The position numbers and the translations under genes were made by a program. The notes under the pieces were generated by a model. It made no database searches, was not told the DNA's origin, and saw nothing but the letters and a program-made list of their open reading frames with translations. Shown here piece after piece: positions 1-64,000 of a stretch of 64,000 bases of DNA. Every line of letters starts with the position of its first letter. Position 1 is the first letter of the stretch. The stretch comes from Candidatus Beckwithbacteria bacterium GW2011_GWC1_49_16. Its GTDB lineage: Bacteria; Patescibacteriota; Microgenomatia; UBA1400; CG1-02-47-37. The stretch lies in assembly GCA_001029675.1 (NCBI GenBank), contig CP011210.1, positions 128,193 through 192,192 of the forward strand. Reading direction: 5' to 3'.

Positions 1-1
1 C

Positions 2-949
2 CAGCGGGACACCAAGATTGCCTCCCGGAGATTGCCGGATTTGTCGGTGAGTTTGGGACCTTATAACCTAACCAAGCCGATTATCGCCTCGCCGATGGAC
101 ACGATTACCGGAGAAAAAATGGTCAGGCTGATGCATGAGATGGGAGCGATTGCCGTTTTGCCGCGGGGGGATTTAACCAGAAACGGTAAGCTGTGCCGCA
201 AGTTTACCCGGGCAAAAATCCGCTGTATTTACGCCATTGGTTTGAAAAACGCCCTGGAAGAGGCCAAGGCTTACAAAAAGTGGGGGGCCAAGGTGATTTT
301 GATCGACGTGGCCCACGGCGGCATGAGCCAAGTAGTCAAGGCGGCCAAAGAGATTGGCGAAAGACTGAAGCTGACGGTGATGGCGGGCAACATCGCCTCG
401 TTTTCCCAGGCCCAGGAATATAAAAAGGCGGGCCTAAAAATTGCCCGGGTGGGAGTGGGTTGCGGCGGTTTGTGTATTACCCGGTTGGTGGCCGGAGCGG
501 GAGTGCCGCAGCTGTCGGCGATTTTTGATACTAGTGCAAGCGGGTTGCAGATTGTCGCCGATGGGGGCATCAGGCGGCCGGCAGATTTTGCCAAAGCCAT
601 TGCTGCCGGGGCGGATTTGGTAATGATCGGTTCGATGTTGGCCGGAACGGATGAGACACCGGGCAAGGTGATCGGCGGCAGGAAAGAGGTCCGCGGCCAG
701 GCGTCGGAGGCCTATATGAAAGATAACGACGTCGAGCTGGGTGAGTTTCGGGCGGCCGAGGGCATCAGTACCATGGTCAAGGTCAAAGGCTCGGCCCGTC
801 ACGTGATCAATGATTTGGCGGCGGGACTAAGAAGCGCCATGAGCTACACCGGAGCTAAAACAATCCGCGAGTTTCAGCAAAAAGCCGAGTTTGTGCTGGT
901 GACCAAGTCGGCCCAAATCGAAAACCAGCCGCATATTTTAAGCCTCTAA
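2..949 (+). CDS. IMP dehydrogenase/GMP reductase family protein (GuaC-like), 5' partial at window edge
   Basis: The frame is open from nt 2. The protein aligns to GuaC from about residue 45 (PIIASPMDT, IDVAHG, GVGCGGLCITR with the catalytic Cys, IVADGGIR, GADLVMIGSMLAG). There are no CBS domains. Confidence 0.7.
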   Translation, partial: QRDTKIASRRLPDLSVSLGPYNLTKPIIASPMDTITGEKMVRLMHEMGAIAVLPRGDLTRNGKLCRKFTRAKIRCIYAIGLKNALEEAKAYKKWGAKVILIDVAHGGMSQVVKAAKEIGERLKLTVMAGNIASFSQAQEYKKAGLKIARVGVGCGGLCITRLVAGAGVPQLSAIFDTSASGLQIVADGGIRRPADFAKAIAAGADLVMIGSMLAGTDETPGKVIGGRKEVRGQASEAYMKDNDVELGEFRAAEGISTMVKVKGSARHVINDLAAGLRSAMSYTGAKTIREFQQKAEFVLVTKSAQIENQPHILSL

Positions 950-973
950 GAAGCAGCTGCTAGCTCCTAGGTT

Positions 974-1501
974 CTAAGGGTTAGGTAGATTATTACTAGT
1001 TTCAGAATAGAAGGATAGATTTCTAGCAATGGTGGCTCTTGTTTCTCTGCGTACTTCCGCGTTTGTTAAAGGACGCCCCATGGATTCAGCCATTTCTTTT
1101 CGCATTGTAAAACTATAATCCATGGCGTTTTTGTTTAGCGGAATATCGAGTCTCATGATTTTGTCTAATAAAGGTTCTTTGTCCGTTTCTTGAACATTTG
1201 GGAGCAGTAAACAAATTTTAAAGCTAATTTTACCGTGCATACTATTAACGGGAATGGTTTCTAGCGATGAATCAGGCACGATTGTCTTTACGGTCTCTAT
1301 AAATCTAGAAAAATTTCCTTCTTCAACCAATGCCCAATAAATTTCTGTTTGAAAGTTGTAATCTCTAAGGACATTTTTGGCTTCGTTAAATAATTTTAGT
1401 TCCTTTTCTGCTTTGGGTGGGTAGTGAAATTTAATTTCTAATACCTTTCCCATGCTGTTGGTGTCGCCACGAATTAGAGTTAACAAGGCGTGATTGTTCA
1501 T
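974..1501 (-). CDS. hypothetical protein in an AT-rich island
   Basis: A 175-aa ORF fills the interval. GC is clearly lower than in the neighbouring genes. No motif was recognised. Confidence 0.45.
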   Translation of the reverse strand: MNNHALLTLIRGDTNSMGKVLEIKFHYPPKAEKELKLFNEAKNVLRDYNFQTEIYWALVEEGNFSRFIETVKTIVPDSSLETIPVNSMHGKISFKICLLLPNVQETDKEPLLDKIMRLDIPLNKNAMDYSFTMRKEMAESMGRPLTNAEVRRETRATIARNLSFYSETSNNLPNP

Positions 1502-1561
1502 GTTGGGCGATTATACAGTAAACAGAGTTAAACCACTATAGGTTAGACTGTGAGCTGAGGG

Positions 1562-1828
1562 TTATTTGAATTTTTGTTCCAGGCGGGAGAGTTGGAGGGT
1601 AACCAGAACGGCCAGGGCGGTGACTAAAACTGCGTAGATGATAAGAGAAATTAAGCCCGAGCCTTGGCCGATTAAAGGTTTGATGTAGGTGTCGACGGTT
1701 TCTTTGATGACATTGTTCCAGGCAAGCGCGGCGACTAAACCAAAGCCGGAAGTGGCCAGCGCCGTCATTTGCTTGATGACGCTTTTGGGCAGGTCTTTGG
1801 TGGATTGGGGGGGGTTGATTTTGGTCAT
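1562..1828 (-). CDS. small membrane protein
   Basis: An 88-aa ORF with two hydrophobic helices (GFGLVAALAW, LISLIIYAVLVTALAVLV). Confidence 0.5.
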   Translation of the reverse strand: MTKINPPQSTKDLPKSVIKQMTALATSGFGLVAALAWNNVIKETVDTYIKPLIGQGSGLISLIIYAVLVTALAVLVTLQLSRLEQKFK

Positions 1829-1836
1829 ACATAATT

Positions 1837-2580
1837 TTAGCCGGTTTGGGGTTTGACTTCCAGGAAGGGTTTTTGTGCTTCAGGAATGAGGTCGGGGTTA
1901 ACCGGAAAGTGGATGGTGGCGTAGGGGGGGCGGGGGATTTGGTTGCGGTTAAGGTTTGGAGCCAGCCGGCCTTTGATGGCCAGGCTTTCTCGGCCCTGAC
2001 CGCCGTCGTCGCAGCCGTAGCCGTGGATCCAGATAGACGGATGAAAGGAAAACATGGCCCGGCCGTGGGCAAGACCGGGAAGGTTGATCTTGCCGCCCGG
2101 GGTTTTTGAGGCCAGGGCGTAGACGTAAAACTTGGGGTAGGGCAGTTTAGTCTTTCGGGAGCGGTTTAAAGCGTCAAACTGGTTTTTGATGGTGCTGATG
2201 GCGCAGTTTAAGGTGTTTTGAGTGTCGACTACGGCCTCGGTGAAAACAACGGGCAGGACCCGGCCGGACTTTTTGATGATGAAATCCAGGTGGGGAGGGT
2301 AGAGGCAGGCAGGTTTACTCCGGCGGCGGTTTTGTTCGTCGTAGTAGCTGATGCGCATCGGGTTGACCCGGACCGGGCCGGCCAGGGCTAAAATGGCCCC
2401 TAGCTGGTTGCCGCCTTTGGCGATGGGAACGACGGAAACGCGGTTGTCGGGAAAGAGGTGCTTGAATTCGGCGGTTAAAGAGGCCAGAGCCTGGAGGCAA
2501 AGGCTGGAGGGGATCAAAGTAATGGCGGTGTCAAAAGAAGTGGCGGCAGCAATGGGGTTTTTGAGTTGGGCCATCGGCAT
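1837..2580 (-). CDS. phosphoribosyltransferase-like protein (HPRT-like fold, degenerate PRPP motif)
   Basis: VVPIAKGGNQLG, ISYYDE and VLPVVFTEAVVDTQNTL resemble the HPRT motifs VLKGG, SSY and VLIVEDIIDTGLTL. The acidic PRPP-binding residues are substituted. A C-terminal extension is present. Confidence 0.4.
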   Translation of the reverse strand: MPMAQLKNPIAAATSFDTAITLIPSSLCLQALASLTAEFKHLFPDNRVSVVPIAKGGNQLGAILALAGPVRVNPMRISYYDEQNRRRSKPACLYPPHLDFIIKKSGRVLPVVFTEAVVDTQNTLNCAISTIKNQFDALNRSRKTKLPYPKFYVYALASKTPGGKINLPGLAHGRAMFSFHPSIWIHGYGCDDGGQGRESLAIKGRLAPNLNRNQIPRPPYATIHFPVNPDLIPEAQKPFLEVKPQTG

Positions 2581-2649
2581 TATTGTAGCATTAAAACTGA
2601 CGCTTGTTTTTTACCGCAAAAGGTGCGAGAATTAGTGCGGAAAATCAAC

Positions 2650-3723
2650 ATGTATCAGCCAAAATTTACCATTAGCAACGAAATTTTAAAATATATCGGG
2701 GAGATTGGCGGAGCCAAAGAGGTAATTGATTATGCAGTGATGGTGCCGGCGTGGGAGGCGAAATTTAAAGAGGAGGCGATGGTGCGGACGGTCCATTTTG
2801 GCACCAAGATTGAAGGGAACGAACTGAATTTTTCTCAAACAGAGAGGGTAATGAAAGGTGAAGAGGTCATCGCCCGGGAAAGAGACATTCAGGAAGTTTT
2901 AAACTATAGAAACGTGATGGAATATATCGACCGATTGGGGGAGAGGTTCGGCGAGAAGGGGCCGGGCGGGTCAGCAGCCAGCTATTCCGAAGGCTGGCTC
3001 CAAAAAATCCACCAGTTGACCACCGAGAAGATTTTAGAGAAAGGTAGAGCCGGGGAGTATCGAACCAGTCGGGTGGTGGTAAAAAACAGCGCCACGGGCG
3101 AGGTGAGTTTCCGGCCGCCTTTGCCGGTGGAAGTCGAGGTGCAACTAGCCGAATTTTTTGAGTGGCTCAACAGCGACGAGGGGAAAAAGCTTCATCCGGT
3201 TTTGCGAGCCGGGATAACCCATTATGAGCTGGTGCGGATTCATCCCTTTGTGGACGGCAATGGCCGGGTGGCCAGAGCTTTTGCTCTTTTAGTTTTGTTT
3301 CGCGAAGGCTATGATGTGAAGCGGTTTTTCTCGATCGAGGAGTATTTTGACAAGAATGCCCCAGCGTATTACCAGGCGCTTCAGGCGGTGTCGCAGGCTC
3401 GCGGGGACTTGACCTTCTGGCTGGAGTTTTTTACCAAAGCTTTGGCGATTGAACTAACTAAAATTAAAGACAGGGTCAGGAGCTTGTCGATTGACTTTAA
3501 GTGGCGGGACAGGTTGGGCCGGCAGATTGCGCTTTCGGCGCGGCAGATTAAACTGATGGAAATGTTGACCGACAAAGACAAGCTTTTTATGAGGGAAGCC
3601 AGAGAGAAGTTTGCCGACGTGTCTGATGATACTATTTTGCGGGACATTAAAGATTTGATGGACAAGGGGATTTTGAAGAAGAAAGGCAGCACCAAGGCAG
3701 CGTATTACATGATGCGAAATTAA
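2650..3723 (+). CDS. Fic family protein with a C-terminal winged-HTH domain
   Basis: Fic motif HPFVDGNGRVARAF. The C-terminal helix-turn-helix region reads ILRDIKDLMDKGILKKKGSTKAAYY. The start was trimmed to Met29 (MYQPKF) to avoid overlap with the upstream gene on the opposite strand. Confidence 0.8.
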   Translation: MYQPKFTISNEILKYIGEIGGAKEVIDYAVMVPAWEAKFKEEAMVRTVHFGTKIEGNELNFSQTERVMKGEEVIARERDIQEVLNYRNVMEYIDRLGERFGEKGPGGSAASYSEGWLQKIHQLTTEKILEKGRAGEYRTSRVVVKNSATGEVSFRPPLPVEVEVQLAEFFEWLNSDEGKKLHPVLRAGITHYELVRIHPFVDGNGRVARAFALLVLFREGYDVKRFFSIEEYFDKNAPAYYQALQAVSQARGDLTFWLEFFTKALAIELTKIKDRVRSLSIDFKWRDRLGRQIALSARQIKLMEMLTDKDKLFMREAREKFADVSDDTILRDIKDLMDKGILKKKGSTKAAYYMMRN

Positions 3724-3726
3724 TTT

Positions 3727-5523
3727 ATGAAGTTCAAGCGCTTTGCCGAGTATTTAGAGAGAATTGAGCAAACGCCGTCGCGGCTTAAAATGACTTCAGT
3801 TTTGGCCGAGCTTTTTGGAGAGGCGACGGCTGACGAGATCGACCAAATGGTTTATTTGGCTTTGGGGAGATTACGGCCTAAGTACGAGAGTGTTGAGTTT
3901 AACCTGGCAGAAAAAATGATGTTTAGAGTGATGGCCGAGGCGTACCAGGTTGAGCCGGCAAAAGTAAAGCAAGCGTTCAAAAAGACTGGTGATTTAGGCG
4001 GGGCGGTGGAGGAGTTGCCCCACTTCGCCAAAGCTTCGAGGGGTACAGCTAAAGATTTATCGGTGGCAGAGGTGTACCAGCGGCTGATGGATGTAGCGGC
4101 GGACGAGGGGGTGGGTAGCCAGGAAAGAAAAGTTAACCATATGGCTAATTTGATCCGCGACCTTGACAGCCTGTCGGCAAAGTATGTGTTGCGGATTCCG
4201 GTAAAAAAGTTGAGGTTGGGGTTTTCGGACATGACGGTTTTGGATGGATTATCCTGGATGGAGGCAGGCGACAAGAGTTTGCGGCCTCAACTGGAGCGGG
4301 CTTTTAACGTGTCGGCCGATATCGGCGGCATTGCGGAGAGGTTTAAAAAAGGCGGTCTGGCCGGGGTGGCGGGGGTCAAGGTAAAGGTGGCGGTGCCGAT
4401 CAGAACGGCGCAGGCGGAAAGGCTGCCGAATGAGAAAGCGGTGGTGGAGAAACTCAAAGTGTTTGCGGTGGAGGGCAAATACGACGGTTTGAGGGTGCAA
4501 ATCCATGTCGATAAATCTCCAGACTCAAAGCGCAAGATTCAAAGTGATTTGTTCGGTGAGTCAAAAAAATTTGTGGAGATATTTTCTCGCAATCTGGACA
4601 ACATGACGCATATGTTCCCCGACATCGTGGCGGCGGCCGACAAACTAAAAGTTAAAACGGCGATTTTGGACGGGGAAGCGGTTGCGTTTGAGCCTAAAAC
4701 CGGCAAGTCTTTACCTTTTCAGGAAACGGTGACCAGAAAAAGAAAACACGGAGTCAAAAATAAGGCAAAAGAGATGCCGCTAAAGGTGATTATCTATGAT
4801 TTACTATATCTTAACGGTACAACATTGATCGAGAAACCGTTTAAGGAGAGAAGAAAGCAGCTGGAAAAAGTCTTGGGTAGGAATGGAAAAACCGACGGAC
4901 TGGAGCTGGCAGAGCAAGAAATTGTCAGCGAGCCGGAGAGGTTAAACCAGCTTTTAAAAAAATACCTTAAGGAAGGGTTAGAGGGAGTGATGTGTAAGAA
5001 GTTAACCACGGCTTATCAGGCCGGAGCCAGAAATTTTAACTGGGTGAAGCTGAAAAAAACTTCCCAAAAGGAATTGGCCGACACCATCGATTGCGTGGTG
5101 ATGGGCTATTATGCCGGCCGGGGCAAGAGGAGCGGGTTTGGTATCGGGGCGTTTTTGGTCGGTGTTACCCACAAATCCGAAGCACGAAGTACGAAATCCG
5201 AAATCGGGGTTGGGTCGGTGGCCAAAATTGGTACAGGCTTGACCGACGAGCAGTGGCGGGAGATCCGCCGGCGGGCGGACAAATTGAAAGTTAAGGCTAA
5301 ACCGGAGGAGTATGTGGTGGACAAGAATTTGGCGCCCGACGTTTGGGTGAGGCCAGAGATGGTGGTAGAGATTTTGGCGGATGAAATAACTCGCAGCCCG
5401 ATTCACGCTTTTGGCTTGGCTTTGCGTTTCCCGCGGCTTATTAGTTTTCGTGACGACAAGGATGTTGGCCAGGCGACGACAAAGCGCGAGCTTGAGCGGC
5501 TGTTTAAGCTGCAGCGGGGTTAG
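3727..5523 (+). CDS. lig: ATP-dependent DNA ligase (archaeal/eukaryotic type)
   Basis: Adenylation motif EGKYDGLRVQIH (KxDG). Length is 598 aa. The C-terminal OB-domain region reads VVEILADEITRSP. Confidence 0.9.
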   Translation: MKFKRFAEYLERIEQTPSRLKMTSVLAELFGEATADEIDQMVYLALGRLRPKYESVEFNLAEKMMFRVMAEAYQVEPAKVKQAFKKTGDLGGAVEELPHFAKASRGTAKDLSVAEVYQRLMDVAADEGVGSQERKVNHMANLIRDLDSLSAKYVLRIPVKKLRLGFSDMTVLDGLSWMEAGDKSLRPQLERAFNVSADIGGIAERFKKGGLAGVAGVKVKVAVPIRTAQAERLPNEKAVVEKLKVFAVEGKYDGLRVQIHVDKSPDSKRKIQSDLFGESKKFVEIFSRNLDNMTHMFPDIVAAADKLKVKTAILDGEAVAFEPKTGKSLPFQETVTRKRKHGVKNKAKEMPLKVIIYDLLYLNGTTLIEKPFKERRKQLEKVLGRNGKTDGLELAEQEIVSEPERLNQLLKKYLKEGLEGVMCKKLTTAYQAGARNFNWVKLKKTSQKELADTIDCVVMGYYAGRGKRSGFGIGAFLVGVTHKSEARSTKSEIGVGSVAKIGTGLTDEQWREIRRRADKLKVKAKPEEYVVDKNLAPDVWVRPEMVVEILADEITRSPIHAFGLALRFPRLISFRDDKDVGQATTKRELERLFKLQRG

Positions 5524-5557
5524 GGTTTTTTCTTAAAAAGTAGGGTAAAATATATCT

Positions 5558-5791
5558 ATGGTTTCAGCTTTACCCAAATTTCTCCATAAATATTTTTGGG
5601 GCGATCGGTTAAGCGAGCTTAATTTGAAAGATCACCGGCGCTACATTATCCAGACAATTTTGGAAAAAGGTGATCGCCGGGCGGCCTCGTGGCTAATAAA
5701 AAAAGTTGGCAAAAAAACCCTGAAAAACAACTTGCCGGTTTTGTCTTTAAGCCCTAAAGCCTTTAATTTCTGGCGGCTGTACTTGTCATGA
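5558..5791 (+). CDS. small protein, possible partner (antitoxin-like) of the downstream nucleotidyltransferase
   Basis: A 77-aa ORF overlaps the downstream gene by 4 nt (ATGA), consistent with translational coupling. No motif was recognised. Confidence 0.35.
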   Translation: MVSALPKFLHKYFWGDRLSELNLKDHRRYIIQTILEKGDRRAASWLIKKVGKKTLKNNLPVLSLSPKAFNFWRLYLS

Positions 5792-6423
5792 GCCAGAAAT
5801 TCTTCATTGATTCCCTGCCGCCTTTTACAGTTAAACTTTTAGCCTTGTTTCAGAAAGATAAATCGTCTTTTTTACCAGATTTTTATCTAACCGGAGGGAC
5901 GGCGCTTTCGTTACTTTTAGGTCACCGGGAGTCGGAAGATTTAGACTGGTTTAGCCCTAAAAATTTTGACCCGGTCAAACTTCAGTCGCAACTTTTAAAG
6001 CTCGGCAACTTATCCCGGGTGGAGTTGGAAGAAAATACTCTAAACGCTTATTTAAATGAAGTCAAAGTTCAATTTTTGGGTTATCCGTATCCCTTGTTGG
6101 GATCGCTAGCGACTTGGGGGAATATTAAAATCAGCTCTTTGCTGGACATCGCCTGTACTAAGGTGTTAACGATCGGAGTGAGGGGGAGTAAGAAAGACTT
6201 TGTTGACCTGTATTTTTTGTTAAAACAATTTTCTTTGGAAGAGTTATTTACTGCTTTAGCCAAAAAATACCGCCGGGTCGATTACAACCAGCCGCATATT
6301 TTGAAGGCTTTAGTGTATTTTGTTAATGCCGACAGTCAACCAATGCCCCGGATGCATCAACAAATCGATTGGGCAAAAATCAAGAAAGAAATAATTGGAA
6401 AAGTGAAAGCGATAAAACTTTAA
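5788..6423 (+). CDS. AbiEii/DUF1814-like nucleotidyltransferase (type IV toxin-like)
   Basis: YLTGGTALSLLLGHRESEDLDWF matches the Gly-rich GGTAL NTP-binding loop plus the acidic DxD motif typical of AbiEii-family nucleotidyltransferases. Confidence 0.55.
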   Translation: MSQKFFIDSLPPFTVKLLALFQKDKSSFLPDFYLTGGTALSLLLGHRESEDLDWFSPKNFDPVKLQSQLLKLGNLSRVELEENTLNAYLNEVKVQFLGYPYPLLGSLATWGNIKISSLLDIACTKVLTIGVRGSKKDFVDLYFLLKQFSLEELFTALAKKYRRVDYNQPHILKALVYFVNADSQPMPRMHQQIDWAKIKKEIIGKVKAIKL

Positions 6424-6480
6424 ACAGGCGCGAGCTTGAGGGATTATTTAAGCTGCAGCGGGGAAGTTGATTGAAATTAG

Positions 6481-7080
6481 TTACTGTCGTTCAATGCTGG
6501 ATGTTGTGTGGCCATCGAGACGATCAATATATTTTCCTGGATCACTTTTCTCCATATAGTTTAACCCCCGGATAAGGGAACCTTCAATTTTTGGTTCTAG
6601 ATAGCGATGCCTTCTTATAAGCTGGGCTATTTGCATGGGGTTAAATTCTCCAGTCACATATAGTCCTGTAATAAGAAAGTTTATAGCTGTGGCGTTATCC
6701 ATATTCTCGAGCGGTTCAGCCTTTATAAGCTCAGGACAGAAGACTCGGAGGTTATTTTTAATTCCTAAATGATTTAATGTTTCTAAAACTAAAGCTTTTG
6801 GATCTTGAGCCCATTCTGATTTAGTGAAAAACGCAACCCCGTCGATATCTGAATGTGGAGTAGCTACTCCTAAGGCAAATGACCCTACGACAACAATGGA
6901 AAGTTTATGTTCTCCCAAGGCCTGTTGAAGAGATTGAGTTATGTTACTAAGCCGCGCCTCGCTTTGTTGGCTGATTGAGGCATAGCTAGGGTAAGATTTA
7001 AGTTGGGAAAGGATAGTGGCGCGTTGCTGTTCAAAGCTGGCGCGCCATAATCTTATACCTCGTGGTGAAAACATACTCAT
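6481..7080 (-). CDS. nucleotidyltransferase domain protein (pol-beta-like minimal NTase with a helical C-terminal domain)
   Basis: GSFALGVATPHSDIDGVAFF is a GS...DxD pol-beta NTase motif. The start was trimmed to MSMFSPRG at 7080 to remove the overlap with the cofE-like gene. Confidence 0.6.
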   Translation of the reverse strand: MSMFSPRGIRLWRASFEQQRATILSQLKSYPSYASISQQSEARLSNITQSLQQALGEHKLSIVVVGSFALGVATPHSDIDGVAFFTKSEWAQDPKALVLETLNHLGIKNNLRVFCPELIKAEPLENMDNATAINFLITGLYVTGEFNPMQIAQLIRRHRYLEPKIEGSLIRGLNYMEKSDPGKYIDRLDGHTTSSIERQ

Positions 7081-7150
7081 TGTGAGAATTAAATTAAAAC
7101 AACGGCGAGAATTATACCACATTATTATAGGTTTGTTTACTTGTATAGGA

Positions 7151-7888
7151 CTAGGGTGAGGAATTAAGGGTTTTTTTGAAGACTTTAAGAAGCGGAGCGT
7201 AGAGGTCGGATTTGCCTTGGGGAATTTTGAGTTCAGAGAGGGTGGATTTGCTGGTGAAACGGATTTTGTCAAGGCCGCGGACAATCAAAAGTGGGGTTTG
7301 TTCGTTACCTTCGCCCATGATGACACCGCCGAAAGCGGCCAGGGCGTCGACGAGATTTGAGTTGGCCTCGACGATTTTGCGGCCGAAGATGTCCGGCTGG
7401 CCGACATAGGAATAGTTAGGATGAAAACCCCAGAAGCCGACGGAGATGCCCATATGGCCCCAGCGAAGCGGCAAACAAAAAGAGTCGGTGACGACGACGC
7501 CGAGGTTTTTTAAACGATACTTATTTCTAAGATGGGTCCAGATTTTTTTGGCAAACAGGTGGGGTTTTTGGGGTAATAAGATGTAGTGGTTTTTACCATT
7601 GGACCGGTCGACGCCGGCGTAAGGGGTTAAAGTTAAGTCCTTGACGGCCAGGCCGTGGGGGGTTTGGGGCAGCCAGCCGTCGGCCTCTTTTTTGATGAGG
7701 CGGATTTTATCTTTAAGAGTCATGTCGGGGGTGATTTTGACGCAGCGACCCTGATGGATGGAGACGAGCTTGGAGGTAATCAAAACCAAGTCTTTTTCTT
7801 TTAAGGCGGGGAGAGACTGGTCAAGGAGGCCAAAGAGATCGTCTTTTGGCGGCAGGAATTTTCTGGTTTTGACCGGAATAAAGTCCAT
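7151..7888 (-). CDS. CofE-like (F420-0:gamma-glutamyl ligase family) protein
   Basis: Block-wise similarity to CofE: ITSKLVSIHQGRCVKI, AGVDRSNG, LGVVVTDSFCLPLRWGHMGISVGFWG, VIMGEGNEQTPLLIVRGLD. Confidence 0.75.
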   Translation of the reverse strand: MDFIPVKTRKFLPPKDDLFGLLDQSLPALKEKDLVLITSKLVSIHQGRCVKITPDMTLKDKIRLIKKEADGWLPQTPHGLAVKDLTLTPYAGVDRSNGKNHYILLPQKPHLFAKKIWTHLRNKYRLKNLGVVVTDSFCLPLRWGHMGISVGFWGFHPNYSYVGQPDIFGRKIVEANSNLVDALAAFGGVIMGEGNEQTPLLIVRGLDKIRFTSKSTLSELKIPQGKSDLYAPLLKVFKKTLNSSP

Positions 7889-7905
7889 GAGTTAGGATAT
7901 TATAA

Positions 7906-10452
7906 ATGATAGACGTGGGTTTGAGTCAAAAAGAAGCAGAAAAAAGGTTAAGCCAGTTTGGCTGGAACGAGATTGCCAGGAAAAAAAGAGTCAGCGATCT
8001 GCAGTTGTTGTTAGCTCAAGTTAAATCGCCCCTGATTTATGTGTTGTTGGCGGCGATGGGCATTACCGGGGTGGTTTTACATGATGTGGAAGACACCATC
8101 GTCATTGGCCTGGCAGTGGTGTTTAACACTTTTTTGGGCTTTATCCAGGAAAGAAAAGCCAATCGGTCGCTGGAGGCTTTGGCGGCGGTGTTGACCCTTC
8201 ACGCCAAAGTGAAGAGAGACGGTAAGTGGGTGGAAATTGAAGCCAGAAAAGTAGTGCCGGGAGACGTGTTGCGGCTGGAGTTGGGTTCCAGAGTGGCGGC
8301 AGACGGAGAGGTGACGACGGCGGACTCGTTGTCGATTAATGAGGCGGTGCTGACGGGTGAGTCGGCGGCGGTGACAAAAAACAAAAAAGACAAGGCGTTC
8401 ATGGGCACGACGGTGGCCGGAGGCATCGGCGAGATGGTGGTGACCAAGACGGGGGAGAAAACCGAGTTTGGCAAAATCGCCGAGAGCCTGCAAGAAACCA
8501 AAAGCGAAGCGACTCCGCTGCAGGCCCAAATCAACCGCTTCGCTAAAACCATGGCGGTGGCGGTGTTTATCGTTTCTTTAATGGTACTGGCGGTGGGACT
8601 TTTTGTCGGAGACAGTTTCAGAGAGATTTTTCCGACAGCGGTGGCTTTGGCGGTGGCGGCTATTCCCGAAGGCTTGGCGGTATCGCTGACGGTGATTTTG
8701 GCCATAGGCATGCAGCGGATTTTAAAGAAAAAAGCTTTGGTGCGGAAACTGGTGGCGGCAGAAACTCTGGGCGGGGTGACGGTAGTTTGCGCCGACAAAA
8801 CCGGCACTCTGACCGAAGGCAAAATGCGGGTGGTTGATGTTTTGGAGAGTATTAGTCCGGACAAGAAAAGGCGGGAGATGAAGCGGGCGATGATGCTGAA
8901 AGCGGTGGTTTTGTGCAATGACATGCGGGACCCTTTGGAAGTAGCCATGATGGATTGGGCCCTTAAACAGCAATCTCACCTCCGAGGTGAAAATACCCAC
9001 GCCTCGGAGGTGTCTGGGTTTTTAGAGAAACAGTATCCGCGGCTGGACGAGATACCGTTTGACCCGAAACACCGTTATATTGCCACCTTACATAAAGTGA
9101 TCACTCCCGGAGTGTCTAGAGTAAAACACTCCGGGAGTGGAGAAACTCAAAGGTTGTTGCTGGTCGGTGGGGCGCCGGAAGAGGTCTTGGCGCGATGCGA
9201 CACCACCGAAGCCAGAAGAAAAGAGTGGCTGGAGAAAATCAACCGCGAAGGCAGACAGGGCCACCGCTTGGTAGGTTTTGCTTACCGGGAAGTAGGGGCG
9301 GATAAAAAAAACTTGGCCGATAAAGACATTAAGCAGCTGATGTGGTTGGGCAGTTTGGTGTTTGAAGATCCGATAAGAAAAGGAGTAAAGGAGTCGTTAA
9401 AAGAAGTAGCCGCGGCCGGAATTAAGGTTAAGGTAGTCACCGGCGATTACGCGCCGACGGCCGAAGCGGTGATGAAGGCTTTGGGGCTAATCGGAAGTAA
9501 AGAAGAGGGGGTAGTCATGGAAGGGAGCGAGTTAAAAAAACTGACGGATGAGGCGCTGAAGAAAAGGCTGTCGCAGGTGAAGTTGTTTGCCAGGACCACA
9601 CCGGATCAGAAGTTGAAAATCGTGGAGGTGTTACAGGGGATGGGCGAGGTGGTGGCGATGACCGGCGATGGGGTCAACGACGCGCCGGCTTTGAAAAAAG
9701 CCGATATCGGCATAGTGGTGGAGACGGCCTCGGATGTGTCCAAAGAAACGGCTGATATGGTGTTGCTCGACAGCAACTTTAAAACCATTTTGGCGGCGAT
9801 TGAGGGCGGACGGATGATTAAAGACAACTTGCGTAAAGTGATTTTGTATTTACTCGCCGATAGTTTTGGGGAGATTGTTTTGGTGGTGATGAGCCTAGTT
9901 GCTGGCATGCCTTTGCCGATAACGGCGGCGATGATTTTGTGGGTTAACTTGGTGTCGGACGGGTTTCCGGATTTGGCCTTAACAGTGGATCCGGCCGAGA
10001 AAGGTTTGTTAAAAAGGCAGCCGGAAAGCCGGCAGAGGCATTTAATTGACGCCGAGATGGCCTTGCTGATTGTTTTGATCTCGTTGGCTTCGGCGCTGAC
10101 GGCCTTTGGGGCATTTTGGTATTACTGGCATAATCCGGCTTATGGTTTGGAGCACGCCAGAACGGTGGCTTTTAACCTTTTGGGGCTAAACTCATTGTTT
10201 TACGTCTGGTCGGCCAGAAGCCTAAAGCAGCCGGTGTGGAAAGAAAGTTTATTTGAAAACCCATGGCTGGTGGTGGCGGTGCTTTTGGGGCTGGGGCTGC
10301 AGATGGTCGGAGTTTATTCCCGGGTAGGGCAAAGGTTGTTGGAGACGGTGGCGCTTGACGCTTCCGAGTGGTTGGTGGTGGTTGCCGGGAGTCTGCTGAT
10401 GATGGTAATAGTAGAAGGAGTTAAGTTCGCCTTTAACAGGCGAGAGAGGTAG
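7906..10452 (+). CDS. P-type cation-transporting ATPase (Ca2+/P2-type)
   Basis: Phosphorylation motif CADKTGTLT and hinge motif TGDGVNDAPALKKADIGI. There are 8-10 TM segments. It carries two in-frame palindromic insertions (see findings). Confidence 0.9.
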   Translation: MIDVGLSQKEAEKRLSQFGWNEIARKKRVSDLQLLLAQVKSPLIYVLLAAMGITGVVLHDVEDTIVIGLAVVFNTFLGFIQERKANRSLEALAAVLTLHAKVKRDGKWVEIEARKVVPGDVLRLELGSRVAADGEVTTADSLSINEAVLTGESAAVTKNKKDKAFMGTTVAGGIGEMVVTKTGEKTEFGKIAESLQETKSEATPLQAQINRFAKTMAVAVFIVSLMVLAVGLFVGDSFREIFPTAVALAVAAIPEGLAVSLTVILAIGMQRILKKKALVRKLVAAETLGGVTVVCADKTGTLTEGKMRVVDVLESISPDKKRREMKRAMMLKAVVLCNDMRDPLEVAMMDWALKQQSHLRGENTHASEVSGFLEKQYPRLDEIPFDPKHRYIATLHKVITPGVSRVKHSGSGETQRLLLVGGAPEEVLARCDTTEARRKEWLEKINREGRQGHRLVGFAYREVGADKKNLADKDIKQLMWLGSLVFEDPIRKGVKESLKEVAAAGIKVKVVTGDYAPTAEAVMKALGLIGSKEEGVVMEGSELKKLTDEALKKRLSQVKLFARTTPDQKLKIVEVLQGMGEVVAMTGDGVNDAPALKKADIGIVVETASDVSKETADMVLLDSNFKTILAAIEGGRMIKDNLRKVILYLLADSFGEIVLVVMSLVAGMPLPITAAMILWVNLVSDGFPDLALTVDPAEKGLLKRQPESRQRHLIDAEMALLIVLISLASALTAFGAFWYYWHNPAYGLEHARTVAFNLLGLNSLFYVWSARSLKQPVWKESLFENPWLVVAVLLGLGLQMVGVYSRVGQRLLETVALDASEWLVVVAGSLLMMVIVEGVKFAFNRRER
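8977..9012. repeat. palindromic element, variant B (CACCTCCGAGGTG / CCTCGGAGGTG) inside the P-type ATPase CDS
   Basis: Inverted 13-nt arms are separated by a 10-nt A-rich spacer. The element is translated in frame as HLRGENTHASEV. Confidence 0.7.
9102..9139. repeat. palindromic element, variant A (CACTCCCGGAGTG / CACTCCGGGAGTG) inside the P-type ATPase CDS
   Basis: Perfect reverse-complementary 13-nt arms with a 12-nt spacer. Translated in frame as TPGVSRVKHSGS. Confidence 0.75.
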
Positions 10453-10456
10453 TTTT

Positions 10457-11425
10457 ATGATTTGGCTGCAATTGTTGCTACTGACTGGTTTTTCTTTTTT
10501 ACTCATTAAAGCGACGGACATTGTCAGCGAAAGTTTGCAGCAGCTATCCAGACTGACCCGGATAGGCAAGTTTGCCATGACGTCGTTTTTGTTAACGTTG
10601 GCCACTTCGGCCCCCGAACTGGTAGTGGGCGTGGCGGCGGCCCTGGAAGGAACGCCGAACCTGGCTTTGGGGACGGTGGTGGGCAGCAACATTGCCAACG
10701 TTTCCCTGGTGATCGGCCTGGCGGCGGTAATCGGCGGCAGTTTTTCGGTGGTGGGGGAGTTTTTGAAAGTGGACATTTTTTCGGTTTTTCTGGCAGGAGT
10801 AATGCCTTTGATGTTGCTTTTGGACGGCAGGCTTTCAAGGGTGGACGGGTTGATTTTACTGCTGGTTTACGGCGCTTATAACTTTGGCTTGTTGAATAAA
10901 TATAATACCAGCCCTCCGACCAGGGGGGGGCGGCTTTTAAGCCGGATGTTTAACGGCAACAATCGCGGTAAAATGAGCCGTTGGCTGGCTTGGTTGTTTT
11001 TGGGCGGCGCCATGCTGGTGTTTGCCGCCGACATGATCGTAAATGTGGGCGCGGAATTGGCGACGGGGCTGGGGGTGCCGGTGTTTTTGATCGGTCTTTT
11101 TTTCGTGGCCATTGGTACCAGTTTACCGGAGTTGGCCTTTCAAAGCCGGGCGGTGAGAAAGGGCCAGGTGGCCATGGCCTTGGGAAATTTAATGGGCAGC
11201 GTGGTGGCTAACTCCACCTTGATTTTAGGGATAGTCAGTTTGATCAGGCCGGTGGTGCTGTACAAGGGTCTTAATGCCTATTTGCTGGCGGCGGCGGCCT
11301 TCGGGGTGATTTTTATGCTTTTCTGGTATTTGGTGAAGACCAAGAAAAAACTCGAGCGCTGGGAAGGAGCGGTACTTTTATTGGCTTACGCAGTCTTTAT
11401 GTGGTTGGAGTGGCTGGGGAAGTAA
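10457..11425 (+). CDS. Na+/Ca2+ exchanger (CaCA family, YrbG-like)
   Basis: Two alpha-repeat signatures, ATSAPELVVG and GTSLPELAFQ, in a 322-aa polytopic membrane protein. Confidence 0.85.
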   Translation: MIWLQLLLLTGFSFLLIKATDIVSESLQQLSRLTRIGKFAMTSFLLTLATSAPELVVGVAAALEGTPNLALGTVVGSNIANVSLVIGLAAVIGGSFSVVGEFLKVDIFSVFLAGVMPLMLLLDGRLSRVDGLILLLVYGAYNFGLLNKYNTSPPTRGGRLLSRMFNGNNRGKMSRWLAWLFLGGAMLVFAADMIVNVGAELATGLGVPVFLIGLFFVAIGTSLPELAFQSRAVRKGQVAMALGNLMGSVVANSTLILGIVSLIRPVVLYKGLNAYLLAAAAFGVIFMLFWYLVKTKKKLERWEGAVLLLAYAVFMWLEWLGK

Positions 11426-11445
11426 TGGTGTTACAATAGGTTTGA

Positions 11446-12795
11446 ATGAACATAATTGCCGACTTACAACTGCACAGTAAATACTCGCGGGCGGTAAGCA
11501 AAGACATGGTGATCCCGATTTTGAGCCAGTGGGGTGAGAAAAAGGGGATAGATTTACTGGCCACGGGCGACTGGACGCACCCTTTGTGGCTTAAGGAACT
11601 TGAGGCAAATTTGGAGGAGGCGGGAGAGGGAATTTACAAACTCAAAGGCAGCGAGAAAAAAACCCGGTTTTTGCTGTCCGGGGAAATATCTTCGATCTAC
11701 ACCCAGGGTGGGCAGGGGCGGAGGGTGCACACTTTGTTTTTTGCCCCGTCTTTGGCTGTTGTGGCCAAGATTAACCAGGAGTTGACTAAAAGGGGAGCTA
11801 ATTTGATGAGTGACGGGCGACCGATCGTGGGGCTTTCTTGCCAAGATCTTTGCGAAGTGGTTTGGGGAGTGGACGAGCGGGTGTTGGTGATACCGGCTCA
11901 CGCGTTCACCCCGTGGTTTGCCCTGTATGGCTCAAAGTCCGGTTTTGATTCGATTGATGAATGTTTTGGGGAATATGCCGATAAAATCTATGCTATCGAG
12001 ACAGGACTTAGTTCGGATCCGGCGATGAACTGGCAGATTGCGGATTTGGATCGGCGGGCGATTGTCAGTTTTTCTGACGCTCACAGCCCGAGGAAGCTGG
12101 GGCGCGAAGCGACGGTGTTTGAGTTTGAGGGTAAGGAAAGTGAAGACTACGGCTTCGACGATGTAGCTTGGGCGATTAAGGAGAGGTATTTAGGAGAAAA
12201 TTCAGGCAGGATGAAGATTTTGTACACCATCGAATTTCACCCGGAAGAAGGTAAATACCATTACACCGGTCATAGAAAGTGTAACGTGGTCCAGTCGCCC
12301 CAGGAAACGAGGGAAAAAGGGACGACTTGCCACGTTTGCGGCCGGTCGTTGACGGTCGGGGTGATGCATCGAGTGGAGGAGTTGGCTAAAGATAGGCCAG
12401 AGATTGAGCCGAAAAAGAAAGAAGGCAAGACCGGAGTGGTGGGTTACTGGCATCCTGAAGACGAAACCCGGCCGCCTTACGTGATGCTGGTGCCTTTGCA
12501 CGAAATTTTGGCCGAAGCCTTGGGAGTGGGAGAGTCGAGTCAGAAGGTTGGGGGAGTTTATGAGCTGTTGGTGGGTAAATTCGGCGGCGAGTTTGAGGTG
12601 CTACTTAAAGCCGAAACCAGCCAGATTGGTAAAGTGGCCGGTTCACGGGTGGCCGAGGCAGTAGACAGGGTGAGGCGGGGGGAGATAGAAGTCAAGCCTG
12701 GCTATGACGGGGTGTTTGGGGAGGTGTCGATCTGGGCCTCCGACGCATTAGCTTCTGAGGTTAAACCCGCAGAGCAGCCGGATTTGTTTTCTTGA
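11446..12795 (+). CDS. endoQ: endonuclease Q (PHP-domain, zinc-finger deaminated-base endonuclease)
   Basis: Close block similarity to Pyrococcus EndoQ: DLQLHSKYSRAVSKDM, TGDWTHPLWLKEL, RRVHTLFFAP, IPAHAFTPWFALY, SFSDAHSPRKLGREATVFEF, zinc finger CHVCGRS, RPPYVMLVPLHEILA. Confidence 0.8.
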   Translation: MNIIADLQLHSKYSRAVSKDMVIPILSQWGEKKGIDLLATGDWTHPLWLKELEANLEEAGEGIYKLKGSEKKTRFLLSGEISSIYTQGGQGRRVHTLFFAPSLAVVAKINQELTKRGANLMSDGRPIVGLSCQDLCEVVWGVDERVLVIPAHAFTPWFALYGSKSGFDSIDECFGEYADKIYAIETGLSSDPAMNWQIADLDRRAIVSFSDAHSPRKLGREATVFEFEGKESEDYGFDDVAWAIKERYLGENSGRMKILYTIEFHPEEGKYHYTGHRKCNVVQSPQETREKGTTCHVCGRSLTVGVMHRVEELAKDRPEIEPKKKEGKTGVVGYWHPEDETRPPYVMLVPLHEILAEALGVGESSQKVGGVYELLVGKFGGEFEVLLKAETSQIGKVAGSRVAEAVDRVRRGEIEVKPGYDGVFGEVSIWASDALASEVKPAEQPDLFS

Positions 12796-12852
12796 CAGAC
12801 GGGGCATAATAAGGGATATTGGTGGTAGTTATTAAATTTTGCGGGGGTAAAC

Positions 12853-13188
12853 ATGGCAAACAAAAAAATGACAGTTGCCTTTGGTCTTGAGGAAAATGTA
12901 GCTTGTGCTTTGGCCTATGTGGGCGGCTGGCTGTCGGGCTTAATATTTTTGCTGGTAGAAAAAGACAACGGCACGGTGCGCTTTCATGCCATGCAGAGCA
13001 TTTTGGCTTTTGGTGGTTTGATGGTACTGATGTTTGTGCCGATTGTCGGCTGGGTGTTGAGCCCGTTTTTGTGGATTATTAGCTTTGTGGTCTGGCTTTA
13101 TAGCGTCTACAAAGCCTACCAGGGTGAGAAGTTTAAGTTACCGATTGTGGGCAAAATTGCCCAGCAGCAGTTGAAGAAGATTAAATAA
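12853..13188 (+). CDS. DUF4870-family small membrane protein
   Basis: CALAYVGGWLSGLIFLLVEKDNGTVRFHAMQSIL resembles the DUF4870 consensus. Confidence 0.6.
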   Translation: MANKKMTVAFGLEENVACALAYVGGWLSGLIFLLVEKDNGTVRFHAMQSILAFGGLMVLMFVPIVGWVLSPFLWIISFVVWLYSVYKAYQGEKFKLPIVGKIAQQQLKKIK

Positions 13189-13376
13189 TGTTTATGATTG
13201 ACGGCAGTAATTAGTCTTTGATCGTTCTGGCTCGACAGCGGGCACTGCGACGTGCCACGTCAAGATCTTGCGCGCGACGTTGCCCGCCTGTCTACGCAGA
13301 GCCGTCAAGGTCGAGGTCCGACCTTATTGAAAAATTACGGTTTACTGTTTACAGATTACTGATTACTATTAAGTTG

Positions 13377-13916
13377 ATGATATTTCAAGATCGAGAGGAA
13401 GCGGGTAAAAAGTTGGCCGATAAGGTAAAAGGATTTGTTTCCGGGAGCGCCCGCCTGCCGGCGAGGCAGGGTCTGGTGTTGGGGATTCCGCGAGGCGGAG
13501 TGGTGACGGCCAAAGTGGTGGCGGAGAAGTTGGGGTGGCCTTTGGATGTTTTGCGAGCCAAAAAAATCGGGGCGCCGGGCAATCCGGAACTAGCCATCGG
13601 GGCCAAGGTGCGGTCGCCATACCCTAAGCTTTCAGGAGTTAAACAAGTGGTTTTAGTCGACGACGGAGTGGCAACAGGGCATACGGTTGAGGCGGGAGTC
13701 AAGTGGCTTAAAGCCAACGGGGTTGAGAAGGTAATCGTGGCCGTGCCGGTGGCGGCTAAAGACTCGGCTAAAAAACTTAAAAAATTGGCCCCGCATGCGC
13801 GGGGTAAACCTGAGTGGGTTTGTTTGCTAGAGCCGGAAAACTTTTACGCCGTAGGGCAGTTTTACCGCCATTTTCCCCAGGTGACGGATGAAGAGGTGAG
13901 AGAGATTTTGGTATAA
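13377..13916 (+). CDS. phosphoribosyltransferase
   Basis: PRPP-binding motif VVLVDDGVATGHT and the LVLGIPRGG loop. The start was trimmed to MIFQDREEAG. The upstream 160 nt is better read as a structured leader than as coding. Confidence 0.7.
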   Translation: MIFQDREEAGKKLADKVKGFVSGSARLPARQGLVLGIPRGGVVTAKVVAEKLGWPLDVLRAKKIGAPGNPELAIGAKVRSPYPKLSGVKQVVLVDDGVATGHTVEAGVKWLKANGVEKVIVAVPVAAKDSAKKLKKLAPHARGKPEWVCLLEPENFYAVGQFYRHFPQVTDEEVREILV

Positions 13917-13937
13917 TAAGCGGCCTGCTCGGAATTT

Positions 13938-14357
13938 ATGTCTATTGAGCAGCAGAGAGCCAGCGAAATTAGCGTTTGGAGAGCCAGAGTGGAGCAGCTG
14001 CAAAGAAGAAGAGACCGATTTGTGGCCGCGAGCATTCCTGGTTGGGTATCAATGGCAGTGGTGCTGCCAAAACTCCTTCAAGAGGCATTTGATTCAAGTG
14101 AGCCGATTGAGTTTGGATTAAAAATTGCCGGCCCTTTATCAATTTTAGCTGGATGGGGGCTGTTTGAGGCGGCAGAGTATACAGAGCTTGCCCGACTGAA
14201 AGTTATAGACAATCTTCATAGGGCTGGAGAAGATGTAGCAGAAATGTTGATAGCTGGAAAATTTCCCTGGGTGAGGCATTTTGCTGATAGCGAGCCGACG
14301 TATATAAAAATACCCAGGTTGTTACGGGAGAGACGAGAGCGAGGTAGGGGGATGTAG
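13938..14357 (+). CDS. hypothetical protein
   Basis: A 139-aa ORF with no recognised motif. Confidence 0.45.
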   Translation: MSIEQQRASEISVWRARVEQLQRRRDRFVAASIPGWVSMAVVLPKLLQEAFDSSEPIEFGLKIAGPLSILAGWGLFEAAEYTELARLKVIDNLHRAGEDVAEMLIAGKFPWVRHFADSEPTYIKIPRLLRERRERGRGM

Positions 14358-14379
14358 GGATATTTGCTAGAATGGGGGT

Positions 14380-14856
14380 ATGAAACTCGTAGTCGGGCTA
14401 GGGAATCCGGGAGAAAAGTATCAAAATACAAGGCATAACGTGGGGTTTTTGGTGGTGGATAGATTGCGCGAGCGTTTGGACGAGGGGAAAGATCGGGTGT
14501 TGTTTTTGAAGCCAGATAAATTTATGAACCAGTCGGGGGCGGTGGTAAAGGCTTTTTTAAAAAAGCATCCGAAGGTAAAGCCGGAGGAGATGTATGTGGC
14601 TCACGACGATTTGGACATAAAACTGGGAGAATATAAGATTTCTTTTGGCAAAGGACCCAGAGATCACAACGGCCTAAAGTCGATTTATGAGCAGTTGGGG
14701 ACCAAAGAGTTCTGGCACGTGAGGGTGGGGATTGACGGCCCGCGGGGTGAGGTTAAAAGTGGCGAGGAGTATGTTTTATCCAGTTTTCGGCCGGAGGAAA
14801 AGTCAATAGTTAATTCAATAGTTAATTCGGTAGTTAAGGCGATAGTTAAATTATGA
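14380..14856 (+). CDS. pth: peptidyl-tRNA hydrolase
   Basis: MKLVVGLGNPGEKYQNTRHNVGF is the canonical Pth N-terminus. Confidence 0.9.
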   Translation: MKLVVGLGNPGEKYQNTRHNVGFLVVDRLRERLDEGKDRVLFLKPDKFMNQSGAVVKAFLKKHPKVKPEEMYVAHDDLDIKLGEYKISFGKGPRDHNGLKSIYEQLGTKEFWHVRVGIDGPRGEVKSGEEYVLSSFRPEEKSIVNSIVNSVVKAIVKL

Positions 14857-15155
14857 GTAAAACTGACAAAAAATCTCCCACTTCGCTGGGGGATTTACTC
14901 TCCGGCTATGATTGGGATAAGAAGAAATACATCAGCCGGGAGTGGCAGGATTATGCTTACCGGCTGGCGGTGGCTTTGGACGATTTGAAAAACAAATCAC
15001 TTTACATGAAATTAGCCAAAGAAACACCCCGGGCCTGGCTGGAAGAAGCCAAAAACTTTGTCAAAGACGCTTACGAAGTCAAGAGCAAAGCGAGGCTGTT
15101 TATGTGGAAATTAAAAGAGATTAGAAAAGAGAAGAAGAATGAAAAGAAAAAGTAG
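14853..15155 (+). CDS. hypothetical protein with a Lys-rich C-terminus
   Basis: A 100-aa ORF, 4-nt overlap-coupled to pth. Confidence 0.45.
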   Translation: MSKTDKKSPTSLGDLLSGYDWDKKKYISREWQDYAYRLAVALDDLKNKSLYMKLAKETPRAWLEEAKNFVKDAYEVKSKARLFMWKLKEIRKEKKNEKKK

Positions 15156-15170
15156 TTTTTTTGGCCAAAT

Positions 15171-15443
15171 ATGAAGCAGCGGGTACATCTTTATATTTCG
15201 GGTATAGTCCAGGGAGTAGGGTTTAGGTATTTTTTGAAGCAGACGGCCGACGCTTTGGGTATTTTTGGTTGGGCAAAAAATTTGGCCGGCGGCAGGGTAG
15301 AGGTAGTGTTTGAAGGGGAGAAAGGGGCGGTAAAACAAGCGGTCAACGAAGCTTGGCAGGGACCGCCGGCGGGTAAGGTGAGAGAGGTTGAAGTGGTTGG
15401 TGAGGCTTGGCAGGGGGAGAAGGAGTTTGCTATAGTGAGGTAA
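15171..15443 (+). CDS. acyP: acylphosphatase
   Basis: VQGVGFRYF and GWAKNLAGGRVEVVFEG signatures. Confidence 0.85.
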   Translation: MKQRVHLYISGIVQGVGFRYFLKQTADALGIFGWAKNLAGGRVEVVFEGEKGAVKQAVNEAWQGPPAGKVREVEVVGEAWQGEKEFAIVR

Positions 15444-15449
15444 GCCGAC

Positions 15450-16013
15450 ATGACTCGTAGAAAGACAAGCTTGTTTATTCTCGCAGGATATTTACTGGGA
15501 GTGGCGGTGACGGGGATAATTAGGGGAAAGATAGTTTTGCTGGCCGACTGGTTAGACGTGACGGGACTGTTTGTCGGCGGGGTTTTGGGTTGGCTGTTGG
15601 TGAACTTGGACCGGTTGGTTTATGTTTATTTTTCCCACGCAGGCACCCAAATGGCCCAGTACGCCAGATACCAGTTTGACCAGAAAAAATGGCGGGAGGG
15701 GTGGCGGATTTTGGAAATGAGGCAGGACGAGATGGAAGAGCTGACTTTCAGAAGCGCGCTGTTTCAGGCGGCGTGGGTGGTTTTGGCCTTGTTTGCTTTG
15801 ACCTCGACGGCGTCACTTTTTGGTAAAAGTTTAGTGATGGGGGTGGGCTTGAAGATTTTGGTAGACGAGTGGCGGGATTACCTTTATGCTCGAGGGACAC
15901 TCAAGCGCTGGCTGTTTTGGCAGGTGAAACGGGAGATAACCGATACAGAGGTGAAGGTTTATCTTTACGTGATGACGGCGGCGTTTTTGCTATTAACCCT
16001 GTTACTGCTATAA
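15450..16013 (+). CDS. hypothetical membrane protein
   Basis: A 187-aa ORF with about four hydrophobic segments. Confidence 0.5.
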   Translation: MTRRKTSLFILAGYLLGVAVTGIIRGKIVLLADWLDVTGLFVGGVLGWLLVNLDRLVYVYFSHAGTQMAQYARYQFDQKKWREGWRILEMRQDEMEELTFRSALFQAAWVVLALFALTSTASLFGKSLVMGVGLKILVDEWRDYLYARGTLKRWLFWQVKREITDTEVKVYLYVMTAAFLLLTLLLL

Positions 16014-16020
16014 TAGGGGC

Positions 16021-16740
16021 TTGAGAATGATAGTCAAAAAGCCGAATACGTTTGTTTTGGATCTGGGCGGGTCGGTGTTTGCCCCTAACAGCAGAGCCAA
16101 GGGGATTGATATTGCCTATCTCAAGCAATTTGAGAAGTTTATCAGAAAGCAAGTCGCCTTAAAGAGGCGATTTTTTATTGTCACCGGCGGCGGCTATGTG
16201 GCCCGCGAGTACCGCGATGCGGCGGCGGCGGCGGTGGGGGGAAAGATTGCCGACGAGGACTTGGACTGGCTGGGAGTACACGCCACCAGGTTAAACGCCC
16301 ATTTGTTTCGGACGATTTTCCGTGACATTGCTTATCCGTGGATTTTAAAGCATTATGATTTGGTCGATAAGAAAGTGACCACGCCGGTGGTGGTCTGTGG
16401 CGGCTGGAAGCCGGGCTGGTCCACCGATTACTGTAGCGTCCTGGTGGCGGCGGATTACCATATCGACACGGTGATCAGCTTGACCAATGTTGACTATGCT
16501 TATGACAAAGACCCGAATAAGTATAAAGGGGCTAAGCCGATCAAAACCATGGGCTGGGACGAGATGATTAAACTGGTGGGTAAAAAGTGGCGGCCGGGAA
16601 TGAACACGCCCTTTGATCCGGTGGCTTCCCGCGAGGCCAAGAAGTTCGGTTTGAAAGTGGTGATTGCCAACGGCAGGAAGTTTGCCAATTTGGAACGGAT
16701 TTTAGACGGAAAAACTTTTACCGGCACGGTGATTGAGTAG
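16021..16740 (+). CDS. pyrH: UMP kinase, archaeal-type (amino-acid-kinase family)
   Basis: LDLGGSVF, IVTGGGYVAREY, VVVCGGWKPGWSTDY...TNVDYAY..DP and GTVIE match the archaeal uridylate kinase blocks. Confidence 0.7.
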   Translation: MRMIVKKPNTFVLDLGGSVFAPNSRAKGIDIAYLKQFEKFIRKQVALKRRFFIVTGGGYVAREYRDAAAAAVGGKIADEDLDWLGVHATRLNAHLFRTIFRDIAYPWILKHYDLVDKKVTTPVVVCGGWKPGWSTDYCSVLVAADYHIDTVISLTNVDYAYDKDPNKYKGAKPIKTMGWDEMIKLVGKKWRPGMNTPFDPVASREAKKFGLKVVIANGRKFANLERILDGKTFTGTVIE

Positions 16741-16743
16741 CAG

Positions 16744-17421
16744 ATGATGACGCTGGGGCAACCAGAGGGTGAAATAGCGGTGACCGGGCCGGTGAAGGAC
16801 TATTTGGATTTAAGTTTTAAGCGGCGGTTGGTATTAGACGGCCAGGAGGAGCAAGTCTTAGATTTTTTTCTCGGCCAGCCGCCAAACACAATTTTTCAGA
16901 TACACCAGGTGCGGCAAGGCGCTTTTGAGGGGGGAGTGAAATACTCTGAAACTGTAATAAAAAGTTATCTTAGGAGTTTAAACGATGGCTTGGTCTCGTT
17001 GAATGGGGTTGAGTTAAGGATCGGCATAGTCCCAAATTATGGCAGATCAGGAAGGCAGGGATATGTTTTAATGACCCCGGGATTGGATGGTTATCAGCGC
17101 GTAGTTAAAGCTACCGCTGGCGAGAGAAAGGTAGATTTGTTGAGTTCCGAAGTTTGTCTTAGTAGAGTCAAGACTTTGACAAGAGTCTTAAAAGAAATAA
17201 AAAAAATGGAGCTAGTGACAGGGCTTTGGTCGGGCGAAAAGTTGTCTAGAGCCGAAGAATTGAGAGCTAATCTAATAGCAGAGCTTAGAGAGCAGATCGA
17301 GGCTTATCACGGAGGAAGCTTTAATGAATTTAGGGGTTGGGCTTTACGGGGAGTTGAAGATGCGGGCAAAGAGGAGAAGGCGTTTGAGGGGATGAGAGAG
17401 GTTTCAGGGAGTAAGGCTTGA
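16744..17421 (+). CDS. hypothetical protein
   Basis: A 225-aa ORF with no recognised motif. Confidence 0.45.
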   Translation: MMTLGQPEGEIAVTGPVKDYLDLSFKRRLVLDGQEEQVLDFFLGQPPNTIFQIHQVRQGAFEGGVKYSETVIKSYLRSLNDGLVSLNGVELRIGIVPNYGRSGRQGYVLMTPGLDGYQRVVKATAGERKVDLLSSEVCLSRVKTLTRVLKEIKKMELVTGLWSGEKLSRAEELRANLIAELREQIEAYHGGSFNEFRGWALRGVEDAGKEEKAFEGMREVSGSKA

Positions 17422-17457
17422 CAGAATTGGTAAAGGTAGTATACTAGGGGGGAGTAT
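17418..17457 (+). promoter_or_regulatory. sigma70-like promoter (TTGACA-N16-TATACT) overlapped by a TACT-A-GGGGGG-AGTA operator of RcnR/CsoR type
   Basis: -35 at 17418-17423 and -10 at 17440-17445. The pseudo-palindrome ATACT-AGGGGGG-AGTAT at 17441-17457 sits 12 nt upstream of the repressor gene start. Confidence 0.5.
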
Positions 17458-17468
17458 AACATTATCAA

Positions 17469-17723
17469 ATGAAACAACTTCAAGGTAAACAGGATAAAGT
17501 TGAACAATCCCTGGCGCGGATTGAGGGGCAGGTGCGGGGCATCAGCAAGATGTACGGCGAGGGTAAGCCCTGTTTGGACGTGGTGCAGCAGGTGGCCGCT
17601 GCCCGGGAAGCTTTGGGGAGAATCGGCAGGGAGCTTCTTAAAGATGAAGCCACTCTGTGTATGACTAGCGAGAAAGAGAAACAAAAGTTTGACAAAATTT
17701 TAAAGCAGTTATTTAAAAGCTAG
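17469..17723 (+). CDS. CsoR/RcnR-family (DUF156) transcriptional repressor, two-Cys CstR-like
   Basis: The helical 84-aa protein contains ARIEGQVRGI. Cys35 and Cys64 occupy the X and Z sensor positions. There is no His at the Y position. Confidence 0.75.
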   Translation: MKQLQGKQDKVEQSLARIEGQVRGISKMYGEGKPCLDVVQQVAAAREALGRIGRELLKDEATLCMTSEKEKQKFDKILKQLFKS

Positions 17724-17732
17724 GAGTTATAT

Positions 17733-18059
17733 ATGCCAGCAGGGCATTTTACCGATCAAGACTTTGAGGACAAAGTCTTAAAGCAAAAAGGAGTGTTTTT
17801 CGTCGACTTTTACGCCGACTGGTGCGGGCCGTGTAAAATCTCCGGCCCGATCATCGACAAGCTGGCTGATGAGTACCAAGGCAAGCTGACTTTCGGCAAG
17901 GTCAATGTCGATGAGAACCAGGCCACCAGCCAAAAGTACGGGGTGATGAGCATCCCGACGGTGGTGGTTTTAAAAGACGGCCAAGAAGTCGATAGGATGA
18001 TCGGCTTTGCCGGCGAGGAAGGCTATGTCAAGATGATTAAGAAGGCGCTGGGGGAATGA
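17733..18059 (+). CDS. trxA: thioredoxin
   Basis: WCGPCK active site. Length is 108 aa. Confidence 0.9.
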   Translation: MPAGHFTDQDFEDKVLKQKGVFFVDFYADWCGPCKISGPIIDKLADEYQGKLTFGKVNVDENQATSQKYGVMSIPTVVVLKDGQEVDRMIGFAGEEGYVKMIKKALGE

Positions 18060-19027
18060 ACGAAGTGCGTAAAGTGATCATCATCGGGTCGGGGCCGGCG
18101 GGGTATGCCGCGGCGCTTTACAACGCCAGGGCAGCCCTGGTACCGTTGGTTTTGGCCGGGGGAAAATGGGGCGGGCAGTTGATGCTGACGACTAAGGTGG
18201 AAAACTGGCCGGGGAGTAACGAGGGTATCATGGGGCCGGATTTGATGGAAAAGATGCGCCAACAGGCTAAAAAGTTTGGCGCCGAGATCGTGGACAAGAA
18301 TGTGACGGCGGTGGATTTTTCGAAAAGGCCGTTTGAGATTCACCTCGGAGGAGTTCCGCCGGCCGGCGGACCACCGTCCGAGGTGTATTTGGCCGAGGCG
18401 GTGATCGTGGCTACCGGGGCAGAGGCCAAGATGCTTGAAGTTGGCGAGGAGAAGTTTTTGGGCCGGGGAGTGTCGACCTGCGCCGTCTGCGACGCGCCGT
18501 TTTACAAGGACAAAATCACTTTCGTGGTGGGCGGGGGCGACGCGGCCATGGAAGAGGCTCTGGCCTTGGTCAAGCACGCCAGGGAGGTGATTATAGTTCA
18601 CAGAAGAGACCAGTTTCGGGCTTCGCAAATCATGCAAGATCGGGTGTTAAAAGACCACGCAGACAAGATTAAAGTCATCTGGGACAGCCAGGTTGCCGGA
18701 GTGGCGGGGGAAGAGAATTTAACCAAGATTGTGGTGGAGAATGTTAAAACTCAAGCCAAACAAGAGTTAGCGGTTGACGGTTTGTTTATAGCCATTGGCC
18801 ATAAACCTAATACCCAAATTTTCAAAGGCCAGCTGGAACTTGATAAAAAGGGGTATTTGGTAACCCGTTGGGGTGATTTAGGAAACTTTCCCACCCAAAC
18901 CAGCGTCACAGGCGTTTTTGGCGCGGGGGACGTGGTGGATTTTAGGTATCGCCAGGCAGTGACCGCGGCCGGTTTTGGAGTCATGGCCGCTCTGGACGCG
19001 GAGCGCTGGCTGGAACAGCAAGGATGA
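18056..19027 (+). CDS. trxB: thioredoxin reductase
   Basis: FAD motif IIIGSGPAGYAAA, redox CAVCDA, NADPH motif GGGDAAMEEA. Confidence 0.9.
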   Translation: MNEVRKVIIIGSGPAGYAAALYNARAALVPLVLAGGKWGGQLMLTTKVENWPGSNEGIMGPDLMEKMRQQAKKFGAEIVDKNVTAVDFSKRPFEIHLGGVPPAGGPPSEVYLAEAVIVATGAEAKMLEVGEEKFLGRGVSTCAVCDAPFYKDKITFVVGGGDAAMEEALALVKHAREVIIVHRRDQFRASQIMQDRVLKDHADKIKVIWDSQVAGVAGEENLTKIVVENVKTQAKQELAVDGLFIAIGHKPNTQIFKGQLELDKKGYLVTRWGDLGNFPTQTSVTGVFGAGDVVDFRYRQAVTAAGFGVMAALDAERWLEQQG

Positions 19028-19467
19028 TAGAGGTACTTAGAAGATTTCTAGGGCCAGCCCAGATTTTAGAGAAGGAAGATGTAGTGGTTGGGTCTGATTT
19101 CGATTTAGAAACAATAGGCGGAGAAAAGAGAAATTTATGGGTAGGGGAGAAGTTAGAGTTGGTGGCGGGAAATTTTAAGGGGGAGGGGGCGGTTTTGGAA
19201 ATTAAGGGTCCGCGAGAGGCATGGTTGTCCTTACACCACATTGATGGCGGTTTAAACTTTGTGTGTCACTTTTGGACCAATGGTGGATTAACAGCGGGAA
19301 AAGGTGAACACCCTTATCCTGGGACGAACCGATTTAACTGGCAGATAGGGAAGGGCAAGAATTTTGTCACCCTTGATGTGGATACGGGTTGTTTAATCGC
19401 CTTTGATTTAGGAACGATGAGGCAGGTAAGATTAAGATTGAAGGAAAGCCAAAAAACTGACGGTTGA
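19024..19467 (+). CDS. hypothetical protein
   Basis: A 147-aa ORF coupled to trxB by a 4-nt overlap. Confidence 0.45.
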   Translation: MIEVLRRFLGPAQILEKEDVVVGSDFDLETIGGEKRNLWVGEKLELVAGNFKGEGAVLEIKGPREAWLSLHHIDGGLNFVCHFWTNGGLTAGKGEHPYPGTNRFNWQIGKGKNFVTLDVDTGCLIAFDLGTMRQVRLRLKESQKTDG

Positions 19468-19492
19468 CAAAAAAAATTATCTTTGTTGTAAT
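19464..19492 (+). promoter_or_regulatory. putative promoter TTGACA-N17-TGTAAT upstream of the dsbA-like gene
   Basis: Hexamers are at 19464-19469 and 19487-19492. The start codon is at 19500. Confidence 0.35.
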
Positions 19493-19499
19493 TTAGTTC

Positions 19500-20258
19500 A
19501 TGGCCGAAGCTAAAAAAGAAACCAAAAAGGGCAAAAGCTTACTCCAACCGATTTTGATTGGTTTGTTAGTGATTGCCGCTTTTGCCATCGGCAGCATGTG
19601 GACGGAACTTAAAATGCTCAAAGGCGGGACGGGATTGGTGGGGACGACTCAGCAGGCAGGCCAGGGGGCGGCCGGTAGTGAAGCGGCGCCGGAAGAAATT
19701 ACCGAGTTGACCGATGAGCAGTGGCAGGAAGTTTTGGCCAAGCCGGCAGCGGTTAAAGGAGACGAAGGGGCAGAAGTAATCATGGTGGAGTTTACCGATT
19801 ATCAGTGCCCGTTTTGTAAGCGCCATTTTGACCAAACCGCAGCCCAAATCGATCAGGAATACACTGCTACGGGTAAAGTGCGTTACGTGATTCGGGATTT
19901 GCCTTTGTCTTTCCACCAAAATGCCCACGCGGCGGCCGAGGCGGCCCGGTGTGCCGGCGACCAGGAAGCCTATTTTGAATACCACGATAAGCTGTTTGAG
20001 ACCCAGACCGCTTGGGCGGAACTGGCTGACCCGAATGAGACTTTTAGCGGTTATGCCGGTGAACTGGGGCTTAATAGGTCAACTTTCTCCAGTTGTCTGA
20101 CCGACGGCAAGTATAAGGCCCAAGTGGATGAGGATTTGGGGCTAGCCCAAAAAGTGGGCGCCAATGGCACGCCGACTTTCTTCATCAACGGCAAGGCATT
20201 GGTCGGGGCCCAACCCTTTGCGGCCTTTAAGGCCATGCTCGACGCGGAACTTAATTAG
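19500..20258 (+). CDS. DsbA-family thiol:disulfide oxidoreductase with an N-terminal TM anchor
   Basis: CPFC active site in a thioredoxin-fold domain. The N-terminal hydrophobic helix is LLQPILIGLLVIAAFAIGSMW. Confidence 0.8.
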   Translation: MAEAKKETKKGKSLLQPILIGLLVIAAFAIGSMWTELKMLKGGTGLVGTTQQAGQGAAGSEAAPEEITELTDEQWQEVLAKPAAVKGDEGAEVIMVEFTDYQCPFCKRHFDQTAAQIDQEYTATGKVRYVIRDLPLSFHQNAHAAAEAARCAGDQEAYFEYHDKLFETQTAWAELADPNETFSGYAGELGLNRSTFSSCLTDGKYKAQVDEDLGLAQKVGANGTPTFFINGKALVGAQPFAAFKAMLDAELN

Positions 20259-20301
20259 GCGCCGGGCATCAGCTTCTAGCTTCTAGAATTACCCTATAGA
20301 G

Positions 20302-20670
20302 TTGAAAATTCTGATTATTTATGATATTGGTGTCAGTATTATGGAAGGAGAGAGGAAATTTGACAGAGGTGGAGTCGGAGAAGAGTTTACGGTTAAAGCC
20401 GGAACCCCTCTTGAAGCTCTTATGAGTTTAAGGGCGTCGGTGATAATGTCAGAAAGGATGCCGACCATGATACAGAGAGGAGAAGCCAGGCGAAAGTCTT
20501 TTTTAGACGCGGTGCGATTTTTAAGAAGAACACCCGATGTAGACAAAAGAAAATCTTTATTAGAGGGTCTTAGGTCGACCGAGCCTGGGGTAGCCCAAAA
20601 AGTAGAGCGGACTTTGAACTTAACCAAGGCAATTGTGGTGATGATGCAGACGGCTAAAAGCCAGGGTTGA
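20302..20670 (+). CDS. hypothetical protein
   Basis: A 122-aa ORF. The start is uncertain. Confidence 0.3.
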   Translation: MKILIIYDIGVSIMEGERKFDRGGVGEEFTVKAGTPLEALMSLRASVIMSERMPTMIQRGEARRKSFLDAVRFLRRTPDVDKRKSLLEGLRSTEPGVAQKVERTLNLTKAIVVMMQTAKSQG

Positions 20671-21596
20671 AAACGGTAGGGTTTGGTATAATTGGCGCTA
20701 TGAAGAAATTGGCACTTGGGTGTTTGAGTTTCATTATGTTTTTGTCTCTGGCGGTTGTAGTTCCCGCCTACGTCCAAGGCTTCGGCGAGGCAAAGGAAGC
20801 CACCGAGGCGGCGTCGACGGTGGCGACCGAGTCGGCCACCAAGCAAATCGAAGCGGCGGTTAAGGAGGACATTACCGAGAGAACCTCGCCGGCCAAAGGC
20901 AGACTAGAGCGGTATTTAGCCGAGAAGGAGTTGGGAGAGCTTTCTTACAGGAACTTTTTACAGCACGCCATTAGAAGAGCGGTAGCCCAGGGAGTCTCGG
21001 CCAACACCATCGTTTTGGTGCTACTTTTTCCGTTGGTGGCAGGGTTGATTGCCGCTGGCCGCCATCTTTTGGGACTAACCGGATTTGGCATTTTTGTGCC
21101 GGCGATGCTGGCGGTGGCATTCCTTGCTACCGGGATCAAGGTGGGCATGGTTTTGTTTGTAGTGATTTGGCTTTTGGCGACTGCCTCCAGGGGGTTGACG
21201 GGCAGGTTAAAGCTGCAGTATCTACCGCGAATGGCGCTGTTGATGTGGTTTGTGTCGGTGGGGGTGTTGGCGGTGATGCTCGCGGCAGTCAACATCAACT
21301 TTGGGGAACTCTCGGCCGTGTCGATTTTTCCGATCTTGATTTTGATGTTACTAGCCGAAAACTTTATCGAAGTCCAGGCGGGCAAAAGCGGCCGGGAGGC
21401 TTTTCTGGTGACTTTGCAGACTATCATTATGGCGGTAGCGGCGGCTTTGGTGCTGCGGCTTGATCTGGTGCAGCGCCTGGTGCTTTTAAACCCGGAAATT
21501 TTTCTGCTCGCGGTGGCAATATTTGACGTTTACGTGGGCCGCTACGTGGGCTTGAGGGCTTTGGAGTGGGTGAAGTTTAAAAAACTACTTAGATAA
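20667..21596 (+). CDS. polytopic membrane protein, 7TM_transglut-like
   Basis: Signal/TM N-terminus followed by 6-7 TM helices. It is positioned immediately upstream of an ATPgrasp_ST-type ligase, as in known amidoligase operons. Confidence 0.45.
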   Translation: MKTVGFGIIGAMKKLALGCLSFIMFLSLAVVVPAYVQGFGEAKEATEAASTVATESATKQIEAAVKEDITERTSPAKGRLERYLAEKELGELSYRNFLQHAIRRAVAQGVSANTIVLVLLFPLVAGLIAAGRHLLGLTGFGIFVPAMLAVAFLATGIKVGMVLFVVIWLLATASRGLTGRLKLQYLPRMALLMWFVSVGVLAVMLAAVNINFGELSAVSIFPILILMLLAENFIEVQAGKSGREAFLVTLQTIIMAVAAALVLRLDLVQRLVLLNPEIFLLAVAIFDVYVGRYVGLRALEWVKFKKLLR

Positions 21597-21610
21597 GTGG
21601 TTGGGGGATT

Positions 21611-22939
21611 ATGAGGCGCAGCGACATTTTGGGCATGAACGCCAGAAACCACTTGTATCAGTCGCGCTACAACAAGCCCAAGGGTAAAAAGATTGCCGGC
21701 TCGAAGTTACTGACTAAGTCGACTTTGAGAAAAGCGAGGCTGGCCGTGCCTAAACTTTACCGGGTGTTTAAAAGAGAAGAGGCGGTGGAAAAGTATGATT
21801 TTATGAAGCTGCCGGAGAGTTTTGTGGTCAAGCCCAGCCAGGGTTTGGGCGGAGAAGGGATTTTGGTAATTGAGCGAGGAGGGGAATATGCCGGCGAGTG
21901 GGTGACGGTGGACAAACAGTTGGTGGCAGCCAACGATTTAAGGCTTCACATCAAGGATATCTTGGCGGGCAAGTACTCGATGCATGATTTGCCGGACACG
22001 GCCTTTGTGGAGGAGAGGGTGAGGGTGCACCCGAGATTTAGCCCAATTTCCTTTCAGGGGACGCCGGATATAGGGGTGTTGGTGTTTAACCGGGTGCCGG
22101 TGATGGCCTTTTTGCGGTTGGCGACCAGAGAATCTCACGGCAAAGCCAACATGTTTCAGGGGGCGGTGGCCTGCGGCATTGACATGGCCACCGGAGTGAC
22201 CACCGACGCGGTCAGACACACCAGCCAGATTACTTTTTTCCCGGGAACCAGAAGGAAGCTTAGAGGCATTAGGGTTCCCCGGTGGGATAAAGTTTTGAGG
22301 CTGGCGGTGGAGGCGGCCGAGGCGGTGGGGTTGGGGTTTTGCCGGGTGGACGTGGCGCTTCAGCCGAAGTTAACCCGTGAGGGGAAACTGAAAAGCAAGC
22401 CGATGGTGCTGGAGGTCAATTCCCAACCGGGCTTGAAAATTCAGCTGGCCAATGCGGCGGGGTTAAGGCGGAGACTGACGCGGGTTGAGGGGCTTAAGGT
22501 GAAGACGGTGAGGCAAGGTTTGGAGATCGGCAAGCAATTGTTCGCCGCTCGGGACGAAGCCGAGTCGATTCAGGGCGGGGTGGTGCACGTGGGGGTGTTT
22601 GAGAACCTGGAAGTGGAGGATTTTTTGGGAGAAAAACACCAAGTGGCGGCCAAGATTGACACCGGCGCCTTTAGGACCTCGATCGACGAGGCTTTGGCCA
22701 AAAGGCTGGGGTTGACAGACCCGGAAAACGTGCTGTGGAACGTGGGTTATAGAAGCGCCTTGGGCAGGGAAGAGCGGAAAGTGGTGGGGCTGACTTTTTG
22801 GCTTCGCGATAAAAAGATCAAGACCAGCGCTTCGGTGGCAGACAGGTCTAAACTCAAACGGCCGATGATTGTCGGCAGGAGGGATTTATTGGGATTTTCT
22901 TTGCGGGTGAGAGAGAAGGAAGCCGAGCAGGAGGCTTAA
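21611..22939 (+). CDS. alpha-L-glutamate-ligase-related ATP-grasp (ATPgrasp_ST) fused to a retropepsin-like Zn_protease (DUF785) domain
   Basis: N-terminus ILGMNARNHLY...KLLTK. ATP-grasp core FVVKPSQGLGGEGI. C-terminal AKIDTGAFRTS is the retropepsin-like DTGA signature. Confidence 0.65.
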   Translation: MRRSDILGMNARNHLYQSRYNKPKGKKIAGSKLLTKSTLRKARLAVPKLYRVFKREEAVEKYDFMKLPESFVVKPSQGLGGEGILVIERGGEYAGEWVTVDKQLVAANDLRLHIKDILAGKYSMHDLPDTAFVEERVRVHPRFSPISFQGTPDIGVLVFNRVPVMAFLRLATRESHGKANMFQGAVACGIDMATGVTTDAVRHTSQITFFPGTRRKLRGIRVPRWDKVLRLAVEAAEAVGLGFCRVDVALQPKLTREGKLKSKPMVLEVNSQPGLKIQLANAAGLRRRLTRVEGLKVKTVRQGLEIGKQLFAARDEAESIQGGVVHVGVFENLEVEDFLGEKHQVAAKIDTGAFRTSIDEALAKRLGLTDPENVLWNVGYRSALGREERKVVGLTFWLRDKKIKTSASVADRSKLKRPMIVGRRDLLGFSLRVREKEAEQEA

Positions 22940-22946
22940 TAAATCA

Positions 22947-24491
22947 ATGTTGTTTGTTGATAGCGATTGGCAGAAAAGCAAAGAGGCGGTACGGCAGGCG
23001 CTTGGTCGGGTTGATAAAAATTTGGTCGGCATCGGGGTGACGGCGTTTAACCGGATCAGCCCCGCCTTGGTATCGGATAAGTTTCAGTTGGTGTGCCACC
23101 GGGCCGGTTCGGATTTGCCATATTTGAGAAAAATTGCCAAAGTGACGGCTATCTCCGAGAGTTGGCCGGAAACGGCGGGGATGACGAGGTACAACAGTTT
23201 GGCGATTTTACAACACCCGGGAGTGGAGCAGTATTTGACCAGTCTAGGTAAGGTTGGGGTGTTTGTTTACAAAACCAGCGAGCGGGTGGACAGGCTGTGT
23301 GACGAGCGGGGTTATCAGTTGATTGCCAACCGGCACGAGATCAGAGATAAGTTTGAGAACAAGAAGGATTTTCGGGTGATCGGTAAAAAAATTGGCCTGA
23401 AGATGATCGGGGGCGAGACGATAAAGATTGATGACTTAAGCGACGAGAAATATGGAGAGTTAGTTGGTAAGATGGGGGATAAACTTGTTCTGCAGCTGAC
23501 CGAGTTGTCCCGCGGCGGCGGGTCGGGAACTTTTTTTATTAACAACAAGGGTGATCTTGAAAAATTCAGAGAAGTGGTGGCGGAAAAAGGGGAGAATCGG
23601 GAAGAAGAGGAGAAGCTGACGTTTGTCAATGTGACCCAGTTTGTCGAGGGAATTGCCGGCAGCATTACCGGCTGTGTCACAAGAGAAGGGGTGCTGACCG
23701 GGGTAGTTCAGACCCAGGTGGTGGACGTGCCCGAGCTGGTGCGACGCGACACCGGCCGCAGTGGAGTGTTTCGGGGGCACGACTGGAGTGTATTTCACTA
23801 TTCGGACAAGGTTCAAAGACAGGCCGAGAAGATGGCCGAGGCTTTGGGCGGCTTTATGGCGAAAGAGGGCTATAAGGGGATTTTTGGCATTGATTTGATC
23901 ATCGACCGGGAGCGGGACGAGGTGTACCCGGTGGAGTGCAACCCCCGCTACACCGGGGCGTTTCCGGTTTACAGCCTGCTTCAGGCGCAAGCGAACGAAG
24001 TGCCGCTGGACGTGTTTCAGCTGTTGGAGTTTTTGGGGGTTGACTACGCTTATGATTTTGAGGCGGTCAATCAAAGCTGGAAAACGCCAAAGTTTGGAGC
24101 CCACCTGGTGCTTCACAACCGCGACCACGAGAACTGGGTGAGGGCGGGCGGGGAGCTGGCGGCAGGGGTGTATCGGTTTAAGGTTGAGGCAGACGACAAG
24201 GTGGAGCTGACATTTTTAAGGGAAGGCTTTCAGCCGGAGGATTTGCGGGGAGAGGACGAGTTGGTGTTGACCGACGGGGTGCCTTACAAGGGGGATTTGA
24301 TTAAACCGCATTTACGCTGCGGCAAGTTGATTTTTGCCGGCAAGGTTTTAAACAAGATTCATGACCAGTTGACGGCGGAAGCCAGCGCTGTGGTCAAAGA
24401 AGTTTACCGCCGGTTTGACTTTCAGGTGGTGGACGTGCCCGAGGACGACTGGCGCTGGGAGAGAAGAATGGCTAGTGAAGCAAACGCTTGA
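22947..24491 (+). CDS. ATP-grasp domain protein (second ligase of the cluster)
   Basis: The C-terminal half contains IFGIDLIIDRERDEVYPVECNPRYTG, the ATP-grasp E/N catalytic region. The N-terminal region is unassigned. Confidence 0.5.
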   Translation: MLFVDSDWQKSKEAVRQALGRVDKNLVGIGVTAFNRISPALVSDKFQLVCHRAGSDLPYLRKIAKVTAISESWPETAGMTRYNSLAILQHPGVEQYLTSLGKVGVFVYKTSERVDRLCDERGYQLIANRHEIRDKFENKKDFRVIGKKIGLKMIGGETIKIDDLSDEKYGELVGKMGDKLVLQLTELSRGGGSGTFFINNKGDLEKFREVVAEKGENREEEEKLTFVNVTQFVEGIAGSITGCVTREGVLTGVVQTQVVDVPELVRRDTGRSGVFRGHDWSVFHYSDKVQRQAEKMAEALGGFMAKEGYKGIFGIDLIIDRERDEVYPVECNPRYTGAFPVYSLLQAQANEVPLDVFQLLEFLGVDYAYDFEAVNQSWKTPKFGAHLVLHNRDHENWVRAGGELAAGVYRFKVEADDKVELTFLREGFQPEDLRGEDELVLTDGVPYKGDLIKPHLRCGKLIFAGKVLNKIHDQLTAEASAVVKEVYRRFDFQVVDVPEDDWRWERRMASEANA

Positions 24492-24543
24492 CAGCTTAAG
24501 GTTATAGGTTATAATACGGGCAAATTTTAAAAAAGGACAGAAA

Positions 24544-25383
24544 ATGGTCATCGGCGAAAGACTGGCAGCAAGAGGAGACCAAGCACGACTGGGCACATCT
24601 CATTTAGTGGAAATGGCTACGGGGACCTTAACTTTGGAAAATAACCAGGCGATTGTGGAGCTAATCGAGAGGCAAAATCAGGTAAAGGCCGACCTACGTT
24701 ATCGAAAATTTGAATATATTTACGACTGGGTTCAGAAGGCGAGGGATATTAGGGATTGCGATTTTCATACGGATGAAATTTTCTTGATTTATTTAGAAGG
24801 AAAAGGTTATCAAAAAGGAATTGCTGAAACTGGACTGTTAGTTGAAGGGGTTAACGAGACAGTAATGTATATGGTTGATAGAGAACGAAGAGGTTTAATC
24901 GTAGAAGAGGTGGGATTTTATAGAGAACTTATTGGGAAGGGGGTCACTTTTAGGCTGCCTATATCCCCACAGGGCAAGATTTTTTTTGGAAGAGACAAGA
25001 TTATGGTAAGGTTGGAGGAGAAAAAGCCAGAACCAGAATTTCCTAAGCATGTTAAATCTTACTTTGGTTCTTTAGAGGATGAGAATATTAGTGGTTGGAT
25101 GGGGATGATCAATGTGGTCGATGTTGACCTGATAGAAAAAATGGGAAAATGGCAAGATGGGTTTGATTCTGTAACTTCAGACTTGAAAAGTGGTGGGGAA
25201 GTAAAAAAGAAGCAATACAGAAGACTTGATAAACAAATGAGGTGGATGGAAAAAAGGCTAGCAACCTACGGTAATCAACCACATGATGGATTTGTTGACG
25301 AAGCCGTGGATTTAGTAAGGACGCTGAGAAAATTTGAGCTTACCAAGGAAGTGTTGCAGGCTGATTTTAGGAGTAGTGACTAA
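24544..25383 (+). CDS. hypothetical protein in an AT-rich island
   Basis: A 279-aa ORF with GC below the local average. No motif was recognised. Confidence 0.45.
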   Translation: MVIGERLAARGDQARLGTSHLVEMATGTLTLENNQAIVELIERQNQVKADLRYRKFEYIYDWVQKARDIRDCDFHTDEIFLIYLEGKGYQKGIAETGLLVEGVNETVMYMVDRERRGLIVEEVGFYRELIGKGVTFRLPISPQGKIFFGRDKIMVRLEEKKPEPEFPKHVKSYFGSLEDENISGWMGMINVVDVDLIEKMGKWQDGFDSVTSDLKSGGEVKKKQYRRLDKQMRWMEKRLATYGNQPHDGFVDEAVDLVRTLRKFELTKEVLQADFRSSD

Positions 25384-25480
25384 AGTTGAAAAATTGAGGT
25401 TTTTCACTAGGCTGAATATACAGCTAAGCTGATAAGGGCAAAAAGAGAATTTAATGTTTACCTAATGAGGTGTAATGATA

Positions 25481-25885
25481 TTATTTCGAATCTTTAATCT
25501 TTGGAAAAGCCATAGAAGCTAGAATTGCACTAATGGTTCCGACTGCAACGTCTCCTAAAAATTCTGGATTTGGTTTTGATAAGTTTTCAACTAAGACATT
25601 AATTAAAGTTACAGAAACAACAGTTAAGGCGTTCCGCTGCGAGTTGGTAAGCCTAAACATTTCTGTTGACTCTATAGGAGTTGATATAATTTCTAGAGAG
25701 GTTATTAAGAATCTGTTTAGATGAAAGAGTGCTTGAGATGCGTTAAAGTTGCCAATGTGATTTTCTAAAAATGTTCCTTGACCAAGAATGTATGGATCAA
25801 TTCTTTTAGCAAAATTCATGGCTACGCCAGCAGTTATACCAATGAAGCCAACTGTTTTTGTTAGAGATCTTTCTGTTTGCGGCAT
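25481..25885 (-). CDS. hypothetical protein, AT-rich
   Basis: A 134-aa ORF. Weak. Confidence 0.35.
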   Translation of the reverse strand: MPQTERSLTKTVGFIGITAGVAMNFAKRIDPYILGQGTFLENHIGNFNASQALFHLNRFLITSLEIISTPIESTEMFRLTNSQRNALTVVSVTLINVLVENLSKPNPEFLGDVAVGTISAILASMAFPKIKDSK

Positions 25886-25926
25886 AATTTGGCTATGCTA
25901 TCATAGTTATAGGATATTGGAAGCTT

Positions 25927-27120
25927 TTGATAGAATACGGTATGAGGAGGGGTAAGATAAAAGTTGCCGTGGGGATTTCTGGTGGGGTCGATTCAGCGCT
26001 GGCGGCGGCGCTTTTGAAAGAGAAAGGGTTTGACGTCACCGGAGTGTTTATGGAGTGCTGGAACGAGCCGGGGTGTAGGACCGACGAGGACAGAAAAGAC
26101 GCGCTTAAAGTGGCCTTGAAGCTAAAAATCCCTTTTAAGGTTTTGGACTTTAAAAAGGAATATAAAAGAAAAGTGGTGGATTGGTTTTTTGGGCAGTACC
26201 AAAAGGGCAGAACGCCTAATCCTGATATAGTTTGTAATAGAGAGATAAAGTTTGGTAGGTTTTTATCGTGGGCAGAAAAGCACGGTTTTGATTATATAGC
26301 TACCGGACATTATGCCAGAATATCGCAAACCGCCCACATGCCTTTCCAGAAAACCACAGGTTCGCTGGCCAGCGCCAGCGACCTCTTGCGTACTCGCCCG
26401 GCTGAGTCGCCTAAGGCGACACCAGCTCAGCCAGGCTCCGTAAGCTTTTCTGTAAAGGACGCGGGCGATTTACGTTTACTTCAGGGTGTAGATAAGCAAA
26501 AGGATCAGACGTATTTTTTGGCGCTGTTGACGCAGAAGCAGTTAGGAAAGGCGATGTTTCCGGTAGGCCACATGTTAAAAAGCCAAGTGAGGCGGGAGGC
26601 GAAAAAGCGGGGCTTGGCCGTTTGGGATAAAAAGGACTCGACCGGGATTTGTTTTATCGGCCACGATTACCGCTTTGACGAGTTTTTGAAAAGAAGGATT
26701 GCCGAGCATCCCGGCGAGGTGGTGGATACTAGCGGTAAAGTAGTCGGCAAGCACCGCGGGGTGGAGTTTTACACCATCGGCCAACGGCACGGGTTTGAGG
26801 TTAAGCTCGCCTCGACCCAAAGACCCAAACTTTATGTGGTTGCCAAAGAAGCAAAGACAAATCGGTTGGTGGTGGGAAGCAAGAAAGACCTTAAAAGAGG
26901 CGAATTTAAAGTTGAGGGGTGGAGCTTAATCGGGGGACCCCGCATCACATTGGGTGCGGGGTTGCGAGTACGCATCAGACACCAGGGGGAGCTTACGGGG
27001 TGTAGGGTTTTGGGAAAAACAGTTAAGCTTAAGAAGTTAGTGGAGGGTGTAGCGTCGGGGCAGGTGGCGGTAATTTACAGGGGGGAGGAGTGTTTGGGCG
27101 GGGGAGTGATTGAGGATTGA
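25927..27120 (+). CDS. mnmA: tRNA 2-thiouridine synthase MnmA
   Basis: PP-loop VGISGGVDSA, plus GHYAR, KDQTYFL and CFIGHDYRF. There is an insertion of about 40 aa between GHYAR and LLQGVD. Confidence 0.9.
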   Translation: MIEYGMRRGKIKVAVGISGGVDSALAAALLKEKGFDVTGVFMECWNEPGCRTDEDRKDALKVALKLKIPFKVLDFKKEYKRKVVDWFFGQYQKGRTPNPDIVCNREIKFGRFLSWAEKHGFDYIATGHYARISQTAHMPFQKTTGSLASASDLLRTRPAESPKATPAQPGSVSFSVKDAGDLRLLQGVDKQKDQTYFLALLTQKQLGKAMFPVGHMLKSQVRREAKKRGLAVWDKKDSTGICFIGHDYRFDEFLKRRIAEHPGEVVDTSGKVVGKHRGVEFYTIGQRHGFEVKLASTQRPKLYVVAKEAKTNRLVVGSKKDLKRGEFKVEGWSLIGGPRITLGAGLRVRIRHQGELTGCRVLGKTVKLKKLVEGVASGQVAVIYRGEECLGGGVIED

Positions 27121-27192
27121 CCGGTTGAAAGGGAGTGATATATAATATGGTCATCATGACATAAGAAAGGCAACCAGTTTGTGGGGCTTTGA

Positions 27193-27218
27193 TCCCGACT
27201 CTGGTCGGGACTTTTTTT
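27193..27218 (+). terminator. rho-independent terminator downstream of mnmA
   Basis: Hairpin TCCCGAC-TCTG-GTCGGGA followed by CTTTTTTT. Confidence 0.5.
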
Positions 27219-27256
27219 GTCCGCGTAAAGCTTACGCCACGCGGCAAGCGCAGAAC

Positions 27257-27329
27257 GGTTACGAGGTAAGCTTTTAAAAAGAAGGTTTACCCCGTGATCG
27301 CGAAGCGATTTTACGGGGCTCTTTGAAAA
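27257..27329 (+). promoter_or_regulatory. rRNA leader with a boxB-like hairpin and boxA (GCTCTTTGAAAA); copy 1, upstream of 16S
   Basis: The hairpin CCCCGTGATCGCGAAGCGATTTTACGGGG (27290-27318) is followed by GCTCTTTGAAAA, matching the E. coli boxA consensus GCTCTTTAACAA. An 85-nt block is repeated upstream of 23S. Confidence 0.55.
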
Positions 27330-27373
27330 GTAAAGATCACTTTGTCAATTCAATTAGTGGTAGAACGTTAATT

Positions 27374-28844
<1,471 letters not shown>

Positions 28845-28979
28845 CTAAGGAGAAATTTTTGCCTCTGAGGAGATCACCTCGTAAAAAACGAGACCCGTTC
28901 TGCCACTTGTTGAGTTGACAAATTTACCCCACGTCGCTAAAAGCTATGTGGGGTTTTTTGTGTTAAAATAACTTCTCGA

Positions 28980-29053
28980 GGGCGCTTAGCTCAGTTGGTT
29001 AGAGCGCAGTCCTGATAAGACTGAGGTCCATGGTTCGAGTCCATGAGCGCCCA
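28980..29053 (+). tRNA. tRNA-Ile (anticodon GAT)
   Basis: Cloverleaf with acceptor GGGCGCT/AGCGCCC, anticodon loop CCTGATAAG, T-arm GGTTCGAGTCC. Confidence 0.9.
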
Positions 29054-29091
29054 CAATTTATTTATTCCGTTTGTTAAGATAAAATGTTGCT

Positions 29092-29970
29092 ATGGGTTCT
29101 CAACCTGGTTTACACGAGGTTCCGGCAAGCGAAGAGCTTTCTAAATATGAGAAAAGTGATGTTGTTGCCAAGGTAATTGACTGTATTGATCGTAAACTGG
29201 ATGAGGGACAGACTTCCACTATTTTGCTAACTGGCGGTCCGGGAGTGGGTAAATCAACGGCTTCTTATGAAGTGCTTGATTACTTAAAACTAGAAAGAGG
29301 CTTAGAGTCAGTGTGGATACAAGCTCCCGACATCGGCAGTGAAAAGACAAGAGATAGAATAATCCATATGGGCAACGACAAAGTCTTATTTATAGATTCA
29401 GTTGATAATTTATTTCCTTCTTCTAAAGACCCCGATGAGGTGGCTGAAACAGTGAAGCTATTAAAAGATTTAGCCCAAAAAGGAGAGGGTCCAATAGTTA
29501 TAGCTAACATCCATGATCCCTATTTAGTTAAAAGAGAGATTAAAACAACCCATCTTCCTTTAAGAGACCAAATACTAGGTGATACAGGCTTGTTTTCTGA
29601 TACAAAACAACATTTTGTCGTTGAAGATCGGTTTGTTAATGAAAAAGCCATGAGCGTGGCGGTAAAAAGACTGATAGGTCAGGCTGATATTCACGCGAGT
29701 TGGGCTACCTTTATTCAGCTTGAACTTGAAAAACACGAAGTTAATAAACATAGCGAAACAACCTTTGCATTGTCTTTACTAAAGAAAGATTCTATGCCAG
29801 GGAGTTTGAAGAAATCTTATGTTTTAGGCAGTGAAGATGAGGTCAGGACTTGGTTTAACGATGCTATTGAAGATGCTAGAAAGGTGGGAGAAGAATTTTA
29901 TCGGGCTTATTATGAGCCAGACAGCGAAAGTGAGGCTTTCAAGGGACTAGTGCGATTTGATGTAAGCTAG
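29092..29970 (+). CDS. P-loop NTPase (AAA-like) encoded inside the 16S-23S spacer
   Basis: Walker A LLTGGPGVGKST and Walker B KVLFIDSVD. The gene is AT-rich. It is flanked by a duplicated tRNA-Ile 3' end. Confidence 0.55.
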   Translation: MGSQPGLHEVPASEELSKYEKSDVVAKVIDCIDRKLDEGQTSTILLTGGPGVGKSTASYEVLDYLKLERGLESVWIQAPDIGSEKTRDRIIHMGNDKVLFIDSVDNLFPSSKDPDEVAETVKLLKDLAQKGEGPIVIANIHDPYLVKREIKTTHLPLRDQILGDTGLFSDTKQHFVVEDRFVNEKAMSVAVKRLIGQADIHASWATFIQLELEKHEVNKHSETTFALSLLKKDSMPGSLKKSYVLGSEDEVRTWFNDAIEDARKVGEEFYRAYYEPDSESEAFKGLVRFDVS

Positions 29971-29973
29971 GAT

Positions 29974-29998
29974 CTGGTTCGAGTCCATGAGCGCCCAC
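29974..29998 (+). repeat. direct repeat: second copy of the tRNA-Ile 3' end (TGGTTCGAGTCCATGAGCGCCCAC)
   Basis: 24-nt identity with 29030-29054, immediately after the stop codon of the inserted ORF. Confidence 0.85.
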
Positions 29999-30212
29999 TT
30001 TTAAGTTATTTAAGCTTGACGCGTCTTAATAGTAGTGTTATCATACATTTTGCCAAATTTTTAGGGAGAAAAAACTCTTAAATGCAAACTTTAAACCAAG
30101 GAAAATTAAACCAATGGGGTATTTTGCCGTGTTGATTTAACAGGTTTAAAAGTGAGCGTTTAGGTTAATCTCCCTCAAGGGAGATTTTTTTCGGCAAGGA
30201 TCAAGGTTGGCT

Positions 30213-30285
30213 GGGCCCATGGCGCAGTTGGTAGCGCGTCTCGTTTGCAACGAGAAGGTCGTCGGTTCGACCCCGACTGGGTCCA
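30213..30285 (+). tRNA. tRNA-Ala (anticodon TGC)
   Basis: Acceptor stem with the G3:U70 Ala identity pair, anticodon loop TTTGCAA, T-arm GGTTCGACCCC. Confidence 0.9.
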
Positions 30286-30342
30286 CCGCGTAAAGTCCCG
30301 CTAAGCTGGACCACGCGGCAAGCACGCGTAAAGCAGGCAAGC

Positions 30343-30416
30343 GGTTACGAGGTAAGCTTTTAAAAAAGAAGGTTTACCCCGTGATCGCGAAGCGATTTTA
30401 CGGGGCTCTTTGACAA
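30343..30416 (+). promoter_or_regulatory. rRNA leader copy 2 (boxB-like hairpin plus boxA GCTCTTTGACAA) upstream of 23S
   Basis: Near-identical to 27257-27329. The hairpin is 30377-30405 and boxA is 30405-30416. It is followed by a TTGACA-N18-TTTATA promoter-like sequence. Confidence 0.55.
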
Positions 30417-30929
30417 GTGAAGAGAATACCGATCTTTATAGCCAAATATTTTGGTCTATTTGAATTAAAGCAGTCGGTGGATGCCTTGGATGTATTAGCC
30501 GAAGAAGGACGTGCCAGGCCACGATAGGCGTCGGGGAGCTGCCAAGAAGCTGTGATCCGGCGGTGTCCGAATGGGAAAACCTCCTCATTAGTAATAGTGG
30601 GGGCCCCGACAGCGCAAGCTTGTCGGGGGGGGAACCCGGGGAACTGAAATATCTAAGTACCCGGAGGAAAAGAAATTAAATAAGATGCCGTCAGTAGCGA
30701 CGAGCGAAAGCGGTCTAGTCCAAACTCCGACATTACGTCGGAGGGTTGTAGGGCTCCAATATGGGACTACGAGAGATAGTCGAACAACTCGGAATAGTTG
30801 GCCAAAGAAAGTGAAAGCCTTGTAGATGAAATTTTGAGTAGCTCTAGGAGATTCCTGAGTACCACGAGAGACGGCAAACTCTTGTGGGAAGCCGGGGCGA
30901 CCACGCTCCAAGACTAAATACTAATACAT

Positions 30930-30970
<41 letters not shown>

Positions 30971-32456
30971 GGGTCGATGACCCAGTGAAATAGTACCTGA
31001 AACCGATTGCTAACAAACAGTGGGAGGGCCGACGTAAGTCGAGCCTGACCGCGTGCCTATTGAAGAATGAGCCGGCGAGTCTTTGCTGGTGGCAAGGTTA
31101 AGTCGCTTGAAGCGACGGAGCCATAGTGAAAGCGAGCCTGAATAGGGCGATTAGTTGCCAGCAGAGGACCCGAAGCCGAGCGATCTATTCATGAGCAGGG
31201 TGAACCTCGAGTGATATCGGGGGGAAGCCCGAACCTGTGTATGTTGCAAAATGCTAGGATGACTTGTGAATAGAGGTAATATGCCAAACGAGCTCGGAGA
31301 TAGCTGGTTCTCCCCGAAATATATTTAGGTATAGCCTTTCCTTATTTAGGCGCAGGGGTAAAGCACTGGATGGGCATTAGGGACTTGTCTCTGATGCTCA
31401 ACCAAACTCTGAATACTGCGTTGATAACGGAAGGAGTCAGTTGCTGGGGGCTAAGCTCCAGCCGCAAAAGGGAAACAACCCAGATCTCCAGCTAAGGTCT
31501 CTAAATCACTTGCTTAGTTTGTAAGGAGGTCGTAGTCCTTAGACAGCCAGGAAGTCGGCTTAGAAGCAGCCATCTTTGAAAGAAAGCGTAACAGCTCACT
31601 GGTTGACGGAAGACGGCGCCGAAAATTTATCGAGGATAAAGCAGTGTACCGAAGCTGAGACCCCGACAGCGCAAGCTTGTCGGGGGGTAGGGGAGCGTTC
31701 TAAGGGCAGTGAAGGGCCGATGTAAATCGCGCCTGGAGCGCTTAGAAGTGAGAATGCCGGCATGAGTAGCGGAACTCCGGTGAGAATCCGGAGGGTCGAA
31801 AGTCCGAGGTTTCCTACGCAACGTTCGTCGGCGTAGGGTTAGTCGGGCCTAAGGCAAGCCCCGTGTAGTGCGGGGGTAGTCGATGGACAACAGGTTAATA
31901 TTCCTGTACCGGTGACCAATCGTTATTCCCGACGCAAGTCGGGATAAACAGCTGGGGTGGGACGGAATTTGAGAAGTCGAGCGTCTTATTGATTTGACGT
32001 CTAAAAGGCGAGTCAGTCCCGATGTGAAAATCAGTCGGGACGACGGCGAGTCTTGATGGAGAGTTCTCCTTTGGGAGAGCAATTCGACCGGCTTAAGTTT
32101 CCGAGAAAAGCATCGCAGCGAGAAGGGTCACCGCCCGTACCGCAAACCGACACAGGTGGACAAGTCGAGTAGACTAAGATCAGCGGAAGAACGGTGGTTA
32201 AGGAACTCGGCAAATTAGCTGGGAGTAATTTTGAGAGATTCCCTGTCCGACGTTACGTCGGACCGCAGCGAAAGAGTGCCAAGCGACTGTTTAACAAAAA
32301 CACAGGTCTATGCAAAGGCGCAAGCCTAGGTATATGGGCTGAAACCTGCCCAATGCCGGAAGGTTAATTGAGAGGGTGACGTCCGACTTCGGTCGTGACC
32401 GAGCCTTCGATCGAAGCCCCGGTGAATGGCGGCTTTAACTATAAGAGTCCAAAGGT

Positions 32457-33119
32457 AGAATCGCTGCCTTTGTAAAATTTTGCTATATGCTGGAAACTCC
32501 GAGAATCTTGAACTACTGCCTGTTTATGTGTAATACTACACATAATGGGAAGTAAAAAAGTTACAAGTGCGGACAATCAGCAGGAAAGGCTAAAAACGAT
32601 TGGTTGGATAGTTGGTTTCACAGATGGTGATGGTTGTTTTTGTATTTCGATAAACAAAAACCACAGATTAAAACTTGGTTGGCAAGTGGTTCCTGAGTTT
32701 GTAATAACTCAAGGAGAGAAAAGCCTAGAGAGCTTAAAACTTGTTAAAAAGTTTTTTAAATGTGGAAGAATCTTTATTAATCGAAGACATGACAACCATA
32801 AGGAAGACCTTCATAGATATTGCGTGAGAAGTATAGCTGACTTAGAAGAAAAGATAATTCCTTTCTTTGAGAAAAATCAGTTAAAAACCTACAAAAGAAA
32901 ATCATTTGAGACTTGGAGTAAAGCAGTGAAGTTGATGATAAACAAAAGACTTCATTTAAGTATGAAAGGGATTAGAAAGTTAGCAGAAATGTCAGCGGAG
33001 ATAAACCAACAGAAACGACCAAAGTTTTTAGAATCCTCAGAGACTATACGCAGAAGTCCCGCTAAGCGGGATAAGATATAGTCCGATCTCATAAGCGATT
33101 ATGAGTTAACATTATTAAG
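32457..33119 (+). mobile_element. group I intron in 23S rRNA (helix 69/71 region, E. coli ~1931 site)
   Basis: Exon 1 ends ...AGTCCAAAGGT and exon 2 resumes AGCGAAGTACCTTGTCGGGTAAGTTCCGAC. The insert ends in G. It contains a LAGLIDADG ORF. Confidence 0.65.
32545..33081 (+). CDS. LAGLIDADG homing endonuclease, intron-encoded
   Basis: LAGLIDADG motif GFTDGDGCF. 178 aa, AT-rich, located inside the 23S intron. Confidence 0.85.
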   Translation: MGSKKVTSADNQQERLKTIGWIVGFTDGDGCFCISINKNHRLKLGWQVVPEFVITQGEKSLESLKLVKKFFKCGRIFINRRHDNHKEDLHRYCVRSIADLEEKIIPFFEKNQLKTYKRKSFETWSKAVKLMINKRLHLSMKGIRKLAEMSAEINQQKRPKFLESSETIRRSPAKRDKI

Positions 33120-33236
33120 AGCGAAGTACCTTGTCGGGTAAGTTCCGACGCGCACGAAAGGTGTAACGACTTGGCAACTGTCTTGACCACTGATCCGGTG
33201 AAATTGAAATGGCTGTGAAGATGCGGCCTATTGACT

Positions 33237-33267
<31 letters not shown>

Positions 33268-33908
33268 ATAACTTGACATTGGTTTATTTAAGTTGATCGT
33301 CTAGGATAGGCGGGACCCCGACTTTATGTCGGGGGCCAGTGTAATACCGCTCGTTAACTTGAGTAAATCTAACTTATGATCTCTGGAAACGGGATTAGGG
33401 ACAGTGTCTGGGAGGTAGTTTCGCTGGGGAGGTGGTTTGCTAAAAAGTACCGCAAACGCGCAAAGGTACCCTTAGCGCGGATAGAAATCGCGCTGAAAGT
33501 GTAAAGGCAAAAGGGTGCTTGACTGTGACACTTACAAGTGAAGCAGGAGCGAAAGCTGGCCTTAGTGATCCTCGAATCCGTTGTGGAACGGATCGGGCTT
33601 ATCGGATAAAAGCTACCCCGGGGATAACAGAGTAGTCGCACCCAAGCGTCCACAGCGACGGTGCGGTTCGCTACCTCGATGTCGGCTCAGGGTATCCTGG
33701 GGGTGTAGAAGCTCCCAAGGGTTGGTCTGTTCGCCCATTAAAACCCTACGTGAGCTGGGTTCAGAACGTCGCAAGACAGTTCGGTCTCTATCCGCAGTCA
33801 ACGTTGGATTCTTGAGGGAAGCTGACCTCAGTACGAGAGGACCAGGTTGGGCCAGTCCCTAGTGTGCCGGTTGTCGCATCAGCGGCACTGCCGGGTAGCT
33901 ACACTGGT

Positions 33909-33946
<38 letters not shown>

Positions 33947-34109
33947 TCCCAAGATGAGGAATCCCATTAAGATCCCTGGGAGACTACCAGGTGATAGGCA
34001 GCCGGTGTAAGTGCCGTAAGGCATTTAGCCTAGCTGTACTAATCGATCGATCGAAAATAGACCAATTTATTTTGGCTATAAAGAACGAGTATTCTCTTTA
34101 AAATAACTT

Positions 34110-34263
34110 TCCCGGTCTTTAGAGCGTTGTCGAACCACCTCTTTTACCGGTTTTACCGAGTATCCTCGGCAGAGCCGGGACCATCCCGAACAGAGTCGTG
34201 AAAGGCAGCAGCGGGGACGATAGGTCCGACGCAAGTCGGACTGAAAATACCTCAAGGCCGGGA
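34110..34263 (+). rRNA. rrf: 5S ribosomal RNA (boundaries approximate)
   Basis: Loop-C-like CCATCCCGAACAGAGTCGTGAAAGGCAGCAGCGGGGACGATAG matches the 5S consensus CCGAACTCAGAAGTGAAACGCCGTAGCGCCGATGGTAG. The terminal stem TCCCGGTCTT/AAGGCCGGGA is followed by a T-run. Confidence 0.45.
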
Positions 34264-34276
34264 TTTTTTGTGGGTC

Positions 34277-34735
34277 TTACTCCCAGGGATAAACGATCCA
34301 GACGTCGTTGTCGATTTGGCGGGCAAAAATGTCTGGTTTGACGCGCGAGCGGGGTTTGTAGTGGAGAGCTGCGGTGGTGATCATTTGGGGCTGATGGGTT
34401 TTGACCAGGGTGAGGGCTTTTTTTAAGGTTTGGCCGGAGTCGGCCACGTCGTCTAAGATCAGCACCTTTTTATTCTCGATGGGGTAGATGTTTAAGGGGG
34501 AGACGATTTTAACTTTTTTGCTTTGGTAGCCGGGCTGGCCTTCGATGGCAATTTCTTCAAGCTGCAGAGTGACGATGTGGGGACGACTCAAATATTTGTT
34601 GGCGATGATGGTAGCAGGGGGCAGGCCGCCTTTGGTGATGGCGACGATAACGTCGACGGAGTGGGGGATTTTTTGGGCCAGCGCCTTACAGTCGGCCTCG
34701 ATGTCCTGCCAGGAGAGAGTAAGTTTTTGAGCCAT
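34277..34735 (-). CDS. gpt: xanthine-guanine phosphoribosyltransferase (Gpt-like)
   Basis: Matches E. coli Gpt blocks: AITKGGLPPATIIANKY, VLILDDVADSGQT, C-terminus DVWIVYPWE against WIEQPWD. Confidence 0.8.
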   Translation of the reverse strand: MAQKLTLSWQDIEADCKALAQKIPHSVDVIVAITKGGLPPATIIANKYLSRPHIVTLQLEEIAIEGQPGYQSKKVKIVSPLNIYPIENKKVLILDDVADSGQTLKKALTLVKTHQPQMITTAALHYKPRSRVKPDIFARQIDNDVWIVYPWE

Positions 34736-34797
34736 AGACTATTGTAGCAAATTGAGGTAAAATCAAAAAACTTTAATGAAAGGAGACTTATGAAGTC

Positions 34798-35943
34798 ATG
34801 GCAAAAAAGACGATCAAGGCGGTAAAAAAGTCTGGGAAAGAGCCCCAGACGATGGACGAGTTATTGAAGGCAACGGGATATAAGCTCAAAGGTTTGAAAA
34901 AAGGCCAGCTGGTAGAGGGAGTGGTAACTGACGTGACCCGCGGGGCAATCCTGATTGACATTGGCGCCAAAACCGAAGGGGTAGTGGTGGACAAGGAGCT
35001 GGAGGTAGCCAGGGAGTTGATGGAGCATTTGAGCGTGGGCGATACGGTTCAGGCTTATGTGGGTTCGCCGGAAAATGAGCGGGGGCAGATTTTACTTTCT
35101 TTAAGACAAGCGGTGATGGACAAGCGCTGGGAGTTGTTTGAAAGGCTACTTAAGACCGGCGAGGCGGTGGCTGTCCGGGGCCTGGAAGTGAACAAGGGAG
35201 GGATTATTGTCCGAAGCCGCGGGGTACGAGGGTTTGTGCCATCAAGTCAGTTTGGCAGGAAGTATTTGGGCAAACTTGATGAATTGAAAAACGAGAAGTT
35301 TGAGGTCAAGGTGATCGAGGTCGATCGGGAGAAGAACCGGCTGATTTTTTCGGAGAAGGCGGTTTCTGAACAGGAGGCTTTGGCCAAGCAAAACGAAGCC
35401 TTAAAGCTGGTTAGTCCAGGTGACGAGCTGTCCGGAGTAGTGTCGGGAATCATGCCTTTTGGTGTGTTTGTCAGGGCCAACGTGCCCCTAAAGAAAAAAG
35501 CCAAGACGAAGCAGGCGGATAAGGAGTTGTTTTTAGAAGGTTTGGTGCACATATCGGAGATTTCCTGGGAAAAGGTGGAGAATCCGGGCAATTACTTTAA
35601 GACGGGAGACAAGATTAAAGTTAAAGTAATTGGGGTGGATGAGAAAAGCGCCAGGCTTAATTTGTCGGTGAAACAGCTGATGGCTGATCCGTGGGAGAAG
35701 ATTGCCAAAGACTACCCCGAAGGCAGCAAGGTAAAAGGCGAGATTACCCGAATGGCTTCCTTTGGAGCCTTTGTCAGCTTGGCGGCCGGGGTTGACGGCT
35801 TGATCCACATCTCAAAGATTCCGGCAGACAGCCAGTTTAAAGTGGGCCAGAAAATTGAGTGCTTTGTGGAACAGGTGGATATGTCTCACAGGCGAATGAG
35901 TTTGAGCTTGGCTCTAATCAAAAAGCCGGTAGGCTATAAATAA
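34798..35943 (+). CDS. rpsA: 30S ribosomal protein S1 (four S1 domains)
   Basis: Repeated S1 OB-fold units (GQLVEGVVTDV..GAILIDIG, GEAVAVRGLEVNKGGIIV, GDELSGVVSGIMPFGVFV, GSKVKGEITRMASFGAFV). Confidence 0.8.
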   Translation: MAKKTIKAVKKSGKEPQTMDELLKATGYKLKGLKKGQLVEGVVTDVTRGAILIDIGAKTEGVVVDKELEVARELMEHLSVGDTVQAYVGSPENERGQILLSLRQAVMDKRWELFERLLKTGEAVAVRGLEVNKGGIIVRSRGVRGFVPSSQFGRKYLGKLDELKNEKFEVKVIEVDREKNRLIFSEKAVSEQEALAKQNEALKLVSPGDELSGVVSGIMPFGVFVRANVPLKKKAKTKQADKELFLEGLVHISEISWEKVENPGNYFKTGDKIKVKVIGVDEKSARLNLSVKQLMADPWEKIAKDYPEGSKVKGEITRMASFGAFVSLAAGVDGLIHISKIPADSQFKVGQKIECFVEQVDMSHRRMSLSLALIKKPVGYK

Positions 35944-35960
35944 TATATAAAGGAGGCAAT

Positions 35961-36113
35961 ATGGCAAAGAAAAAAATGATCATTTACGACGACACCATTT
36001 TGGTCGACTTTAAACTGGTGTTTGACGCCATTAGGGAAGAAAAAGGCGACTGGCAGAAGGTAGAAAAAGAACTCCAGGAGCTTCTAGAGTCGGTCAGCGG
36101 CGAGAGGGAGTAG
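35961..36113 (+). CDS. small protein (50 aa)
   Basis: A strong SD (AAAGGAGG) lies 7 nt upstream of the ATG. It is not in the ORF track because it is under 60 aa. Confidence 0.35.
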   Translation: MAKKKMIIYDDTILVDFKLVFDAIREEKGDWQKVEKELQELLESVSGERE

Positions 36114-36122
36114 TAGGCTCAG

Positions 36123-37910
36123 ATGTCAAAAAGCCTCAAAAAAAAGAAGATGGTTGAAGCTCGGCGCCCAGTAGAAAATCTTGAAGTTCAAGCCCCACAT
36201 TTAGCCAGACAACTTAAGGAGTTCATGGGGAAACTCTCTGAACGGTGGTTAGATCGGATTGAAAATCGAGAAAGGGTAGGACGGGGCATTGATTGGGTGC
36301 AATCATTTATCGCGTGGAAAGCCTTAAGCAGGTTACAGAGAGCCGAAGAGGCCCAGGACCCTAGAGTAGATGAGGCGCGAGAATTGGCCAGAGAAATGCA
36401 TGGAAAATCTAACCATCATTTTTTTGTTACTTGTATTGATGGTCGGAATTTGCCGGCGATAATGTTTTCCTTTGTGCCTAAGCTGGGAGGGGCGATGAGA
36501 ACACAGGCGGGAGAATTGTTTAGCTTCGGCGAAGAACTTGACCCTAAAACTGTGGCAGTAAACAAGGATTCGTTTGAAGCGCAGGCTATCAAAAAATTGG
36601 TGGCTGATCCGGAAAGAAAAGGAAACACAATCTACTACTCACTTGATAGTCATCTTGGCTGCGCGGCTAAAGATGGGATGCATTTGTCTGAAGGGGCAGA
36701 AGAGAGTGATGGTGGTCTTTTGGATGATGTGGGGCGGAAAATGAAAATTTCCCATGGAATACAAGAGTTTTATAGGGAGTTGAGGGGCCAGAAGATACCA
36801 GTAGCCGATATTGTACCGCAAAACTTTTCTTATAATCCCCATGATGGCACCATATATCTTGGCCTCGAGATGCATATTGATAATGCCCCAAGAGAAGGCT
36901 TCACGCAAAGGGTGTTAAGTGAGTATAGAAAAAATGGAGATGTGGTGAATACCTGGGATTTTTTAGAAGATGCAGAAGTAATCAAAGCCCTTGAAGCTCA
37001 AAACATTCCCCAAGCAGATTTTAGAGGGAATTTTGCCGAGAGTATGCTTGGTAACTGGCAAGCAATTTATGCTCTTTGGAATAAAGGTGAGGGCGAGGTT
37101 TATCGAAAGATTTATCAGCGCATCAAACAAGCATATATCAAGAACGGCTTTTCAATTAGTGATGAAGTTGGTTCAGATTCCCATTTAATTTACGACGGAG
37201 AAAAAGTAGTCATCAGAGGAGCGATAGAAAACAAAGCCAAGGTAATGTTAAAAAACTTGGTAACCAGATGGTCAATTGCGCAAGCCAATCAGGGTGAAGG
37301 CGCTTGGCCTTTTGCCGAACACCAGGAACAGGGAGTAGTGATTACAGAGGGTGGTTATGCGCCTTTTCCAAATCCTGGTAATAAGCCGTTTCCTCCAGAT
37401 ATGTTTGCGGTTTTTGCCTACGATGATCCTCATAACTTAGTTGATCACACGCTTTTGAGTGCTAATTTAGTAAGAGATTTTAGGAGAACTGGCAAGATAA
37501 AGGACCCACTCGGTAAGTTAGAGGGGGCCGAGTTTGTTGGGGTGCCAGTGTTAGTTTTGAATCATCAAATTTTAAGAAACTTGGGTGAAGAATCTTGGGG
37601 CATTTTGGAAAGAACTAACTTTACCGATCTGTTTTCTTCTTTAGACTGGAATTTTGGTTCAGAAATTTATAGGTGGGGAAAGCCAGATATAAAAGATCTT
37701 TTGATGAAGGCTGTTGGAAAAGAGACATTTACTGAGGCAAATGACGTGTCTGAATTGATAGACGCTACGTGGGAACTTTTCTCTCGTACCAAAGCGATGT
37801 TGCTACACAGAGATATTAGAAGATTGATTATTAAAGGGAGGCTTTTAATCGTCAATAAGCTGATCGACGGCTACCGCAAACCAAGAGTATTTATGCCGAT
37901 GGTATTTTAA
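36123..37910 (+). CDS. large hypothetical protein (595 aa)
   Basis: A long ORF with lower GC than the flanking genes. It has a weak beta-carbonic-anhydrase-like motif pair: CIDGR at residue 104 and HLGC at residue 177. Confidence 0.55.
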   Translation: MSKSLKKKKMVEARRPVENLEVQAPHLARQLKEFMGKLSERWLDRIENRERVGRGIDWVQSFIAWKALSRLQRAEEAQDPRVDEARELAREMHGKSNHHFFVTCIDGRNLPAIMFSFVPKLGGAMRTQAGELFSFGEELDPKTVAVNKDSFEAQAIKKLVADPERKGNTIYYSLDSHLGCAAKDGMHLSEGAEESDGGLLDDVGRKMKISHGIQEFYRELRGQKIPVADIVPQNFSYNPHDGTIYLGLEMHIDNAPREGFTQRVLSEYRKNGDVVNTWDFLEDAEVIKALEAQNIPQADFRGNFAESMLGNWQAIYALWNKGEGEVYRKIYQRIKQAYIKNGFSISDEVGSDSHLIYDGEKVVIRGAIENKAKVMLKNLVTRWSIAQANQGEGAWPFAEHQEQGVVITEGGYAPFPNPGNKPFPPDMFAVFAYDDPHNLVDHTLLSANLVRDFRRTGKIKDPLGKLEGAEFVGVPVLVLNHQILRNLGEESWGILERTNFTDLFSSLDWNFGSEIYRWGKPDIKDLLMKAVGKETFTEANDVSELIDATWELFSRTKAMLLHRDIRRLIIKGRLLIVNKLIDGYRKPRVFMPMVF

Positions 37911-37942
37911 GAAGTGAGTTTTGGGCGTGATATACTAGCTTC

Positions 37943-39307
37943 ATGGCGAGGCAAGTGAGCCGGTTTGTGTGTCAAAACTGCGGGGGGGAGTTTCCCAAGT
38001 GGAGCGGTCAGTGCGCTAGTTGCGGCCAGTGGAACAGTTTAGTAGAAACCCTGGTTGTCCCCAAGAAAAAGACAGGTTTTGGCGGGAGGCGAGCCTTCGG
38101 GAGAGAGCCGGTAAGGTTGAGTCAGATAAAGGGTAAAGGGGTGATGAGATTGGGAAGCGGCATTGGTGAACTTGACCGGGTTTTGGGCGGAGGTATTGTG
38201 CCCGGAAGCGTGGTTTTACTAGCCGGCGAGCCGGGAATAGGCAAATCTACTTTATTAACTCAACTTGCTTTAAGAATCACCTCCGAGGTGAAAAAATCCT
38301 CCACCTCGGAGGTGTTGTATGTCTGCGGGGAAGAAAGTCCGGAGCAGATAAAGCTTAGAATTGATCGGTTAAATACCACACCGGGACAGTCTAAAGCCAG
38401 TCCCGGTGTGACGCAACTTTCATTTTTGCCGGAAACCGACGTTGATGAAGTGATCGTCACCATCGAAGGGCAAAAACCGGCGCCTGGGCTGGTTATTGTG
38501 GATTCGGTTCAAAGTCTGTCTACCACCGACTTGACCGGTATGGCCGGCAGCGTGGGGCAAGTGAGAGAATGTTCATATAGATTACTCAATATGGCTAAAA
38601 AGACTAATATACCTGTATTTCTGGTAGGGCATGTTACCAAGGAAGGGGCCATTGCCGGGCCCAAAGTTTTGGAACATTTGGTGGATTCGGTGTTGTATTT
38701 AGAGGGGGATAAAAAACACGTCTTTCGCATTTTGCGGGCCCAAAAGAATCGTTTTGGGTCGGTCGATGAAGTCGGGGTGTTTTTGATGGAAGAGGCGGGC
38801 TTAAAAGAGGTGGAAAACCCGTCTGACGTGTTTTTGGAAGAGCGCCAGGCAGGGGTGCCGGGGAGCTGTTTGGTGGCTACCATGGAAGGTACCAGGCCGG
38901 TTTTGGTCGAGGTTCAGGGCTTGGTCAACCCGACGCAACTGGCGGTGCCAAGACGCGTGGCAACAGGGGTGGATCAGAGGAGGTTGACGCTTCTGACGGC
39001 GGTGTTGTCCAAGCGCTGTGGTTTGCCTTTAGGCAACATGGACGTTTATGTCAATGTGGCCGGGGGGCTTAATTTACGCGAGCCGGCGGTTGATTTGGGC
39101 GTCTGTTTGGCAATAGCCTCGTCGTTCAAAAACAAGGTTCTACCCAAGAAAGCGGCCGTTTTTGGAGAGGTGGGGCTTTTGGGGGAGATAAGACAGGTAA
39201 GTTTTGCGGCCAAACGCGCCCATGAGGCCAAGAAACTAGGTTACAGTTTGATTATTGAACCGGGTAAGGTGAAAACTATCAGGGATGCTTTAAAGATTTT
39301 AGGTTAA
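37943..39307 (+). CDS. radA: DNA repair protein RadA (Sms)
   Basis: Zn finger CQNCGGEFPKWSGQCASCGQWNS, Walker A GEPGIGKSTLL, KNRFG motif, Lon-protease-like C-terminus. It contains an in-frame palindromic insertion. Confidence 0.9.
   Translation: MARQVSRFVCQNCGGEFPKWSGQCASCGQWNSLVETLVVPKKKTGFGGRRAFGREPVRLSQIKGKGVMRLGSGIGELDRVLGGGIVPGSVVLLAGEPGIGKSTLLTQLALRITSEVKKSSTSEVLYVCGEESPEQIKLRIDRLNTTPGQSKASPGVTQLSFLPETDVDEVIVTIEGQKPAPGLVIVDSVQSLSTTDLTGMAGSVGQVRECSYRLLNMAKKTNIPVFLVGHVTKEGAIAGPKVLEHLVDSVLYLEGDKKHVFRILRAQKNRFGSVDEVGVFLMEEAGLKEVENPSDVFLEERQAGVPGSCLVATMEGTRPVLVEVQGLVNPTQLAVPRRVATGVDQRRLTLLTAVLSKRCGLPLGNMDVYVNVAGGLNLREPAVDLGVCLAIASSFKNKVLPKKAAVFGEVGLLGEIRQVSFAAKRAHEAKKLGYSLIIEPGKVKTIRDALKILG
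38278..38314. repeat. palindromic element, variant B, inside the radA CDS
   Basis: CACCTCCGAGGTG-aaaaaatcctc-CACCTCGGAGGTG, translated as TSEVKKSSTSEV. Confidence 0.75.
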
Positions 39308-39651
39308 TTTTCCCAGTTATCCACAGGAGTTTTTGTTTAGGGGATTACGTGGTTTTTCCTTGAGGTAATGGATAAGAGTAGAATAATATAGGTTATAGAA
39401 GTTTTGGTGTTATTTTTTCTATAGGATTGACAAGAGGGAGGTTTTTTGGTAAAAGAAAAAGAGCATCACTATCGCAGTGGGGTACTCGAGTAGTAATGCC
39501 CTTTTTAGGTAGGTAAGACCTGGACAGAGAGGTCAAACCCACACTAAGAAATAACACTAAAATTGGTGTTTTGTCAACTATAAATTCAAGTAGTTGACGG
39601 TCTAGGCGGGGGTGATAAGTTGGGCAGGCCTATCACCCCCACTTAAGCTTT

Positions 39652-40710
39652 ATGCTGAAAAAACTTTTTAACAGTCCGTTAGTAGTGCTTTTAAGCCTGT
39701 TTTTGGTAATGGTGGCAGTGGCCTCGGCGCAGTATGTCAGGGTGAAAAGAGAGGTTGGGGTTGGGGCGGTTAATAATTGTTCTGCGATCACCGACAGAGA
39801 TACTTGTAATCAAACCTGCTCTGGAGATCAGTTCTATGGTTGTAAGTGGATACAGGGTGAGTGTAAGAAGAACTATCGGCGTGAATGTGGTGCTGATGGA
39901 GAGCCAGAGCCAGGTGTGGTAGACGATGTTTATATTTGTGGTAGTCTGTCTAACGATACTCAGTGTCCTGTAGGTGAACCGGCAGGTGGTGCTTGCGGGA
40001 ATGACGGTGAGGGAACTTGTATTGCTTTGGTGAACCAGTGTGATAAGTGGGATGGAGGGGATTGTGGGCAAGGTAGGCCTAAATGTTCTTGTGTGGTAAG
40101 AGAAGAACGGCCTTCGCCGGGTCCGTCTCATTCTCCCAGTCCCAGTCCGTCTGCGTCGCCGAGTCCACACCCTTCGCCATCGCCTTCGGCGAGTCCTTCG
40201 CCTTCACCGAGTCCGAGCCCCAGCCCCAGCGCCAGTCCGAGCCCTAGCCCGTCACCTTCACCCTCACCGACCCCGCCTCCGGCAGACCACGCCCAGTTTG
40301 TAGTCAGAAAGTTTGCCGATACCGATAAAGACGGAGTTTGGGATAATGATGAGGGCGCGACCGGCCGGCAGTGGAGTTTTGAGTACCGGCTCGACGACGG
40401 CGACTGGAAGGAGTATAAAACCAACGCCTCAACTGGTTGGGGTGGAACGATTCAAGTAGACGTTGATACTAAGGTTGAGGCTCGCGAGATCGAGGTCGAC
40501 GGCTGGGTCAATACTACCGGCTTGACAGCGGTGAGGATTTTGGACGAAGAAAAAACCTATTACTTTGATTTTGGCAACTTTGAGTCGCCGACGGTGGTCA
40601 CGGCTTCTCCGCCTGCTGTAGCCCCGGAAACAGGCATAGGTTTGCCCTGGACGGCGATTATTGTCGGCGGCTTGGGATTACTGTTACAGCTGGTTATTCT
40701 TTGGCTATAA
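39652..40710 (+). CDS. secreted Cys-rich surface protein with a Ser-Pro repeat linker and a C-terminal PETG sorting signal
   Basis: Signal peptide MLKKLFNSPLVVLLSLFLVMVAVASA. About 14 Cys residues in the N-terminal domain. A (SPSP)n tract. The C-terminus APETG is followed by a hydrophobic helix. A sortase gene is adjacent. Confidence 0.6.
   Translation: MLKKLFNSPLVVLLSLFLVMVAVASAQYVRVKREVGVGAVNNCSAITDRDTCNQTCSGDQFYGCKWIQGECKKNYRRECGADGEPEPGVVDDVYICGSLSNDTQCPVGEPAGGACGNDGEGTCIALVNQCDKWDGGDCGQGRPKCSCVVREERPSPGPSHSPSPSPSASPSPHPSPSPSASPSPSPSPSPSPSASPSPSPSPSPSPTPPPADHAQFVVRKFADTDKDGVWDNDEGATGRQWSFEYRLDDGDWKEYKTNASTGWGGTIQVDVDTKVEAREIEVDGWVNTTGLTAVRILDEEKTYYFDFGNFESPTVVTASPPAVAPETGIGLPWTAIIVGGLGLLLQLVILWL
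40125..40275 (+). repeat. tandem Ser-Pro codon repeat (AGTCCGAGCCCCAGCCCC...) within the CDS
   Basis: Low-complexity tract encoding SPSPSPSASPSPSPSP. Confidence 0.8.
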
Positions 40711-40719
40711 AATAAAGCC

Positions 40720-41463
40720 ATGGAAACCCACGGCATAATTTTTCAGCGGTCGAAATCGACTCAAGATTTAAATCCTTTGGCCTGGGCAGTGATAAGTGAG
40801 GTAGTGTCTTTATGGCAGGATTTAGTTAGGCCGGTTAAAAAAAGCTTAAAGCTTTGGGCCAGGGGGTTGACGTTGGGGGCGTTGTTAGTAGTTTTGACTA
40901 CGGCGATTTTACCAATTTGGCTTAACCGCGAGGAAGCAGCCAAAAGGTTAGCCGAGCTCAAAAAAAGCCAGATTACTTTTGCCGACCTTTTAAGAGTCGA
41001 GGCTAACAAGCCGGTAGCGATCACTGACTCGACATACTTTACCGTCGAGATTCCAAAAGTAGGGGCTTATTCCAAGGTAATCGCCAACGTCAATCCGGCT
41101 GACAGCCAGATTTACACCGAGGCTTTAAAGGAGGGGATTGCCCACGCGGCCGGAACCTATTTGCCCGGCATGGGCGGAACGGTGACGCTTTTCTCTCACT
41201 CGACCGATTTGGCCGCCAATGTGGCCTACTACAACGCCGTCTTTTACCGTCTGGACGAATTGGTCCCGGGAGACGAAGTAACGGTGTGGTTTTTGGGAGA
41301 AAGGCGGGTTTATCGGGTGGAAGAGGTGAAGGTGACGCCGCCCAGTGATGTGTCGATTTTTGAGAGGCAAAACGACGGCGAGAAGCTGATTCTGATGACC
41401 TGTACGCCTCGGGGCACGACCAAGAATCGCCTGGTAGTCACGGCTAAACCCTTGACAGGTTGA
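40720..41463 (+). CDS. sortase family transpeptidase
   Basis: N-terminal TM anchor. Catalytic Cys in KLILMTCTP, with the downstream Arg (PRGTTKNRLVV) and an upstream His (TLFSHS). Confidence 0.65.
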   Translation: METHGIIFQRSKSTQDLNPLAWAVISEVVSLWQDLVRPVKKSLKLWARGLTLGALLVVLTTAILPIWLNREEAAKRLAELKKSQITFADLLRVEANKPVAITDSTYFTVEIPKVGAYSKVIANVNPADSQIYTEALKEGIAHAAGTYLPGMGGTVTLFSHSTDLAANVAYYNAVFYRLDELVPGDEVTVWFLGERRVYRVEEVKVTPPSDVSIFERQNDGEKLILMTCTPRGTTKNRLVVTAKPLTG

Positions 41464-41525
41464 GCTTTGCCTGGTAGATTAGACACGTATTTCGTTCTCC
41501 CGTGGTTTTGTTTCCGAGAAGATGA

Positions 41526-42908
41526 GTGCGTTTTATGGTAAATAATAATTCCCCAAAAGGAAGCGACAACTTGGTTGATGATTTGGTTGGAGGGCAGCAG
41601 CCCCAGCCGGCGCCCCAGCAGCCGCCACAGCAAACCTTTCAGAGGTCGCGACCGATTATGACTAACCGCCCGGCATTTAGGAAACCGATGAGGCGCGGTC
41701 CGGTAGGCAGAATGAGGCCGGCCCAGGGCGTGGTGGCCAGACCCTTGGTAGTTGACAACCGGATGATTCCGGATGCCCAGCTTCCCACAGAGAGTGTTAG
41801 CGGGGTGTTGGAGATAACCAGCGAAGGTCACGGATTATTGCGGCCGAATTTTTCGCCCAGCGACAGAGACGTTTATATTTCTTCGTCGCAAATCAGGCGT
41901 TTTCGCTTGCGGCCGGGAGACGTGGTTGAGGGTCCGGCCAGAAAACCCAAGGAAAACGAGCGCTACTGGGGTTTACTTAAAGTAGAAAAGGTTAATGGTA
42001 AGGATTTTGACGAGGGGTTAAGAAGGCCTGATTTTGACCGGCTGACGCCGATTTTCCCTAAAGAGAAGTTGGTGCTGGAGACGGATAAAGGTTCGGTGGC
42101 GGCCAGAGTCATCGACTTGGTGGCGCCGATCGGTAAAGGCCAGCGCGGCCTGATCGTCTCGCCGCCCAAAGCGGGCAAAACGACGATTTTAAAGGATATT
42201 GCCCATGGGATTGCCGAAAACAGCCCCAAGGTGCACCTGATGGCGGTGTTGGTAGGCGAGCGGCCGGAAGAAGTGACCGATATTAGAAAGTCGGTTAAGG
42301 GTGAAGTGGCGGCGTCTAACTTTGATGAGGCGGCAGAAAGGCAAACCAAAGTAGCCGAGATTGCCTTGGATCGAGCTAAACGTTTAGTAGAGTTGGGCAA
42401 CGACGTGGTGATACTTCTTGATTCGATTACCAGGTTAGCCCGGGCTTACAACTTGGCCATTCCCACGTCGGGCAGGACTTTGTCCGGCGGGTTTGACCCG
42501 GCGGCTTTATATCCCCCGAAGCGCTTTTTTGGGGCGGCACGAAACTTTGAGCCGTTTAAAGTCGAGGGTAAGGAAGTTGGTGGCAGTTTAACTATTATCG
42601 GCACGGCTTTGGTGGACACGGGTTCGCGGATGGACGAGCTCATCTACGAAGAGTTTAAGGGTACGGGCAATATGGAACTTCATCTGTCGCGTAAGCTTCA
42701 GGAGCGGCGGATGTTCCCGGCGATCAACCTCCAGCGCTCCGGCACCAGGCAAGAGCAACTGCTGTTTAACGAGAAAGACTATGAAAAGATAAGAACCATG
42801 CGGCGGATGATTGACGTTTTGGACGACAACGAGCAGACGGAAGTGATGCTGGAACGCTTGCGAAAAACCAAATCGAACAAGGAGTTCTTGAGTAGTCTGG
42901 GGAAGTAG
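41526..42908 (+). CDS. rho: transcription termination factor Rho (with a Q/P-rich N-terminal extension)
   Basis: Walker A GKGQRGLIVSPPKAGKTTIL, RNA-binding OB region, R-loop/Q-loop regions, C-terminal LQRSGTRQE. Confidence 0.9.
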   Translation: MRFMVNNNSPKGSDNLVDDLVGGQQPQPAPQQPPQQTFQRSRPIMTNRPAFRKPMRRGPVGRMRPAQGVVARPLVVDNRMIPDAQLPTESVSGVLEITSEGHGLLRPNFSPSDRDVYISSSQIRRFRLRPGDVVEGPARKPKENERYWGLLKVEKVNGKDFDEGLRRPDFDRLTPIFPKEKLVLETDKGSVAARVIDLVAPIGKGQRGLIVSPPKAGKTTILKDIAHGIAENSPKVHLMAVLVGERPEEVTDIRKSVKGEVAASNFDEAAERQTKVAEIALDRAKRLVELGNDVVILLDSITRLARAYNLAIPTSGRTLSGGFDPAALYPPKRFFGAARNFEPFKVEGKEVGGSLTIIGTALVDTGSRMDELIYEEFKGTGNMELHLSRKLQERRMFPAINLQRSGTRQEQLLFNEKDYEKIRTMRRMIDVLDDNEQTEVMLERLRKTKSNKEFLSSLGK

Positions 42909-42925
42909 GCTAGAATAGTTAGCCT

Positions 42926-45042
<2,117 letters not shown>

Positions 45043-45066
45043 GGTTGGTCCTACGCAGCCTTACGC

Positions 45067-45139
45067 GGGCCGTTAGCTCAGTTGGTAGAGCGCTACATTC
45101 GCATTGTAGAGGTCGGGAGTTCGACTCTCCTACGGTCCA
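45067..45139 (+). tRNA. tRNA-Ala (anticodon CGC)
   Basis: Acceptor GGGCCGT/ACGGTCC with G3:U70. Anticodon loop TTCGCAT. T-arm GGGAGTTCGACTCTCC. Confidence 0.8.
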
Positions 45140-45143
45140 CAGC

Positions 45144-45329
45144 ATGAGGAAAGATAAAATTCTAGTCTGCCAGAATTGTTTACAGGAGTTTGTCTGGACT
45201 TTAGGCGAGCAGGAGTTTTTTGAAAAAAAGGGTTTGAGTCAGCCCAAATTGTGCCCGGTGTGCCGAGGGATAGAGAAGGCGGCCAGGGAGGATAAGTTTA
45301 GGGGGCGGGAATCGGCTCAAAGCCGCTAG
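45144..45329 (+). CDS. small zinc-ribbon protein (CxxC...CxxC)
   Basis: A 61-aa ORF starting after the tRNA (MRKDKILVCQNC...CPVC). The tracked 94-aa ORF was trimmed because it overlapped the tRNA. Confidence 0.4.
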   Translation: MRKDKILVCQNCLQEFVWTLGEQEFFEKKGLSQPKLCPVCRGIEKAAREDKFRGRESAQSR

Positions 45330-47289
45330 GCGGCGAAGGCAAAGGTGAGGGTTGGGAGAGTTGATCGGGTTGGGGTGAGGCTTGAGGTTGGGTGGCAGTT
45401 GCTGGCAGTTGGGATTTAAGTTGATTGAGTTCATCCTGGGCCTTGACTGCGTCGTCGGAGTCGGCCGGGACCAAAGCGACCACTTGCTGCATCGCTTGGT
45501 AGGCTTCCAGAGTTTTGCCAGAGTCGCGGTAGGCGTAAGACAAGTTGTAGTAGCCGTTGGCGTAATCCGGTTTTAGCTCGATGGCTTCCCTAAAACGGTC
45601 GATGGCTTGGTCGTATTGCTTAAGCGAGTAATAAAGGCCGCCGAGTTGGACCCGCAAAACCGGGTTAGCCGGATCAAGCTGAATCGCTCTGATATAGGCG
45701 GCAACGGCAAACTGGTCGGCGCCGTCGGCAAAATTGACCAGTTGGCGATAAACATTGCCAAGATTAGTCCAGTTTAGGGCCTTTTGAGGGTTTAGTTGGG
45801 TGGCGGTCCTGGCCTCGCGGATGGCTTGTTGGATTAGCTGGGTTACTTGCTCGCGGTCTTGGTCGGTGAGTTCGCTTTGGGCGGCAATCGAGTTTGCCAG
45901 GGCCAGGTTAGTGTTGGCGTAGGCGACGCGGTAGCGGTCGACCTTGGGGTTTTTGGCGATAGCGGCAATCTGTAGGTCATAGGTGGCTTTGCCTTGGTTT
46001 TGGGCCAGGGTGTCGAGGCTTTGTTTGAAGGCAACTTCGGCGGCGTAAGCACGTGTTAGGTTAATGCCGGCAATAACTAATCCGAGCCCGATGGGGGCAG
46101 CTAAAATGTAAGGGAGAACGTTAGTTTGGTCTTTGGAGATGGCAGTGGGTTGGTCGGGGTCGACGATCTCCAGGGTGTTGATGGTGACCAAAACGTCTTT
46201 GACTTTTTTTAAATTCTTGGTTTTATTGAGGGCCACCGAGAAGCTAAAAAGGCCGATTAGAGTGGTTAAGGTAACCACAGTGAAGGGGATAAACAAAGCC
46301 AAGATGAGAGCGGTGGCAGTGGCCAAGTTGACGGCAGCTTGGGTGGCGGTAATCCGGGTGCCGGGCTGGCGTTTTACCAGTTTGCCCCAACCTAAAATGG
46401 TTAAAAGAAAGGCAGCGATGCCGGCAAGGCCCAAGGTGGTCATCAGGTGGAGGTATTCGTTTGCCGAGACGGTAAAGCCGACTTGCCAGAAAGGAGTAAA
46501 GTTGAGGCTAACTGGTTTGAACTGGGAGAATTGTTGTAAAAATGAACCAGGGCCGGAACCCAAAAGCGCGTTTGATTTAAAAGTATCGGTGGCGATCGAC
46601 CAACCGGCCAACTTAGGTAGAAGCGTAGGCGTAAAAGTTTGGCCGGGGAGAAACTGGTAGCCGATCAAAATGGTGGCGGCCAGAATGATGCCGGAGAAAA
46701 GAAAATAGTAGAGTTTTTCCGGGCCGCTTCTGATTTTAAAAGCCAGAGTCAGGCTTAAGGGAAGAGTAATGATTAGGTAGCTGACTAAAACTAACAGAGA
46801 GCCGGCAGGGCTAAAAGACCTACTGGTAAAGTAGCTAGATCCTTCCAGCAGGCCGGTGGTGGAAGCAAGGCCTAAAATGGCCAAGATTGCGGCGACGATA
46901 ATTTGGCCGGTGATAATGTTTCTTACCTGGCGAGGGGTTTGGATTAAGGTGCTAGCCATGATAAAAAAGACGGTCAGGGTCAAATACAAAGAGGTGCGAC
47001 CCAGCCAGGCACCGGCGGTGTCGGCGGCGGCCAAGTAAGTCGAAGCAACGGCGGTAGCGGCGAGTAAAATGAGGGGTAAAAGTAAAGGTGACAGGGTGAG
47101 GCGGACGGATTTTTGCAAGATAGAGTGGATCAGCCAAAAGACTAAGGAGACAGATGTTAAAAGGATAAAAAGAACTTGTTTGTTGAAGCCAAAAAAGTCG
47201 GTAGTTAAGGGCAGAAAGAAAATCGGCACTAAAATTAGGATGGCAGCAAGAAAGAAAGTAGCGATTGACTTAGGCTTATCCATCAACAC
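45298..47289 (-). CDS. O-antigen ligase-like polytopic membrane protein with C-terminal TPR repeats
   Basis: About 12 TM helices in the N-terminal 430 aa. The C-terminal region has TPR units (AIQLDPANPVLRVQLGGLYYSLKQYDQAIDRFREAIELKPDYANGYYNLSYAY). Confidence 0.55.
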   Translation of the reverse strand: MLMDKPKSIATFFLAAILILVPIFFLPLTTDFFGFNKQVLFILLTSVSLVFWLIHSILQKSVRLTLSPLLLPLILLAATAVASTYLAAADTAGAWLGRTSLYLTLTVFFIMASTLIQTPRQVRNIITGQIIVAAILAILGLASTTGLLEGSSYFTSRSFSPAGSLLVLVSYLIITLPLSLTLAFKIRSGPEKLYYFLFSGIILAATILIGYQFLPGQTFTPTLLPKLAGWSIATDTFKSNALLGSGPGSFLQQFSQFKPVSLNFTPFWQVGFTVSANEYLHLMTTLGLAGIAAFLLTILGWGKLVKRQPGTRITATQAAVNLATATALILALFIPFTVVTLTTLIGLFSFSVALNKTKNLKKVKDVLVTINTLEIVDPDQPTAISKDQTNVLPYILAAPIGLGLVIAGINLTRAYAAEVAFKQSLDTLAQNQGKATYDLQIAAIAKNPKVDRYRVAYANTNLALANSIAAQSELTDQDREQVTQLIQQAIREARTATQLNPQKALNWTNLGNVYRQLVNFADGADQFAVAAYIRAIQLDPANPVLRVQLGGLYYSLKQYDQAIDRFREAIELKPDYANGYYNLSYAYRDSGKTLEAYQAMQQVVALVPADSDDAVKAQDELNQLKSQLPATATQPQASPQPDQLSQPSPLPSPPSGFEPIPAP

Positions 47290-47336
47290 CAGTAAAGCTT
47301 AAAAAATTAACTTTGTCAAGCAAAAAAGTTAAAAAA

Positions 47337-47798
47337 TTAATCGGCGCAGACGTAGTAGGTTAGGCTAGCCGGCGAGGCGACACCGCAGGCGGCGGCGCTG
47401 GTGGTAAGGTCTGGGTCGGAGGCGTTTTCTAAAACTACCGAAAGCAGGAAGCCCTGGCCGGAGTCTTGTTGGGTGTAAGCATACTCGTCTGGCAGTTGTT
47501 TCATGTAGACGGTGTCGTCGGGGCTGATGCCTAAGGAAAATTCTCCTTCAGCAGGGCAAGCCTCGTTGCCGGCTGCGCCGCAGGCGACAATCTCGTTTGA
47601 AGCATTGTTAGTAGGATAGGTTTGGTTGTCGTTGTAATAAAGGCGCAAGGAAGTTTTTAGAGCGGTTAATTCTGATTTGCGTTTAGAATCGCGGGCCCGG
47701 GCCCGGGCGTCGGAAAGGTTAGCCAAAACTAAGGTGGCTAGCACCCCGATGATGGCCATGGCCACTAAGAGTTCTATAAGAGTGAAGCCCTTTTTCAT
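47337..47798 (-). CDS. type IV pilin/pseudopilin
   Basis: Prepilin leader plus N-methylation motif MKKGFTLIELLVAMAIIGVLA. Confidence 0.8.
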   Translation of the reverse strand: MKKGFTLIELLVAMAIIGVLATLVLANLSDARARARDSKRKSELTALKTSLRLYYNDNQTYPTNNASNEIVACGAAGNEACPAEGEFSLGISPDDTVYMKQLPDEYAYTQQDSGQGFLLSVVLENASDPDLTTSAAACGVASPASLTYYVCAD

Positions 47799-48334
47799 TC
47801 TGTAACCAAGGTTCGGCTGGCACCGGCCGTGGTGTTGCTACTTGATGTACCGTAATTACATTGTATGCTGGCGGCGGAGTCGCAGTAAAGGCCTTGGTAG
47901 GATTGCGGATTACCGTCGGCGTCTTTGGGCACATCCCGGTCGTTTTCGTTTTCCAGGCGGGCGTAGATTTGGTATGAAGTGCCGGTGTCGTCGGCATCAT
48001 AATCATAGGTATAGCCTAAGGTGGGGTCGGCCGGAATCTCGACCATATAGACGGTGCCGTACTGGTCGGTGAACTCATCCCCCCAGTCGCAGAGCGACTC
48101 GTCATCCGCGCCGCAGCCGTAGATTTGACCGGAGTCAGAGTTGTCTCCCGGGTACTGACCCTTGTCGTTTAAGTAGGCCTCTAAGGCAAGCGAGACTTGT
48201 TTCAAGTCATTTTTTCTTCTGGTGTCGCGAGACTTTTTTTGTGAGTTTTGAAAGGTACCCAGGCCAATTGAGGCCAAAATACCAATGATGGTAATGGAGA
48301 CCAGAAGTTCGATCAGCGTAAACCCTTTTTTCAT
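47795..48334 (-). CDS. type IV pilin/pseudopilin (second)
   Basis: MKKGFTLIELLVSITIIGILA at the internal Met. The tracked ORF was trimmed from 329 to 179 aa. Confidence 0.7.
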   Translation of the reverse strand: MKKGFTLIELLVSITIIGILASIGLGTFQNSQKKSRDTRRKNDLKQVSLALEAYLNDKGQYPGDNSDSGQIYGCGADDESLCDWGDEFTDQYGTVYMVEIPADPTLGYTYDYDADDTGTSYQIYARLENENDRDVPKDADGNPQSYQGLYCDSAASIQCNYGTSSSNTTAGASRTLVTE

Positions 48335-48335
48335 T

Positions 48336-49022
48336 TTAGCTTTCGCACCAATAAGCGGGTGAGGCGTCGCAGTATTGTTGGCAGAGATCGGAGTCGGAGA
48401 AAGTGATCGGACAGCCGGAGCCTTCGGGGTCAGAGTAGGAGTTACAAACACCGGTGGGGTCGCAGGCAAAGTTGCCGTTAGGTCCGGGCGGAGGTAAGCT
48501 GGCCGGTGGTTCAGAGGGGCCGGCCGACGGCGAGGGCGAGGGGGAGGGCAGAGCCGGGTTGAGAACGGCCACGTTAGTCGAGGCGACGCCGTAGTTATAC
48601 CCCAGGCTGCCGCAAGCATCATCCCAGCCGCAGTTTTGGTCCCCGTCGCAGCCGAGCTTGGCAATGTCCGGGTCAGAATCGTTGTCAAGTGGCACCAAAA
48701 TCCTGAAGTTGTTAGAGCAAGCCGTGCCGTCGGGAACATAGCAGTAGGCTTGCCCGGTAGTCGGGTCGCAGGGAATGGAATCAAGATAGGGGTCGAGTTC
48801 GCCGCCGCCGCAGTTGTCTAAAATCGTTTCGTCAGGGTAACAGTCAAAGTCCGAATAGTAGTCTTCAAAAGCCACGGCCAGTTTTGACAGCTGGTCTTTT
48901 CTTTTGGCGTCGTTGGCTTTGTCGATTTGTCTTCTAAAGCTGAACCAGCCGAGCAAAATGAGGATGGCCAGAATGGCGATGACGATTAAAAGTTCGATTA
49001 GGGTCAGGCCCGCCCGCTTCAT
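48336..49022 (-). CDS. type IV pilin-like protein, Cys-rich with a Ser-Pro tract (third)
   Basis: MKRAGLTLIELLIVIAILAIL is a prepilin-like N-terminus. About 16 Cys residues in the C-terminal domain. Trimmed to Met11. Confidence 0.65.
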   Translation of the reverse strand: MKRAGLTLIELLIVIAILAILILLGWFSFRRQIDKANDAKRKDQLSKLAVAFEDYYSDFDCYPDETILDNCGGGELDPYLDSIPCDPTTGQAYCYVPDGTACSNNFRILVPLDNDSDPDIAKLGCDGDQNCGWDDACGSLGYNYGVASTNVAVLNPALPSPSPSPSAGPSEPPASLPPPGPNGNFACDPTGVCNSYSDPEGSGCPITFSDSDLCQQYCDASPAYWCES

Positions 49023-49045
49023 ACTATTTAGTATATAGTAAATTA

Positions 49046-49945
49046 GTGTCAATGTGGCAAGATTGGCCGATCAGAACTATTAGGGTAGAAAACAAGGGTT
49101 TTCCTGAAAGGTTGGGGTTGGTGACGCCAGAGGTAAAAAAGCTTTATTACCGAGGCAATTGGCATAAGAGAGATTTTAAGCACGCTTTGGCGGTGGTGGG
49201 TTCAAGAAGAATGACCAGCTACGGCAAGGGGGTGGTAGAGAAATTAATTCCGCCGCTTGCCCGGGCAGGAGTGACCATAGTTTCCGGGATGATGTACGGC
49301 GTCGACGCCTGCGCCCACCTAGCCTGCCTTGCCGCTGGCGGCAAGACGGTGGCGGTTTTGGGCAGCGGCCTTGACGTCACCGATTCAGAAGAAAGCGGTC
49401 GGCTTTATAGCCAAATTCTTCAATCGGGCGGCTTGGTGTTAAGCGAGTATGAACGCGACAGCCAACCGGCGTTGTGGACCTACCCGCAAAGAAACCGGAT
49501 CGTGGCCGGTTTGAGTGGGGCGGTATTGGTGATCGAGGGCGGGGAGAAGTCGGGGACGCTGATTACCGCCAAACTTGGTTTTAAGCAAAAAAAACCGGTG
49601 ATGGCTGTGCCCGGGCCGATTACCTCGAGCAATTCTTTAGGGGTTAACTGGTTGATCAAAAACGGCGCCGTGGCGGTGACCAGCGCAGAGGAGGTGTTGG
49701 CGGAGTTAGGGATCAAATCACACTCCCGGAGTGAGAAAGAACTCACCTCCAAGGTGGCTTTAGACTCCTTAGAGGTGGAGGGGTTAGGAAAGCGAATTCT
49801 TGCCGAGCTTAACCGTGAGCCTTTAGAAGTTGACGAGTTGGCTAGAAAACTGGGCATGGACGTTGTCAGTTTGGGTCAGAAATTATCGCTGATGGAAATT
49901 GCCGGTTTGGTCAAAGAACAAGATGGTAAGTATACTAGTAAGTGA
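49046..49945 (+). CDS. dprA: DNA processing protein DprA (Smf)
   Basis: Rossmann-like DprA core VTIVSGMMYGVDACAH...VAVLGSGLDV...YPQRNRIVAGLSGAVLVIEG. Confidence 0.85.
   Translation: MSMWQDWPIRTIRVENKGFPERLGLVTPEVKKLYYRGNWHKRDFKHALAVVGSRRMTSYGKGVVEKLIPPLARAGVTIVSGMMYGVDACAHLACLAAGGKTVAVLGSGLDVTDSEESGRLYSQILQSGGLVLSEYERDSQPALWTYPQRNRIVAGLSGAVLVIEGGEKSGTLITAKLGFKQKKPVMAVPGPITSSNSLGVNWLIKNGAVAVTSAEEVLAELGIKSHSRSEKELTSKVALDSLEVEGLGKRILAELNREPLEVDELARKLGMDVVSLGQKLSLMEIAGLVKEQDGKYTSK
49721..49756. repeat. palindromic element hybrid (variant A arm plus CACCTCCAAGGTG) inside the dprA CDS
   Basis: CACTCCCGGAGTG-agaaagaact-CACCTCCAAGGTG, translated as HSRSEKELTSKV. Confidence 0.6.
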
Positions 49946-51519
49946 TGTTGACTAAGGTACATTCTTTGGCTAGCCGGGGTTTGGAAGCGATCGAAGTCGA
50001 GGTCGAAGTCAATGTCGCCGGCCGGGGTTTTCCCGGTTTTAACATCGTCGGCCTGCCCAACAAGGCCATTGAAGAAGCCAAAGAGCGGGTGAGGACCGCC
50101 CTGGTCAATTCCGGCGTCGAGTTTCCTCAAAAAAAGATTACCGTTAACATGGCTCCGGCAGACATTCCTAAAGAAGGTTCGGGTTACGACTTGCCGATAG
50201 CGGTGGGGATTTTGGCGGCTACGGGGGATATACCTTCCTTCGCCGAGGCTCCGGAGGGTAAGCCTTCGGCTTATTTTTACGGCGAGCTGGGCTTGGACGG
50301 CAAACTGCGGCATACCCGGGGCGTGTTTTTGCTAGGGATGCTAGCCAAAGACAAAGGCGTCAACCAAGTTTTTGTCCCCAAACTGTCAGCCAACGAGGCG
50401 GCAGTAGTGTCGGGGATAAAAGTTTATCCGGTGGGGGATTTATTGAAACTGGTAAGGCACTTAAGACAAGAAAAAGTCATCCGGCCGCTCAAAACCATGC
50501 CGACGAAAGAGGTGATCAGCGAGGCGGAAGTGGAGTTTGATTTTGCCGAAGTGGCCGGCCAGGAGCAGGCCAAACGGGCCTTGGAGATTGCCGCGGCCGG
50601 GGGCCACAACGTGTTTATGGCCGGGCCGCCGGGAGCGGGTAAGACCATGTTGGCCCGGGCTTTGCCGGGGATTTTGCCGGAGCTGACCGAGGCTGAAGCT
50701 TTGGAAGTAACCAAGATTTACTCGGTGACCGGCAACATCGAGCCCGGCGGCGGTTTGATAAGAAGGCGGCCGTTTCGGACGCCGCACCATACTACATCAA
50801 GAGCCGGCCTGGTCGGCGGCGGCTCCAAGCCGATGCCAGGAGAAATTAGTTTAGCTCATCGCGGGGTTTTATTTTTGGACGAGTTTGCCGAGTACACCCG
50901 CTCAACCTTGGAAGCCTTGCGTCAGCCGATGGAAGATGGGGTGGTGTCGGTGGTTCGGGCCGCCGGCACGGTCAAATTTCCGGCCAAGTTCATGCTGGTG
51001 GCGGCTGCCAACCCTTGCCCCTGCGGCTTTTTGACTCACCCGAAAAAAGAATGTAAGTGTTCTTTGGGGCAGATCAAGCGTTACCAAAAGAGGCTTTCGG
51101 GGCCGATTCTGGACCGGATCGACCTTCACGTCAACGTGCCCTTTGTGGAGATCGAAAAACTAAGGCAGCGTCACACTCCCGGAGTGAAAGATGTTCACAC
51201 TCCGGGAGTGGAATCTTCGGAGGTGATCAGGGAACGGATAAAACTAGCCAGAAAGGCACAGGTGGTAAGATTCAGCGACGAACCCGGGCTATTTGCCAAC
51301 GCCGAGATGAGAAATAAACAGGTGAAAAAATATTGCCGGTTAAATAGCGAGGTAGAAAATTTGCTGCAGCAGGCGGCGGTGAGCTTTAACTTGTCGGCGC
51401 GAAGCTATTTTCGTTTGATCAAAGTGGCCCGAACCATTGCCGATCTTGCCGGAGAGAAAGAGATTGCCACCTCCCACATGGCCGAAGCGCTGCAGTACCG
51501 GATCAGGGAAGATAGTTGA
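49942..51519 (+). CDS. comM: Mg-chelatase-like AAA+ ATPase YifB/ComM
   Basis: N-terminal Lon-like domain, then Walker A GPPGAGKTMLA, Walker B VLFLDEF, sensor motifs. It contains an in-frame palindromic insertion. Confidence 0.85.
   Translation: MMLTKVHSLASRGLEAIEVEVEVNVAGRGFPGFNIVGLPNKAIEEAKERVRTALVNSGVEFPQKKITVNMAPADIPKEGSGYDLPIAVGILAATGDIPSFAEAPEGKPSAYFYGELGLDGKLRHTRGVFLLGMLAKDKGVNQVFVPKLSANEAAVVSGIKVYPVGDLLKLVRHLRQEKVIRPLKTMPTKEVISEAEVEFDFAEVAGQEQAKRALEIAAAGGHNVFMAGPPGAGKTMLARALPGILPELTEAEALEVTKIYSVTGNIEPGGGLIRRRPFRTPHHTTSRAGLVGGGSKPMPGEISLAHRGVLFLDEFAEYTRSTLEALRQPMEDGVVSVVRAAGTVKFPAKFMLVAAANPCPCGFLTHPKKECKCSLGQIKRYQKRLSGPILDRIDLHVNVPFVEIEKLRQRHTPGVKDVHTPGVESSEVIRERIKLARKAQVVRFSDEPGLFANAEMRNKQVKKYCRLNSEVENLLQQAAVSFNLSARSYFRLIKVARTIADLAGEKEIATSHMAEALQYRIREDS
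51174..51210. repeat. palindromic element, variant A, inside the comM CDS
   Basis: CACTCCCGGAGTG-aaagatgttca-CACTCCGGGAGTG, translated as HTPGVKDVHTPGV. Confidence 0.75.
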
Positions 51520-51554
51520 TTGTCGATCGTAGATAGTAGATAGTAGATTAAGAG

Positions 51555-51914
51555 ATGATAAATAACTTTGATAAACTAGATGCTTGGAAGAAAGCTCACG
51601 GTTTGGCATTGAAGATTTACAAATTAGCAGAAAATTTTCCACGAACAGAGAGGTTTGGTTTGGTAAGCCAGATTTGTCGGGCTGCAAGTTCGGTTCCGGC
51701 AAATATAGTCGAGGGTAACAGCAGACAAAGCAAGAAAGAATATGCTCAGTTTTTGTTTCAAGCCAAGGGTTCTTTGAGTGAAGTTCAGTATTTTTTAATT
51801 TTAGCTAGAGATTTAAAGTTTATTAGCGACCAGCAAGCTAAAGAATTGATGAATGACTGTGATGATGTGTCGAGGTTAATAGCCGGACTAATTAAATATT
51901 TACGGAAGGGCTAA
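51555..51914 (+). CDS. four-helix-bundle protein (23S rRNA intervening-sequence protein family)
   Basis: FDKLDAWKKAHGLALKIYKLAENFPRTERFGLVSQICRAASSVPANIVEG matches the family consensus. The gene is AT-rich. Confidence 0.75.
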   Translation: MINNFDKLDAWKKAHGLALKIYKLAENFPRTERFGLVSQICRAASSVPANIVEGNSRQSKKEYAQFLFQAKGSLSEVQYFLILARDLKFISDQQAKELMNDCDDVSRLIAGLIKYLRKG

Positions 51915-51956
51915 TAAATAGTCAACGATCGATGATCAACAACCTATAATCTAATT

Positions 51957-52313
51957 ATGCGTCAGCATAATGTCGCCCGCGGTAAACAAGGTGAAAATTT
52001 GGCGGTGAAGTTTTTACAAGAGAAGGGCTATCGGATTTTGGAAAGAAACTTTCGGACCCGGTTTGGCGAGGTCGATATTGTGGCTAAAGATGGTCAGGCG
52101 TTGGTGTTTGTGGAGGTTAAGACTAAAAGCAGCGATAGTTTTGGTGAGCCCTGGGAGATGGTGGATGAGCGCAAGCTGGAGCAGGTCAAGAAGATGGCCC
52201 AAGTTTATCTACAATCTAAAAACTACAATCAACAATCTATGCGCTTGCGCATCGACGTAGTCGGGGTGTGGCTTGATTCGGGTAAACTTAAGCACTGGCA
52301 GGCGGTTTATTGA
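51957..52313 (+). CDS. yraN: YraN-family (UPF0102) endonuclease
   Basis: GENLAVKFLQEKGYRILERNFRTRFGEVDIVAKDGQALVFVEVKTK. Confidence 0.8.
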   Translation: MRQHNVARGKQGENLAVKFLQEKGYRILERNFRTRFGEVDIVAKDGQALVFVEVKTKSSDSFGEPWEMVDERKLEQVKKMAQVYLQSKNYNQQSMRLRIDVVGVWLDSGKLKHWQAVY

Positions 52314-55300
52314 GGTTCCAGGCGAATAATCCACCAGTTAAACTCCAAATCATAAGGCAAAGATTTATTGATGGCGACTTTAAACCATTCTTTCTCTTTT
52401 TTGGCTAGAACATAAAGGACTTGGTTTTGGGGGTCGCCTATGGGGGTGACGTAAGTTAAGGTGTCGGCGGAGACATGAGGCGTAAAGACGGTGAATTCGG
52501 TTAGACCTGCGGGCAGAGTAGCCTTGCCGGCAGTGGCGTTGGTGGCAATCGAAGACGAAGCGGTTGCCTCCTCGGAGGTGGCTGTAGCAATCACCAAGCC
52601 TTCGGTGGTAACTTCTTTGAAACTAGCCGAGCCGGTGCTGACCAAATTTTGGGTGAGTAATTCCTCAAAGTGACCTTGGTTGGCGGTAACTTTTTCGGCG
52701 ATAAGGTTGCCGGTTACAGTCAGATTGCCGTTTATTACCACGTTGCCGGAGGCGTCCAGGGTCATCAGGCCGGCGAGTAAGTTGATGGCACCCACACCTG
52801 AAGGTTGAAGATAAAGGGTATTATCAAGGGAGGAAATGGAGTTTGAAGTTAAAAGTAGGTTGTCGTTTAGGTTTAAGCTATTGGTAACTTTAAGATCGGT
52901 GATGGTGGCTTGGCCGAGGACTGCCAGGTAGTCGGAGAAGAAACCAAAGCTAGCTTCGACCGAATCCAAGCGCAGGTTAGCCGAAGCCGAGGCTTCGATA
53001 GTTTGTAGATTGTAGATCGTAGTTTGTAAGTTTGGATCTTTGTCGGAGGTGTCTAGGTTTTCTGCAGATAAGGTTTGGTCGCGGTATTTTTGGGCTAGAT
53101 CGGCTATTTTTTCTCTCAAGCCTTCGATTTGGCCGGCTTTGATCTTGCCAGCAATAAGCTCGTCGGTAACCACTCTGTCGGCTACCAGCGTGCCTTGAAC
53201 ATCTAATGCTAATTGACTCCCCGGGGTGGCGCTTGACGACTCCCTGGGGTGGCTTGGCGCGATTACCACCGGGCCTTCAATAGTAATCGCGCCGTTGTCT
53301 GCCAGGGGGGAGATAAAGTCGGTGACCAGTTTGTCGGTTTCGACGGTAGGAGAGATGATTTTATTGGCAAACAGGTTACCTGCCACGTTGGCGGCGCCGT
53401 CGACGGCCAATTCTTTGGCCTCGATAAGGCCCGCTTTTACGTGGGCGATGGTGGCGGAAGCGTAAGCAGTTGCCCGAGTAATTAAATTACCCAGAGTGTC
53501 GGTTAACCGGTAAGAAGTCAGAGTGGCCGAGTCGGTGGCCGGGTCGGCGGCAGTGATGTCTAGCTCACCGGCATCAGTTAAGCGGATGCCCGGGTCGTAC
53601 CAACCGAGGTTAACAAAGACCATGATCCGGTCGCCGCCGTTTAACGGGTCCCAGGGCTCGAGCGCCTTGCCGATGATTTGGCCCGGCTCGGTCGCTTTCA
53701 TGGCTTTGCCGGGTTCGGAAGAGCTAGTTAAAGCGTCGCCGATCATGATAGGGGCAGAGGCGCGGGAGATTTTCACCGGCACCCGGCCGGCCAACGCCAC
53801 AGCCCGCTTGGCCGAGTCAGAGGCGGTGTCGCTAGCGCCCAGAACGAAACCAGGCTCGGTTGAGACGACGCCAAGTAACTGGAGATCATAAGGCTTGTCT
53901 GCTTTATGTAAAACGGCCTCAGTGACAACTTTTTGAGTGCCGTCGGGTTCGGTGATGTCGGTGGTGCCGACTTCGCCGATGACCACCACGTCGGCCGCGC
54001 CGATTGACGGGTCGCCGGAAACATAGTACTCGGCTACGTCAGCGGCCGTGGTATTAACCTTACCTGCAAACAGCGTGCCGTAGCCGTTGTATTCAGAAAG
54101 TAAGGTTCTGCCGGCAGAGGCGGCCCCGCCGTTGCCCGTGTCGGCACCGCCACTTGCTCCTGCTCCGAGGTTGCAGGCTCCAGAACCTCCCCCGGTACCG
54201 TTTTTACCTCCACCCCCGCCCCCACCAGCATCCAAAGCTCCGACGTCCGCACAACTGCCGCCGTTTCCACCTGTGGCGCCTGTAGCTCCACTTCCTGCAG
54301 TAGCTTGGTAAGTGCCCTCGGTGAGATTGCTACTAATAAGCCAAACTGTCCCTCCGGCACCACCACCACCACCTCCTCCTCCTCCTCCACCGCCACCTCC
54401 ACCAGAAGCACGATCACCGGACGCGCCGACTGACCCGTCAGTTCCAGCAGTGGCAGTTGAGGGATTTGAAGGAGTTTCTCCATTAGCTCTAATTGTGCTG
54501 CTGTTAGTGAGAGTGTTTGCAGAAATAACTACAATGCCGCCGCCAATACCGCCGTTTCCTCCATTAGATCCGGCACCGCCAGCGGCGGTGTTAGCGCTAG
54601 CGCTGATTGTGGCACAGGCACTTTCACCACCACCACCACCACCTCCACCACCACCACCTCCTCCACCCATGAAGAGAGTCGAAAGAGTGCTGTTGCCTCT
54701 GGCAGAGTCGGCTGATCCGGCCGTACCCTCAGCCGTCCCACCAGCTCCGTCGGGCCCGGCTCCACTACCACCATCAGCACCAGTGGTTCCGGCAGTTGAG
54801 GCCGCGCCATAAGCTCCGCCTCCGCCGCCTCCGCCCGCTTCTGCACCGCCTCCGCCACCTGCATCACCACTTAGGTATGAGCCATGCTGACCAAGATCAC
54901 CTCCTGCGCCTAATCCTCCACTACTTGAAGGGCCACCTCCAGTTGTACCGTCGCTGCCGTCTGTACCGTCATTACCATTGATCGAGCCGGTGCCGGAGCA
55001 GTTTGCTGCTCCAGTACCTCCGCTGCCACCGCTACCGCCTGTTCCTCCGGCATACCCCAGTTCGTTGCCCTCGACGGTGCCGCTATTTATGAATGTGCCG
55101 TTGGCTTTGATATAGAGGACTCCTCCTACGCCGGTTCCACTGTCCCAGGCGGAAGCAGTAAAAGTGGTCGAGGAGTTGATAGTAACATCGTTGTATTGGG
55201 GAATTCTAACTACTTGGGCTCCTGTTGATTGATAGTCGTTTTGAAGATTGGCAGTAAAGGTGATGATCCCGTTAGTTGAGTCGATGGCGTCTATCTCCAT

Positions 55301-58300
55301 AATGTCGTAGTTACCGGCACCGGTGCCGGTCATTTGGATAACGATTACATGATCGCCCACCGTATAGTTAGGCGATGAATCGCTTACCGTGACTCTGTTG
55401 GTGTAGGATGCGGCAGCAGTGATGTCTATAGCTTCGCAGTCAAAATTTGAGTCACTGTCTGGCCCGTCCGTTGTAGAGCAGTTGAATGGTGTGTTGACTT
55501 GATTGCCGGTGGCGCCGCTGGTGACCACTTCAATGTCGCCGTCACCCCCGTCGCCATAGCGGTCGTTCGTTAGGTCGTTAGTGTCAAACCTTCCCTTAAC
55601 CGTGCCGGAGGAGTTGAGGAAAAAGATCGAGGAGTTGCCGGCAACGCCGGTCGTGGTACCGCCGGCTTGGAGACGGAGAGAATCGGTGGAGTCGCCGATG
55701 ATGTTACCCGTTAAGGTAATATCACCTGAAACATCTAGTTCTTGACCTGGAGTGTTCGTGCCGATACCGACAGAGTTTACGTTATCATCGACATAAAGGG
55801 TGTTACCGTCAAAGGAGATATCGCCGTTGTTGGTGGTGCCGGTGACAATATACATATGCGTTTCGGTGTTGTCTTCGTTGGTAAAGCGGATTTGAGAGCT
55901 AGCCGAGTCGTCGTCGCCGGTAATGACTAAATTATTGGTGATGTTGTTAATGAATGAGTCGGTGCCGTCGTGATAGAAAGCCAGATCTTCTCCCACACCG
56001 ATGGTCAGGCCAGCGGTTGACCCGTCGGTGACAAGTTCTAGTTGGCCGGCATTAGTTAGGGTCATGCGGGTTGTTGCCGAAGCCGAGGCGGTAAAAATGG
56101 GACCAGAGCCTAATTGGTCTACTTGTAAAGTAGCCGCCCCGCCGGAATTGTTTTGAACCATGGTGATGCCGTTTGAAGCAGGGGCGATGGTTAAGTTAGC
56201 AGCATCAGTGGTGCCTAAGGTTAGATCGGTGCCGTCAGAGGAAAAGGTAAAGTAATCACCGGTGTCGTTATCTGGTTGGAGGAAAATGTCCGAGGCAGAG
56301 ATGAAAGTCAGGTTGCCGGTGTTATTGTCGATAAACGAGTCGGTGCCGTCGTGATAAAGGTCCAAGTCGTTGCCGGTGCCCAGATAAAGGTGTTTGCTGT
56401 CTAAAATGTTGATGTTGCCGGCCACAATCAAAGAGGTGCCGGTGGCGGCCGGGTCAAGGTAGTAAGTGTCGTCGGCCAGGTCAGTATAGCGCTGGTAGTA
56501 GGCGTAGCCGTTGGTGTCGAGACGAAACTTGGTCACTCCCGAAGCCGAGGCGGTCAGTAAGTCGCCTGTGCCTAACTGGTCGATGACCACCAAGGCGTCG
56601 CCGCCGGCATTTGATTGGACCAAAAAGTGTTCGTTAGACTCCAAAGCCAGTTTTAATGAGCCGGCGTTTTGCGTCCAGGTGGCAAAGGTGGTGGCAGCGT
56701 CTTTGAAAAAGATGTCGGCGCCGTCGGCGTCAAGGATAATATCGCCGGAACTGTCCAAAGTCATGTCGCCGGTCGAGTTTAAAGTCAGGGTGCCGGTGGG
56801 GGTAATATCCAGGTTGCCGTCAGAGGTAATGCTGTCGCCGTTGACGGCCAAGGTGCCGGCCAGAGTGATGGAGTCGTCAAGATTAATGGTAACGGTGTCG
56901 GTGGCCGAGTCAACCGTGGTGATATTGGTGCCGCCGGCAATGGTTAAAGTGTTTCCCTGGGTGATGGCTTGGCCGCCTCCCGAGTCACCGGCGGCGGTAA
57001 AGAGCGTTCCGGAAACTTGGGCAACGGGAATTGTTCCTGTTGAACTAATCACTTCTGTGCCGTTGACCCTAAGAACCGAATCCCAACCAGATCCTACATT
57101 AATCGCGTATTCGGTAGCGCCTCCGGCCGAAGTCAAAGCGCCGATATTTAAGCCGTAAAGATTGCCTGCCGCCGGGCCGGAGGTGGTGGGGGCGACAATA
57201 TTAAGACCGCTCATGGTACCGCCGGTAACAATGGCGCCGGAAGCAGGCACCAGTACCCGGACGCCGTCGGCGTTGACCGTTCCCGTCGTCTGGGTGATAA
57301 CCGGCAGGGTAACATTTAGTCCCCGCCAATTAATCGTGCCGGCGGCTGTGTCCTGGGTTAAAGCGGCCGCGGCCGAGAGGTTGTAACCGGTGTAAGTAGT
57401 GGTGTTGGCGGCTGACTGGGTAAGAGCCGGGGTTTGGACGTTAGTGCCGGTAACATCCAAATCAGTCGCCCCGGTTAAGTTGCTGTTGAGGTTTAAGGAT
57501 AGACCGGTGATGTCGCCGCCTGATTGGGTGGTAGCGCCGGCAAAATCGGCGTTGATCAGGGTGCCGTTAGTCCATTCGGTTTCCAGAACATAATCGGTGA
57601 AAGTGCCGGTTGTTCCCGGAGTGAAGCTTAGTTGTCCAGAGGAATTTACCTGGAACAGATCGCCGTTGCCGACAGTGAAGAGGGATGCGGGGGTTGAATC
57701 ACCTACACCCACGTTGCCGTTTTCGTCGAGCGTCATTCTGATCCCAGAAGATCCAGCGTTCATGGTGGTGAAGTAGAGTTCTCCCGAGTTTTCACTAGTA
57801 CCTTCAACGAGGGTGTATATGGAAGCAATTGTGTTGTTTGCGCTACCCGCATGGAAACTGATCATGCCGATCCTTTTACCGTCAGCAATGTTGTTGCTAG
57901 TTTTAGAAAACTCAAGATATGAGCCGTTGAGGCTATCCGAGGTGTCCACTAGTGTTATCGCCGGTTCCGAACTTGAGTTGATTCCGGGAGTGGTGGTACG
58001 AAGTCCAAGCTGACCAGCGCCATCGAGGGTCATTTTAACGGCCCCTGCGTCGCCGCTGGCGTTGTCGGTGAAAAAGTCCATTCTGGAGGAAGGTCTGGTA
58101 TTACCGAAATTTCCTTCTGCTAAAACTCTAATGTAGCCTGCTGTATTTGAAGTTAAAGTAGAGTCGTTGGAATAGAAACTTAGCGTTCCGATTACTTCCC
58201 CTGATAAGACTGTTATGTCGTTGCGGCTAAGCGTGAGTGTGGGTCCTCCGGTACTTTCTATCTCCAGGTTGCTTATAGGGTCGGCTGTACCTATGCCAAC

Positions 58301-59950
58301 TCGATCGGTGCTGGCGTCAATAGAAAGAGTATTGGAATCAAAATTCAAGGCATCGGCGGCGGCGTTTAAGGTGACGTCGACGGTTTGGTTAGAGAGGTCA
58401 ATTACGCCCGTGTTAATAGCCAAGTTGCCGGTGGTAGAGCCACCTAGCGTTAAGGTTTGGGCATTGGTGGTGCCCAGGTTGCCCAAGCCGGTCAGAAAAG
58501 CAGCGTTGTTGCCGGAACTGGCGGAGATAGTGGCGGTGGGGGTGCCGGAGTTGACGTTGATGAAGCCGAATTTGGCAGAGGCGGTGGCGGTGTTGCCGAT
58601 CAAAACATCCAGAGTGTCATTTATGGGGGATAAAGCGCCCTCGCTGAGGCGCCAGTAGACAGTGCCGCCGCCGGTATCATCGCTGCCGCAGGTTAAAATG
58701 CCGGAACCATCGGTTTCGAGTGCTGTGCAGGTAATAAAATCGGTTAGGATAATGTCGTCAACGGCGTTTAAGGTAATATCAGAGCCAGCGCCGGTGGTTT
58801 GCAGGGTGAGAGAAGAACCGTCGATGGTGATGGCGTCGCCGCCATCACCTAAAGTGACCGCGCCATCAGCGTCTAAAGCCCCGGCAATATAGGTGGCTCC
58901 GGTCCGGCCAACCGTAAACACCTCTGTTTCTGAGGCGCCGGAGGAGAGGTTTAACAGGTCTCCGGTGGCGGTGTCGTTGCCGACGTAGCCGGAAATTAAG
59001 TGGCCGGAGGTGAGAGAAGCGTTGGTAGCGCGGATAAAGTTAGTCGAGGTGGTAGAGCCGGTGAGCAGCAGTTGGCCGGTGCCGTCAGGGGCGATGGTGA
59101 TGGCGCCGTTGGTGCCGGTGTCGGTGACGATCGATAAGGCTTGGCCTTTGATGGCAAAGGTGCCCGAGGTGGAGTAGACCTGGGGGTTGGCGGCGGCAAT
59201 GACCAGGTCGCCCTCTTGGGTTAAGACCGGGATTTGGTCGGCCGAGGCCGAGGCCGAAGGAGGGAAGCCCCGCAAAGTCTCGGCGTTTAAGGCATAGGCG
59301 ACGGTGGCGATTTGCTGGCGCGGGGTGGCCTCAGGGTCGGTCTCGACGGTGACTCCCAGCCAGAGGTCGGCGTTTTCGGTAAAGACACTGGAGGCGATAG
59401 AGGTTTCAGTGCCCAAAAGGACCGAGAAGATGCCGTCTTGGTCGGGGTCGAGGTAGCGCTGCTCCTCCCAAAGTTTAGCCGAGCCGGAGGCGGTTTCGTC
59501 GTCGTAAATGATAAACCTAAAGTCGGTGGGCACGGTGATGGGGTTGTCGGAAGTGTCGGTCAGCCGGGCCTGAAATGACAGGTAGCGGTTGGGAGTAGTG
59601 GGGCTGGGAGCTTGGGGGTAGGCTTGGCCGAGGAAGACCTCCTGGAAAATTTGTTTGTAGCCAAAGATGCCTAAAGCCACGGCAAACAGGACCAAAAGGG
59701 ATAGGTTGAGGTAGCTGGCGATGCTTAAAGAGTGGTATTTTTGGTAGAGTTTGCCAAAGCTGATACCTTTTGACCTAGTTTGTATGAGTTTTCTAGAGGG
59801 GGGGTGAGGGTAGTGGTGTTTGGCCCAGGCAGAAAAGCGGTTGAGTGAAGAAATTTTGCGTTTAATGGTGGCTGATGGAACCTTTTGGGCCGCCAAATGC
59901 TTTTTATAGCGGGAAATGAGCTTTTTACTGGTAAGAGTAGTCAGGTCCAT
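52307..59950 (-). CDS. giant membrane-anchored surface protein (2,547 aa)
   Basis: A single uninterrupted ORF. The N-terminal 50 aa forms a cytoplasmic SAM-like segment. One TM helix (LSIASYLNLSLLVLFAVALGIFGY). Then a Thr/Gly/Ser-rich repetitive beta-rich ectodomain with three poly-Gly tracts. Confidence 0.8.
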   Translation of the reverse strand: MDLTTLTSKKLISRYKKHLAAQKVPSATIKRKISSLNRFSAWAKHHYPHPPSRKLIQTRSKGISFGKLYQKYHSLSIASYLNLSLLVLFAVALGIFGYKQIFQEVFLGQAYPQAPSPTTPNRYLSFQARLTDTSDNPITVPTDFRFIIYDDETASGSAKLWEEQRYLDPDQDGIFSVLLGTETSIASSVFTENADLWLGVTVETDPEATPRQQIATVAYALNAETLRGFPPSASASADQIPVLTQEGDLVIAAANPQVYSTSGTFAIKGQALSIVTDTGTNGAITIAPDGTGQLLLTGSTTSTNFIRATNASLTSGHLISGYVGNDTATGDLLNLSSGASETEVFTVGRTGATYIAGALDADGAVTLGDGGDAITIDGSSLTLQTTGAGSDITLNAVDDIILTDFITCTALETDGSGILTCGSDDTGGGTVYWRLSEGALSPINDTLDVLIGNTATASAKFGFINVNSGTPTATISASSGNNAAFLTGLGNLGTTNAQTLTLGGSTTGNLAINTGVIDLSNQTVDVTLNAAADALNFDSNTLSIDASTDRVGIGTADPISNLEIESTGGPTLTLSRNDITVLSGEVIGTLSFYSNDSTLTSNTAGYIRVLAEGNFGNTRPSSRMDFFTDNASGDAGAVKMTLDGAGQLGLRTTTPGINSSSEPAITLVDTSDSLNGSYLEFSKTSNNIADGKRIGMISFHAGSANNTIASIYTLVEGTSENSGELYFTTMNAGSSGIRMTLDENGNVGVGDSTPASLFTVGNGDLFQVNSSGQLSFTPGTTGTFTDYVLETEWTNGTLINADFAGATTQSGGDITGLSLNLNSNLTGATDLDVTGTNVQTPALTQSAANTTTYTGYNLSAAAALTQDTAAGTINWRGLNVTLPVITQTTGTVNADGVRVLVPASGAIVTGGTMSGLNIVAPTTSGPAAGNLYGLNIGALTSAGGATEYAINVGSGWDSVLRVNGTEVISSTGTIPVAQVSGTLFTAAGDSGGGQAITQGNTLTIAGGTNITTVDSATDTVTINLDDSITLAGTLAVNGDSITSDGNLDITPTGTLTLNSTGDMTLDSSGDIILDADGADIFFKDAATTFATWTQNAGSLKLALESNEHFLVQSNAGGDALVVIDQLGTGDLLTASASGVTKFRLDTNGYAYYQRYTDLADDTYYLDPAATGTSLIVAGNINILDSKHLYLGTGNDLDLYHDGTDSFIDNNTGNLTFISASDIFLQPDNDTGDYFTFSSDGTDLTLGTTDAANLTIAPASNGITMVQNNSGGAATLQVDQLGSGPIFTASASATTRMTLTNAGQLELVTDGSTAGLTIGVGEDLAFYHDGTDSFINNITNNLVITGDDDSASSQIRFTNEDNTETHMYIVTGTTNNGDISFDGNTLYVDDNVNSVGIGTNTPGQELDVSGDITLTGNIIGDSTDSLRLQAGGTTTGVAGNSSIFFLNSSGTVKGRFDTNDLTNDRYGDGGDGDIEVVTSGATGNQVNTPFNCSTTDGPDSDSNFDCEAIDITAAASYTNRVTVSDSSPNYTVGDHVIVIQMTGTGAGNYDIMEIDAIDSTNGIITFTANLQNDYQSTGAQVVRIPQYNDVTINSSTTFTASAWDSGTGVGGVLYIKANGTFINSGTVEGNELGYAGGTGGSGGSGGTGAANCSGTGSINGNDGTDGSDGTTGGGPSSSGGLGAGGDLGQHGSYLSGDAGGGGGAEAGGGGGGGAYGAASTAGTTGADGGSGAGPDGAGGTAEGTAGSADSARGNSTLSTLFMGGGGGGGGGGGGGGESACATISASANTAAGGAGSNGGNGGIGGGIVVISANTLTNSSTIRANGETPSNPSTATAGTDGSVGASGDRASGGGGGGGGGGGGGGGAGGTVWLISSNLTEGTYQATAGSGATGATGGNGGSCADVGALDAGGGGGGGKNGTGGGSGACNLGAGASGGADTGNGGAASAGRTLLSEYNGYGTLFAGKVNTTAADVAEYYVSGDPSIGAADVVVIGEVGTTDITEPDGTQKVVTEAVLHKADKPYDLQLLGVVSTEPGFVLGASDTASDSAKRAVALAGRVPVKISRASAPIMIGDALTSSSEPGKAMKATEPGQIIGKALEPWDPLNGGDRIMVFVNLGWYDPGIRLTDAGELDITAADPATDSATLTSYRLTDTLGNLITRATAYASATIAHVKAGLIEAKELAVDGAANVAGNLFANKIISPTVETDKLVTDFISPLADNGAITIEGPVVIAPSHPRESSSATPGSQLALDVQGTLVADRVVTDELIAGKIKAGQIEGLREKIADLAQKYRDQTLSAENLDTSDKDPNLQTTIYNLQTIEASASANLRLDSVEASFGFFSDYLAVLGQATITDLKVTNSLNLNDNLLLTSNSISSLDNTLYLQPSGVGAINLLAGLMTLDASGNVVINGNLTVTGNLIAEKVTANQGHFEELLTQNLVSTGSASFKEVTTEGLVIATATSEEATASSSIATNATAGKATLPAGLTEFTVFTPHVSADTLTYVTPIGDPQNQVLYVLAKKEKEWFKVAINKSLPYDLEFNWWIIRLEPQ

Positions 59951-60332
59951 AGTCAGATTGTTTCTTGGGGTGGGTTAGCGGTCAGGACTAACAAGTGATA
60001 ATAAATAAAAATCGGCATTTTAGCTTGATTTACAGCTTTAATTAAAGAAATCAGCGGCTCAAAAAACCGGCCTAACAGGGGTGAAAACATAATCGGTGAA
60101 AAGGGGCTATAGGTTGGGTTTGATACAAAAAAGCGGGGTAGGGCAGGTAAAAGCAGTTTTAGCGCTATAATTGTGTTATAGGTTATGTTTTTTGTAGAAA
60201 GTTTACCAAGTTTATGCGGAGAATTGGACAGATAATTAGCGTCTTGGCTATAGAAAATTTTTAGTTTCATAAGTGTAAAAGTTAAGGTGGTTATTAAAAT
60301 CAACGAATGTGAAAGTTTATTGTTATCTGTTA

Positions 60333-60872
60333 TTATGCTTGTTTTTGAGCCCATAGTAGATATGATTTTATGTCTGAAAGATAGTTTTTTATAGTCGACG
60401 GCGACAAGCTTTGATTTTCTAAATAATTTTTATATAGACCCATAATATCTTTCACTTTTGTGGCGGGGACTGATGAAAGTTTGTCGGTGGGGTCGGCTTC
60501 GGCGCGGCCGGTGGCAGCTAAAAATTCACCAAAACGTTTTAGCGACGAAAGGTGGCGGTTGGCGGTGGCGGCGGGGTATGAGTTTTGTAAAAATTGTTGG
60601 TAAGCGAGGCAAACGGCGGCGGTGATGTGACCGGCATTGATTATCTTTTCCTGGAGAGACTGACTAAGCCAGGTTAAGAAGCGGTTGACGTCGGACAGAT
60701 AGTTGGCGATTGACGAGGCGGAGAGGTTTTTTTGGCCTTCAAGGAAGCTTTTAAAGGCTTCAGCCAGGGGTTGGAGAGAGCCAGAGAGAGTCAGGATAGA
60801 GGCCGGAAGCGGCTGGGACAGTGATTGGGGCAGGGTTTTGGGGGTATGGTTGAGGTTAGATAAGGCAGGCAT
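60333..60872 (-). CDS. protein with two tandem integrase-N-terminal SAM-like (core-binding) domains, no catalytic domain
   Basis: LSASSIANYLSDVNRFLTWL..ANRHLSSLKRFGEFL and LSPSTIKNYLSDIKSYLLWA resemble the tyrosine-recombinase N-terminal domain. Confidence 0.5.
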   Translation of the reverse strand: MPALSNLNHTPKTLPQSLSQPLPASILTLSGSLQPLAEAFKSFLEGQKNLSASSIANYLSDVNRFLTWLSQSLQEKIINAGHITAAVCLAYQQFLQNSYPAATANRHLSSLKRFGEFLAATGRAEADPTDKLSSVPATKVKDIMGLYKNYLENQSLSPSTIKNYLSDIKSYLLWAQKQA

Positions 60873-61250
60873 AGGTTTAGCCTGCGTAGGCAGCCGGACA
60901 GACGCTGCCTACGCAGGCAGTAATAAAAAAGCTAGTAAGGCAGGCTTAGGGCCCAGCTAAGGGTTGCTAGGGCGGTAAGTAAGCTAATTAGGGCGGTAAA
61001 CTCCACCACCAGTTGAGCTGCCCTGTTGCGGAAAATGGCTTTGAGGTTTAACTTAATCGCTCTGGGCGGAGTCAGGATGATCGGCAGGGTGGGGAAAGCG
61101 GTGACGGTGGACATAATTTGCCTTTCTTTTCTCTACCTCTGTAATTAGATTAAATTACAAGAGATTATTTGATAACTTCTTGTTCTATACTAAGAAGAAA
61201 AAGAGCCTGTAAACAACAGACCAAAAAAGCAACTTTTTTACAGGCTTAAA

Positions 61251-61278
61251 TTTCTAATTTCTAATTTCTAATTGCTAA
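61251..61278. repeat. tandem repeat (TTCTAAT)x3
   Basis: tttctaatttctaatttctaattgctaa, in an AT-rich intergenic region. Confidence 0.7.
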
Positions 61279-61364
61279 AAATTATTTCATGTGGTTTTCA
61301 TGGGCAGTTGTTTGACTACATCAAAATATATAATTGTAATATTAACAATGTCGGCATCTGGCTT

Positions 61365-61406
61365 GTTTACGGATTACGGTTTACGGATTACGGTTTACGG
61401 ATTAAA
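61365..61406. repeat. 3 x 14-nt tandem repeat GTTTACGGATTACG immediately upstream of a promoter-like TTGACA
   Basis: Three direct copies with an internal 7-nt TACGGAT/TACGGTT alternation, followed by TTGACA at 61409-61414. Confidence 0.8.
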
Positions 61407-61466
61407 GCTTGACAGCCAAGATAGCGCAGTGTTATGGTGTAGTTAACTACAATTAAACAATGCGCT

Positions 61467-62240
61467 ATGCGAGAATTGAAGCTCAAACTACTTTTTTCCC
61501 TTGCCAGCGAGCAGGATTTTTTCCGCCTTAGCGAAGGTTATGATTACCGGCCTTACCGGCATCTTTACAGGCTTTTGAGCGAGTTTAGAGCCGGTTCGGT
61601 CAGGGACGCGGCAGTCAGGCTGGTTAAGGCAGGAATGATGGATAAAATCGTCAGAAACAGGCAGCCTTTGTTTCGCTTGACCAGCCTGGGTAGAGACCAG
61701 TTGTTGAAGAGTTTACCAAGATTCAAGGGGCAAAGAAAAGTCTGGGATAGGATCTGGCGGATAGTCATTTTTAAAGGGGTGGGAAGAGACGCCAGGCTGG
61801 CAGCCAGAAGGCTTATTAGCTTGGGGTACAAAAGGGTGGCCTCGGGGGTGTATTTGACGCCGCTGTCGGTGTCAGAGGAGACCAAGGAGCTAATTTTAGC
61901 TAAAACTTGGACAAAAGAGGCGTTTGTGATCGCTTCCCGTCGGTTTATTATCGGGGACGACTTTGAACTGGCTAAAAATTTGTGGGACCTGGATAAGAAA
62001 GCTCAAGAATATGCTGATTTTGTCAGTAGGGCCGAAACTCTGCTAAAAAAATCCAGGCGTAGTTTGATAGCCCTACAGCAGTCCAAAGGCGGCTTTAAAG
62101 ATGTCTTTGATGACTATTTTAGGTTGAATTTGACCGACCCGGGTTTGCCCAAGAAACTGCTGCCGCCGGATTGGCAAGAAGAGAAGGCCAGAGAGGTGTT
62201 TTTGCGCTTAGTGGAGCTGGCTAAAACCGCAAAAATCTAG
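61467..62240 (+). CDS. putative PaaX-like transcriptional regulator
   Basis: The N-terminal wHTH-like region and overall length resemble the PaaX family. Low confidence. Confidence 0.35.
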   Translation: MRELKLKLLFSLASEQDFFRLSEGYDYRPYRHLYRLLSEFRAGSVRDAAVRLVKAGMMDKIVRNRQPLFRLTSLGRDQLLKSLPRFKGQRKVWDRIWRIVIFKGVGRDARLAARRLISLGYKRVASGVYLTPLSVSEETKELILAKTWTKEAFVIASRRFIIGDDFELAKNLWDLDKKAQEYADFVSRAETLLKKSRRSLIALQQSKGGFKDVFDDYFRLNLTDPGLPKKLLPPDWQEEKAREVFLRLVELAKTAKI

Positions 62241-62244
62241 GAAA

Positions 62245-63375
62245 TCAAGATTGATATCTTTTGATATCTTTTGAATAGGTTCTGATGAGCCAGGCAATAA
62301 GGAATGTAGCCAAGAAGGTGAGACCGATGGTTATGAAGTGCGGGCGGGTCAAAGCCAGGTACAAAAGAATCAAGTCGGCCAGCCATAAAGGAATGAGGCT
62401 GGGGTTGGGCTGGCGTTTTCTTAAAAGATAAATCTGCCACAGTAGTAGCAGGATAATGATCCAGGGAAGGTAGAAGATGAAAGCGGCTCTTGCCGGGGCT
62501 AAAGGAAAGGCCTGGAGGATTTCCGGAAGAGTTGGCAGGCTCGGCCGGGGCAAAAAGGGCAGGCCGGGGAGGGTGATTTGGGGTAGGGGTGAGGGTAAAG
62601 AGATGACGATTGGGGGATAGGCCTGGCTTATTTCTAGGGTAAAAGGGGGCAGGGTAGCGGTGTTTCCTGGCGTATCAGACGAGGAAACGGTGACGGTGTA
62701 GCTGCCTGGAGGCAGAGCGTAGGGTGGGGCGAGGTTGAAGGAGCCGTCGGCGGCAACTAAGGTAGAAAAATTGACGCTTTTTGGGCCGACTAAAGAAATG
62801 GTGAGGGTAGCGTTGGCTTCGGACTGCCCCGCAAAACCCGGCTGGCGCTGGCTGGTAGTGAAGGTTAGGCCGGAAGGAATGGTGGAGTGGTCGAGTGACG
62901 ACAGGTTGGTGTCGTGTTCGGCTACCTGGCTGACCAGGATCAAGGGAGCGGTGACATCGATGGTAAAAACCCAGGTGGCCGAGTCGCGGCTAAGGGTGTT
63001 ACTGCCTATGGCTTTAATCATCCAGGTGTGCTGGCCTTCGGTTAACGCCGAGAGGGCCTGGGCGGCGATGGTGGTGTACGATTGGGGGATGTGGTCGGTG
63101 TTTTTTTTGCCGTCGAGCCAGAGTTGGTAGTGGGTGACAGAGGTTTCCCCCAAGGAGGGGTCGAAAATGAAGTTGGGGGCGCGGGTAGAGATGGTGGAGC
63201 CGTTTTCAGGCGAGATTAAGACAGGAATATCAGGCGGGTTAGTTTGGGGAACGGTGGCGGTGACGCTGGCCGAGCCGGATTGGGGGTTTTCCACGGCGAG
63301 AGCCGGAGAGAAATAGACGATGGCCGCGGCAGCAGCCATGATTACCCCCGTGGTGGTTTTACTCGACCAACTCAT
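62245..63375 (-). CDS. secreted/anchored surface protein with Ig-like beta domains and C-terminal TM helices
   Basis: Signal peptide MSWSSKTTTGVIMAAAAAIVYFSPALA. Thr/Ser-rich beta segments. A Pro-rich linker (LPGLPFLPRPSLPTLPEIL) followed by two hydrophobic helices. Confidence 0.5.
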   Translation of the reverse strand: MSWSSKTTTGVIMAAAAAIVYFSPALAVENPQSGSASVTATVPQTNPPDIPVLISPENGSTISTRAPNFIFDPSLGETSVTHYQLWLDGKKNTDHIPQSYTTIAAQALSALTEGQHTWMIKAIGSNTLSRDSATWVFTIDVTAPLILVSQVAEHDTNLSSLDHSTIPSGLTFTTSQRQPGFAGQSEANATLTISLVGPKSVNFSTLVAADGSFNLAPPYALPPGSYTVTVSSSDTPGNTATLPPFTLEISQAYPPIVISLPSPLPQITLPGLPFLPRPSLPTLPEILQAFPLAPARAAFIFYLPWIIILLLLWQIYLLRKRQPNPSLIPLWLADLILLYLALTRPHFITIGLTFLATFLIAWLIRTYSKDIKRYQS

Positions 63376-64000
63376 AGTAGGTGTTTTTTCCTTTACCCTT
63401 TCGGATAATTAACTTTAACCTGATGAGTCGGTTAAAATCCAGCGCCCGGGTAGCTTTAGCTCGTTTTACCAGTCTGGCATAGTCTTTATCGGTAATAAAC
63501 AGGTGGTTAGTCAGGTAATCAAGAATTTTCTGATGATGCAGTTCTAACCTGCTGTCGGGCGTTAAGTTGATTTGGGGCAGCAGTTTTTGGACTCTCAAGA
63601 GTTCATCGATAATGCCGGCAGTAAAGTATTCCAGCCAGCCGGTAAAGTCGATTTTGTCTTTGAGATAGTAGAAATCGCCTTTTTCGCCAACAATGTCAAA
63701 ATATTCGCTGACGTTTTGGTTGTAGTAGTTTTCAAAGCTGAATAAGTGAAAGGTGTTTAAACCTAAACTTGCCAGTAAGGCTTTGGTGGTGATTCTGGCG
63801 GTTCGGCCGTTGCCGTCCATAAAAGGATGAATCAGGACAATTTGTTTGTGGAAAATACCGGCGATGATTAAAGGGTCGGCGGCTGCTTGGTTTTTATTGA
63901 CAAAGGCGATTAGGTTTTTAACCAACGGTTTGACGTCGTTGGCGTCCGGCGGCAGAAAGACTACCTGGCCGGTTTTAGGGTTGTTAACCGTTACCGGCAG
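63359..64000 (-). CDS. Fic family protein, N-terminus beyond the window end
   Basis: Fic motif HPFMDGNGRTARIT and C-terminal wHTH (KGKGKNTYYELVE). The frame stays open to the window edge. Confidence 0.75.
   Translation of the reverse strand: MPVTVNNPKTGQVVFLPPDANDVKPLVKNLIAFVNKNQAAADPLIIAGIFHKQIVLIHPFMDGNGRTARITTKALLASLGLNTFHLFSFENYYNQNVSEYFDIVGEKGDFYYLKDKIDFTGWLEYFTAGIIDELLRVQKLLPQINLTPDSRLELHHQKILDYLTNHLFITDKDYARLVKRAKATRALDFNRLIRLKLIIRKGKGKNTYYELVE

Follow-up and report, generated by a model that had tools for sequence, protein, structure and literature searches.

The end of the ATP-dependent DNA ligase gene (lig) is found twice in the window, i.e. the whole 64-kb stretch of DNA analyzed, once at the end of the gene and once beyond two small genes which follow it. 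This arrangement raises the question of whether the two genes were inserted at the end of lig, by which route, and with what function. The features of the locus are reported in Table 1.

Table 1. Features of the ligase locus, in window coordinates, with the evidence used to define them.
Feature	Position	Strand	Basis
DNA ligase (lig), ATP-dependent, 598 aa, target gene	3727..5523	+	Pfam DNA_ligase_A_N/M/C, NCBIfam TIGR00574
Repeat copy 1, attL-like; 12 sense codons ending lig, then GGT-TAG	5484..5519	+	sequence, repeat search
Putative inserted cassette between the repeats, 904 nt, GC 0.40, GC skew +0.07	5524..6427	+	composition
Whole compositionally atypical island, from lig to the F420-ligase-like gene	5524..7150	.	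200-nt sliding composition
-10-like hexamer TAAAAT, 6 nt 5' of the ORF77 ATG	5546..5551	+	read from sequence, alignment
ORF77, 77-aa DUF6922 protein, all-helical, candidate antitoxin or regulator	5558..5791	+	Pfam PF21956, E 6.6e-8
ORF211, 211-aa DUF1814 (AbiEii/MenT-fold) nucleotidyltransferase, candidate toxin	5788..6423	+	Pfam PF08843, E 5e-16
Repeat copy 2, attR-like; ligase-end fragment continuing in frame to S-TGA	6428..6463	+	sequence, repeat search
NTase2, second nucleotidyltransferase, 199 or 213 aa by start choice, convergent with the cassette	6481..7122 (7080 with the shorter start)	-	Pfam NTP_transf_2, E 1.7e-6
F420-ligase-like gene	7151-7888	-	right border of the island

The lig product is identical to AKM78918.1 (Ca. 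Beckwithbacteria GW2011_GWB1_47_15), and the composition of the gene is host-like up to its stop codon (GC 0.55 in the final 400 nt). A repeat search bore out the duplication of the gene end reported in the initial annotation: the two copies (GCGCGAGCTTGAGCGGCTGTTTAAGCTGCAGCGGGG and GCGCGAGCTTGAGGGATTATTTAAGCTGCAGCGGGG) form a direct repeat of 36 nt, with a spacing of 944, and are identical at 32 of 36 positions (89%). They are the only matches to the 36-mer in the window; none was obtained in 100 shuffles, and between 2e-6 and 6e-4 matches of at least 32/36 are expected by chance over the whole window. The mismatches are indeed confined to the center of the repeat, the four of them (C/G, G/A, C/T and G/A, copy 1 vs copy 2) being located at positions 14, 16, 17 and 19; the probability of such clustering within a 6-nt span is p = 0.005.

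Copy 1 contains the terminal ligase codons, RELERLFKLQRG, with the stop TAG at 5521-5523. Copy 2 begins 4 nt past the stop codon of ORF211 and reads in frame as RELEGLFKLQRGS, up to a TGA at 6468-6470, so that the final codon and the stop differ after the two copies. The variable hexamer of copy 2, GGATTA, is AT-rich, is composed of cassette-like codons and places a Gly where all relatives have Arg or Lys. The same arrangement of repeat and cassette, without variation, was found in 12 independent contigs from several samples, all belonging to this species. Among the members of the ligase 90% cluster, neither a cassette-free allele for the species of the window nor a ...QRGS allele was found, all full-length members ending in ...KLQRG. 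A collection of metagenome contigs gave no match to the empty-site junction, nor to the occupied one, and so has no bearing on the matter, although JGI contigs containing the sequence of the cassette locus exist. Raised conservation of the ligase end was evaluated as an att signature and rejected, identity being just mildly higher there (0.88) than in other blocks (0.74-0.83).

Between the repeats, the composition of the DNA is foreign, with a GC content of 0.40 and a skew of +0.07 vs 0.50 and +0.28 in the flanks. The presence of a two-gene module, with an ATGA overlap of 4 nt, was confirmed; only these DUF6922 and DUF1814 genes are found between the repeats, without integrase, relaxase or transfer genes. 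A 200-nt sliding profile shows GC falling from 0.55 to about 0.41 near 5520 and recovering at about 7200, the low-GC island running beyond copy 2 and through the second nucleotidyltransferase gene to about 7150. As this stretch of low GC does not end at copy 2, and no third copy of the ligase end can be recognized near 7080-7150, the locus did not arise in a single clean event. Comparable -10 boxes (TATAAT, TGATAAAAT) precede the gene homologous to ORF77 in two other loci (L093 and L094; loci are indicated by L numbers throughout); a consensus scan reported no + strand promoter near 5546-5551 and, as no -35 was found, co-transcription of ORF77 with lig is possible.

ORF211 is a member of the DUF1814/AbiEii/MenT nucleotidyltransferase family, in agreement with the AbiEii-type identity originally assigned to it. 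The Pfam AbiEii model (PF08843) is matched with 59.8 bits against a cut-off of 22.5, in two partial stretches of the model; PADLOC AbiEii models match weakly (best E 2.8e-6), and neither the NCBIfam profile search nor the PDB sequence search gave a match. The AlphaFold (AF2) model (pLDDT 94.4) shows the bi-lobed DUF1814 fold when compared to PDB structures by Foldseek, which ranked JHP933 first (4ok0/4o8s; E 5e-6, TM 0.55) and also retrieved MenT1 (8an5; E 2e-4) and MenT4 (6y56; E 3e-4, TM 0.55). More than 3,100 homologues were found, the distant ones on plasmids being named 'AbiEii/AbiGii toxin family' in RefSeq. The GGTAL...RESEDLD motif is invariant in 33 homologues, along with S49, D51, D53, K125, D137 and D140. 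DUF1814 enzymes share four motifs, a pol-beta-type G[GS]...[ST]xDxD (I, II) and K and D (III, IV) (PMC7450476), the active-site residues being T39/D41/K137/D152 in MenT1 and S78/D80/K189/D211 in MenT3 (PMC10435456, PMC7450476). The conserved S-x-D...K...D residues of ORF211 have a spacing like that of MenT1, by a correspondence judged by eye and not by superposition.

The suggestion that the 77-aa protein might be an AbiEi was not sustained: it matches DUF6922 (PF21956) with 32.3 bits, over a cut-off of 27, and no AbiEi match was obtained in Pfam, NCBIfam or PADLOC. As the gene 5' of ORF211 encodes a DUF6922 and not an AbiEi, the cassette is not a canonical AbiE system. The AF2 model of ORF77 (pLDDT 86) is made up of five helices; its comparison to PDB folds gave no match with E < 7 and no resemblance to a known antitoxin fold. 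The PDB sequence search returned nothing useful, and no mention of DUF6922 was found in the literature.

The pairing of the two genes is kept in seven contexts, a DUF6922 gene, either called or detected, being located directly 5' of the ORF211 homologue in L093, L094, L095, L097, L099 and L100. Homologous cassettes are found in multi-cassette arrays (L093, L097, L099) or next to TraC/TraG-like conjugation genes (L096). The copies in L093 and L094 are not flanked by a duplicated gene end, which rules out duplication as a trait of the DUF6922-nucleotidyltransferase cassette itself. The left junction of L095 is 100% identical to that of the window, but the sequence diverges from the middle of the nucleotidyltransferase gene and lacks copy 2; this sequence must be a recombinant, or else a chimera of the assembly.

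Comparison of the regions downstream of lig, proposed in the initial annotation as a check, revealed in relatives the order Fic, lig, variable slot, F420 ligase and ATPase, where the cargo in the slot is different or absent. The 3' end of the ligase gene is duplicated downstream in 6 of 81 species-level Microgenomates loci, and the DNA between the copies varies by locus, including BrnT/BrnA pairs, an AAA_14/DUF4143 ATPase, an ORF of unknown type and a gene-less hairpin. A scan at the protein level detected six additional copies of the ligase end on the strand of lig, each of them downstream of it, vs one on the other strand. The pattern recurs in five loci. L014 contains, after BrnT/BrnA, a perfect copy of 44 nt (44/44) which, further left, has DDKNISEGTSKK, as in the alleles of other Beckwithbacteria, in place of the DDKKIEQGTSKK of its own ligase; the copy must thus derive from another ligase allele, and not from duplication in place. 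BrnT/BrnA are followed by the remnant LKELEKLYKMQK in L015, and the AAA_14/DUF4143 ATPase by the remnant ASRKELEKFL in L062. In L042 the ligase end has been replaced, along with a hairpin of about 55 nt, and the displaced copy with its flank differs very little from the ligase end found intact in the cassette-free loci L030 and L068. Three ligase ends are found in series in L039, with a hairpin and a 278-aa ORF between them; the hairpin insert occupies the same nucleotide position as in L042. In L039, either a later insertion into a displaced copy occurred, or the hairpin was inserted twice at the same base. Since this position is occupied by other small cassettes in relatives, the 3' end of lig is a recurrent insertion site in Microgenomates, of a broadly known type and not a new kind of system.

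Other gene ends are duplicated in the same way. That of Fic is repeated in L066 (46/47 nt), with BrnT/BrnA as cargo, and that of an aldolase-like gene in L025 (29/29), the same architecture being found in L022 and L038; in the window itself, tRNA-Ile has a 24/24 nt duplication with an AAA-type NTPase as cargo. The stop codon of the cargo lies at most 4 nt from copy 2 in the window, L066, L062 and L015. At the left end, the inserts supply a stop codon, and a TTGACA-N17-TATAAT-type promoter was identified in L014, L015, L016, L062 and L066. Both the closeness of stop and copy and the composition of the left end fit defined units rather than random joints.

On these grounds, the segment delimited by the repeats is probably a horizontally acquired, non-autonomous mini-cassette, which entered by a single recombination at the end of lig bringing the DUF6922 and DUF1814 genes as cargo. 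The incoming DNA, presumably a circular intermediate acted upon by a recombining enzyme, would have carried its own copy of the terminal lig codons beside the cargo. A Campbell-type crossover across the stretch of about 36 bp at the very end of lig would then leave one copy completing the gene, whose last codon and stop would be new, and the other, keeping the old stop codon, behind the cargo, in a layout corresponding to the attL/attR of integrative elements which target the 3' end of a gene. Integration with regeneration of the ligase C-terminus, as initially proposed, predicts independent ligase-end duplications around other cargo, which were observed; the foreign composition, the synteny and the displaced copy of L042 support it as well. 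No recombinase was found in any insert examined, and a crude regular-expression screen for the tyrosine-recombinase motif gave no hits among the 230 ORFs located up to 4 kb past lig in 80 loci. Similarly, three patterns of att-like sequences had no match in viral contigs; of the 1.05-Mb genome itself, the search for an integrase-bearing element with the same site specificity covered the 64 kb of the window. An element without a recombinase must either have been moved in trans or be a decayed relic, like a CIME.

It is conceivable, but unlikely, that no mobile unit or att site was involved, and that the locus derives from one-sided homologous recombination (homology-facilitated illegitimate recombination) with a related strain already carrying the cassette after its ligase. 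If the exchange took place inside lig, and the far end was attached by illegitimate joining some dozens of bases ahead of the resident stop, copy 1 would be the donor ligase end and copy 2 the resident one, and both copies are in fact in-frame ligase ends with their own stop codons. The lack of a recombinase is in line with such an event, as is L042, where the insert resembles a foreign ligase end plus its hairpin and the homology at the joint, between the new end and the displaced copy, is limited to about 7 nt (GCTACA); L095, read as a recombinant, shows homologous recombination shuffling the lig locus. Long duplications would be unstable, and the exclusive observation of short ones could be due to survivorship. 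Random joints, however, would not be expected to fall within 4 nt of the cargo stop in four independent cases, nor the hairpin to be found at the same nucleotide in L039 and L042; in addition, the GGATTA of copy 2, AT-rich and encoding Gly for Arg/Lys, would be odd in the end of a functional resident ligase.

The cassette might also never have moved as a 0.9-kb unit, being what is left, as cargo and att sites, of a larger element, for example a prophage, or an integrative element whose own integrase was specific for the ligase 3' end. This would match the definition of CIMEs (PMC7563491), and would accommodate the extension of the island beyond copy 2 and the location of homologous cassettes beside conjugation genes or in arrays. 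It is nevertheless improbable, since neither a larger element nor, by the crude motif screen, an integrase-like ORF was seen in the 81 ligase loci, the inserts are all of gene size with tight borders, and decay to exactly promoter, genes and copy would be needed many times.

Local duplication, by transposon-style target-site duplication or replication slippage followed by drift of the copies, could account for the perfect or near-perfect repeats of L014, L066, L025 and tRNA-Ile. No transposase is known to make duplications of variable length between 24 and 50 bp, and three observations render this explanation very improbable: in L039 and L042 it is the copy attached to lig that diverges, while the displaced one matches the orthologues at synonymous sites and in the flank, which is the opposite of drift; the leftward extension of copy 2 in L014 belongs to a different ligase allele; and the four clustered mismatches of the window are unlikely to be independent point mutations. 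The repeat as a functional DNA or RNA element, either a Xer/dif-like site, in which two binding arms enclose a variable spacer, or the template/variable repeat pair of a diversity-generating retroelement (DGR) acting on the ligase C-terminus, can practically be dismissed: the mismatches do lie between short inverted arms (AGCTTGA...TTAAGCT), and an Avd-like gene is present elsewhere in the window, but the hairpins of the repeat are no more stable than those of shuffles (z = 0.19 and -0.93), other instances of duplication are devoid of such symmetry, GC skew is positive throughout the window with no change of sign, so that the locus is not a replication terminus, and, as to a DGR, no RT was found among the ORFs at 1-12000, an A is found in copy 2 at only 2 of the 4 differences, and DGR repeats are much longer.

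The closest known kind to the mini-cassette is the CIME/microCIME class of decayed integrative elements, described in streptococci at the 3' ends of fda, rpmG, rpsI, rplL and tRNA-Lys, and including gene-less microCIMEs of 130-220 bp (PMC7563491). In both cases direct repeats from the 3' end of the target gene surround a cargo, integrase and transfer genes are absent, and units accumulate in tandem with the older ones farther from the target gene, as in L039; the hairpin insert of L039 and L042 is comparable to the gene-less versions, and L025 involves an aldolase-like gene. The units described here differ in being smaller (0.1-1.2 kb) and very regular, with a stop, a promoter, one or two genes and the copy, and in their host lineage, Patescibacteria, where neither a parent integrase-bearing element nor conjugative elements are known for the ligase site. 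Genomic islands and prophages targeting gene 3' ends similarly restore the gene with their own sequence and leave the original end at the far junction, as exemplified by tRNA-Ile in the window, but they encode a tyrosine integrase, not seen here, and span kilobases to tens of kilobases. Integron cassettes are also small units of one or two genes, often toxin-antitoxin pairs, added serially beside a fixed site with the newest nearest; however, no IntI, attI or attC hairpins were found here, the cassettes carry their own promoters and the repeat is the end of a neighboring host gene.

As for function, MenAT1 of Mycobacterium tuberculosis, which combines a short DUF1814 toxin, MenT1, with the 68-aa antitoxin MenA1 (PMC10435456), provides a model. 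It shares with the cassette the order of a small helical protein and a short DUF1814-fold enzyme in one operon, the fold (8an5/8an4) and the S/T-x-D, K, D active-site pattern; sequence identity is only about 15-18%, and no similarity between DUF6922 and MenA1 is detectable in sequence or fold. The AbiE systems of Streptococcus agalactiae and Lactococcus include a nucleotidyltransferase of the same Pfam family, but have as partner the winged-helix AbiEi (COG5340), and their enzyme exceeds the one described here by about 80 residues. On the model of MenT/AbiEii toxins, ORF211 may add nucleotides onto tRNA 3' ends, causing translation to stop, and the co-translated 77-aa protein may restrain it, as MenA1 does with MenT1; together they would serve as a module for addiction or phage defence. 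The DUF6922-short DUF1814 pair, found in thousands of metagenomic sequences, is a candidate toxin-antitoxin system, whose partner protein resembles no known antitoxin fold.

The locus illustrates concretely, and with clear borders, how defence or addiction genes may be gained by a host-dependent CPR genome of very small size, with a probably essential gene left undisrupted, at a docking site, the end of the ATP-dependent ligase gene, used repeatedly across Microgenomates. With inserts built so regularly, and no recombinase found in them, how they are mobilized becomes a testable question. As a speculation, to which we attach little probability, Patescibacteria may gain accessory genes largely through recombinase-less mini-cassettes, stacked serially at the ends of host genes. 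Each would combine a stop codon and a promoter with one or two genes and a copy, 25-75 nt long, of the host gene 3' end, and would restore the gene upon insertion; lig would be a preferred dock, with Fic, aldolase-like and tRNA-Ile genes also used. Their movement by host recombination after DNA uptake, or by an unrecognized enzyme acting in trans, would amount to an integron-like capture without an integron.

The second nucleotidyltransferase gene noticed beyond the cassette is present on the opposite strand, but does not lie outside the foreign DNA, as the low-GC island takes it in too (GC 0.42, skew 0.07). It is a near-orphan: a word-indexed search retrieved only the protein itself, and four remote relatives were found among 1.84 billion representatives. 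NTase2 was rejected as the ancestral occupant of the slot, given this rarity and the unrelated ORF found in the same slot in L013. A promoter-like site for the gene is located at 7139-7111, on the minus strand.

Pattern searches over the 64 kb of the window revealed a 36-nt sequence present exactly twice, at the 3' end of the ATP-dependent DNA ligase gene lig (copy 1) and downstream of it (copy 2). The copies are identical at 32 of 36 positions, shuffled sequence gives no comparable match and the computed chance expectation of such a pair is below 1e-3, which confirms the duplicated ligase end reported in the initial annotation. Copy 1 encodes the C-terminus ...RELERLFKLQRG, followed by stop, of a 598-aa product identical in sequence to AKM78918.1 (Candidatus Beckwithbacteria bacterium GW2011_GWB1_47_15); translated in frame, copy 2 gives RELEGLFKLQRGS, also followed by stop. 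The four mismatches (positions 14, 16, 17 and 19) correspond to CGGCTG in copy 1 and GGATTA in copy 2, and so tight a grouping has p = 0.005. The same arrangement is found, unchanged, in 12 contigs of the species, obtained from different samples.

The window has a GC content of 0.50 and a + strand GC skew which is strongly positive almost throughout (about +0.2 to +0.35), irrespective of the coding strand; for the window as a whole the skew, at about +0.22 to +0.30, is unusually strong. Composition changes sharply at the ligase stop codon: between the repeats GC is 0.40 and skew +0.07, and values stay atypical past copy 2 and across the second nucleotidyltransferase (NTase) gene, as far as about 7150. 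The cassette had been placed at 5484-6463; its repeat-bounded segment is indeed foreign in composition, but the atypical island is therefore larger, with copy 2 inside it. Recently acquired genes are recognisable by low skew and low GC elsewhere in the window as well (Table). The Fic-domain gene immediately 5' of lig looks vertically inherited and outside the island, because many Microgenomates share its synteny with lig.

In species-level relatives the gene order is kept (Fic, lig, a variable segment, F420-ligase-like, ATPase, Na/Ca exchanger, MJ0043) and the DNA 3' of lig varies from nothing (L018) up to 2.5 kb. Each relative's own ligase end was sought downstream of its lig, for a total of 81 loci including the window. 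Comparison of these regions revealed variable cargo and, in 6 of the 81 loci, window counted, a duplicated ligase end (Table); this recurrence across relatives is the main new result. All copies lie downstream of lig and on the ligase strand, the other strand yielding one weak match. L042 carries a displaced copy which, together with its flanking sequence, is almost the same as the undisturbed ligase end of L030 and L068 with its own flank; the copy joined to the ligase is the divergent one. In L014, the sequence leftward of the displaced copy is that of another ligase allele. The two patterns show that a foreign ligase end came with the insert, the resident end being displaced downstream. Duplication in place followed by drift predicts the reverse. 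Among full-length members of the ligase's 90% cluster, no cassette-free allele of the window's species was found. The contig L095 (JGI 3300009296, 1-2844) shows 100% identity with the window over lig, the DUF6922 gene and the NTase gene up to about codon 78 (window about 6020). From there to the NTase stop the identity falls to about 70%, and the remainder, with a 379-aa unknown ORF, is unrelated. L095 lacks a second ligase-end copy; either recombination inside the NTase gene or chimeric assembly may explain it.

Features of the window and of loci from relatives or homologous contigs (L numbers; positions without L number refer to the window)
Feature	Position	Strand	Description
Recently acquired genes, examples	974-1501; 5524-7150; 25481-25885; 29067-29974		low skew, low GC
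Fic-domain gene	2566-3723		PADLOC SoFic model match, E 9e-52
lig	3727-5523	+	DNA ligase
Repeat, copy 1	5484-5519		
Repeat, copy 2	6428-6463		
ORF77	5558-5791	+	77 aa, DUF6922; overlaps ORF211 by ATGA
ORF211	5788-6423	+	211 aa, Pfam AbiEii (PF08843)/DUF1814
Second NTase	6481-7080/7122	-	convergent with cassette; weak NTP_transf_2 match
tRNA-Ile	28980-29054		within rRNA operon
NTPase gene	29092-29970		292 aa, AAA/STAND-like, GC 0.40
tRNA-Ile 3' end duplicate	29975-29998		24 nt, perfect
23S rRNA gene	30454-34064		3611 nt (model, 2925 nt)
Palindromic repeats	30604-30630; 31661-31687		27 nt, perfect, in 23S rRNA gene
Homing-endonuclease ORF	32545-33081		LAGLIDADG, Pfam E 3e-23, in 23S rRNA gene
Hairpin repeats	44635; 51174		37 nt
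23S_rRNA_IVP/bAvd-like protein	51555-51914		119 aa
2547-aa protein	52307-59950	-	C-rich low-complexity repeats around 54.1-55.0 kb
L014, lig			BrnT/BrnA pair; perfect 44-nt ligase-end copy
L015, lig			BrnT/BrnA pair; degenerate ligase-end remnant
L062, lig			AAA_14/DUF4143 ATPase; ligase-end remnant 3 nt past cargo stop
L039, lig			hairpin of roughly 55 nt, then 278-aa ORF; three ligase ends in series
L042, lig			hairpin alone; one displaced ligase-end copy
L066, Fic 3' end	L066 6783-7466		46/47 nt; BrnT/BrnA
L025, aldolase-like gene 3' end	L025 16095-17400		29/29 nt; 132-aa membrane-like ORF
L038, 227-aa ORF 3' end	L038 13909-15960		50 nt at 88%; TrmB-like regulator and 120-aa ORF
L022, 151-aa ORF 3' end	L022 5457-6290		41 nt at 88%

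In four cases (the window, L066, L062 and L015), 4 or fewer nt separate the cargo stop codon from the displaced copy. At its left end, the insert brings a new stop codon for the target gene and, in L014, L015, L016, L062 and L066, also a near-consensus TTGACA-N17-TATAAT promoter, the ligase stop in L014-L016 being the TGA within TTGACA; the window cassette has a -10-like TAAAAT alone, 6 nt 5' of the ATG. Such tight, recurring boundaries fit defined mobile units, and random illegitimate joints poorly. In a circular form of the unit, the copy of the target 3' end would be placed between cargo stop and cargo promoter, and the predicted circle junction for the window cassette would read ...AAACTTTAAACAG-36-mer-TTAGGGTTTTTT...

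Insertion of the cassette is probable, and recombination with the lig end, as originally proposed, is supported by foreign composition, by the variable slot and by the recurrent ligase-end copies. A non-autonomous cassette would integrate in a Campbell-type manner through ligase-end homology, catalysed either by host recombination or in trans by a site-specific recombinase. Had the element carried a ligase fragment of slightly different sequence, and had the crossover fallen in one identical block, 13 and 16 identical bases plus a divergent hexamer would be the outcome. The copy 2 hexamer, GGATTA, is close to AGATTA, the form present in lower-GC relatives such as L015. One-sided homologous recombination, with a cassette-bearing relative as donor, is a possible but distinctly less likely origin. 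Decay of a larger, integrase-bearing element is unlikely. No recombinase genes are encoded within the inserts; among 230 ORFs located 3' of lig, a crude screen detected no recombinase motifs, inspection for recombinases in the source genome covered 6% of it, and att-like sequences had no match in viral contigs. Duplication by target site or slippage is very improbable, and a functional repeat, dif-like or DGR, even more so, being disfavoured by the mismatch pattern and, for dif, by the course of GC skew along the window and a hairpin test against shuffles.

The insertion matches the class of CIMEs (cis-mobilizable elements) and microCIMEs, known at fda, rpmG, rpsI, rplL and tRNA-Lys in streptococci (PMC7563491). 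Both have att repeats derived from a gene 3' end and a cargo that lacks recombination genes, both include micro versions devoid of genes, and in both the units accrete in tandem; the present inserts differ in host and target, in their small, regular size and in having no known parent element. What merits further study is the mini-cassette architecture, which recurs without any recombinase.

A control scan for duplicated 3' ends, performed on 928 ORFs, revealed the same architecture in other Patescibacteria loci, at Fic (L066), at an aldolase-like gene (L025) and in L022 and L038, the duplicated 3' ends lying beyond small inserts. In the window, the tRNA-Ile site (28980-30010), where the NTPase gene is followed by the tRNA end duplicate, is the second case of a single-gene insert that lacks a recombinase and has the 3' end of its target duplicated. 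The phenomenon thus extends beyond lig, although lig is enriched for it. The tRNA-Ile repeats are spaced 944 nt, as at lig, apparently by coincidence. In the 2437-3270 region of L014, insertions seem to be nested, a gene end being duplicated in each: 3' of the ligase-end copy, the last residues of a class-I glutamine amidotransferase ORF (2589-3188), ...VDRDYRKMAIG and stop, copy those of BrnA (...VDQDYRRMAIG and stop), TAATACTTCAGGGTTTA occurs at 2569-2585 and again at about 3193-3209, and a perfect 22-nt inverted repeat comes next (about 3196-3269).

The two overlapping genes described between the repeats were recovered. ORF211, the larger product, scores well over the threshold of the Pfam AbiEii model, in agreement with the family first assigned to it; PADLOC AbiEii models match it weakly, and NCBIfam and PDB sequence searches returned nothing. 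Its family is large (over 3,100 matches, members of roughly 211 aa). The AlphaFold model is confident (pLDDT 94), and the predicted fold is closest, among PDB entries, to the DUF1814 proteins JHP933, MenT1 and MenT4. Residues S49, D51, D53, K125, D137 and D140 are invariant across 33 homologues and parallel those required for MenT1 and MenT3 toxicity (PMC10435456, PMC7450476). ORF77, the smaller product, is DUF6922 by Pfam and not AbiEi, the family named for comparison in the initial annotation; its predicted fold has five helices, with no precedent in known structures or in the literature. The pair is a conserved operon, since a DUF6922 gene lies immediately 5' of an NTase homologue in six further contexts. 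An AbiE system was rejected as the cargo because AbiEi is absent, though the enzyme is DUF1814 toxin-like. Among studied systems MenA1-MenT1 comes closest, in which a 68-aa antitoxin accompanies a short DUF1814 toxin; the likeness is in architecture only, and ORF211 would by analogy be toxic and neutralised by ORF77. Homologues of the cassette are arrayed with AAA_14/DUF4143 ATPases and other AbiEii-type pairs in L093 (2318-5319), L097 (916-4696) and L099 (1570-3800), a nearly identical promoter-like repeat of roughly 40 nt preceding every unit (TTGCTT-N17-TAGAAT in L093 and L097, TTGTCT-N17-TATATT in L099).

The second NTase, correctly located downstream on the opposite strand in the initial annotation, has no HEPN or other partner gene beside it. 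It is a near-orphan almost confined to this species: a set of 1.84 billion representative proteins contains four remote relatives, at 28-39% identity. Further along the window, the 23S rRNA gene exceeds its model in length, and the 51555-59950 region, where the bAvd-like protein lies near the 2547-aa protein, may belong to a diversity-generating retroelement.

Follow-up and report, generated by a model that had tools for sequence, protein, structure and literature searches.

Endonuclease Q (EndoQ) has already been characterized in a bacterium, Bacillus pumilus. In the enzyme of Pyrococcus furiosus (PfuEndoQ), the roles of the conserved residues have been set out: the PHP metal ligands are H8, H10, E76, H84, H139 and D193, and an H8A mutant keeps about half of its activity (PMC5961232). 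The archaeal PIP box and the C-terminal motif of bacterial EndoQ were also noted previously (PMC4858679). Among proteins of the CofE fold, CT611 of Chlamydia complements an E. coli folC mutant (PMC1971073).

Here, we analyzed a single window of DNA, a stretch of 64 kb out of a genome of roughly 1.05 Mb. The host, Candidatus Beckwithbacteria bacterium GW2011_GWC1_49_16, is an ultra-small groundwater bacterium, already published, from a lineage that belongs to the Microgenomates within the CPR/Patescibacteria. The window is bacterial, as indicated by the bacterial 16S and 23S rRNA that it contains and by exact matches of its proteins to Beckwithbacteria records: the four proteins flagged in an initial annotation are 100% identical to NCBI entries AKM78918.1, AKM78922.1, AKM78925.1 and AKM78933.1 (Candidatus Beckwithbacteria bacterium). 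That annotation had identified the four genes correctly, each being an open reading frame with strong family matches at E-values far beyond chance. We consider it quite probable that positions 3727-16740 are ordinary, vertically inherited chromosome, with four genuine, probably functional and independent housekeeping genes whose archaeal flavor is lineage-wide. As long-resident core genes of a CPR host, they make for a finding that is mostly ordinary for the lineage, with a few small new details. The features are as follows:

2566-3723, plus strand: Fic/DOC protein with a DeoR-type HTH (Pfam Fic, E 3.6e-21); opens the conserved block
3727-5523, plus strand: three-domain Lig1-type ATP-dependent DNA ligase, 598 aa (assigned from its domains, TIGR00574 and motif I)
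5558-6423, plus strand: DUF6922 and AbiEii toxin-antitoxin pair (window position is the position in locus L001 plus 1445); lineage-specific insertion, outside the conserved block
6481-7122, minus strand: NTP_transf_2 nucleotidyltransferase (weak match); also an insertion
7151-7888, minus strand: CofE-fold gamma-glutamyl ligase, 245 aa (PF01996 F420_ligase, E 5.7e-29; TIGR04132)
7906-10452, plus strand: P-type cation ATPase; insertion separating the ligase from EndoQ in the Beckwith-, Shapiro- and Woesebacteria lineages
10457-11425, plus strand: Na+/Ca2+ exchanger family protein; part of the ATPase insertion
11446-12795, plus strand: EndoQ homologue, 449 aa, with a PHP domain, HCCC zinc finger, helical domain and C-terminal QPDLF
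12853-13188, plus strand: DUF4870 membrane protein; syntenic neighbor of EndoQ
13218-13916, plus strand: phosphoribosyltransferase, assigned at family level; syntenic neighbor of EndoQ (deposited gene models have a later start, giving 167-179 aa)
14380-14856, plus strand: bacterial-type peptidyl-tRNA hydrolase (Pth); the most conserved neighbor of EndoQ in Microgenomates
15171-15443, plus strand: acylphosphatase (AcyP); member of the conserved block
16021-16740, plus strand: archaeal-type UMP kinase (PyrH; TIGR02076), with a likely start at the ATG at 16027

Judged by its sequence, the product of 11446-12795 is a bacterial-type EndoQ. The alignment with PfuEndoQ (5zb8; E 1.8e-50) runs from end to end. 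The protein matches TIGR00375 with an E-value of 1.3e-53 (182.8 bits, under the 326.6 cut-off), and its close relatives are named "endonuclease Q family protein" by NCBI. Across 118 relatives, residues E76, H84, H139, D193, H195, H10, R114, T142, E167, G169 and L170 (Pfu numbering) are invariant. The catalytic PHP residues, on which the initial annotation had staked this identification, are mostly retained: five of the six metal ligands are kept, together with H195, and the sole change is H8 to glutamine, a residue also found at this position in 46 of 118 close relatives, with histidine in 61. The lesion pocket (H139, T142, E167, L168, G169, L170, N191 and D193) is likewise recognizable, H139, T142, E167, G169, L170 and D193 being invariant, while the changes L168 to T and N191 to F fall at positions that both touch the base through main-chain atoms. 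The zinc finger built on C249, C252, C268 and C271 in Pfu has its four ligands as H-C-C-C and is predicted to bind zinc; histidine also serves as a zinc ligand, and it occupies the C249 position in 118/118 close relatives and in 75 of 77 homologues from bacterial genomes. Finally, the protein ends in QPDLF, a predicted beta-clamp-binding motif. A match to Q..[LMIVF][FLYW] is present at the C-terminus of 118 of 119 close relatives, and the Q..LF type in 50 of 80 genome loci. The enzyme may be tethered to the beta sliding clamp through QPDLF; a dU, dI or abasic lesion would be flipped into the conserved pocket, and the PHP metal site would nick the strand 5' of it.

EndoQ had been described as rare in Bacteria, a view that is now outdated. 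GTDB species genomes with a confirmed close relative number at least 595, and close homologues among proteins at least 8000; among these genomes are Microgenomates, Parcubacteria and Saccharibacteria within the CPR, and Bipolaricaulota, Thermodesulfobacteria, Chloroflexota, WOR-3, Aminicenantes and Thermotogae outside it, with Thermodesulfatator autotrophicus (Thermodesulfobacteria) as a cultured carrier. Bacterial relatives share 45-59% identity with the window protein and 30-39% with Pfu, and the window protein is 37% identical to Pyrococcus EndoQ. In a neighbor-joining tree with one archaeal outgroup and without support values, the sequences group by bacterial taxon, a pattern compatible with either vertical inheritance or ancient archaeal transfer. 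EndoQ belongs to a broad clade of Bacteria that branches in line with bacterial taxonomy, the very placement that had been named as counting against inter-domain transfer or retention of ancestral archaeal-type enzymes. Bacterial EndoQs differ from archaeal ones in the HCCC zinc finger and in a C-terminal motif of predicted beta-clamp type that replaces the PCNA PIP box.

The ligase has the features of the Lig1/dnl1 type: DNA-binding, adenylation and OB domains (Pfam DNA_ligase_A_N, E 2e-36; DNA_ligase_A_M, E 7e-48; DNA_ligase_A_C, E 3e-18), a motif I KxDG with K251 in EGKYDGLR (KYDG being residues 251-254), and a TIGR00574 score of 355.3 bits, above the 217.8 cut-off. Models of the bacterial LigB, LigC and LigD score lower (at most 236 bits), and among solved structures the Sulfolobus ligase 2hiv comes closest (E 2.7e-98, 333 bits). 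The AF2 model has a mean pLDDT of 86, and a lineage-specific loop at aa 262-280 contains QSDLF. Such an enzyme would seal nicks and, since in Microgenomates its gene ancestrally sat directly upstream of EndoQ, it is a candidate sealer for EndoQ-initiated repair.

As a whole, the region is a gene block conserved among Microgenomates (Fic-Lig-EndoQ-...-Pth-AcyP) and interrupted by lineage-specific insertions; it is neither a transferred island nor an operon. The flagged genes had been presented as a repair and nucleotide "kit", a description that does not hold for genes interrupted by unrelated ones within a synteny block. The Fic gene stops 3 nt short of the ligase gene, and the Fic-Lig pairing recurs in 8 further Microgenomates loci. 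In a relative with 56-62% identity (L009), the order Fic-Lig-CofE-ATPase-exchanger-EndoQ is kept and the toxin-antitoxin pair is missing at the equivalent position.

Could the ligase and EndoQ nevertheless form a two-gene nick-and-seal repair module of Microgenomates, both working on the beta clamp, with the other genes as bystanders? We regard this as possible but rather unlikely. In 20 of the 80 EndoQ loci, all of them Microgenomates (Levy-, Curtiss-, Davies- and Gottesmanbacteria), EndoQ is directly preceded by the ligase gene on the same strand, with gaps ranging from 4 to ~2000 nt, and the two genes remain less than 8 kb apart in Beckwithbacteria. A clamp-type motif stands at the C-terminus of EndoQ, and [QN]xx[LIM]F is found in 56 of 71 ligase loops of the Beckwithbacteria clade, compared with 1.7 in shuffles; the motif-bearing loop, of 19-30 aa, is the sole long stretch of the ligase model with a pLDDT below 50. 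EndoQ-UvrD helicase fusions in Chloroflexota-type genomes also tie EndoQ to nick-directed repair. However, no ligase is found within 3 kb of EndoQ in Parcubacteria and non-CPR loci, and the loop motif is missing from other Microgenomates ligases. The block also conserves the unrelated Pth, which adjoins EndoQ in 24 of the 80 loci, as well as acylphosphatase and h100, so that collinearity alone suffices for adjacency; since the pairing of ligase and EndoQ is no better kept than that of EndoQ and Pth, general collinearity, not function, may account for it. We favor independent housekeeping genes carried in a collinear block.

A second reading holds that the ATP-dependent ligase has replaced the NAD-dependent LigA as the only, and hence replicative, ligase, which we find decidedly improbable. 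The protein shows strong conservation (the best 120 of its 7716 matches share 52-68% identity), no LigA was found within the 64-kb window, and tblastn with E. coli LigA gave no match in 1.09 Mb of loci, mostly from CPR genomes. Yet this sample, redundant and biased to two loci, covers about one genome's worth of DNA, making zero matches uninformative, and ~94% of the genome lies outside the window. Many bacteria have accessory ATP-dependent ligases besides LigA, which is regarded as near-universal in Bacteria.

The CofE homologue is most likely FolC2-like: model fit and gene neighborhood suggest that it adds gamma-glutamates to folates, as Chlamydia FolC2 does, and not to F420, so that the non-F420 substrate proposed for it earlier is probable. 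It scores 201.8 bits against TIGR04132 (cut-off 350, not reached) and 102 bits against the CofE model TIGR01916 (cut-off 180.65, not reached), and TIGR04132 fits best, ahead of CofE, for all 16 family members tested. Its position below the 350 cut-off points to a distinct, Patescibacteria-wide subfamily. Among relatives, the gene immediately downstream belongs to the DHFR family in 19 of 80 metagenome loci and three of five independently looked-up contigs (L007, L011 and L012), and a Vut_1 transporter gene is present at 7 of the 80; the association with folate genes is thus seen in relatives, and at the window locus itself no DHFR or folate gene adjoins. That the protein is instead a true F420-0:L-glutamate ligase is highly improbable. 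It does match PF01996 and, in the PDB, Af-CofE (E 6e-15), and relatives carry the name "coenzyme F420-0:L-glutamate ligase" in sources, but its score falls short of the CofE equivalog cut-off and is twice as high with the folate-ligase model, its relatives are linked to DHFR and a vitamin-transporter gene rather than to cof genes, and the 64-kb window holds no cof genes.

Counted from the ATG at 16027, PyrH has 237 aa, as in the deposited protein. It is archaeal in type, scoring 175.4 bits against the equivalog model TIGR02076 pyrH_arch (cut-off 158) and only 49.7 bits against TIGR02075 pyrH_bact, with archaeal UMP kinases as its best PDB matches (E 2e-26), and is predicted to phosphorylate UMP to UDP.

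The idea that the region is an archaeal island recently acquired by inter-domain horizontal transfer retains next to no credence and is already contradicted by the present data. For the ligase, EndoQ and PyrH, the closest relatives that have been characterized or solved are indeed archaeal, as the initial annotation had it, but thousands of Patescibacteria proteins are closer, sharing 50-75% identity; Pyrococcus EndoQ reaches ~37%. Synteny is kept across Microgenomates classes, bacterial genes (Pth, Fic, transporter) stand among the flagged ones, GC content and skew are uniform, with no break found across the region, and the clamp motif and zinc finger of EndoQ are bacterial-specific.

Each of the four flagged proteins can be set beside a known system. 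PyrH shares with archaeal UMP kinases (Pyrococcus furiosus 2bri/2bmu; TIGR02076) a score above the equivalog cut-off and its best PDB matches; it differs in residing in a bacterial host, where its context is not the usual bacterial rpsB-tsf-pyrH-frr. With FolC2 (Chlamydia trachomatis CT611, COG1478), the CofE homologue has in common the fold and a host not expected to make F420, and with TIGR04132 (putative folate-metabolism gamma-glutamate ligase) an end-to-end match (positions 1-236 of 241) and relatives clustered with DHFR; its sub-threshold score and the lack of adjoining folate genes in this genome set it apart from both.

The ligase shares its three domains and the motif I KYDG with archaeal Lig1-type ligases (Sulfolobus solfataricus 2hiv, Pyrococcus furiosus 2cfm). 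The alignment with 2hiv begins at residue 21 of that chain, so that its 20-residue N-terminal extension is missing from the ligase. An insertion of 15-22 aa, bearing QSDLF, follows the motif I strand, and the ligase gene adjoins Fic in a bacterial host. EndoQ aligns over its full length with PfuEndoQ (PF1551, PDB 5zb8/7k30) and shares its PHP, zinc-finger and helical domains, H10, E76, H84, H139, D193 and H195, the pocket residues T142, E167, G169 and L170, and a predicted clamp-binding motif at the extreme C-terminus. The two proteins are only ~37% identical and differ by H8 to Q, C249 to H and L168 to T, and in the C-terminal motif itself, which is the beta-clamp type QPDLF in the Beckwithbacteria protein and the PCNA PIP box QRTLLQYI in PfuEndoQ.

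The window carries bacterial 16S and 23S rRNA genes along with typical bacterial genes (those for Pth, Rho, RadA, Obg, DprA, ComM, sortase, MnmA and S1). The four proteins flagged by the initial annotation are exactly identical to NCBI entries AKM78918.1, AKM78922.1, AKM78925.1 and AKM78933.1, proteins matching all four are also held by several Candidatus Beckwithbacteria assemblies from the Rifle aquifer, and the lineage is Bacteria; Patescibacteria group; Microgenomates group. Together, these observations identify a published genome of the Candidate Phyla Radiation (CPR) whose genes are deposited and mostly named. All four genes were recovered in the ORF list where the initial annotation had placed them, and family matches back each identification:

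3727-5523, plus strand: ATP-dependent DNA ligase, 598 aa, with three Lig1-type domains (TIGR00574, 355 bits against a cut-off of 218)
7151-7888, minus strand: CofE homologue, 245 aa, with a PF01996 F420_ligase match
11446-12795, plus strand: endonuclease Q (EndoQ), 449 aa, aligning over its full length with Pyrococcus furiosus EndoQ (PfuEndoQ, PDB 5zb8, E 1.8e-50) and matching TIGR00375
16021-16740, plus strand: PyrH, passing the TIGR02076 archaeal UMP-kinase equivalog model (175 vs 158 bits)

The reading of these genes as an archaeal-flavoured kit is partly supported. The archaeal label is fair for the ligase, EndoQ and PyrH, whose characterised relatives are archaeal. The best solved relative of the ligase is the Sulfolobus solfataricus enzyme (2hiv, E 2.7e-98), while PyrH scores no more than 50 bits with the bacterial PyrH model and finds its best PDB matches among archaeal UMP kinases; on NCBIfam and PDB scores only, it is assigned as a probable archaeal-type UMP kinase. 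Recent transfer is argued against, and we rejected a recently acquired archaeal island in view of uniform composition, conserved bacterial synteny and far closer bacterial homologues. The data fit both an ancient transfer into the ancestor of these bacteria and vertical retention with loss elsewhere. The best 120 of 7716 ligase homologues share 52-68% identity with the window protein, and the named ones belong to Beckwithbacteria or Patescibacteria. The rpsB-tsf pair usually leads into pyrH-frr; in one CPR contig (L012, 4862-6462) it is followed by PSP1 and GAPDH genes, a single observation consistent with a bacterial-type pyrH missing from its canonical place.

EndoQ had been described as rare in Bacteria, a claim that fails. 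A protein search returned at least 8000 homologues, the best 120 of which share 53-75% identity with the window protein, all named ones being Patescibacteria. Scanning GTDB with a single genome for each species confirmed at least 595 loci, and the best 80 of these are all bacterial. They include six Microgenomates classes, Parcubacteria and Saccharibacteria within the CPR and, outside it, Bipolaricaulota/Acetothermia, Thermodesulfobacteria (among them the cultured Thermodesulfatator autotrophicus), Chloroflexota, WOR-3, Aminicenantes and Thermotogae. EndoQs from these bacterial genomes share 45-59% identity with the window protein vs 30-39% with PfuEndoQ. In a neighbour-joining tree built without support values and rooted on PfuEndoQ as the single archaeal outgroup, sequences sort by bacterial taxon and the window EndoQ falls inside the Microgenomates clade. 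A Microgenomates-type EndoQ also occurs in many metagenome-assembled genomes filed as "uncultured Gammaproteobacteria bacterium" (binchicken and co-assembly isolates) and in one filed as "Clostridia"; such genomes (including L019, L020, L024, L028-L030, L033 and L034) show Fic-Lig-EndoQ-Pth synteny and cluster with Microgenomates in the tree, and the taxonomy in their titles is probably a placeholder or wrong.

The loss of catalytic PHP residues, which would have undermined the EndoQ assignment, was checked using residue roles from the PfuEndoQ structure (PMC5961232), and the site appears largely intact. H10, E76, H84, H139, D193 and H195 (Pfu numbering) are kept in the window protein and invariant across 118 close homologues, as are the pocket residues T142, E167, G169 and L170. 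Position 8 is Q in the window protein; among the same homologues, 61 have H there and 46 have Q. The Pfu H8A mutant keeps about half of its activity (PMC5961232). C249 is replaced by H in 118/118, giving an HCCC zinc finger, and this H249 signature recurs in 75 of 77 EndoQs from bacterial genomes. Nearly all bacterial homologues carry a beta-clamp-type motif at the C-terminus (QLGLF, QLNLF or QMSLF; QPDLF in the window), where archaeal EndoQ has a PIP box for PCNA. This motif was already noted by Shiraishi et al. 2016 (PMC4858679), and we dropped it as a novelty for that reason. Spread, taxon-wise tree and clamp motif together suggest that EndoQ is a long-resident gene adapted to bacteria.

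EndoQ is also found fused to a UvrD helicase in two Chloroflexota-type genomes (L082 3001-6409, from Caldilinea sp., and L087). The fusion proteins, of 1135-1168 aa, contain a full UvrD-type helicase (UvrD-helicase 250 bits, UvrD_C 167 bits) and retain a terminal QLGLF. They explain why some EndoQ homologues bear the database name "DNA helicase UvrD", and they tie EndoQ to nick-directed excision. Another homologue from the protein search, P0028 (785 aa), is an EndoQ interrupted by an intein, with intein and LAGLIDADG domains (PF14890, PF14528). A 690-aa "EndoQ" at locus L071 owes its length merely to an ORF extended upstream, in a genome of high GC, and seemingly conserved ORFs overlapping EndoQ, antisense or in another frame, were treated as spurious in neighbourhood clustering.

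The flagged genes do not form a single operon, as the notion of a kit might imply. The CofE homologue and a nucleotidyltransferase lie on the minus strand. Between the flagged genes are an AbiEii toxin-antitoxin pair, a P-type ATPase and a Na/Ca exchanger, and some of these inserts are missing in relatives. One relative, at about 56-62% identity, retains the order Fic-Lig-CofE-ATPase-exchanger-EndoQ-DUF4870 without the toxin-antitoxin and nucleotidyltransferase insert. GC content and a strong positive GC skew run unbroken through the flagged region. More widely, the order Fic-Lig-EndoQ-(DUF4870)-(PRTase)-Pth-h100-acylphosphatase recurs, with the ATPase and exchanger inserted ahead of EndoQ in Beckwith-, Shapiro- and Woesebacteria. 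This recurring order with lineage-specific inserts indicates that the region is a conserved Microgenomates block with insertions.

Within this block, the DUF6922/AbiEii pair and the nucleotidyltransferase occupy 5558-7122, between the ligase and the CofE homologue; they are missing at that place in the syntenic contig L009, consistent with a mobile insertion, and GC falls to 0.44 around these positions. At the other side of the ligase, a Fic/DOC protein with an HTH (2566-3723) is tightly paired with it across a gap of 3 nt. The same pairing occurs, with gaps of 6-90 nt, at L016, L018, L019, L025, L026, L035, L040 and L043, from several Microgenomates classes. The partner of Fic, the ATP-dependent ligase, itself self-adenylylates.

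In 20 of 80 EndoQ loci, each of the 20 from Microgenomates, EndoQ is closely preceded by a same-strand ligase gene (40-50% identical), with gaps of 4 to about 2000 nt. This adjacency hints that the two enzymes are nick-and-seal partners. However, EndoQ-Pth adjacency is kept at least as well (24 loci), so that general collinearity explains the ligase-EndoQ arrangement equally well. The Microgenomates ligase-EndoQ neighbourhood and the EndoQ-UvrD fusions suggest which enzymes may act after an EndoQ nick in bacteria.

Behind the motif I strand, the window ligase carries an insertion that the Sulfolobus and Pyrococcus enzymes lack. This lineage-specific loop (aa 262-280, window 4510-4566) carries QSDLF. 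Across the Beckwithbacteria clade the loop spans 19-30 aa of variable sequence but retains a [QN]xx[LIM]F core (56 of 71 loops vs 1.7 in shuffled loops). In an AlphaFold model of the ligase (mean pLDDT 86), pLDDT stays below 50 over a long stretch only at residues 270-279. The loop looks like a short linear motif and may bind the beta clamp. It is no general feature of Microgenomates ligases: those of Levy-, Curtiss-, Davies- and Gottesmanbacteria are without the insertion, which makes the loop a side observation.

We think it unlikely, though worth stating, that Microgenomates possess a beta-clamp-coupled repair module of archaeal ancestry, in which EndoQ would nick on the 5' side of deaminated or abasic bases and leave the sealing to the neighbouring Lig1-type ligase, both enzymes having switched from PCNA to the bacterial clamp (EndoQ through its C-terminal QxxLF, the Beckwithbacteria-clade ligase through QxDLF in its disordered loop). 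In an extreme version, the ligase would also replace LigA at the replication fork. No NAD-dependent LigA is encoded within the 64-kb window, and a tblastn search with E. coli LigA of the window and other loci, a small and biased sample of 1.09 Mb that is uninformative on LigA absence, gave no match. A literature search on EndoQ or on ATP-dependent or NAD-dependent ligases in CPR found nothing relevant. If LigA is truly absent, the rule that all bacteria use an NAD-dependent replicative ligase would be challenged.

The CofE homologue was proposed to act on a non-F420 substrate, which our results support and narrow to folate as the likely one. It scores 201.8 bits against TIGR04132 (putative folate-metabolism gamma-glutamate ligase) vs 102 against the CofE model, each below its own cut-off, and 16/16 diverse family members tested show the same preference. 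About 2000 relatives were found, the named ones being Patescibacteria. A DHFR gene follows the CofE homologue in three of five contigs looked up independently, and a DHFR-family gene lies immediately downstream in 19 of 80 metagenome loci (13 co-directional with the CofE-like gene, some overlapping it, and six convergent canonical DHFR_1). Vut_1, a "vitamin uptake transporter", occurs in 7/80 loci. As a precedent, an E. coli folC mutant is complemented by CT611 (FolC2), a CofE homologue from Chlamydia (PMC1971073). Model fit, DHFR/Vut_1 context and the FolC2 precedent make folate polyglutamylation the best reading for the window protein. The pairing with DHFR, sometimes with Vut_1, points to a folate-salvage module in organisms unable to make folate. 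All three genes occur together in CPR contigs L108, L118, L161 and L011, a grouping that may represent a three-gene folate-salvage module.

Elsewhere in the window, the 23S rRNA gene (30454-34064) measures 3611 nt vs a 2925-nt model and contains an ORF (32545-33081, plus strand) for a 178-aa LAGLIDADG_1 homing endonuclease (E 2.8e-23); this is an intron-type insert, as has been reported for rRNA genes of the CPR. The 16S-23S spacer holds a 292-aa AAA/STAND-type NTPase ORF (29092-29970, plus strand) flanked by tRNAs (28980-29053 and 30213-30285). A giant 2547-aa ORF (52307-59950, minus strand) coincides with the sole dip in the strong positive GC skew, and a 7TM_transglut membrane protein gene is followed by two ATP-grasp genes (ATPgrasp_ST and ATP-grasp_3) at 20667-24491 on the plus strand.

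Each flagged gene adds a member to a family already known, in a genome already known. The genome was published, its proteins deposited and largely named, and both bacterial EndoQ and FolC2-type CofE homologues had been described; with the genome, the proteins and both kinds of enzyme known, the original finding as stated has little importance. The small additions are the breadth and signatures of bacterial EndoQ, the Microgenomates ligase-EndoQ synteny, the EndoQ-UvrD fusions, the linkage of CofE homologues with DHFR and the ligase loop motif. These data correct the view of EndoQ as mainly archaeal: the enzyme is widespread in Bacteria, above all in CPR, in a form with an HCCC finger and a beta-clamp motif.

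Follow-up and report, generated by a model that had tools for sequence, protein, structure and literature searches.

REP and REPIN repeats together with RAYT genes are known as 'REPtrons' (Bertels & Rainey 2011, PMC3116915; Di Nocera et al. 2013, PMC3733652). A GTAG or CGTC end tag defines the REP superfamilies, and intragenic REPs have been documented in repair genes, tRNA synthetases and TruB (PMC3733652). Rickettsia palindromic elements (RPEs; Ogata et al. 2000, summarised in PMC3733652 and PMC10969869) are in-frame palindromes of about 100-150 bp within housekeeping genes of a reduced genome, where they are read as extra surface segments. Bacterial MITEs (Correia, Nezha, QMITE and others; reviewed in PMC10969869) are non-autonomous, have inverted-repeat ends and are at times read through in frame. 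For some genomes of the Candidate Phyla Radiation (CPR) the literature states that mobile-element genes are lacking (Ch65, PMC7143001). In our literature searches no paper describing palindromic repeats, RAYT or REPIN from CPR came up, and searches for the arm sequences reported here returned nothing.

In this work we analysed a window of 64,000 nucleotides, by which we mean the whole stretch under study, from a Beckwithbacteria genome, and describe a family of hairpin repeats of 36-38 nt (typically 37 nt), each composed of a 13-nt arm, a 10-12-nt spacer and the reverse-complement arm. Like REPs, these are GC-rich palindromes in the range of 20-40 bp, present in many copies and able to form a stable stem-loop, and like REPINs they are inverted doublets folding into one long hairpin. 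Target-site duplications are lacking and several families occur per genome in both cases, the intragenic hosts overlap (the 37-nt family is found in DnaE, LeuRS and TruB, among others), and RAYT-like genes bracketed by palindromes exist in sister genomes. The family differs from REP/REPIN in its lineage, in the missing GTAG/CGTC end tag, in its units of only 13 nt, in the lack of a RAYT flanked by the 37-nt family in the related DNA searched, and in its location, since REPs are mainly extragenic whereas all window copies and about half of those elsewhere are intragenic.

RPEs, for which no transposase is known, share the in-frame residence in housekeeping genes, but they are longer, carry the CGTC tag and are specific to Rickettsia; the elements described here lack CGTC, have no sequence similarity to RPEs and show an apparent net gain of 3-13 aa in loops where a comparison can be made. 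We regard REP/REPIN with RAYT as closer mechanistic relatives than the 100-150-bp RPEs. MITEs, in contrast, measure 70-300 bp, are DDE-derived and produce target-site duplications. The SDRs (21-27 nt) of Nostoc and other cyanobacteria, reportedly described by Elhai et al. in 2008, are said to be very small hairpin repeats with signs of mobility that also lie within genes, although in another lineage and with another sequence; we know of no report of SDRs forming inverted pairs of 13-nt arms around conserved loops. Our preferred explanation, held with moderate confidence, is that the 37-nt repeats are miniature, non-autonomous hairpin DNA repeats of the REP/REPIN and RPE functional class that are translated in tolerant loops.

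Copies in the window

A first-pass annotation had reported inverted 13-nt arms of two types, A (CACTCCCGGAGTG / CACTCCGGGAGTG) and B (CACCTCCGAGGTG / CACCTCGGAGGTG), and both were found where it placed them. With at most one mismatch, the window holds 14 strand-matches to arm A and 10 to arm B, far above the 0.02 and 0.06, respectively, expected by chance from shuffled sequences. A covariance model, R1, trained on 26 copies, added two weaker relatives absent from the annotation, one in radA and one in a TrxB-like gene. The membership of the latter is possible, its evidence being weak. Altogether our count is five strong copies, with three or four degenerate ones in addition (Table 1), where the annotation gave seven and itself listed six. 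At least six strong copies lie in 81 kb of the window genome (window plus 17-kb flanks), in which arm variants A, B and E occur together, and this genome seems to hold older, diverging copies. In a low-quality MAG of the window population many genes are split, yet the ATPase stretch with its two copies is identical to that of the window.

Table 1. Copies and relatives of the 37-nt repeat in the window, with arms, hosts and scores
Feature	Position	Strand	Arms and spacer	Host and location	Translation	R1 score	Hairpin energy (kcal/mol)
Copy 1	8977-9012	+	B arms, one mismatch in right arm (CGCCTCGGAGGTG), 10-nt spacer AAAATACCCA	P-type ATPase, N-domain	HLRGENTHASEV (aa 358-369)	35.5 bits, E = 1.4e-7	-26.4 (RNA), z = -4.8
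Copy 2	9102-9139	+	perfect A arms, 12-nt spacer TCTAGAGTAAAA	P-type ATPase, same gene as Copy 1	TPGVSRVKHSGSG (aa 399-412)	39.9 bits, E = 8e-9	-28.2
Possible degenerate relative	18341-18385	+	outer arms CACCTCGGAGG...CCGAGGTG enclosing a nested GC palindrome	thioredoxin-reductase-like ORF (18056-19027)		15.9 bits, E = 0.04	-33
Copy 3	38278-38314	+	perfect B arms, spacer AAAAAATCCTC	RadA, directly after Walker A helix	TSEVKKSSTSEV (aa 112-124)	50.5 bits	
Degenerate E-like hairpin	38377-38410	+	CACACCGGGAC-(12 nt)-GTCCCGGTGTG	RadA, second variable loop	TTPGQSKASPGV	20.5 bits, E = 2e-3	-21.8
Copy 4	44635-44671	+	perfect A arms, spacer AGGGAATTTTA	Obg, G-domain beta-hairpin	13 residues (aa 203-215)	52.9 bits	
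Solo A arm	49721-49733	+	single A arm, folds on itself only	DprA, linker between DprA domain and winged-helix domain		13.8 bits	
C-like hairpin	49744-49777	+	CACCTCCAAGGTG-(8 nt)-CTCCTTAGAGGTG, 11/13 positions paired	DprA, linker		22.9 bits, E = 5e-4	
Copy 5	51174-51210	+	perfect A arms, spacer AAAGATGTTCA	ComM, between AAA+ and C-terminal domains	HTPGVKDVHTPGV (aa 411-423)	58.3 bits	

The hosts in the window are thus a P-type ATPase (two copies), RadA (two), Obg, DprA, ComM and possibly TrxB. Their identities were confirmed by Pfam, the domains of which flank each insert on both sides. Every copy lies in frame within a single uninterrupted ORF and is predicted to be read through, as are Rickettsia palindromic elements. 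The window copies are read in just two phases, 0 and 2 (HSRS/HLRG and TPGV/TSEV), and the remaining one would run into a stop, ...GAG TGA, where the spacer begins with A; the proposed translation in all three frames does not apply to the window, and does hold across genomes. That no copy is intergenic is correct for the window, but as an argument it fails, since at a coding share of about 88-90% the expectation is 0.9^8 ~ 0.43. Nor is the proposed association with coding sequence borne out elsewhere: in an unbiased sample from other genomes about half of the copies are intragenic and the rest intergenic or at gene edges.

The 37-mer occurs in unrelated genes, in either orientation, in all three frames across genomes, and also between genes. 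This variety of hosts, orientations and frames supports the view, put forward in the annotation, of a dispersed RPE-like palindrome that acts at the DNA level and is tolerated in protein loops. The recurrence of TPGVK(E/D)VHTPGV-type peptides in several proteins might instead suggest a conserved peptide repeat under protein-level selection. However, one and the same DNA yields TPGV, HSRS or LPEC in different hosts, and it occurs in both orientations and outside genes as well, and the complementarity of the arms is strictly kept though irrelevant to the peptide, so that we find a peptide repeat, which the annotation had also argued against, hardly credible.

Presence, absence and decay at orthologous loops

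The copies in radA, obg and comM had been placed at variable loops, and orthologues with and without the element were indeed found at the same loops. Presence, absence and decay were observed at the ComM site, at RadA sites 1 and 2, at two Obg sites and in the DprA linker, and orientation flips were seen at the same loops. The insertion boundary of Copy 5 in ComM is common to L039, L122 and L123, which differ in arm variants and in the orientation of the loop (that of L039 is inverted relative to L122). The lineages with perfect hairpins at this boundary are about 27% diverged in protein. The ComM copy is old, the same boundary recurring in several lineages. Many orthologues are without the element or carry decayed copies at the same site.

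At RadA site 1 most orthologues have about 5 aa, and the orthologue P0187 carries an A variant at the same site. The second RadA loop holds a B copy in P0190 and others. Structure prediction places the RadA inserts in coil, at lowered pLDDT (about 70 for Copy 3). The closest orthologues read M-SFKG-KNLV at the Obg site of Copy 4, and copies in the DprA linker are also present in L011, L047 and L123. Other palindrome families are translated in the same loops, e.g. as EGSDPS and TQGYEP.

The DprA copy had been interpreted as a hybrid of an A and a B-like arm produced by recombination. We find instead a solo A arm beside a separate C-like hairpin, and L033, a strain 97% identical to that of the window, has the same arrangement with an identical hairpin; the DprA site is therefore poor evidence that copies recombine with one another. 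L033 was also considered as an empty ComM allele and rejected: the identity of 97% extends to 140 nt before Copy 5, beyond which the sequence is unrelated, so that the contig is recombinant or chimeric.

Clean insertion boundaries are not definable, the net gain in length differing by site from +3 to +13 aa. A fixed net insertion of +24 nt, which fits RadA site 1, fails at ComM and Obg. The RadA site 1 loop is longer by exactly 8 aa (24 nt, the length of one arm plus spacer) and the right arm there overlaps native ...EV codons; in the ComM of L041, L042 and L049 native TSEV codons make up the right arm, and an arm-like SSEV is retained just downstream in the window and in L039. Such arm-like native sequence can be written TCN-TCG-GAG-GTG, coding SSEV or TSEV. 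These overlaps, the absence of target-site duplication and the purely Watson-Crick stem changes described below, which template-switch correction predicts, would all suit a local origin without transposase, by template switching or duplication at arm-like native sequence followed by gene conversion. Nevertheless, identical 11-nt spacers recur across unrelated genes and genomes and are not producible from local flanks, intergenic copies have no arm-like neighbours, and the family is common to distant CPR lineages; we consider a local origin quite improbable.

Distribution in other genomes

A search for exact arms matched 32 stretches in about 12 MAGs, belonging to Curtiss-, Beckwith-, Woese- and Berkelbacteria and others, and the family is present in many Microgenomates and Berkelbacteria genomes, with multiple copies per MAG. 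Further hosts include ComEC, RarA, DnaE, LeuRS and TruB. Copies within a single genome can be identical, and one Beckwithbacteria MAG contains six with the same spacer (L002, L013, L022, L026 twice and L032), which points to recent copying. An apparent clustering of copies near contig ends proved to be an artefact of 8-kb storage blocks, L032 being the last 972 nt of a contig of 32,972 nt. A phage origin was rejected, as IMG/VR phage contigs searched with the A and B elements gave no match. The orientation of the spacer relative to local GC skew is unbiased (18 copies in the same and 20 in the opposite direction).

Several hosts act in DNA uptake or recombination (DprA, ComM, RadA, ComEC, RarA and DnaE), and the window itself encodes pilin-like proteins and competence genes. 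One could therefore think of a DUS/USS-like uptake motif, accumulated by biased uptake and recombination in competent CPR bacteria, frequently as inverted pairs and with a preference for genome-maintenance genes. DUS and USS are likewise short conserved motifs, and in Neisseria inverted DUS pairs and an enrichment in repair genes provide a precedent. DUS and USS have a density of roughly one per kb, however, whereas the 37-nt family reaches only about one per 10 kb, some tenfold less. Lone arms are nearly absent, the solo A arm in DprA being an exception, the spacer is conserved together with the arms and several variants coexist in one genome. Moreover, the copies lengthen loops by insertion rather than substitution, and the preserved complementarity of the arms would be needless for an uptake receptor. 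An uptake motif is, in our opinion, very unlikely.

Hairpin structure and covariation of the arms

At least seven arm variants were distinguished, namely A to F and a compensated pair, CAATCC...GGATTG, at the ComM site. Each arm of types A, B and E is a 6+1+6 palindrome in its own right, arranged as an inverted pair around 10-12 nt, whereas D and F arms have no such internal palindrome and still pair with each other. Different arm variants share the spacer families AAAGAAGTTCA, AAGGGYNCCCA and AAATCTKCARA. The arms begin with CAC and finish with GTG. Folding yields about -15 kcal/mol as single-stranded DNA and about -26 kcal/mol as RNA, the RNA hairpins being very stable. A scan of the window with Rfam at gathering thresholds matched only rRNA and tRNA and no other known RNA family.

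Double changes affect 6 of the 13 stem pairs (29 cells) and one-sided changes none: each change in one arm is matched by a Watson-Crick change in its partner, and G-U intermediates were never seen. As the stem changes bypass G-U pairs, they point to DNA rather than to RNA. In the flanks of 40 copies, target-site duplications were not above chance (2/40 for 2 nt, none for 4 nt), the inverted repeat had no extension, and there was neither a conserved target nor a conserved tetranucleotide; as a trend, position -1 is never G and position +1 is mostly T.

In the B variant, one half of each arm equals CACCTCC, the anti-Shine-Dalgarno sequence found at the 3' end of the 16S gene (window positions 28836-28842), and the other half its complement GGAGGTG. 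The hairpins might be functional cis-elements kept by selection in host mRNA or DNA, serving for instance as translation pauses at domain boundaries, in the stabilisation or processing of mRNA, or in the binding of a dimeric protein. Such a role would agree with the high stability of the RNA hairpins, the conserved spacer families, the frequent occupation of inter-domain linkers (DprA, ComM), the inclination of the hosts towards DNA uptake and recombination, and with the perfect stems at the ComM boundary in the window, L039, L122 and L123, which persist despite different arms and include one change compensated in place. Against it, the element is missing or decayed at the same site in many orthologues, position in the gene, frame and orientation vary freely, intergenic copies exist, and A, B and E arms coexist in the window genome. 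The lack of G-U steps again indicates DNA rather than RNA, and unrelated palindromes in the same loops fit permissive sites better than a specific function. We regard selected cis-elements as unlikely.

Search for a transposase

RAYT-like genes are common in sister genomes; about 14 were detected in related loci, with Pfam Y1_Tnp above threshold and a REP-associated tyrosine transposase model as best NCBIfam match. Each is bracketed on both sides by its own palindrome, of families other than the 37-nt one. The RAYT flank in L061, AGGGTCCGACCC-TCTTGA-GGGTCGGACCCT, has a 13-bp stem and self-palindromic arms with C or G at the centre, the same architecture as the 37-nt element. A Y1 gene flanked by CACYYC...GTG arms was not found in about 1.2 Mb of related DNA, and in the additional contigs searched for a cognate RAYT the RAYT-like genes present were always accompanied by other palindromes. 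A tblastn search with RAYT-like proteins against the 81 kb of the window and its flanks gave no match, and Pfam scans of about 55 window ORFs revealed no transposase, only an ORF with a tyrosine-recombinase N-terminal domain and a LAGLIDADG intron protein. By analogy with these neighbouring families, we infer that the 37-nt family may also be linked to a RAYT.

Proposed mode of spread and implications

In the explanation we favour, a miniature REP/REPIN-like repeat, a Y1 (HUH) tyrosine transposase of RAYT type would copy the element in trans as single-stranded DNA. As the genomes are about 90% coding, insertions would persist mainly in tolerant coding loops, provided that they bring a stop-free frame and a net length that is a multiple of three. 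Those that persist would sit in a surface loop or an inter-domain linker and be translated as hydrophilic filler, e.g. TPGVKDVHTPGV. Perfect pairing of the arms could result from the way the element propagates, from overwriting by the dominant variant of a genome, or from template-switch ('quasipalindrome') correction; selection on host mRNA or protein would not be required. Several observations count against this scheme: no Y1 gene flanked by the arms was found in the roughly 1.2 Mb searched and no Y1 gene at all in the 81 kb of the window genome, the GTAG/CGTC tag is lacking, and the net gain in length differs between sites. Insertion into the lagging-strand template might predict some bias, whereas the copies are orientation-neutral, and the perfect hairpins at the orthologous ComM boundary in diverged lineages could mean selection for function.

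A further-reaching proposal, to which we attach a low probability, is that in ultra-small CPR genomes, where intergenic space is nearly absent, coding sequence has become the main long-term habitat of REPIN-like repeats, with palindrome families competing for permissive loops, resident hairpins actively kept perfect (the compensated arms at the ComM boundary in diverged lineages would be the evidence), and recombination or uptake genes (DprA, ComM, RadA, ComEC, RarA, DnaE) favoured. If true, it would imply a function or a feedback on the host recombination machinery, and candidates would be mRNA-level control through hairpins mimicking the Shine-Dalgarno and anti-Shine-Dalgarno sequences, or modulation of competence proteins.

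Hairpin repeats have spread through ultra-small groundwater bacteria and survive in essential genes as short extra loops; they are probably miniature relatives of REP/REPIN and RPE rather than a protein motif. If confirmed, this would add the CPR to the lineages with REP/REPIN-RAYT biology and with 'selfish DNA in proteins' of the RPE type. The family's inclination towards genes of recombination and competence recalls an unexplained pattern of intragenic REPs in other phyla. Translated repeats may account for part of the odd loop insertions in housekeeping proteins of the CPR, which affects alignments, phylogenies and structure prediction, and the family offers a natural experiment on loops tolerating insertions of 8-13 aa. 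Strong palindromes of 37 nt within genes might also lead to errors in sequencing or assembly. If the copies are translated, the peptides spanning their junctions would include ...LRQRHTPGVKDVHTPGVESSEVIR and LALRITSEVKK.

Copies of the element and their coding context

Both arm types described in the first-pass annotation are genuine: allowing one mismatch at most, the A and B arms match 14 and 10 times on the two strands of the window, where shuffled sequences predict 0.02 and 0.06. Exact 13-nt inverted arms separated by 10-12 nt were found in four copies, but a fifth copy has one mismatch. These five strong copies were regained at 35-58 bits by a covariance model built on 26 copies from many genomes, which also detected weaker relatives (see the table). 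The dprA copy had been read as an A arm paired with a B-like arm; the A arm is instead solo and lies beside a separate hairpin. RNA folding of the window hairpins gave -25 to -28 kcal/mol (z = -4 to -6), and folding as single-stranded DNA about -15 kcal/mol, against only about -2 kcal/mol for one arm by itself.

Positions of the element copies, arm variants, RAYT-like genes and rRNA insertions
Feature	Sequence	Position	Detail
Perfect copy	window	9102-9139	
Perfect copy	window	38278-38314	
Perfect copy	window	44635-44671	
Perfect copy	window	51174-51210	
Copy with one mismatch	window	8977-9012	
Weaker relative	window	49744-49777	dprA; covariance model E = 5e-4
Weaker relative	window	38377-38410	second radA loop; covariance model E = 2e-3
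Weaker relative	window	18341-18385	TrxB-like gene; covariance model E = 0.04
Solo A arm	window	49721	adjoining the dprA hairpin
Intergenic copy	L013		between tuf and rpsJ
Terminator-like copies	L005, L016		with T-runs
Non-genic copy			upstream of ruvC
Non-genic copy			between dnaE and dinB
Arm variant A			CACTCCCGGAGTG
Arm variant B			CACCTCCGAGGTG
Arm variant C			CACCTCTAAGGTG
Arm variant D			left CACCCCCGAGGTG / right CACCTCGGGGGTG
Arm variant E			CACACCCGGTGTG
Arm variant F			left CACTCCCGAGGTG / right CACCTCGGGAGTG
ComM arm variant			CAATCC...GGATTG
RAYT-like Y1 genes	L113	9270-9923 and 17077-17766	
RAYT-like Y1 gene	L123	5108-5755	
RAYT-like Y1 gene, truncated	L116	11453-11910	precomputed Y1_Tnp annotation, marked weak
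RAYT-like Y1 gene	L002	1851-2537	
RAYT-like Y1 genes	L036, L053, L061, L072		
Flanking palindrome	L113a		GGAAGGATCCGACCCTTCC / GGAAGGGTCGGATCCTTCC
Flanking palindrome	L113b		GACAAGGTTCGACCTTGTC
Flanking palindrome	L002, L036		CAAGGTTACGAACCTTG
Flanking palindrome	L123		GTAAGGTACGGTACCTTAC
Flanking palindromes	L053 (two genes), L072		12-16-nt stems
Flanking palindrome	L061		AGGGTCCGACCC-TCTTGA-GGGTCGGACCCT
16S rRNA insertions	L042	11056-11781	
16S rRNA insertions	L049, L050	near 6282-7119	

The host genes named earlier (P-type ATPase, radA, obg, dprA and comM) were all backed by Pfam. Every window copy lies within an uninterrupted open reading frame (ORF) and is thus predicted to be read through. 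The use of all three frames, also claimed, does not hold for the window, where only phases 0 and 2 occur; the third runs into a stop because it reads ...GAG TGA whenever the spacer starts with A. A peptide motif, previously judged unlikely, is excluded.

The absence of intergenic copies is true of the window but not significant, since about 88-90% of it is coding. In an unbiased sample of stretches from other genomes (L001-L032), with classes assigned by eye, about 16 copies were clearly intragenic and about 15 intergenic, at a gene edge or ambiguous, a split showing that the family is not confined to coding DNA. With non-coding DNA at about 10%, intragenic copies are if anything depleted, the outcome expected if insertion is random and purifying selection then acts. 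The family is very probably a dispersed, palindromic DNA-level repeat tolerated in protein loops.

Distribution and arm variants

The A-type scan, with one genome per GTDB species, returned 32 stretches from about a dozen metagenome-assembled genomes (MAGs): Curtiss-, Beckwith-, Woese- and Berkelbacteria, unnamed Microgenomates and several probably mislabelled MAGs. Phage contigs searched for the element gave no match. Also counted among the 32 are longer multi-copy palindromes containing the 13-nt core CACTCCSGGAGTG in Makaraimicrobium (L006, L017, L023, L031) and Acidobacteriota (L008, L028), for example GGTTCCACTCCCGGAGTGG-TATCATC-CCACTCCGGGAGTGGAACC; either common origin or convergence may account for this core in unrelated phyla.

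At least seven arm variants occur across genomes, and arm-to-arm complementarity is kept in each. Neither the D nor the F arm is self-palindromic, so that the conserved feature is the 13-bp stem between the arms. In the 26-copy alignment, both-sided changes affect 6 of the 13 stem pairs (29 cells), with no one-sided change of the G-U type, and the covariation collapses in shifted-register controls; as the copies were pre-selected for at least 11 of 13 paired positions, the double-change pattern is informative and the percentage paired is not. Such Watson-Crick-only compensation agrees with a DNA-level constraint, which might stem from recognition as a single-stranded DNA hairpin, from takeover by the variant that dominates the genome, or from the template-switch correction of quasipalindromes, an established process.

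Three spacer families each recur with different arm variants, so the 37-mer has a common ancestry as a whole unit. One Beckwithbacteria MAG holds the identical spacer AAAGAAGTTCA in six copies, indicating recent copying. A DNA-uptake-sequence role for the arms would fit the host-gene bias; it is nevertheless very improbable, since the density is low, the arms are obligatorily paired around a conserved spacer, and several variants are present side by side in one genome.

Behaviour at host loops

The same loop of ComM holds the element, or decayed remnants of it, in many orthologues of 70-75% identity; in others the loop is short and element-free. The downstream boundary is common to the window copy and those of L039, L122 and L123, with arms of type A, C, C and CAATCC, respectively, and the spacer loop of L039 is opposite in orientation to that of L122. 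The ComM copy is therefore old, and was later overwritten, flipped or co-evolved.

At RadA site 1 the window protein has ITSEVKKSSTSEV, exactly where the homologue P0187 has the A variant FTPGVKDVHTPGV and most relatives about 5 aa. Purely local origin through template switching would accord with the gain of 24 nt at this site and with the arm-like native SSEV/TSEV codons, but it leaves identical spacers in unrelated genes unexplained and is quite unlikely. The second RadA loop holds a B copy in P0190 and its relatives, and a degenerate hairpin in the window. Both RadA insert sites are coil in the AlphaFold model (pLDDT 62-70, against 84-93 in flanking blocks). The Obg beta-hairpin has a 13-aa insert in the window protein where the closest relatives read M-SFKG-KNLV, and P0276 and P0302 carry copies in another Obg loop. 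The DprA linker preceding the winged-helix domain is occupied in the window, L011, L047 and L123. Further hosts are LepA, LeuRS, TruB, TsaD, DnaE, RarA, ComEC, YraN, the ATP synthase gamma subunit, a glycosyltransferase, giant surface proteins and, at the same site in two genomes, MurC-like ligases.

In other lineages the same RadA and Obg loops are filled by unrelated palindromes (EGSDPS from GAGGGGTCCGACCCCTC, NKDAPSLRKGTSF and RSGLKGVPSRTDL), so repeated site use reflects largely which loops are permissive. TQGYEP, from CAAGGTTACGAACCTTG, is another translated palindrome seen among the RadA, Obg and ComM homologues or the L113 Y1a protein; homologues with such palindromes include P0134, P0141, P0150, P0164, P0249 and P0250.

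In its left half the B arm reads CACCTCC, which equals the anti-Shine-Dalgarno sequence at the 16S rRNA 3' end (window 28836-28842), and the right arm holds its perfect complement GGAGGTG. This identity, together with stem compensation at the ComM copy shared by orthologues, speaks for hairpins kept by a selected mRNA or DNA function; with copies decaying, present or absent, intergenic in places, and freely varied in site, frame and orientation, we regard that reading as unlikely.

RAYT-like genes and possible mobilisation

Element copies show no target-site duplication, palindrome extension or conserved flank, which argues against a DDE-type MITE. Among contigs fetched around element-carrying homologues, those of three sister genomes (L113/L114, L116, L123) have a Y1_Tnp gene adjoining Obg and share the window's synteny in the order Rho, M23 peptidase, [Y1], Obg; this slot between the M23 peptidase gene and obg is empty in the window (44029-44032). 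Three scanned proteins (L113a, L113b, L002) passed the Pfam Y1_Tnp threshold, the remainder resting on the collection's precomputed annotation, and the best NCBIfam match of the scanned proteins was the REP-associated tyrosine transposase model, below its equivalog cut-off. By tblastn, about 14 RAYT-like genes were found in the fetched loci; such genes are frequent in Beckwithbacteria-like genomes.

Each resolvable RAYT-like gene has its own small palindrome on both sides, the REPtron arrangement of REP/RAYT systems (PMC3733652, PMC3116915). That of L061 shares the element's design, with a 13-bp stem formed by self-palindromic arms whose sole difference is the central base, C or G. Palindromes of other families also appear to be read inside proteins, EGSDPS even within a RAYT gene (L113 Y1a). 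For the CACYYC...GTG family, analogy points to a REPIN-like element mobilised in trans; no Y1 gene flanked by this family was found in the fetched loci, nor any Y1 gene in the 81 kb examined of the window genome. We give mobilisation by a RAYT-like Y1 transposase roughly even chances, and hold the combined explanation, a loop-tolerated repeat with such mobilisation, to be somewhat probable.

Rickettsia RPEs are likewise read in frame, and the phenomenon itself is already known. Intragenic REPs have been described in repair genes, tRNA synthetases and TruB (PMC3733652), strikingly similar to the host genes of the present family. The present element is three to four times shorter than RPEs, the family lacks the GTAG/CGTC tag and extragenic location that define REPs, and its cognate RAYT is putative; it is therefore classed apart from both, despite the resemblance. 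Our literature search found no paper naming the arm sequences or tying RAYT/REPIN to the Candidate Phyla Radiation (CPR).

Other features of the window and related contigs

The nearest named homologues of the window ComM, RadA and Obg are from Beckwithbacteria, placing the window, on sequence grounds, with a Beckwithbacteria-like bacterium within the Microgenomates (CPR). Proteins identical to those of the window occur on contig LCOF01000002.1 of GCA_001001885.1. GC skew is strongly one-sided (+0.2 to +0.3) and positive in every 4-kb bin of the window (1-64000; +0.05 to +0.32), and nearly all genes lie on the + strand, matching the unusual strand disparity and one-sided skew published for the order UBA1400 (PMC7143001).

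The 23S rRNA gene (30454-34064) is 3611 nt long, the model only 2925 nt, and it holds a LAGLIDADG homing-endonuclease ORF (32545-33081), so that an intron is probable. A 292-aa AAA-ATPase ORF (29092-29970) lies between both tRNAs of the 16S-23S spacer, and at the counterpart of window position 28114 the 16S rRNA genes of related Beckwithbacteria-like contigs are lengthened by insertions of some 0.7-0.8 kb.

The - strand carries a 2547-aa ORF without Pfam match (52307-59950). Of the small ORFs that precede it, one (60333-60872) encodes a tyrosine-recombinase N-terminal SAM-like domain. An A-type element occurs in a related giant protein from L010. An intergenic perfect 15-nt inverted repeat at 60880-60918, GCCTGCGTAGGCAGC-(9 nt)-GCTGCCTACGCAGGC, is unrelated to the element family, includes GTAG/CTAC and may represent a different type of REP.

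The window also encodes an ATP-dependent DNA ligase (3727-5523) of a type typical of archaea and eukaryotes, two Fic/DOC-domain proteins (2566-3723, 5788-6423) and an AbiEii toxin-like protein (63359-63925). L118 (GCA_003445575.1), another public MAG from the window's population, is identical to the window across both ATPase elements; its many split genes, including the ATPase, DNA ligase and IMPDH, have frameshifts elsewhere that look like assembly errors. Contig L033 (Ga0209417_1032223) is 97% identical to window 48920-51032, the match stopping about 140 nt short of the ComM element, beyond which it is unrelated and AT-rich; either the strain is recombinant or the assembly is chimeric.
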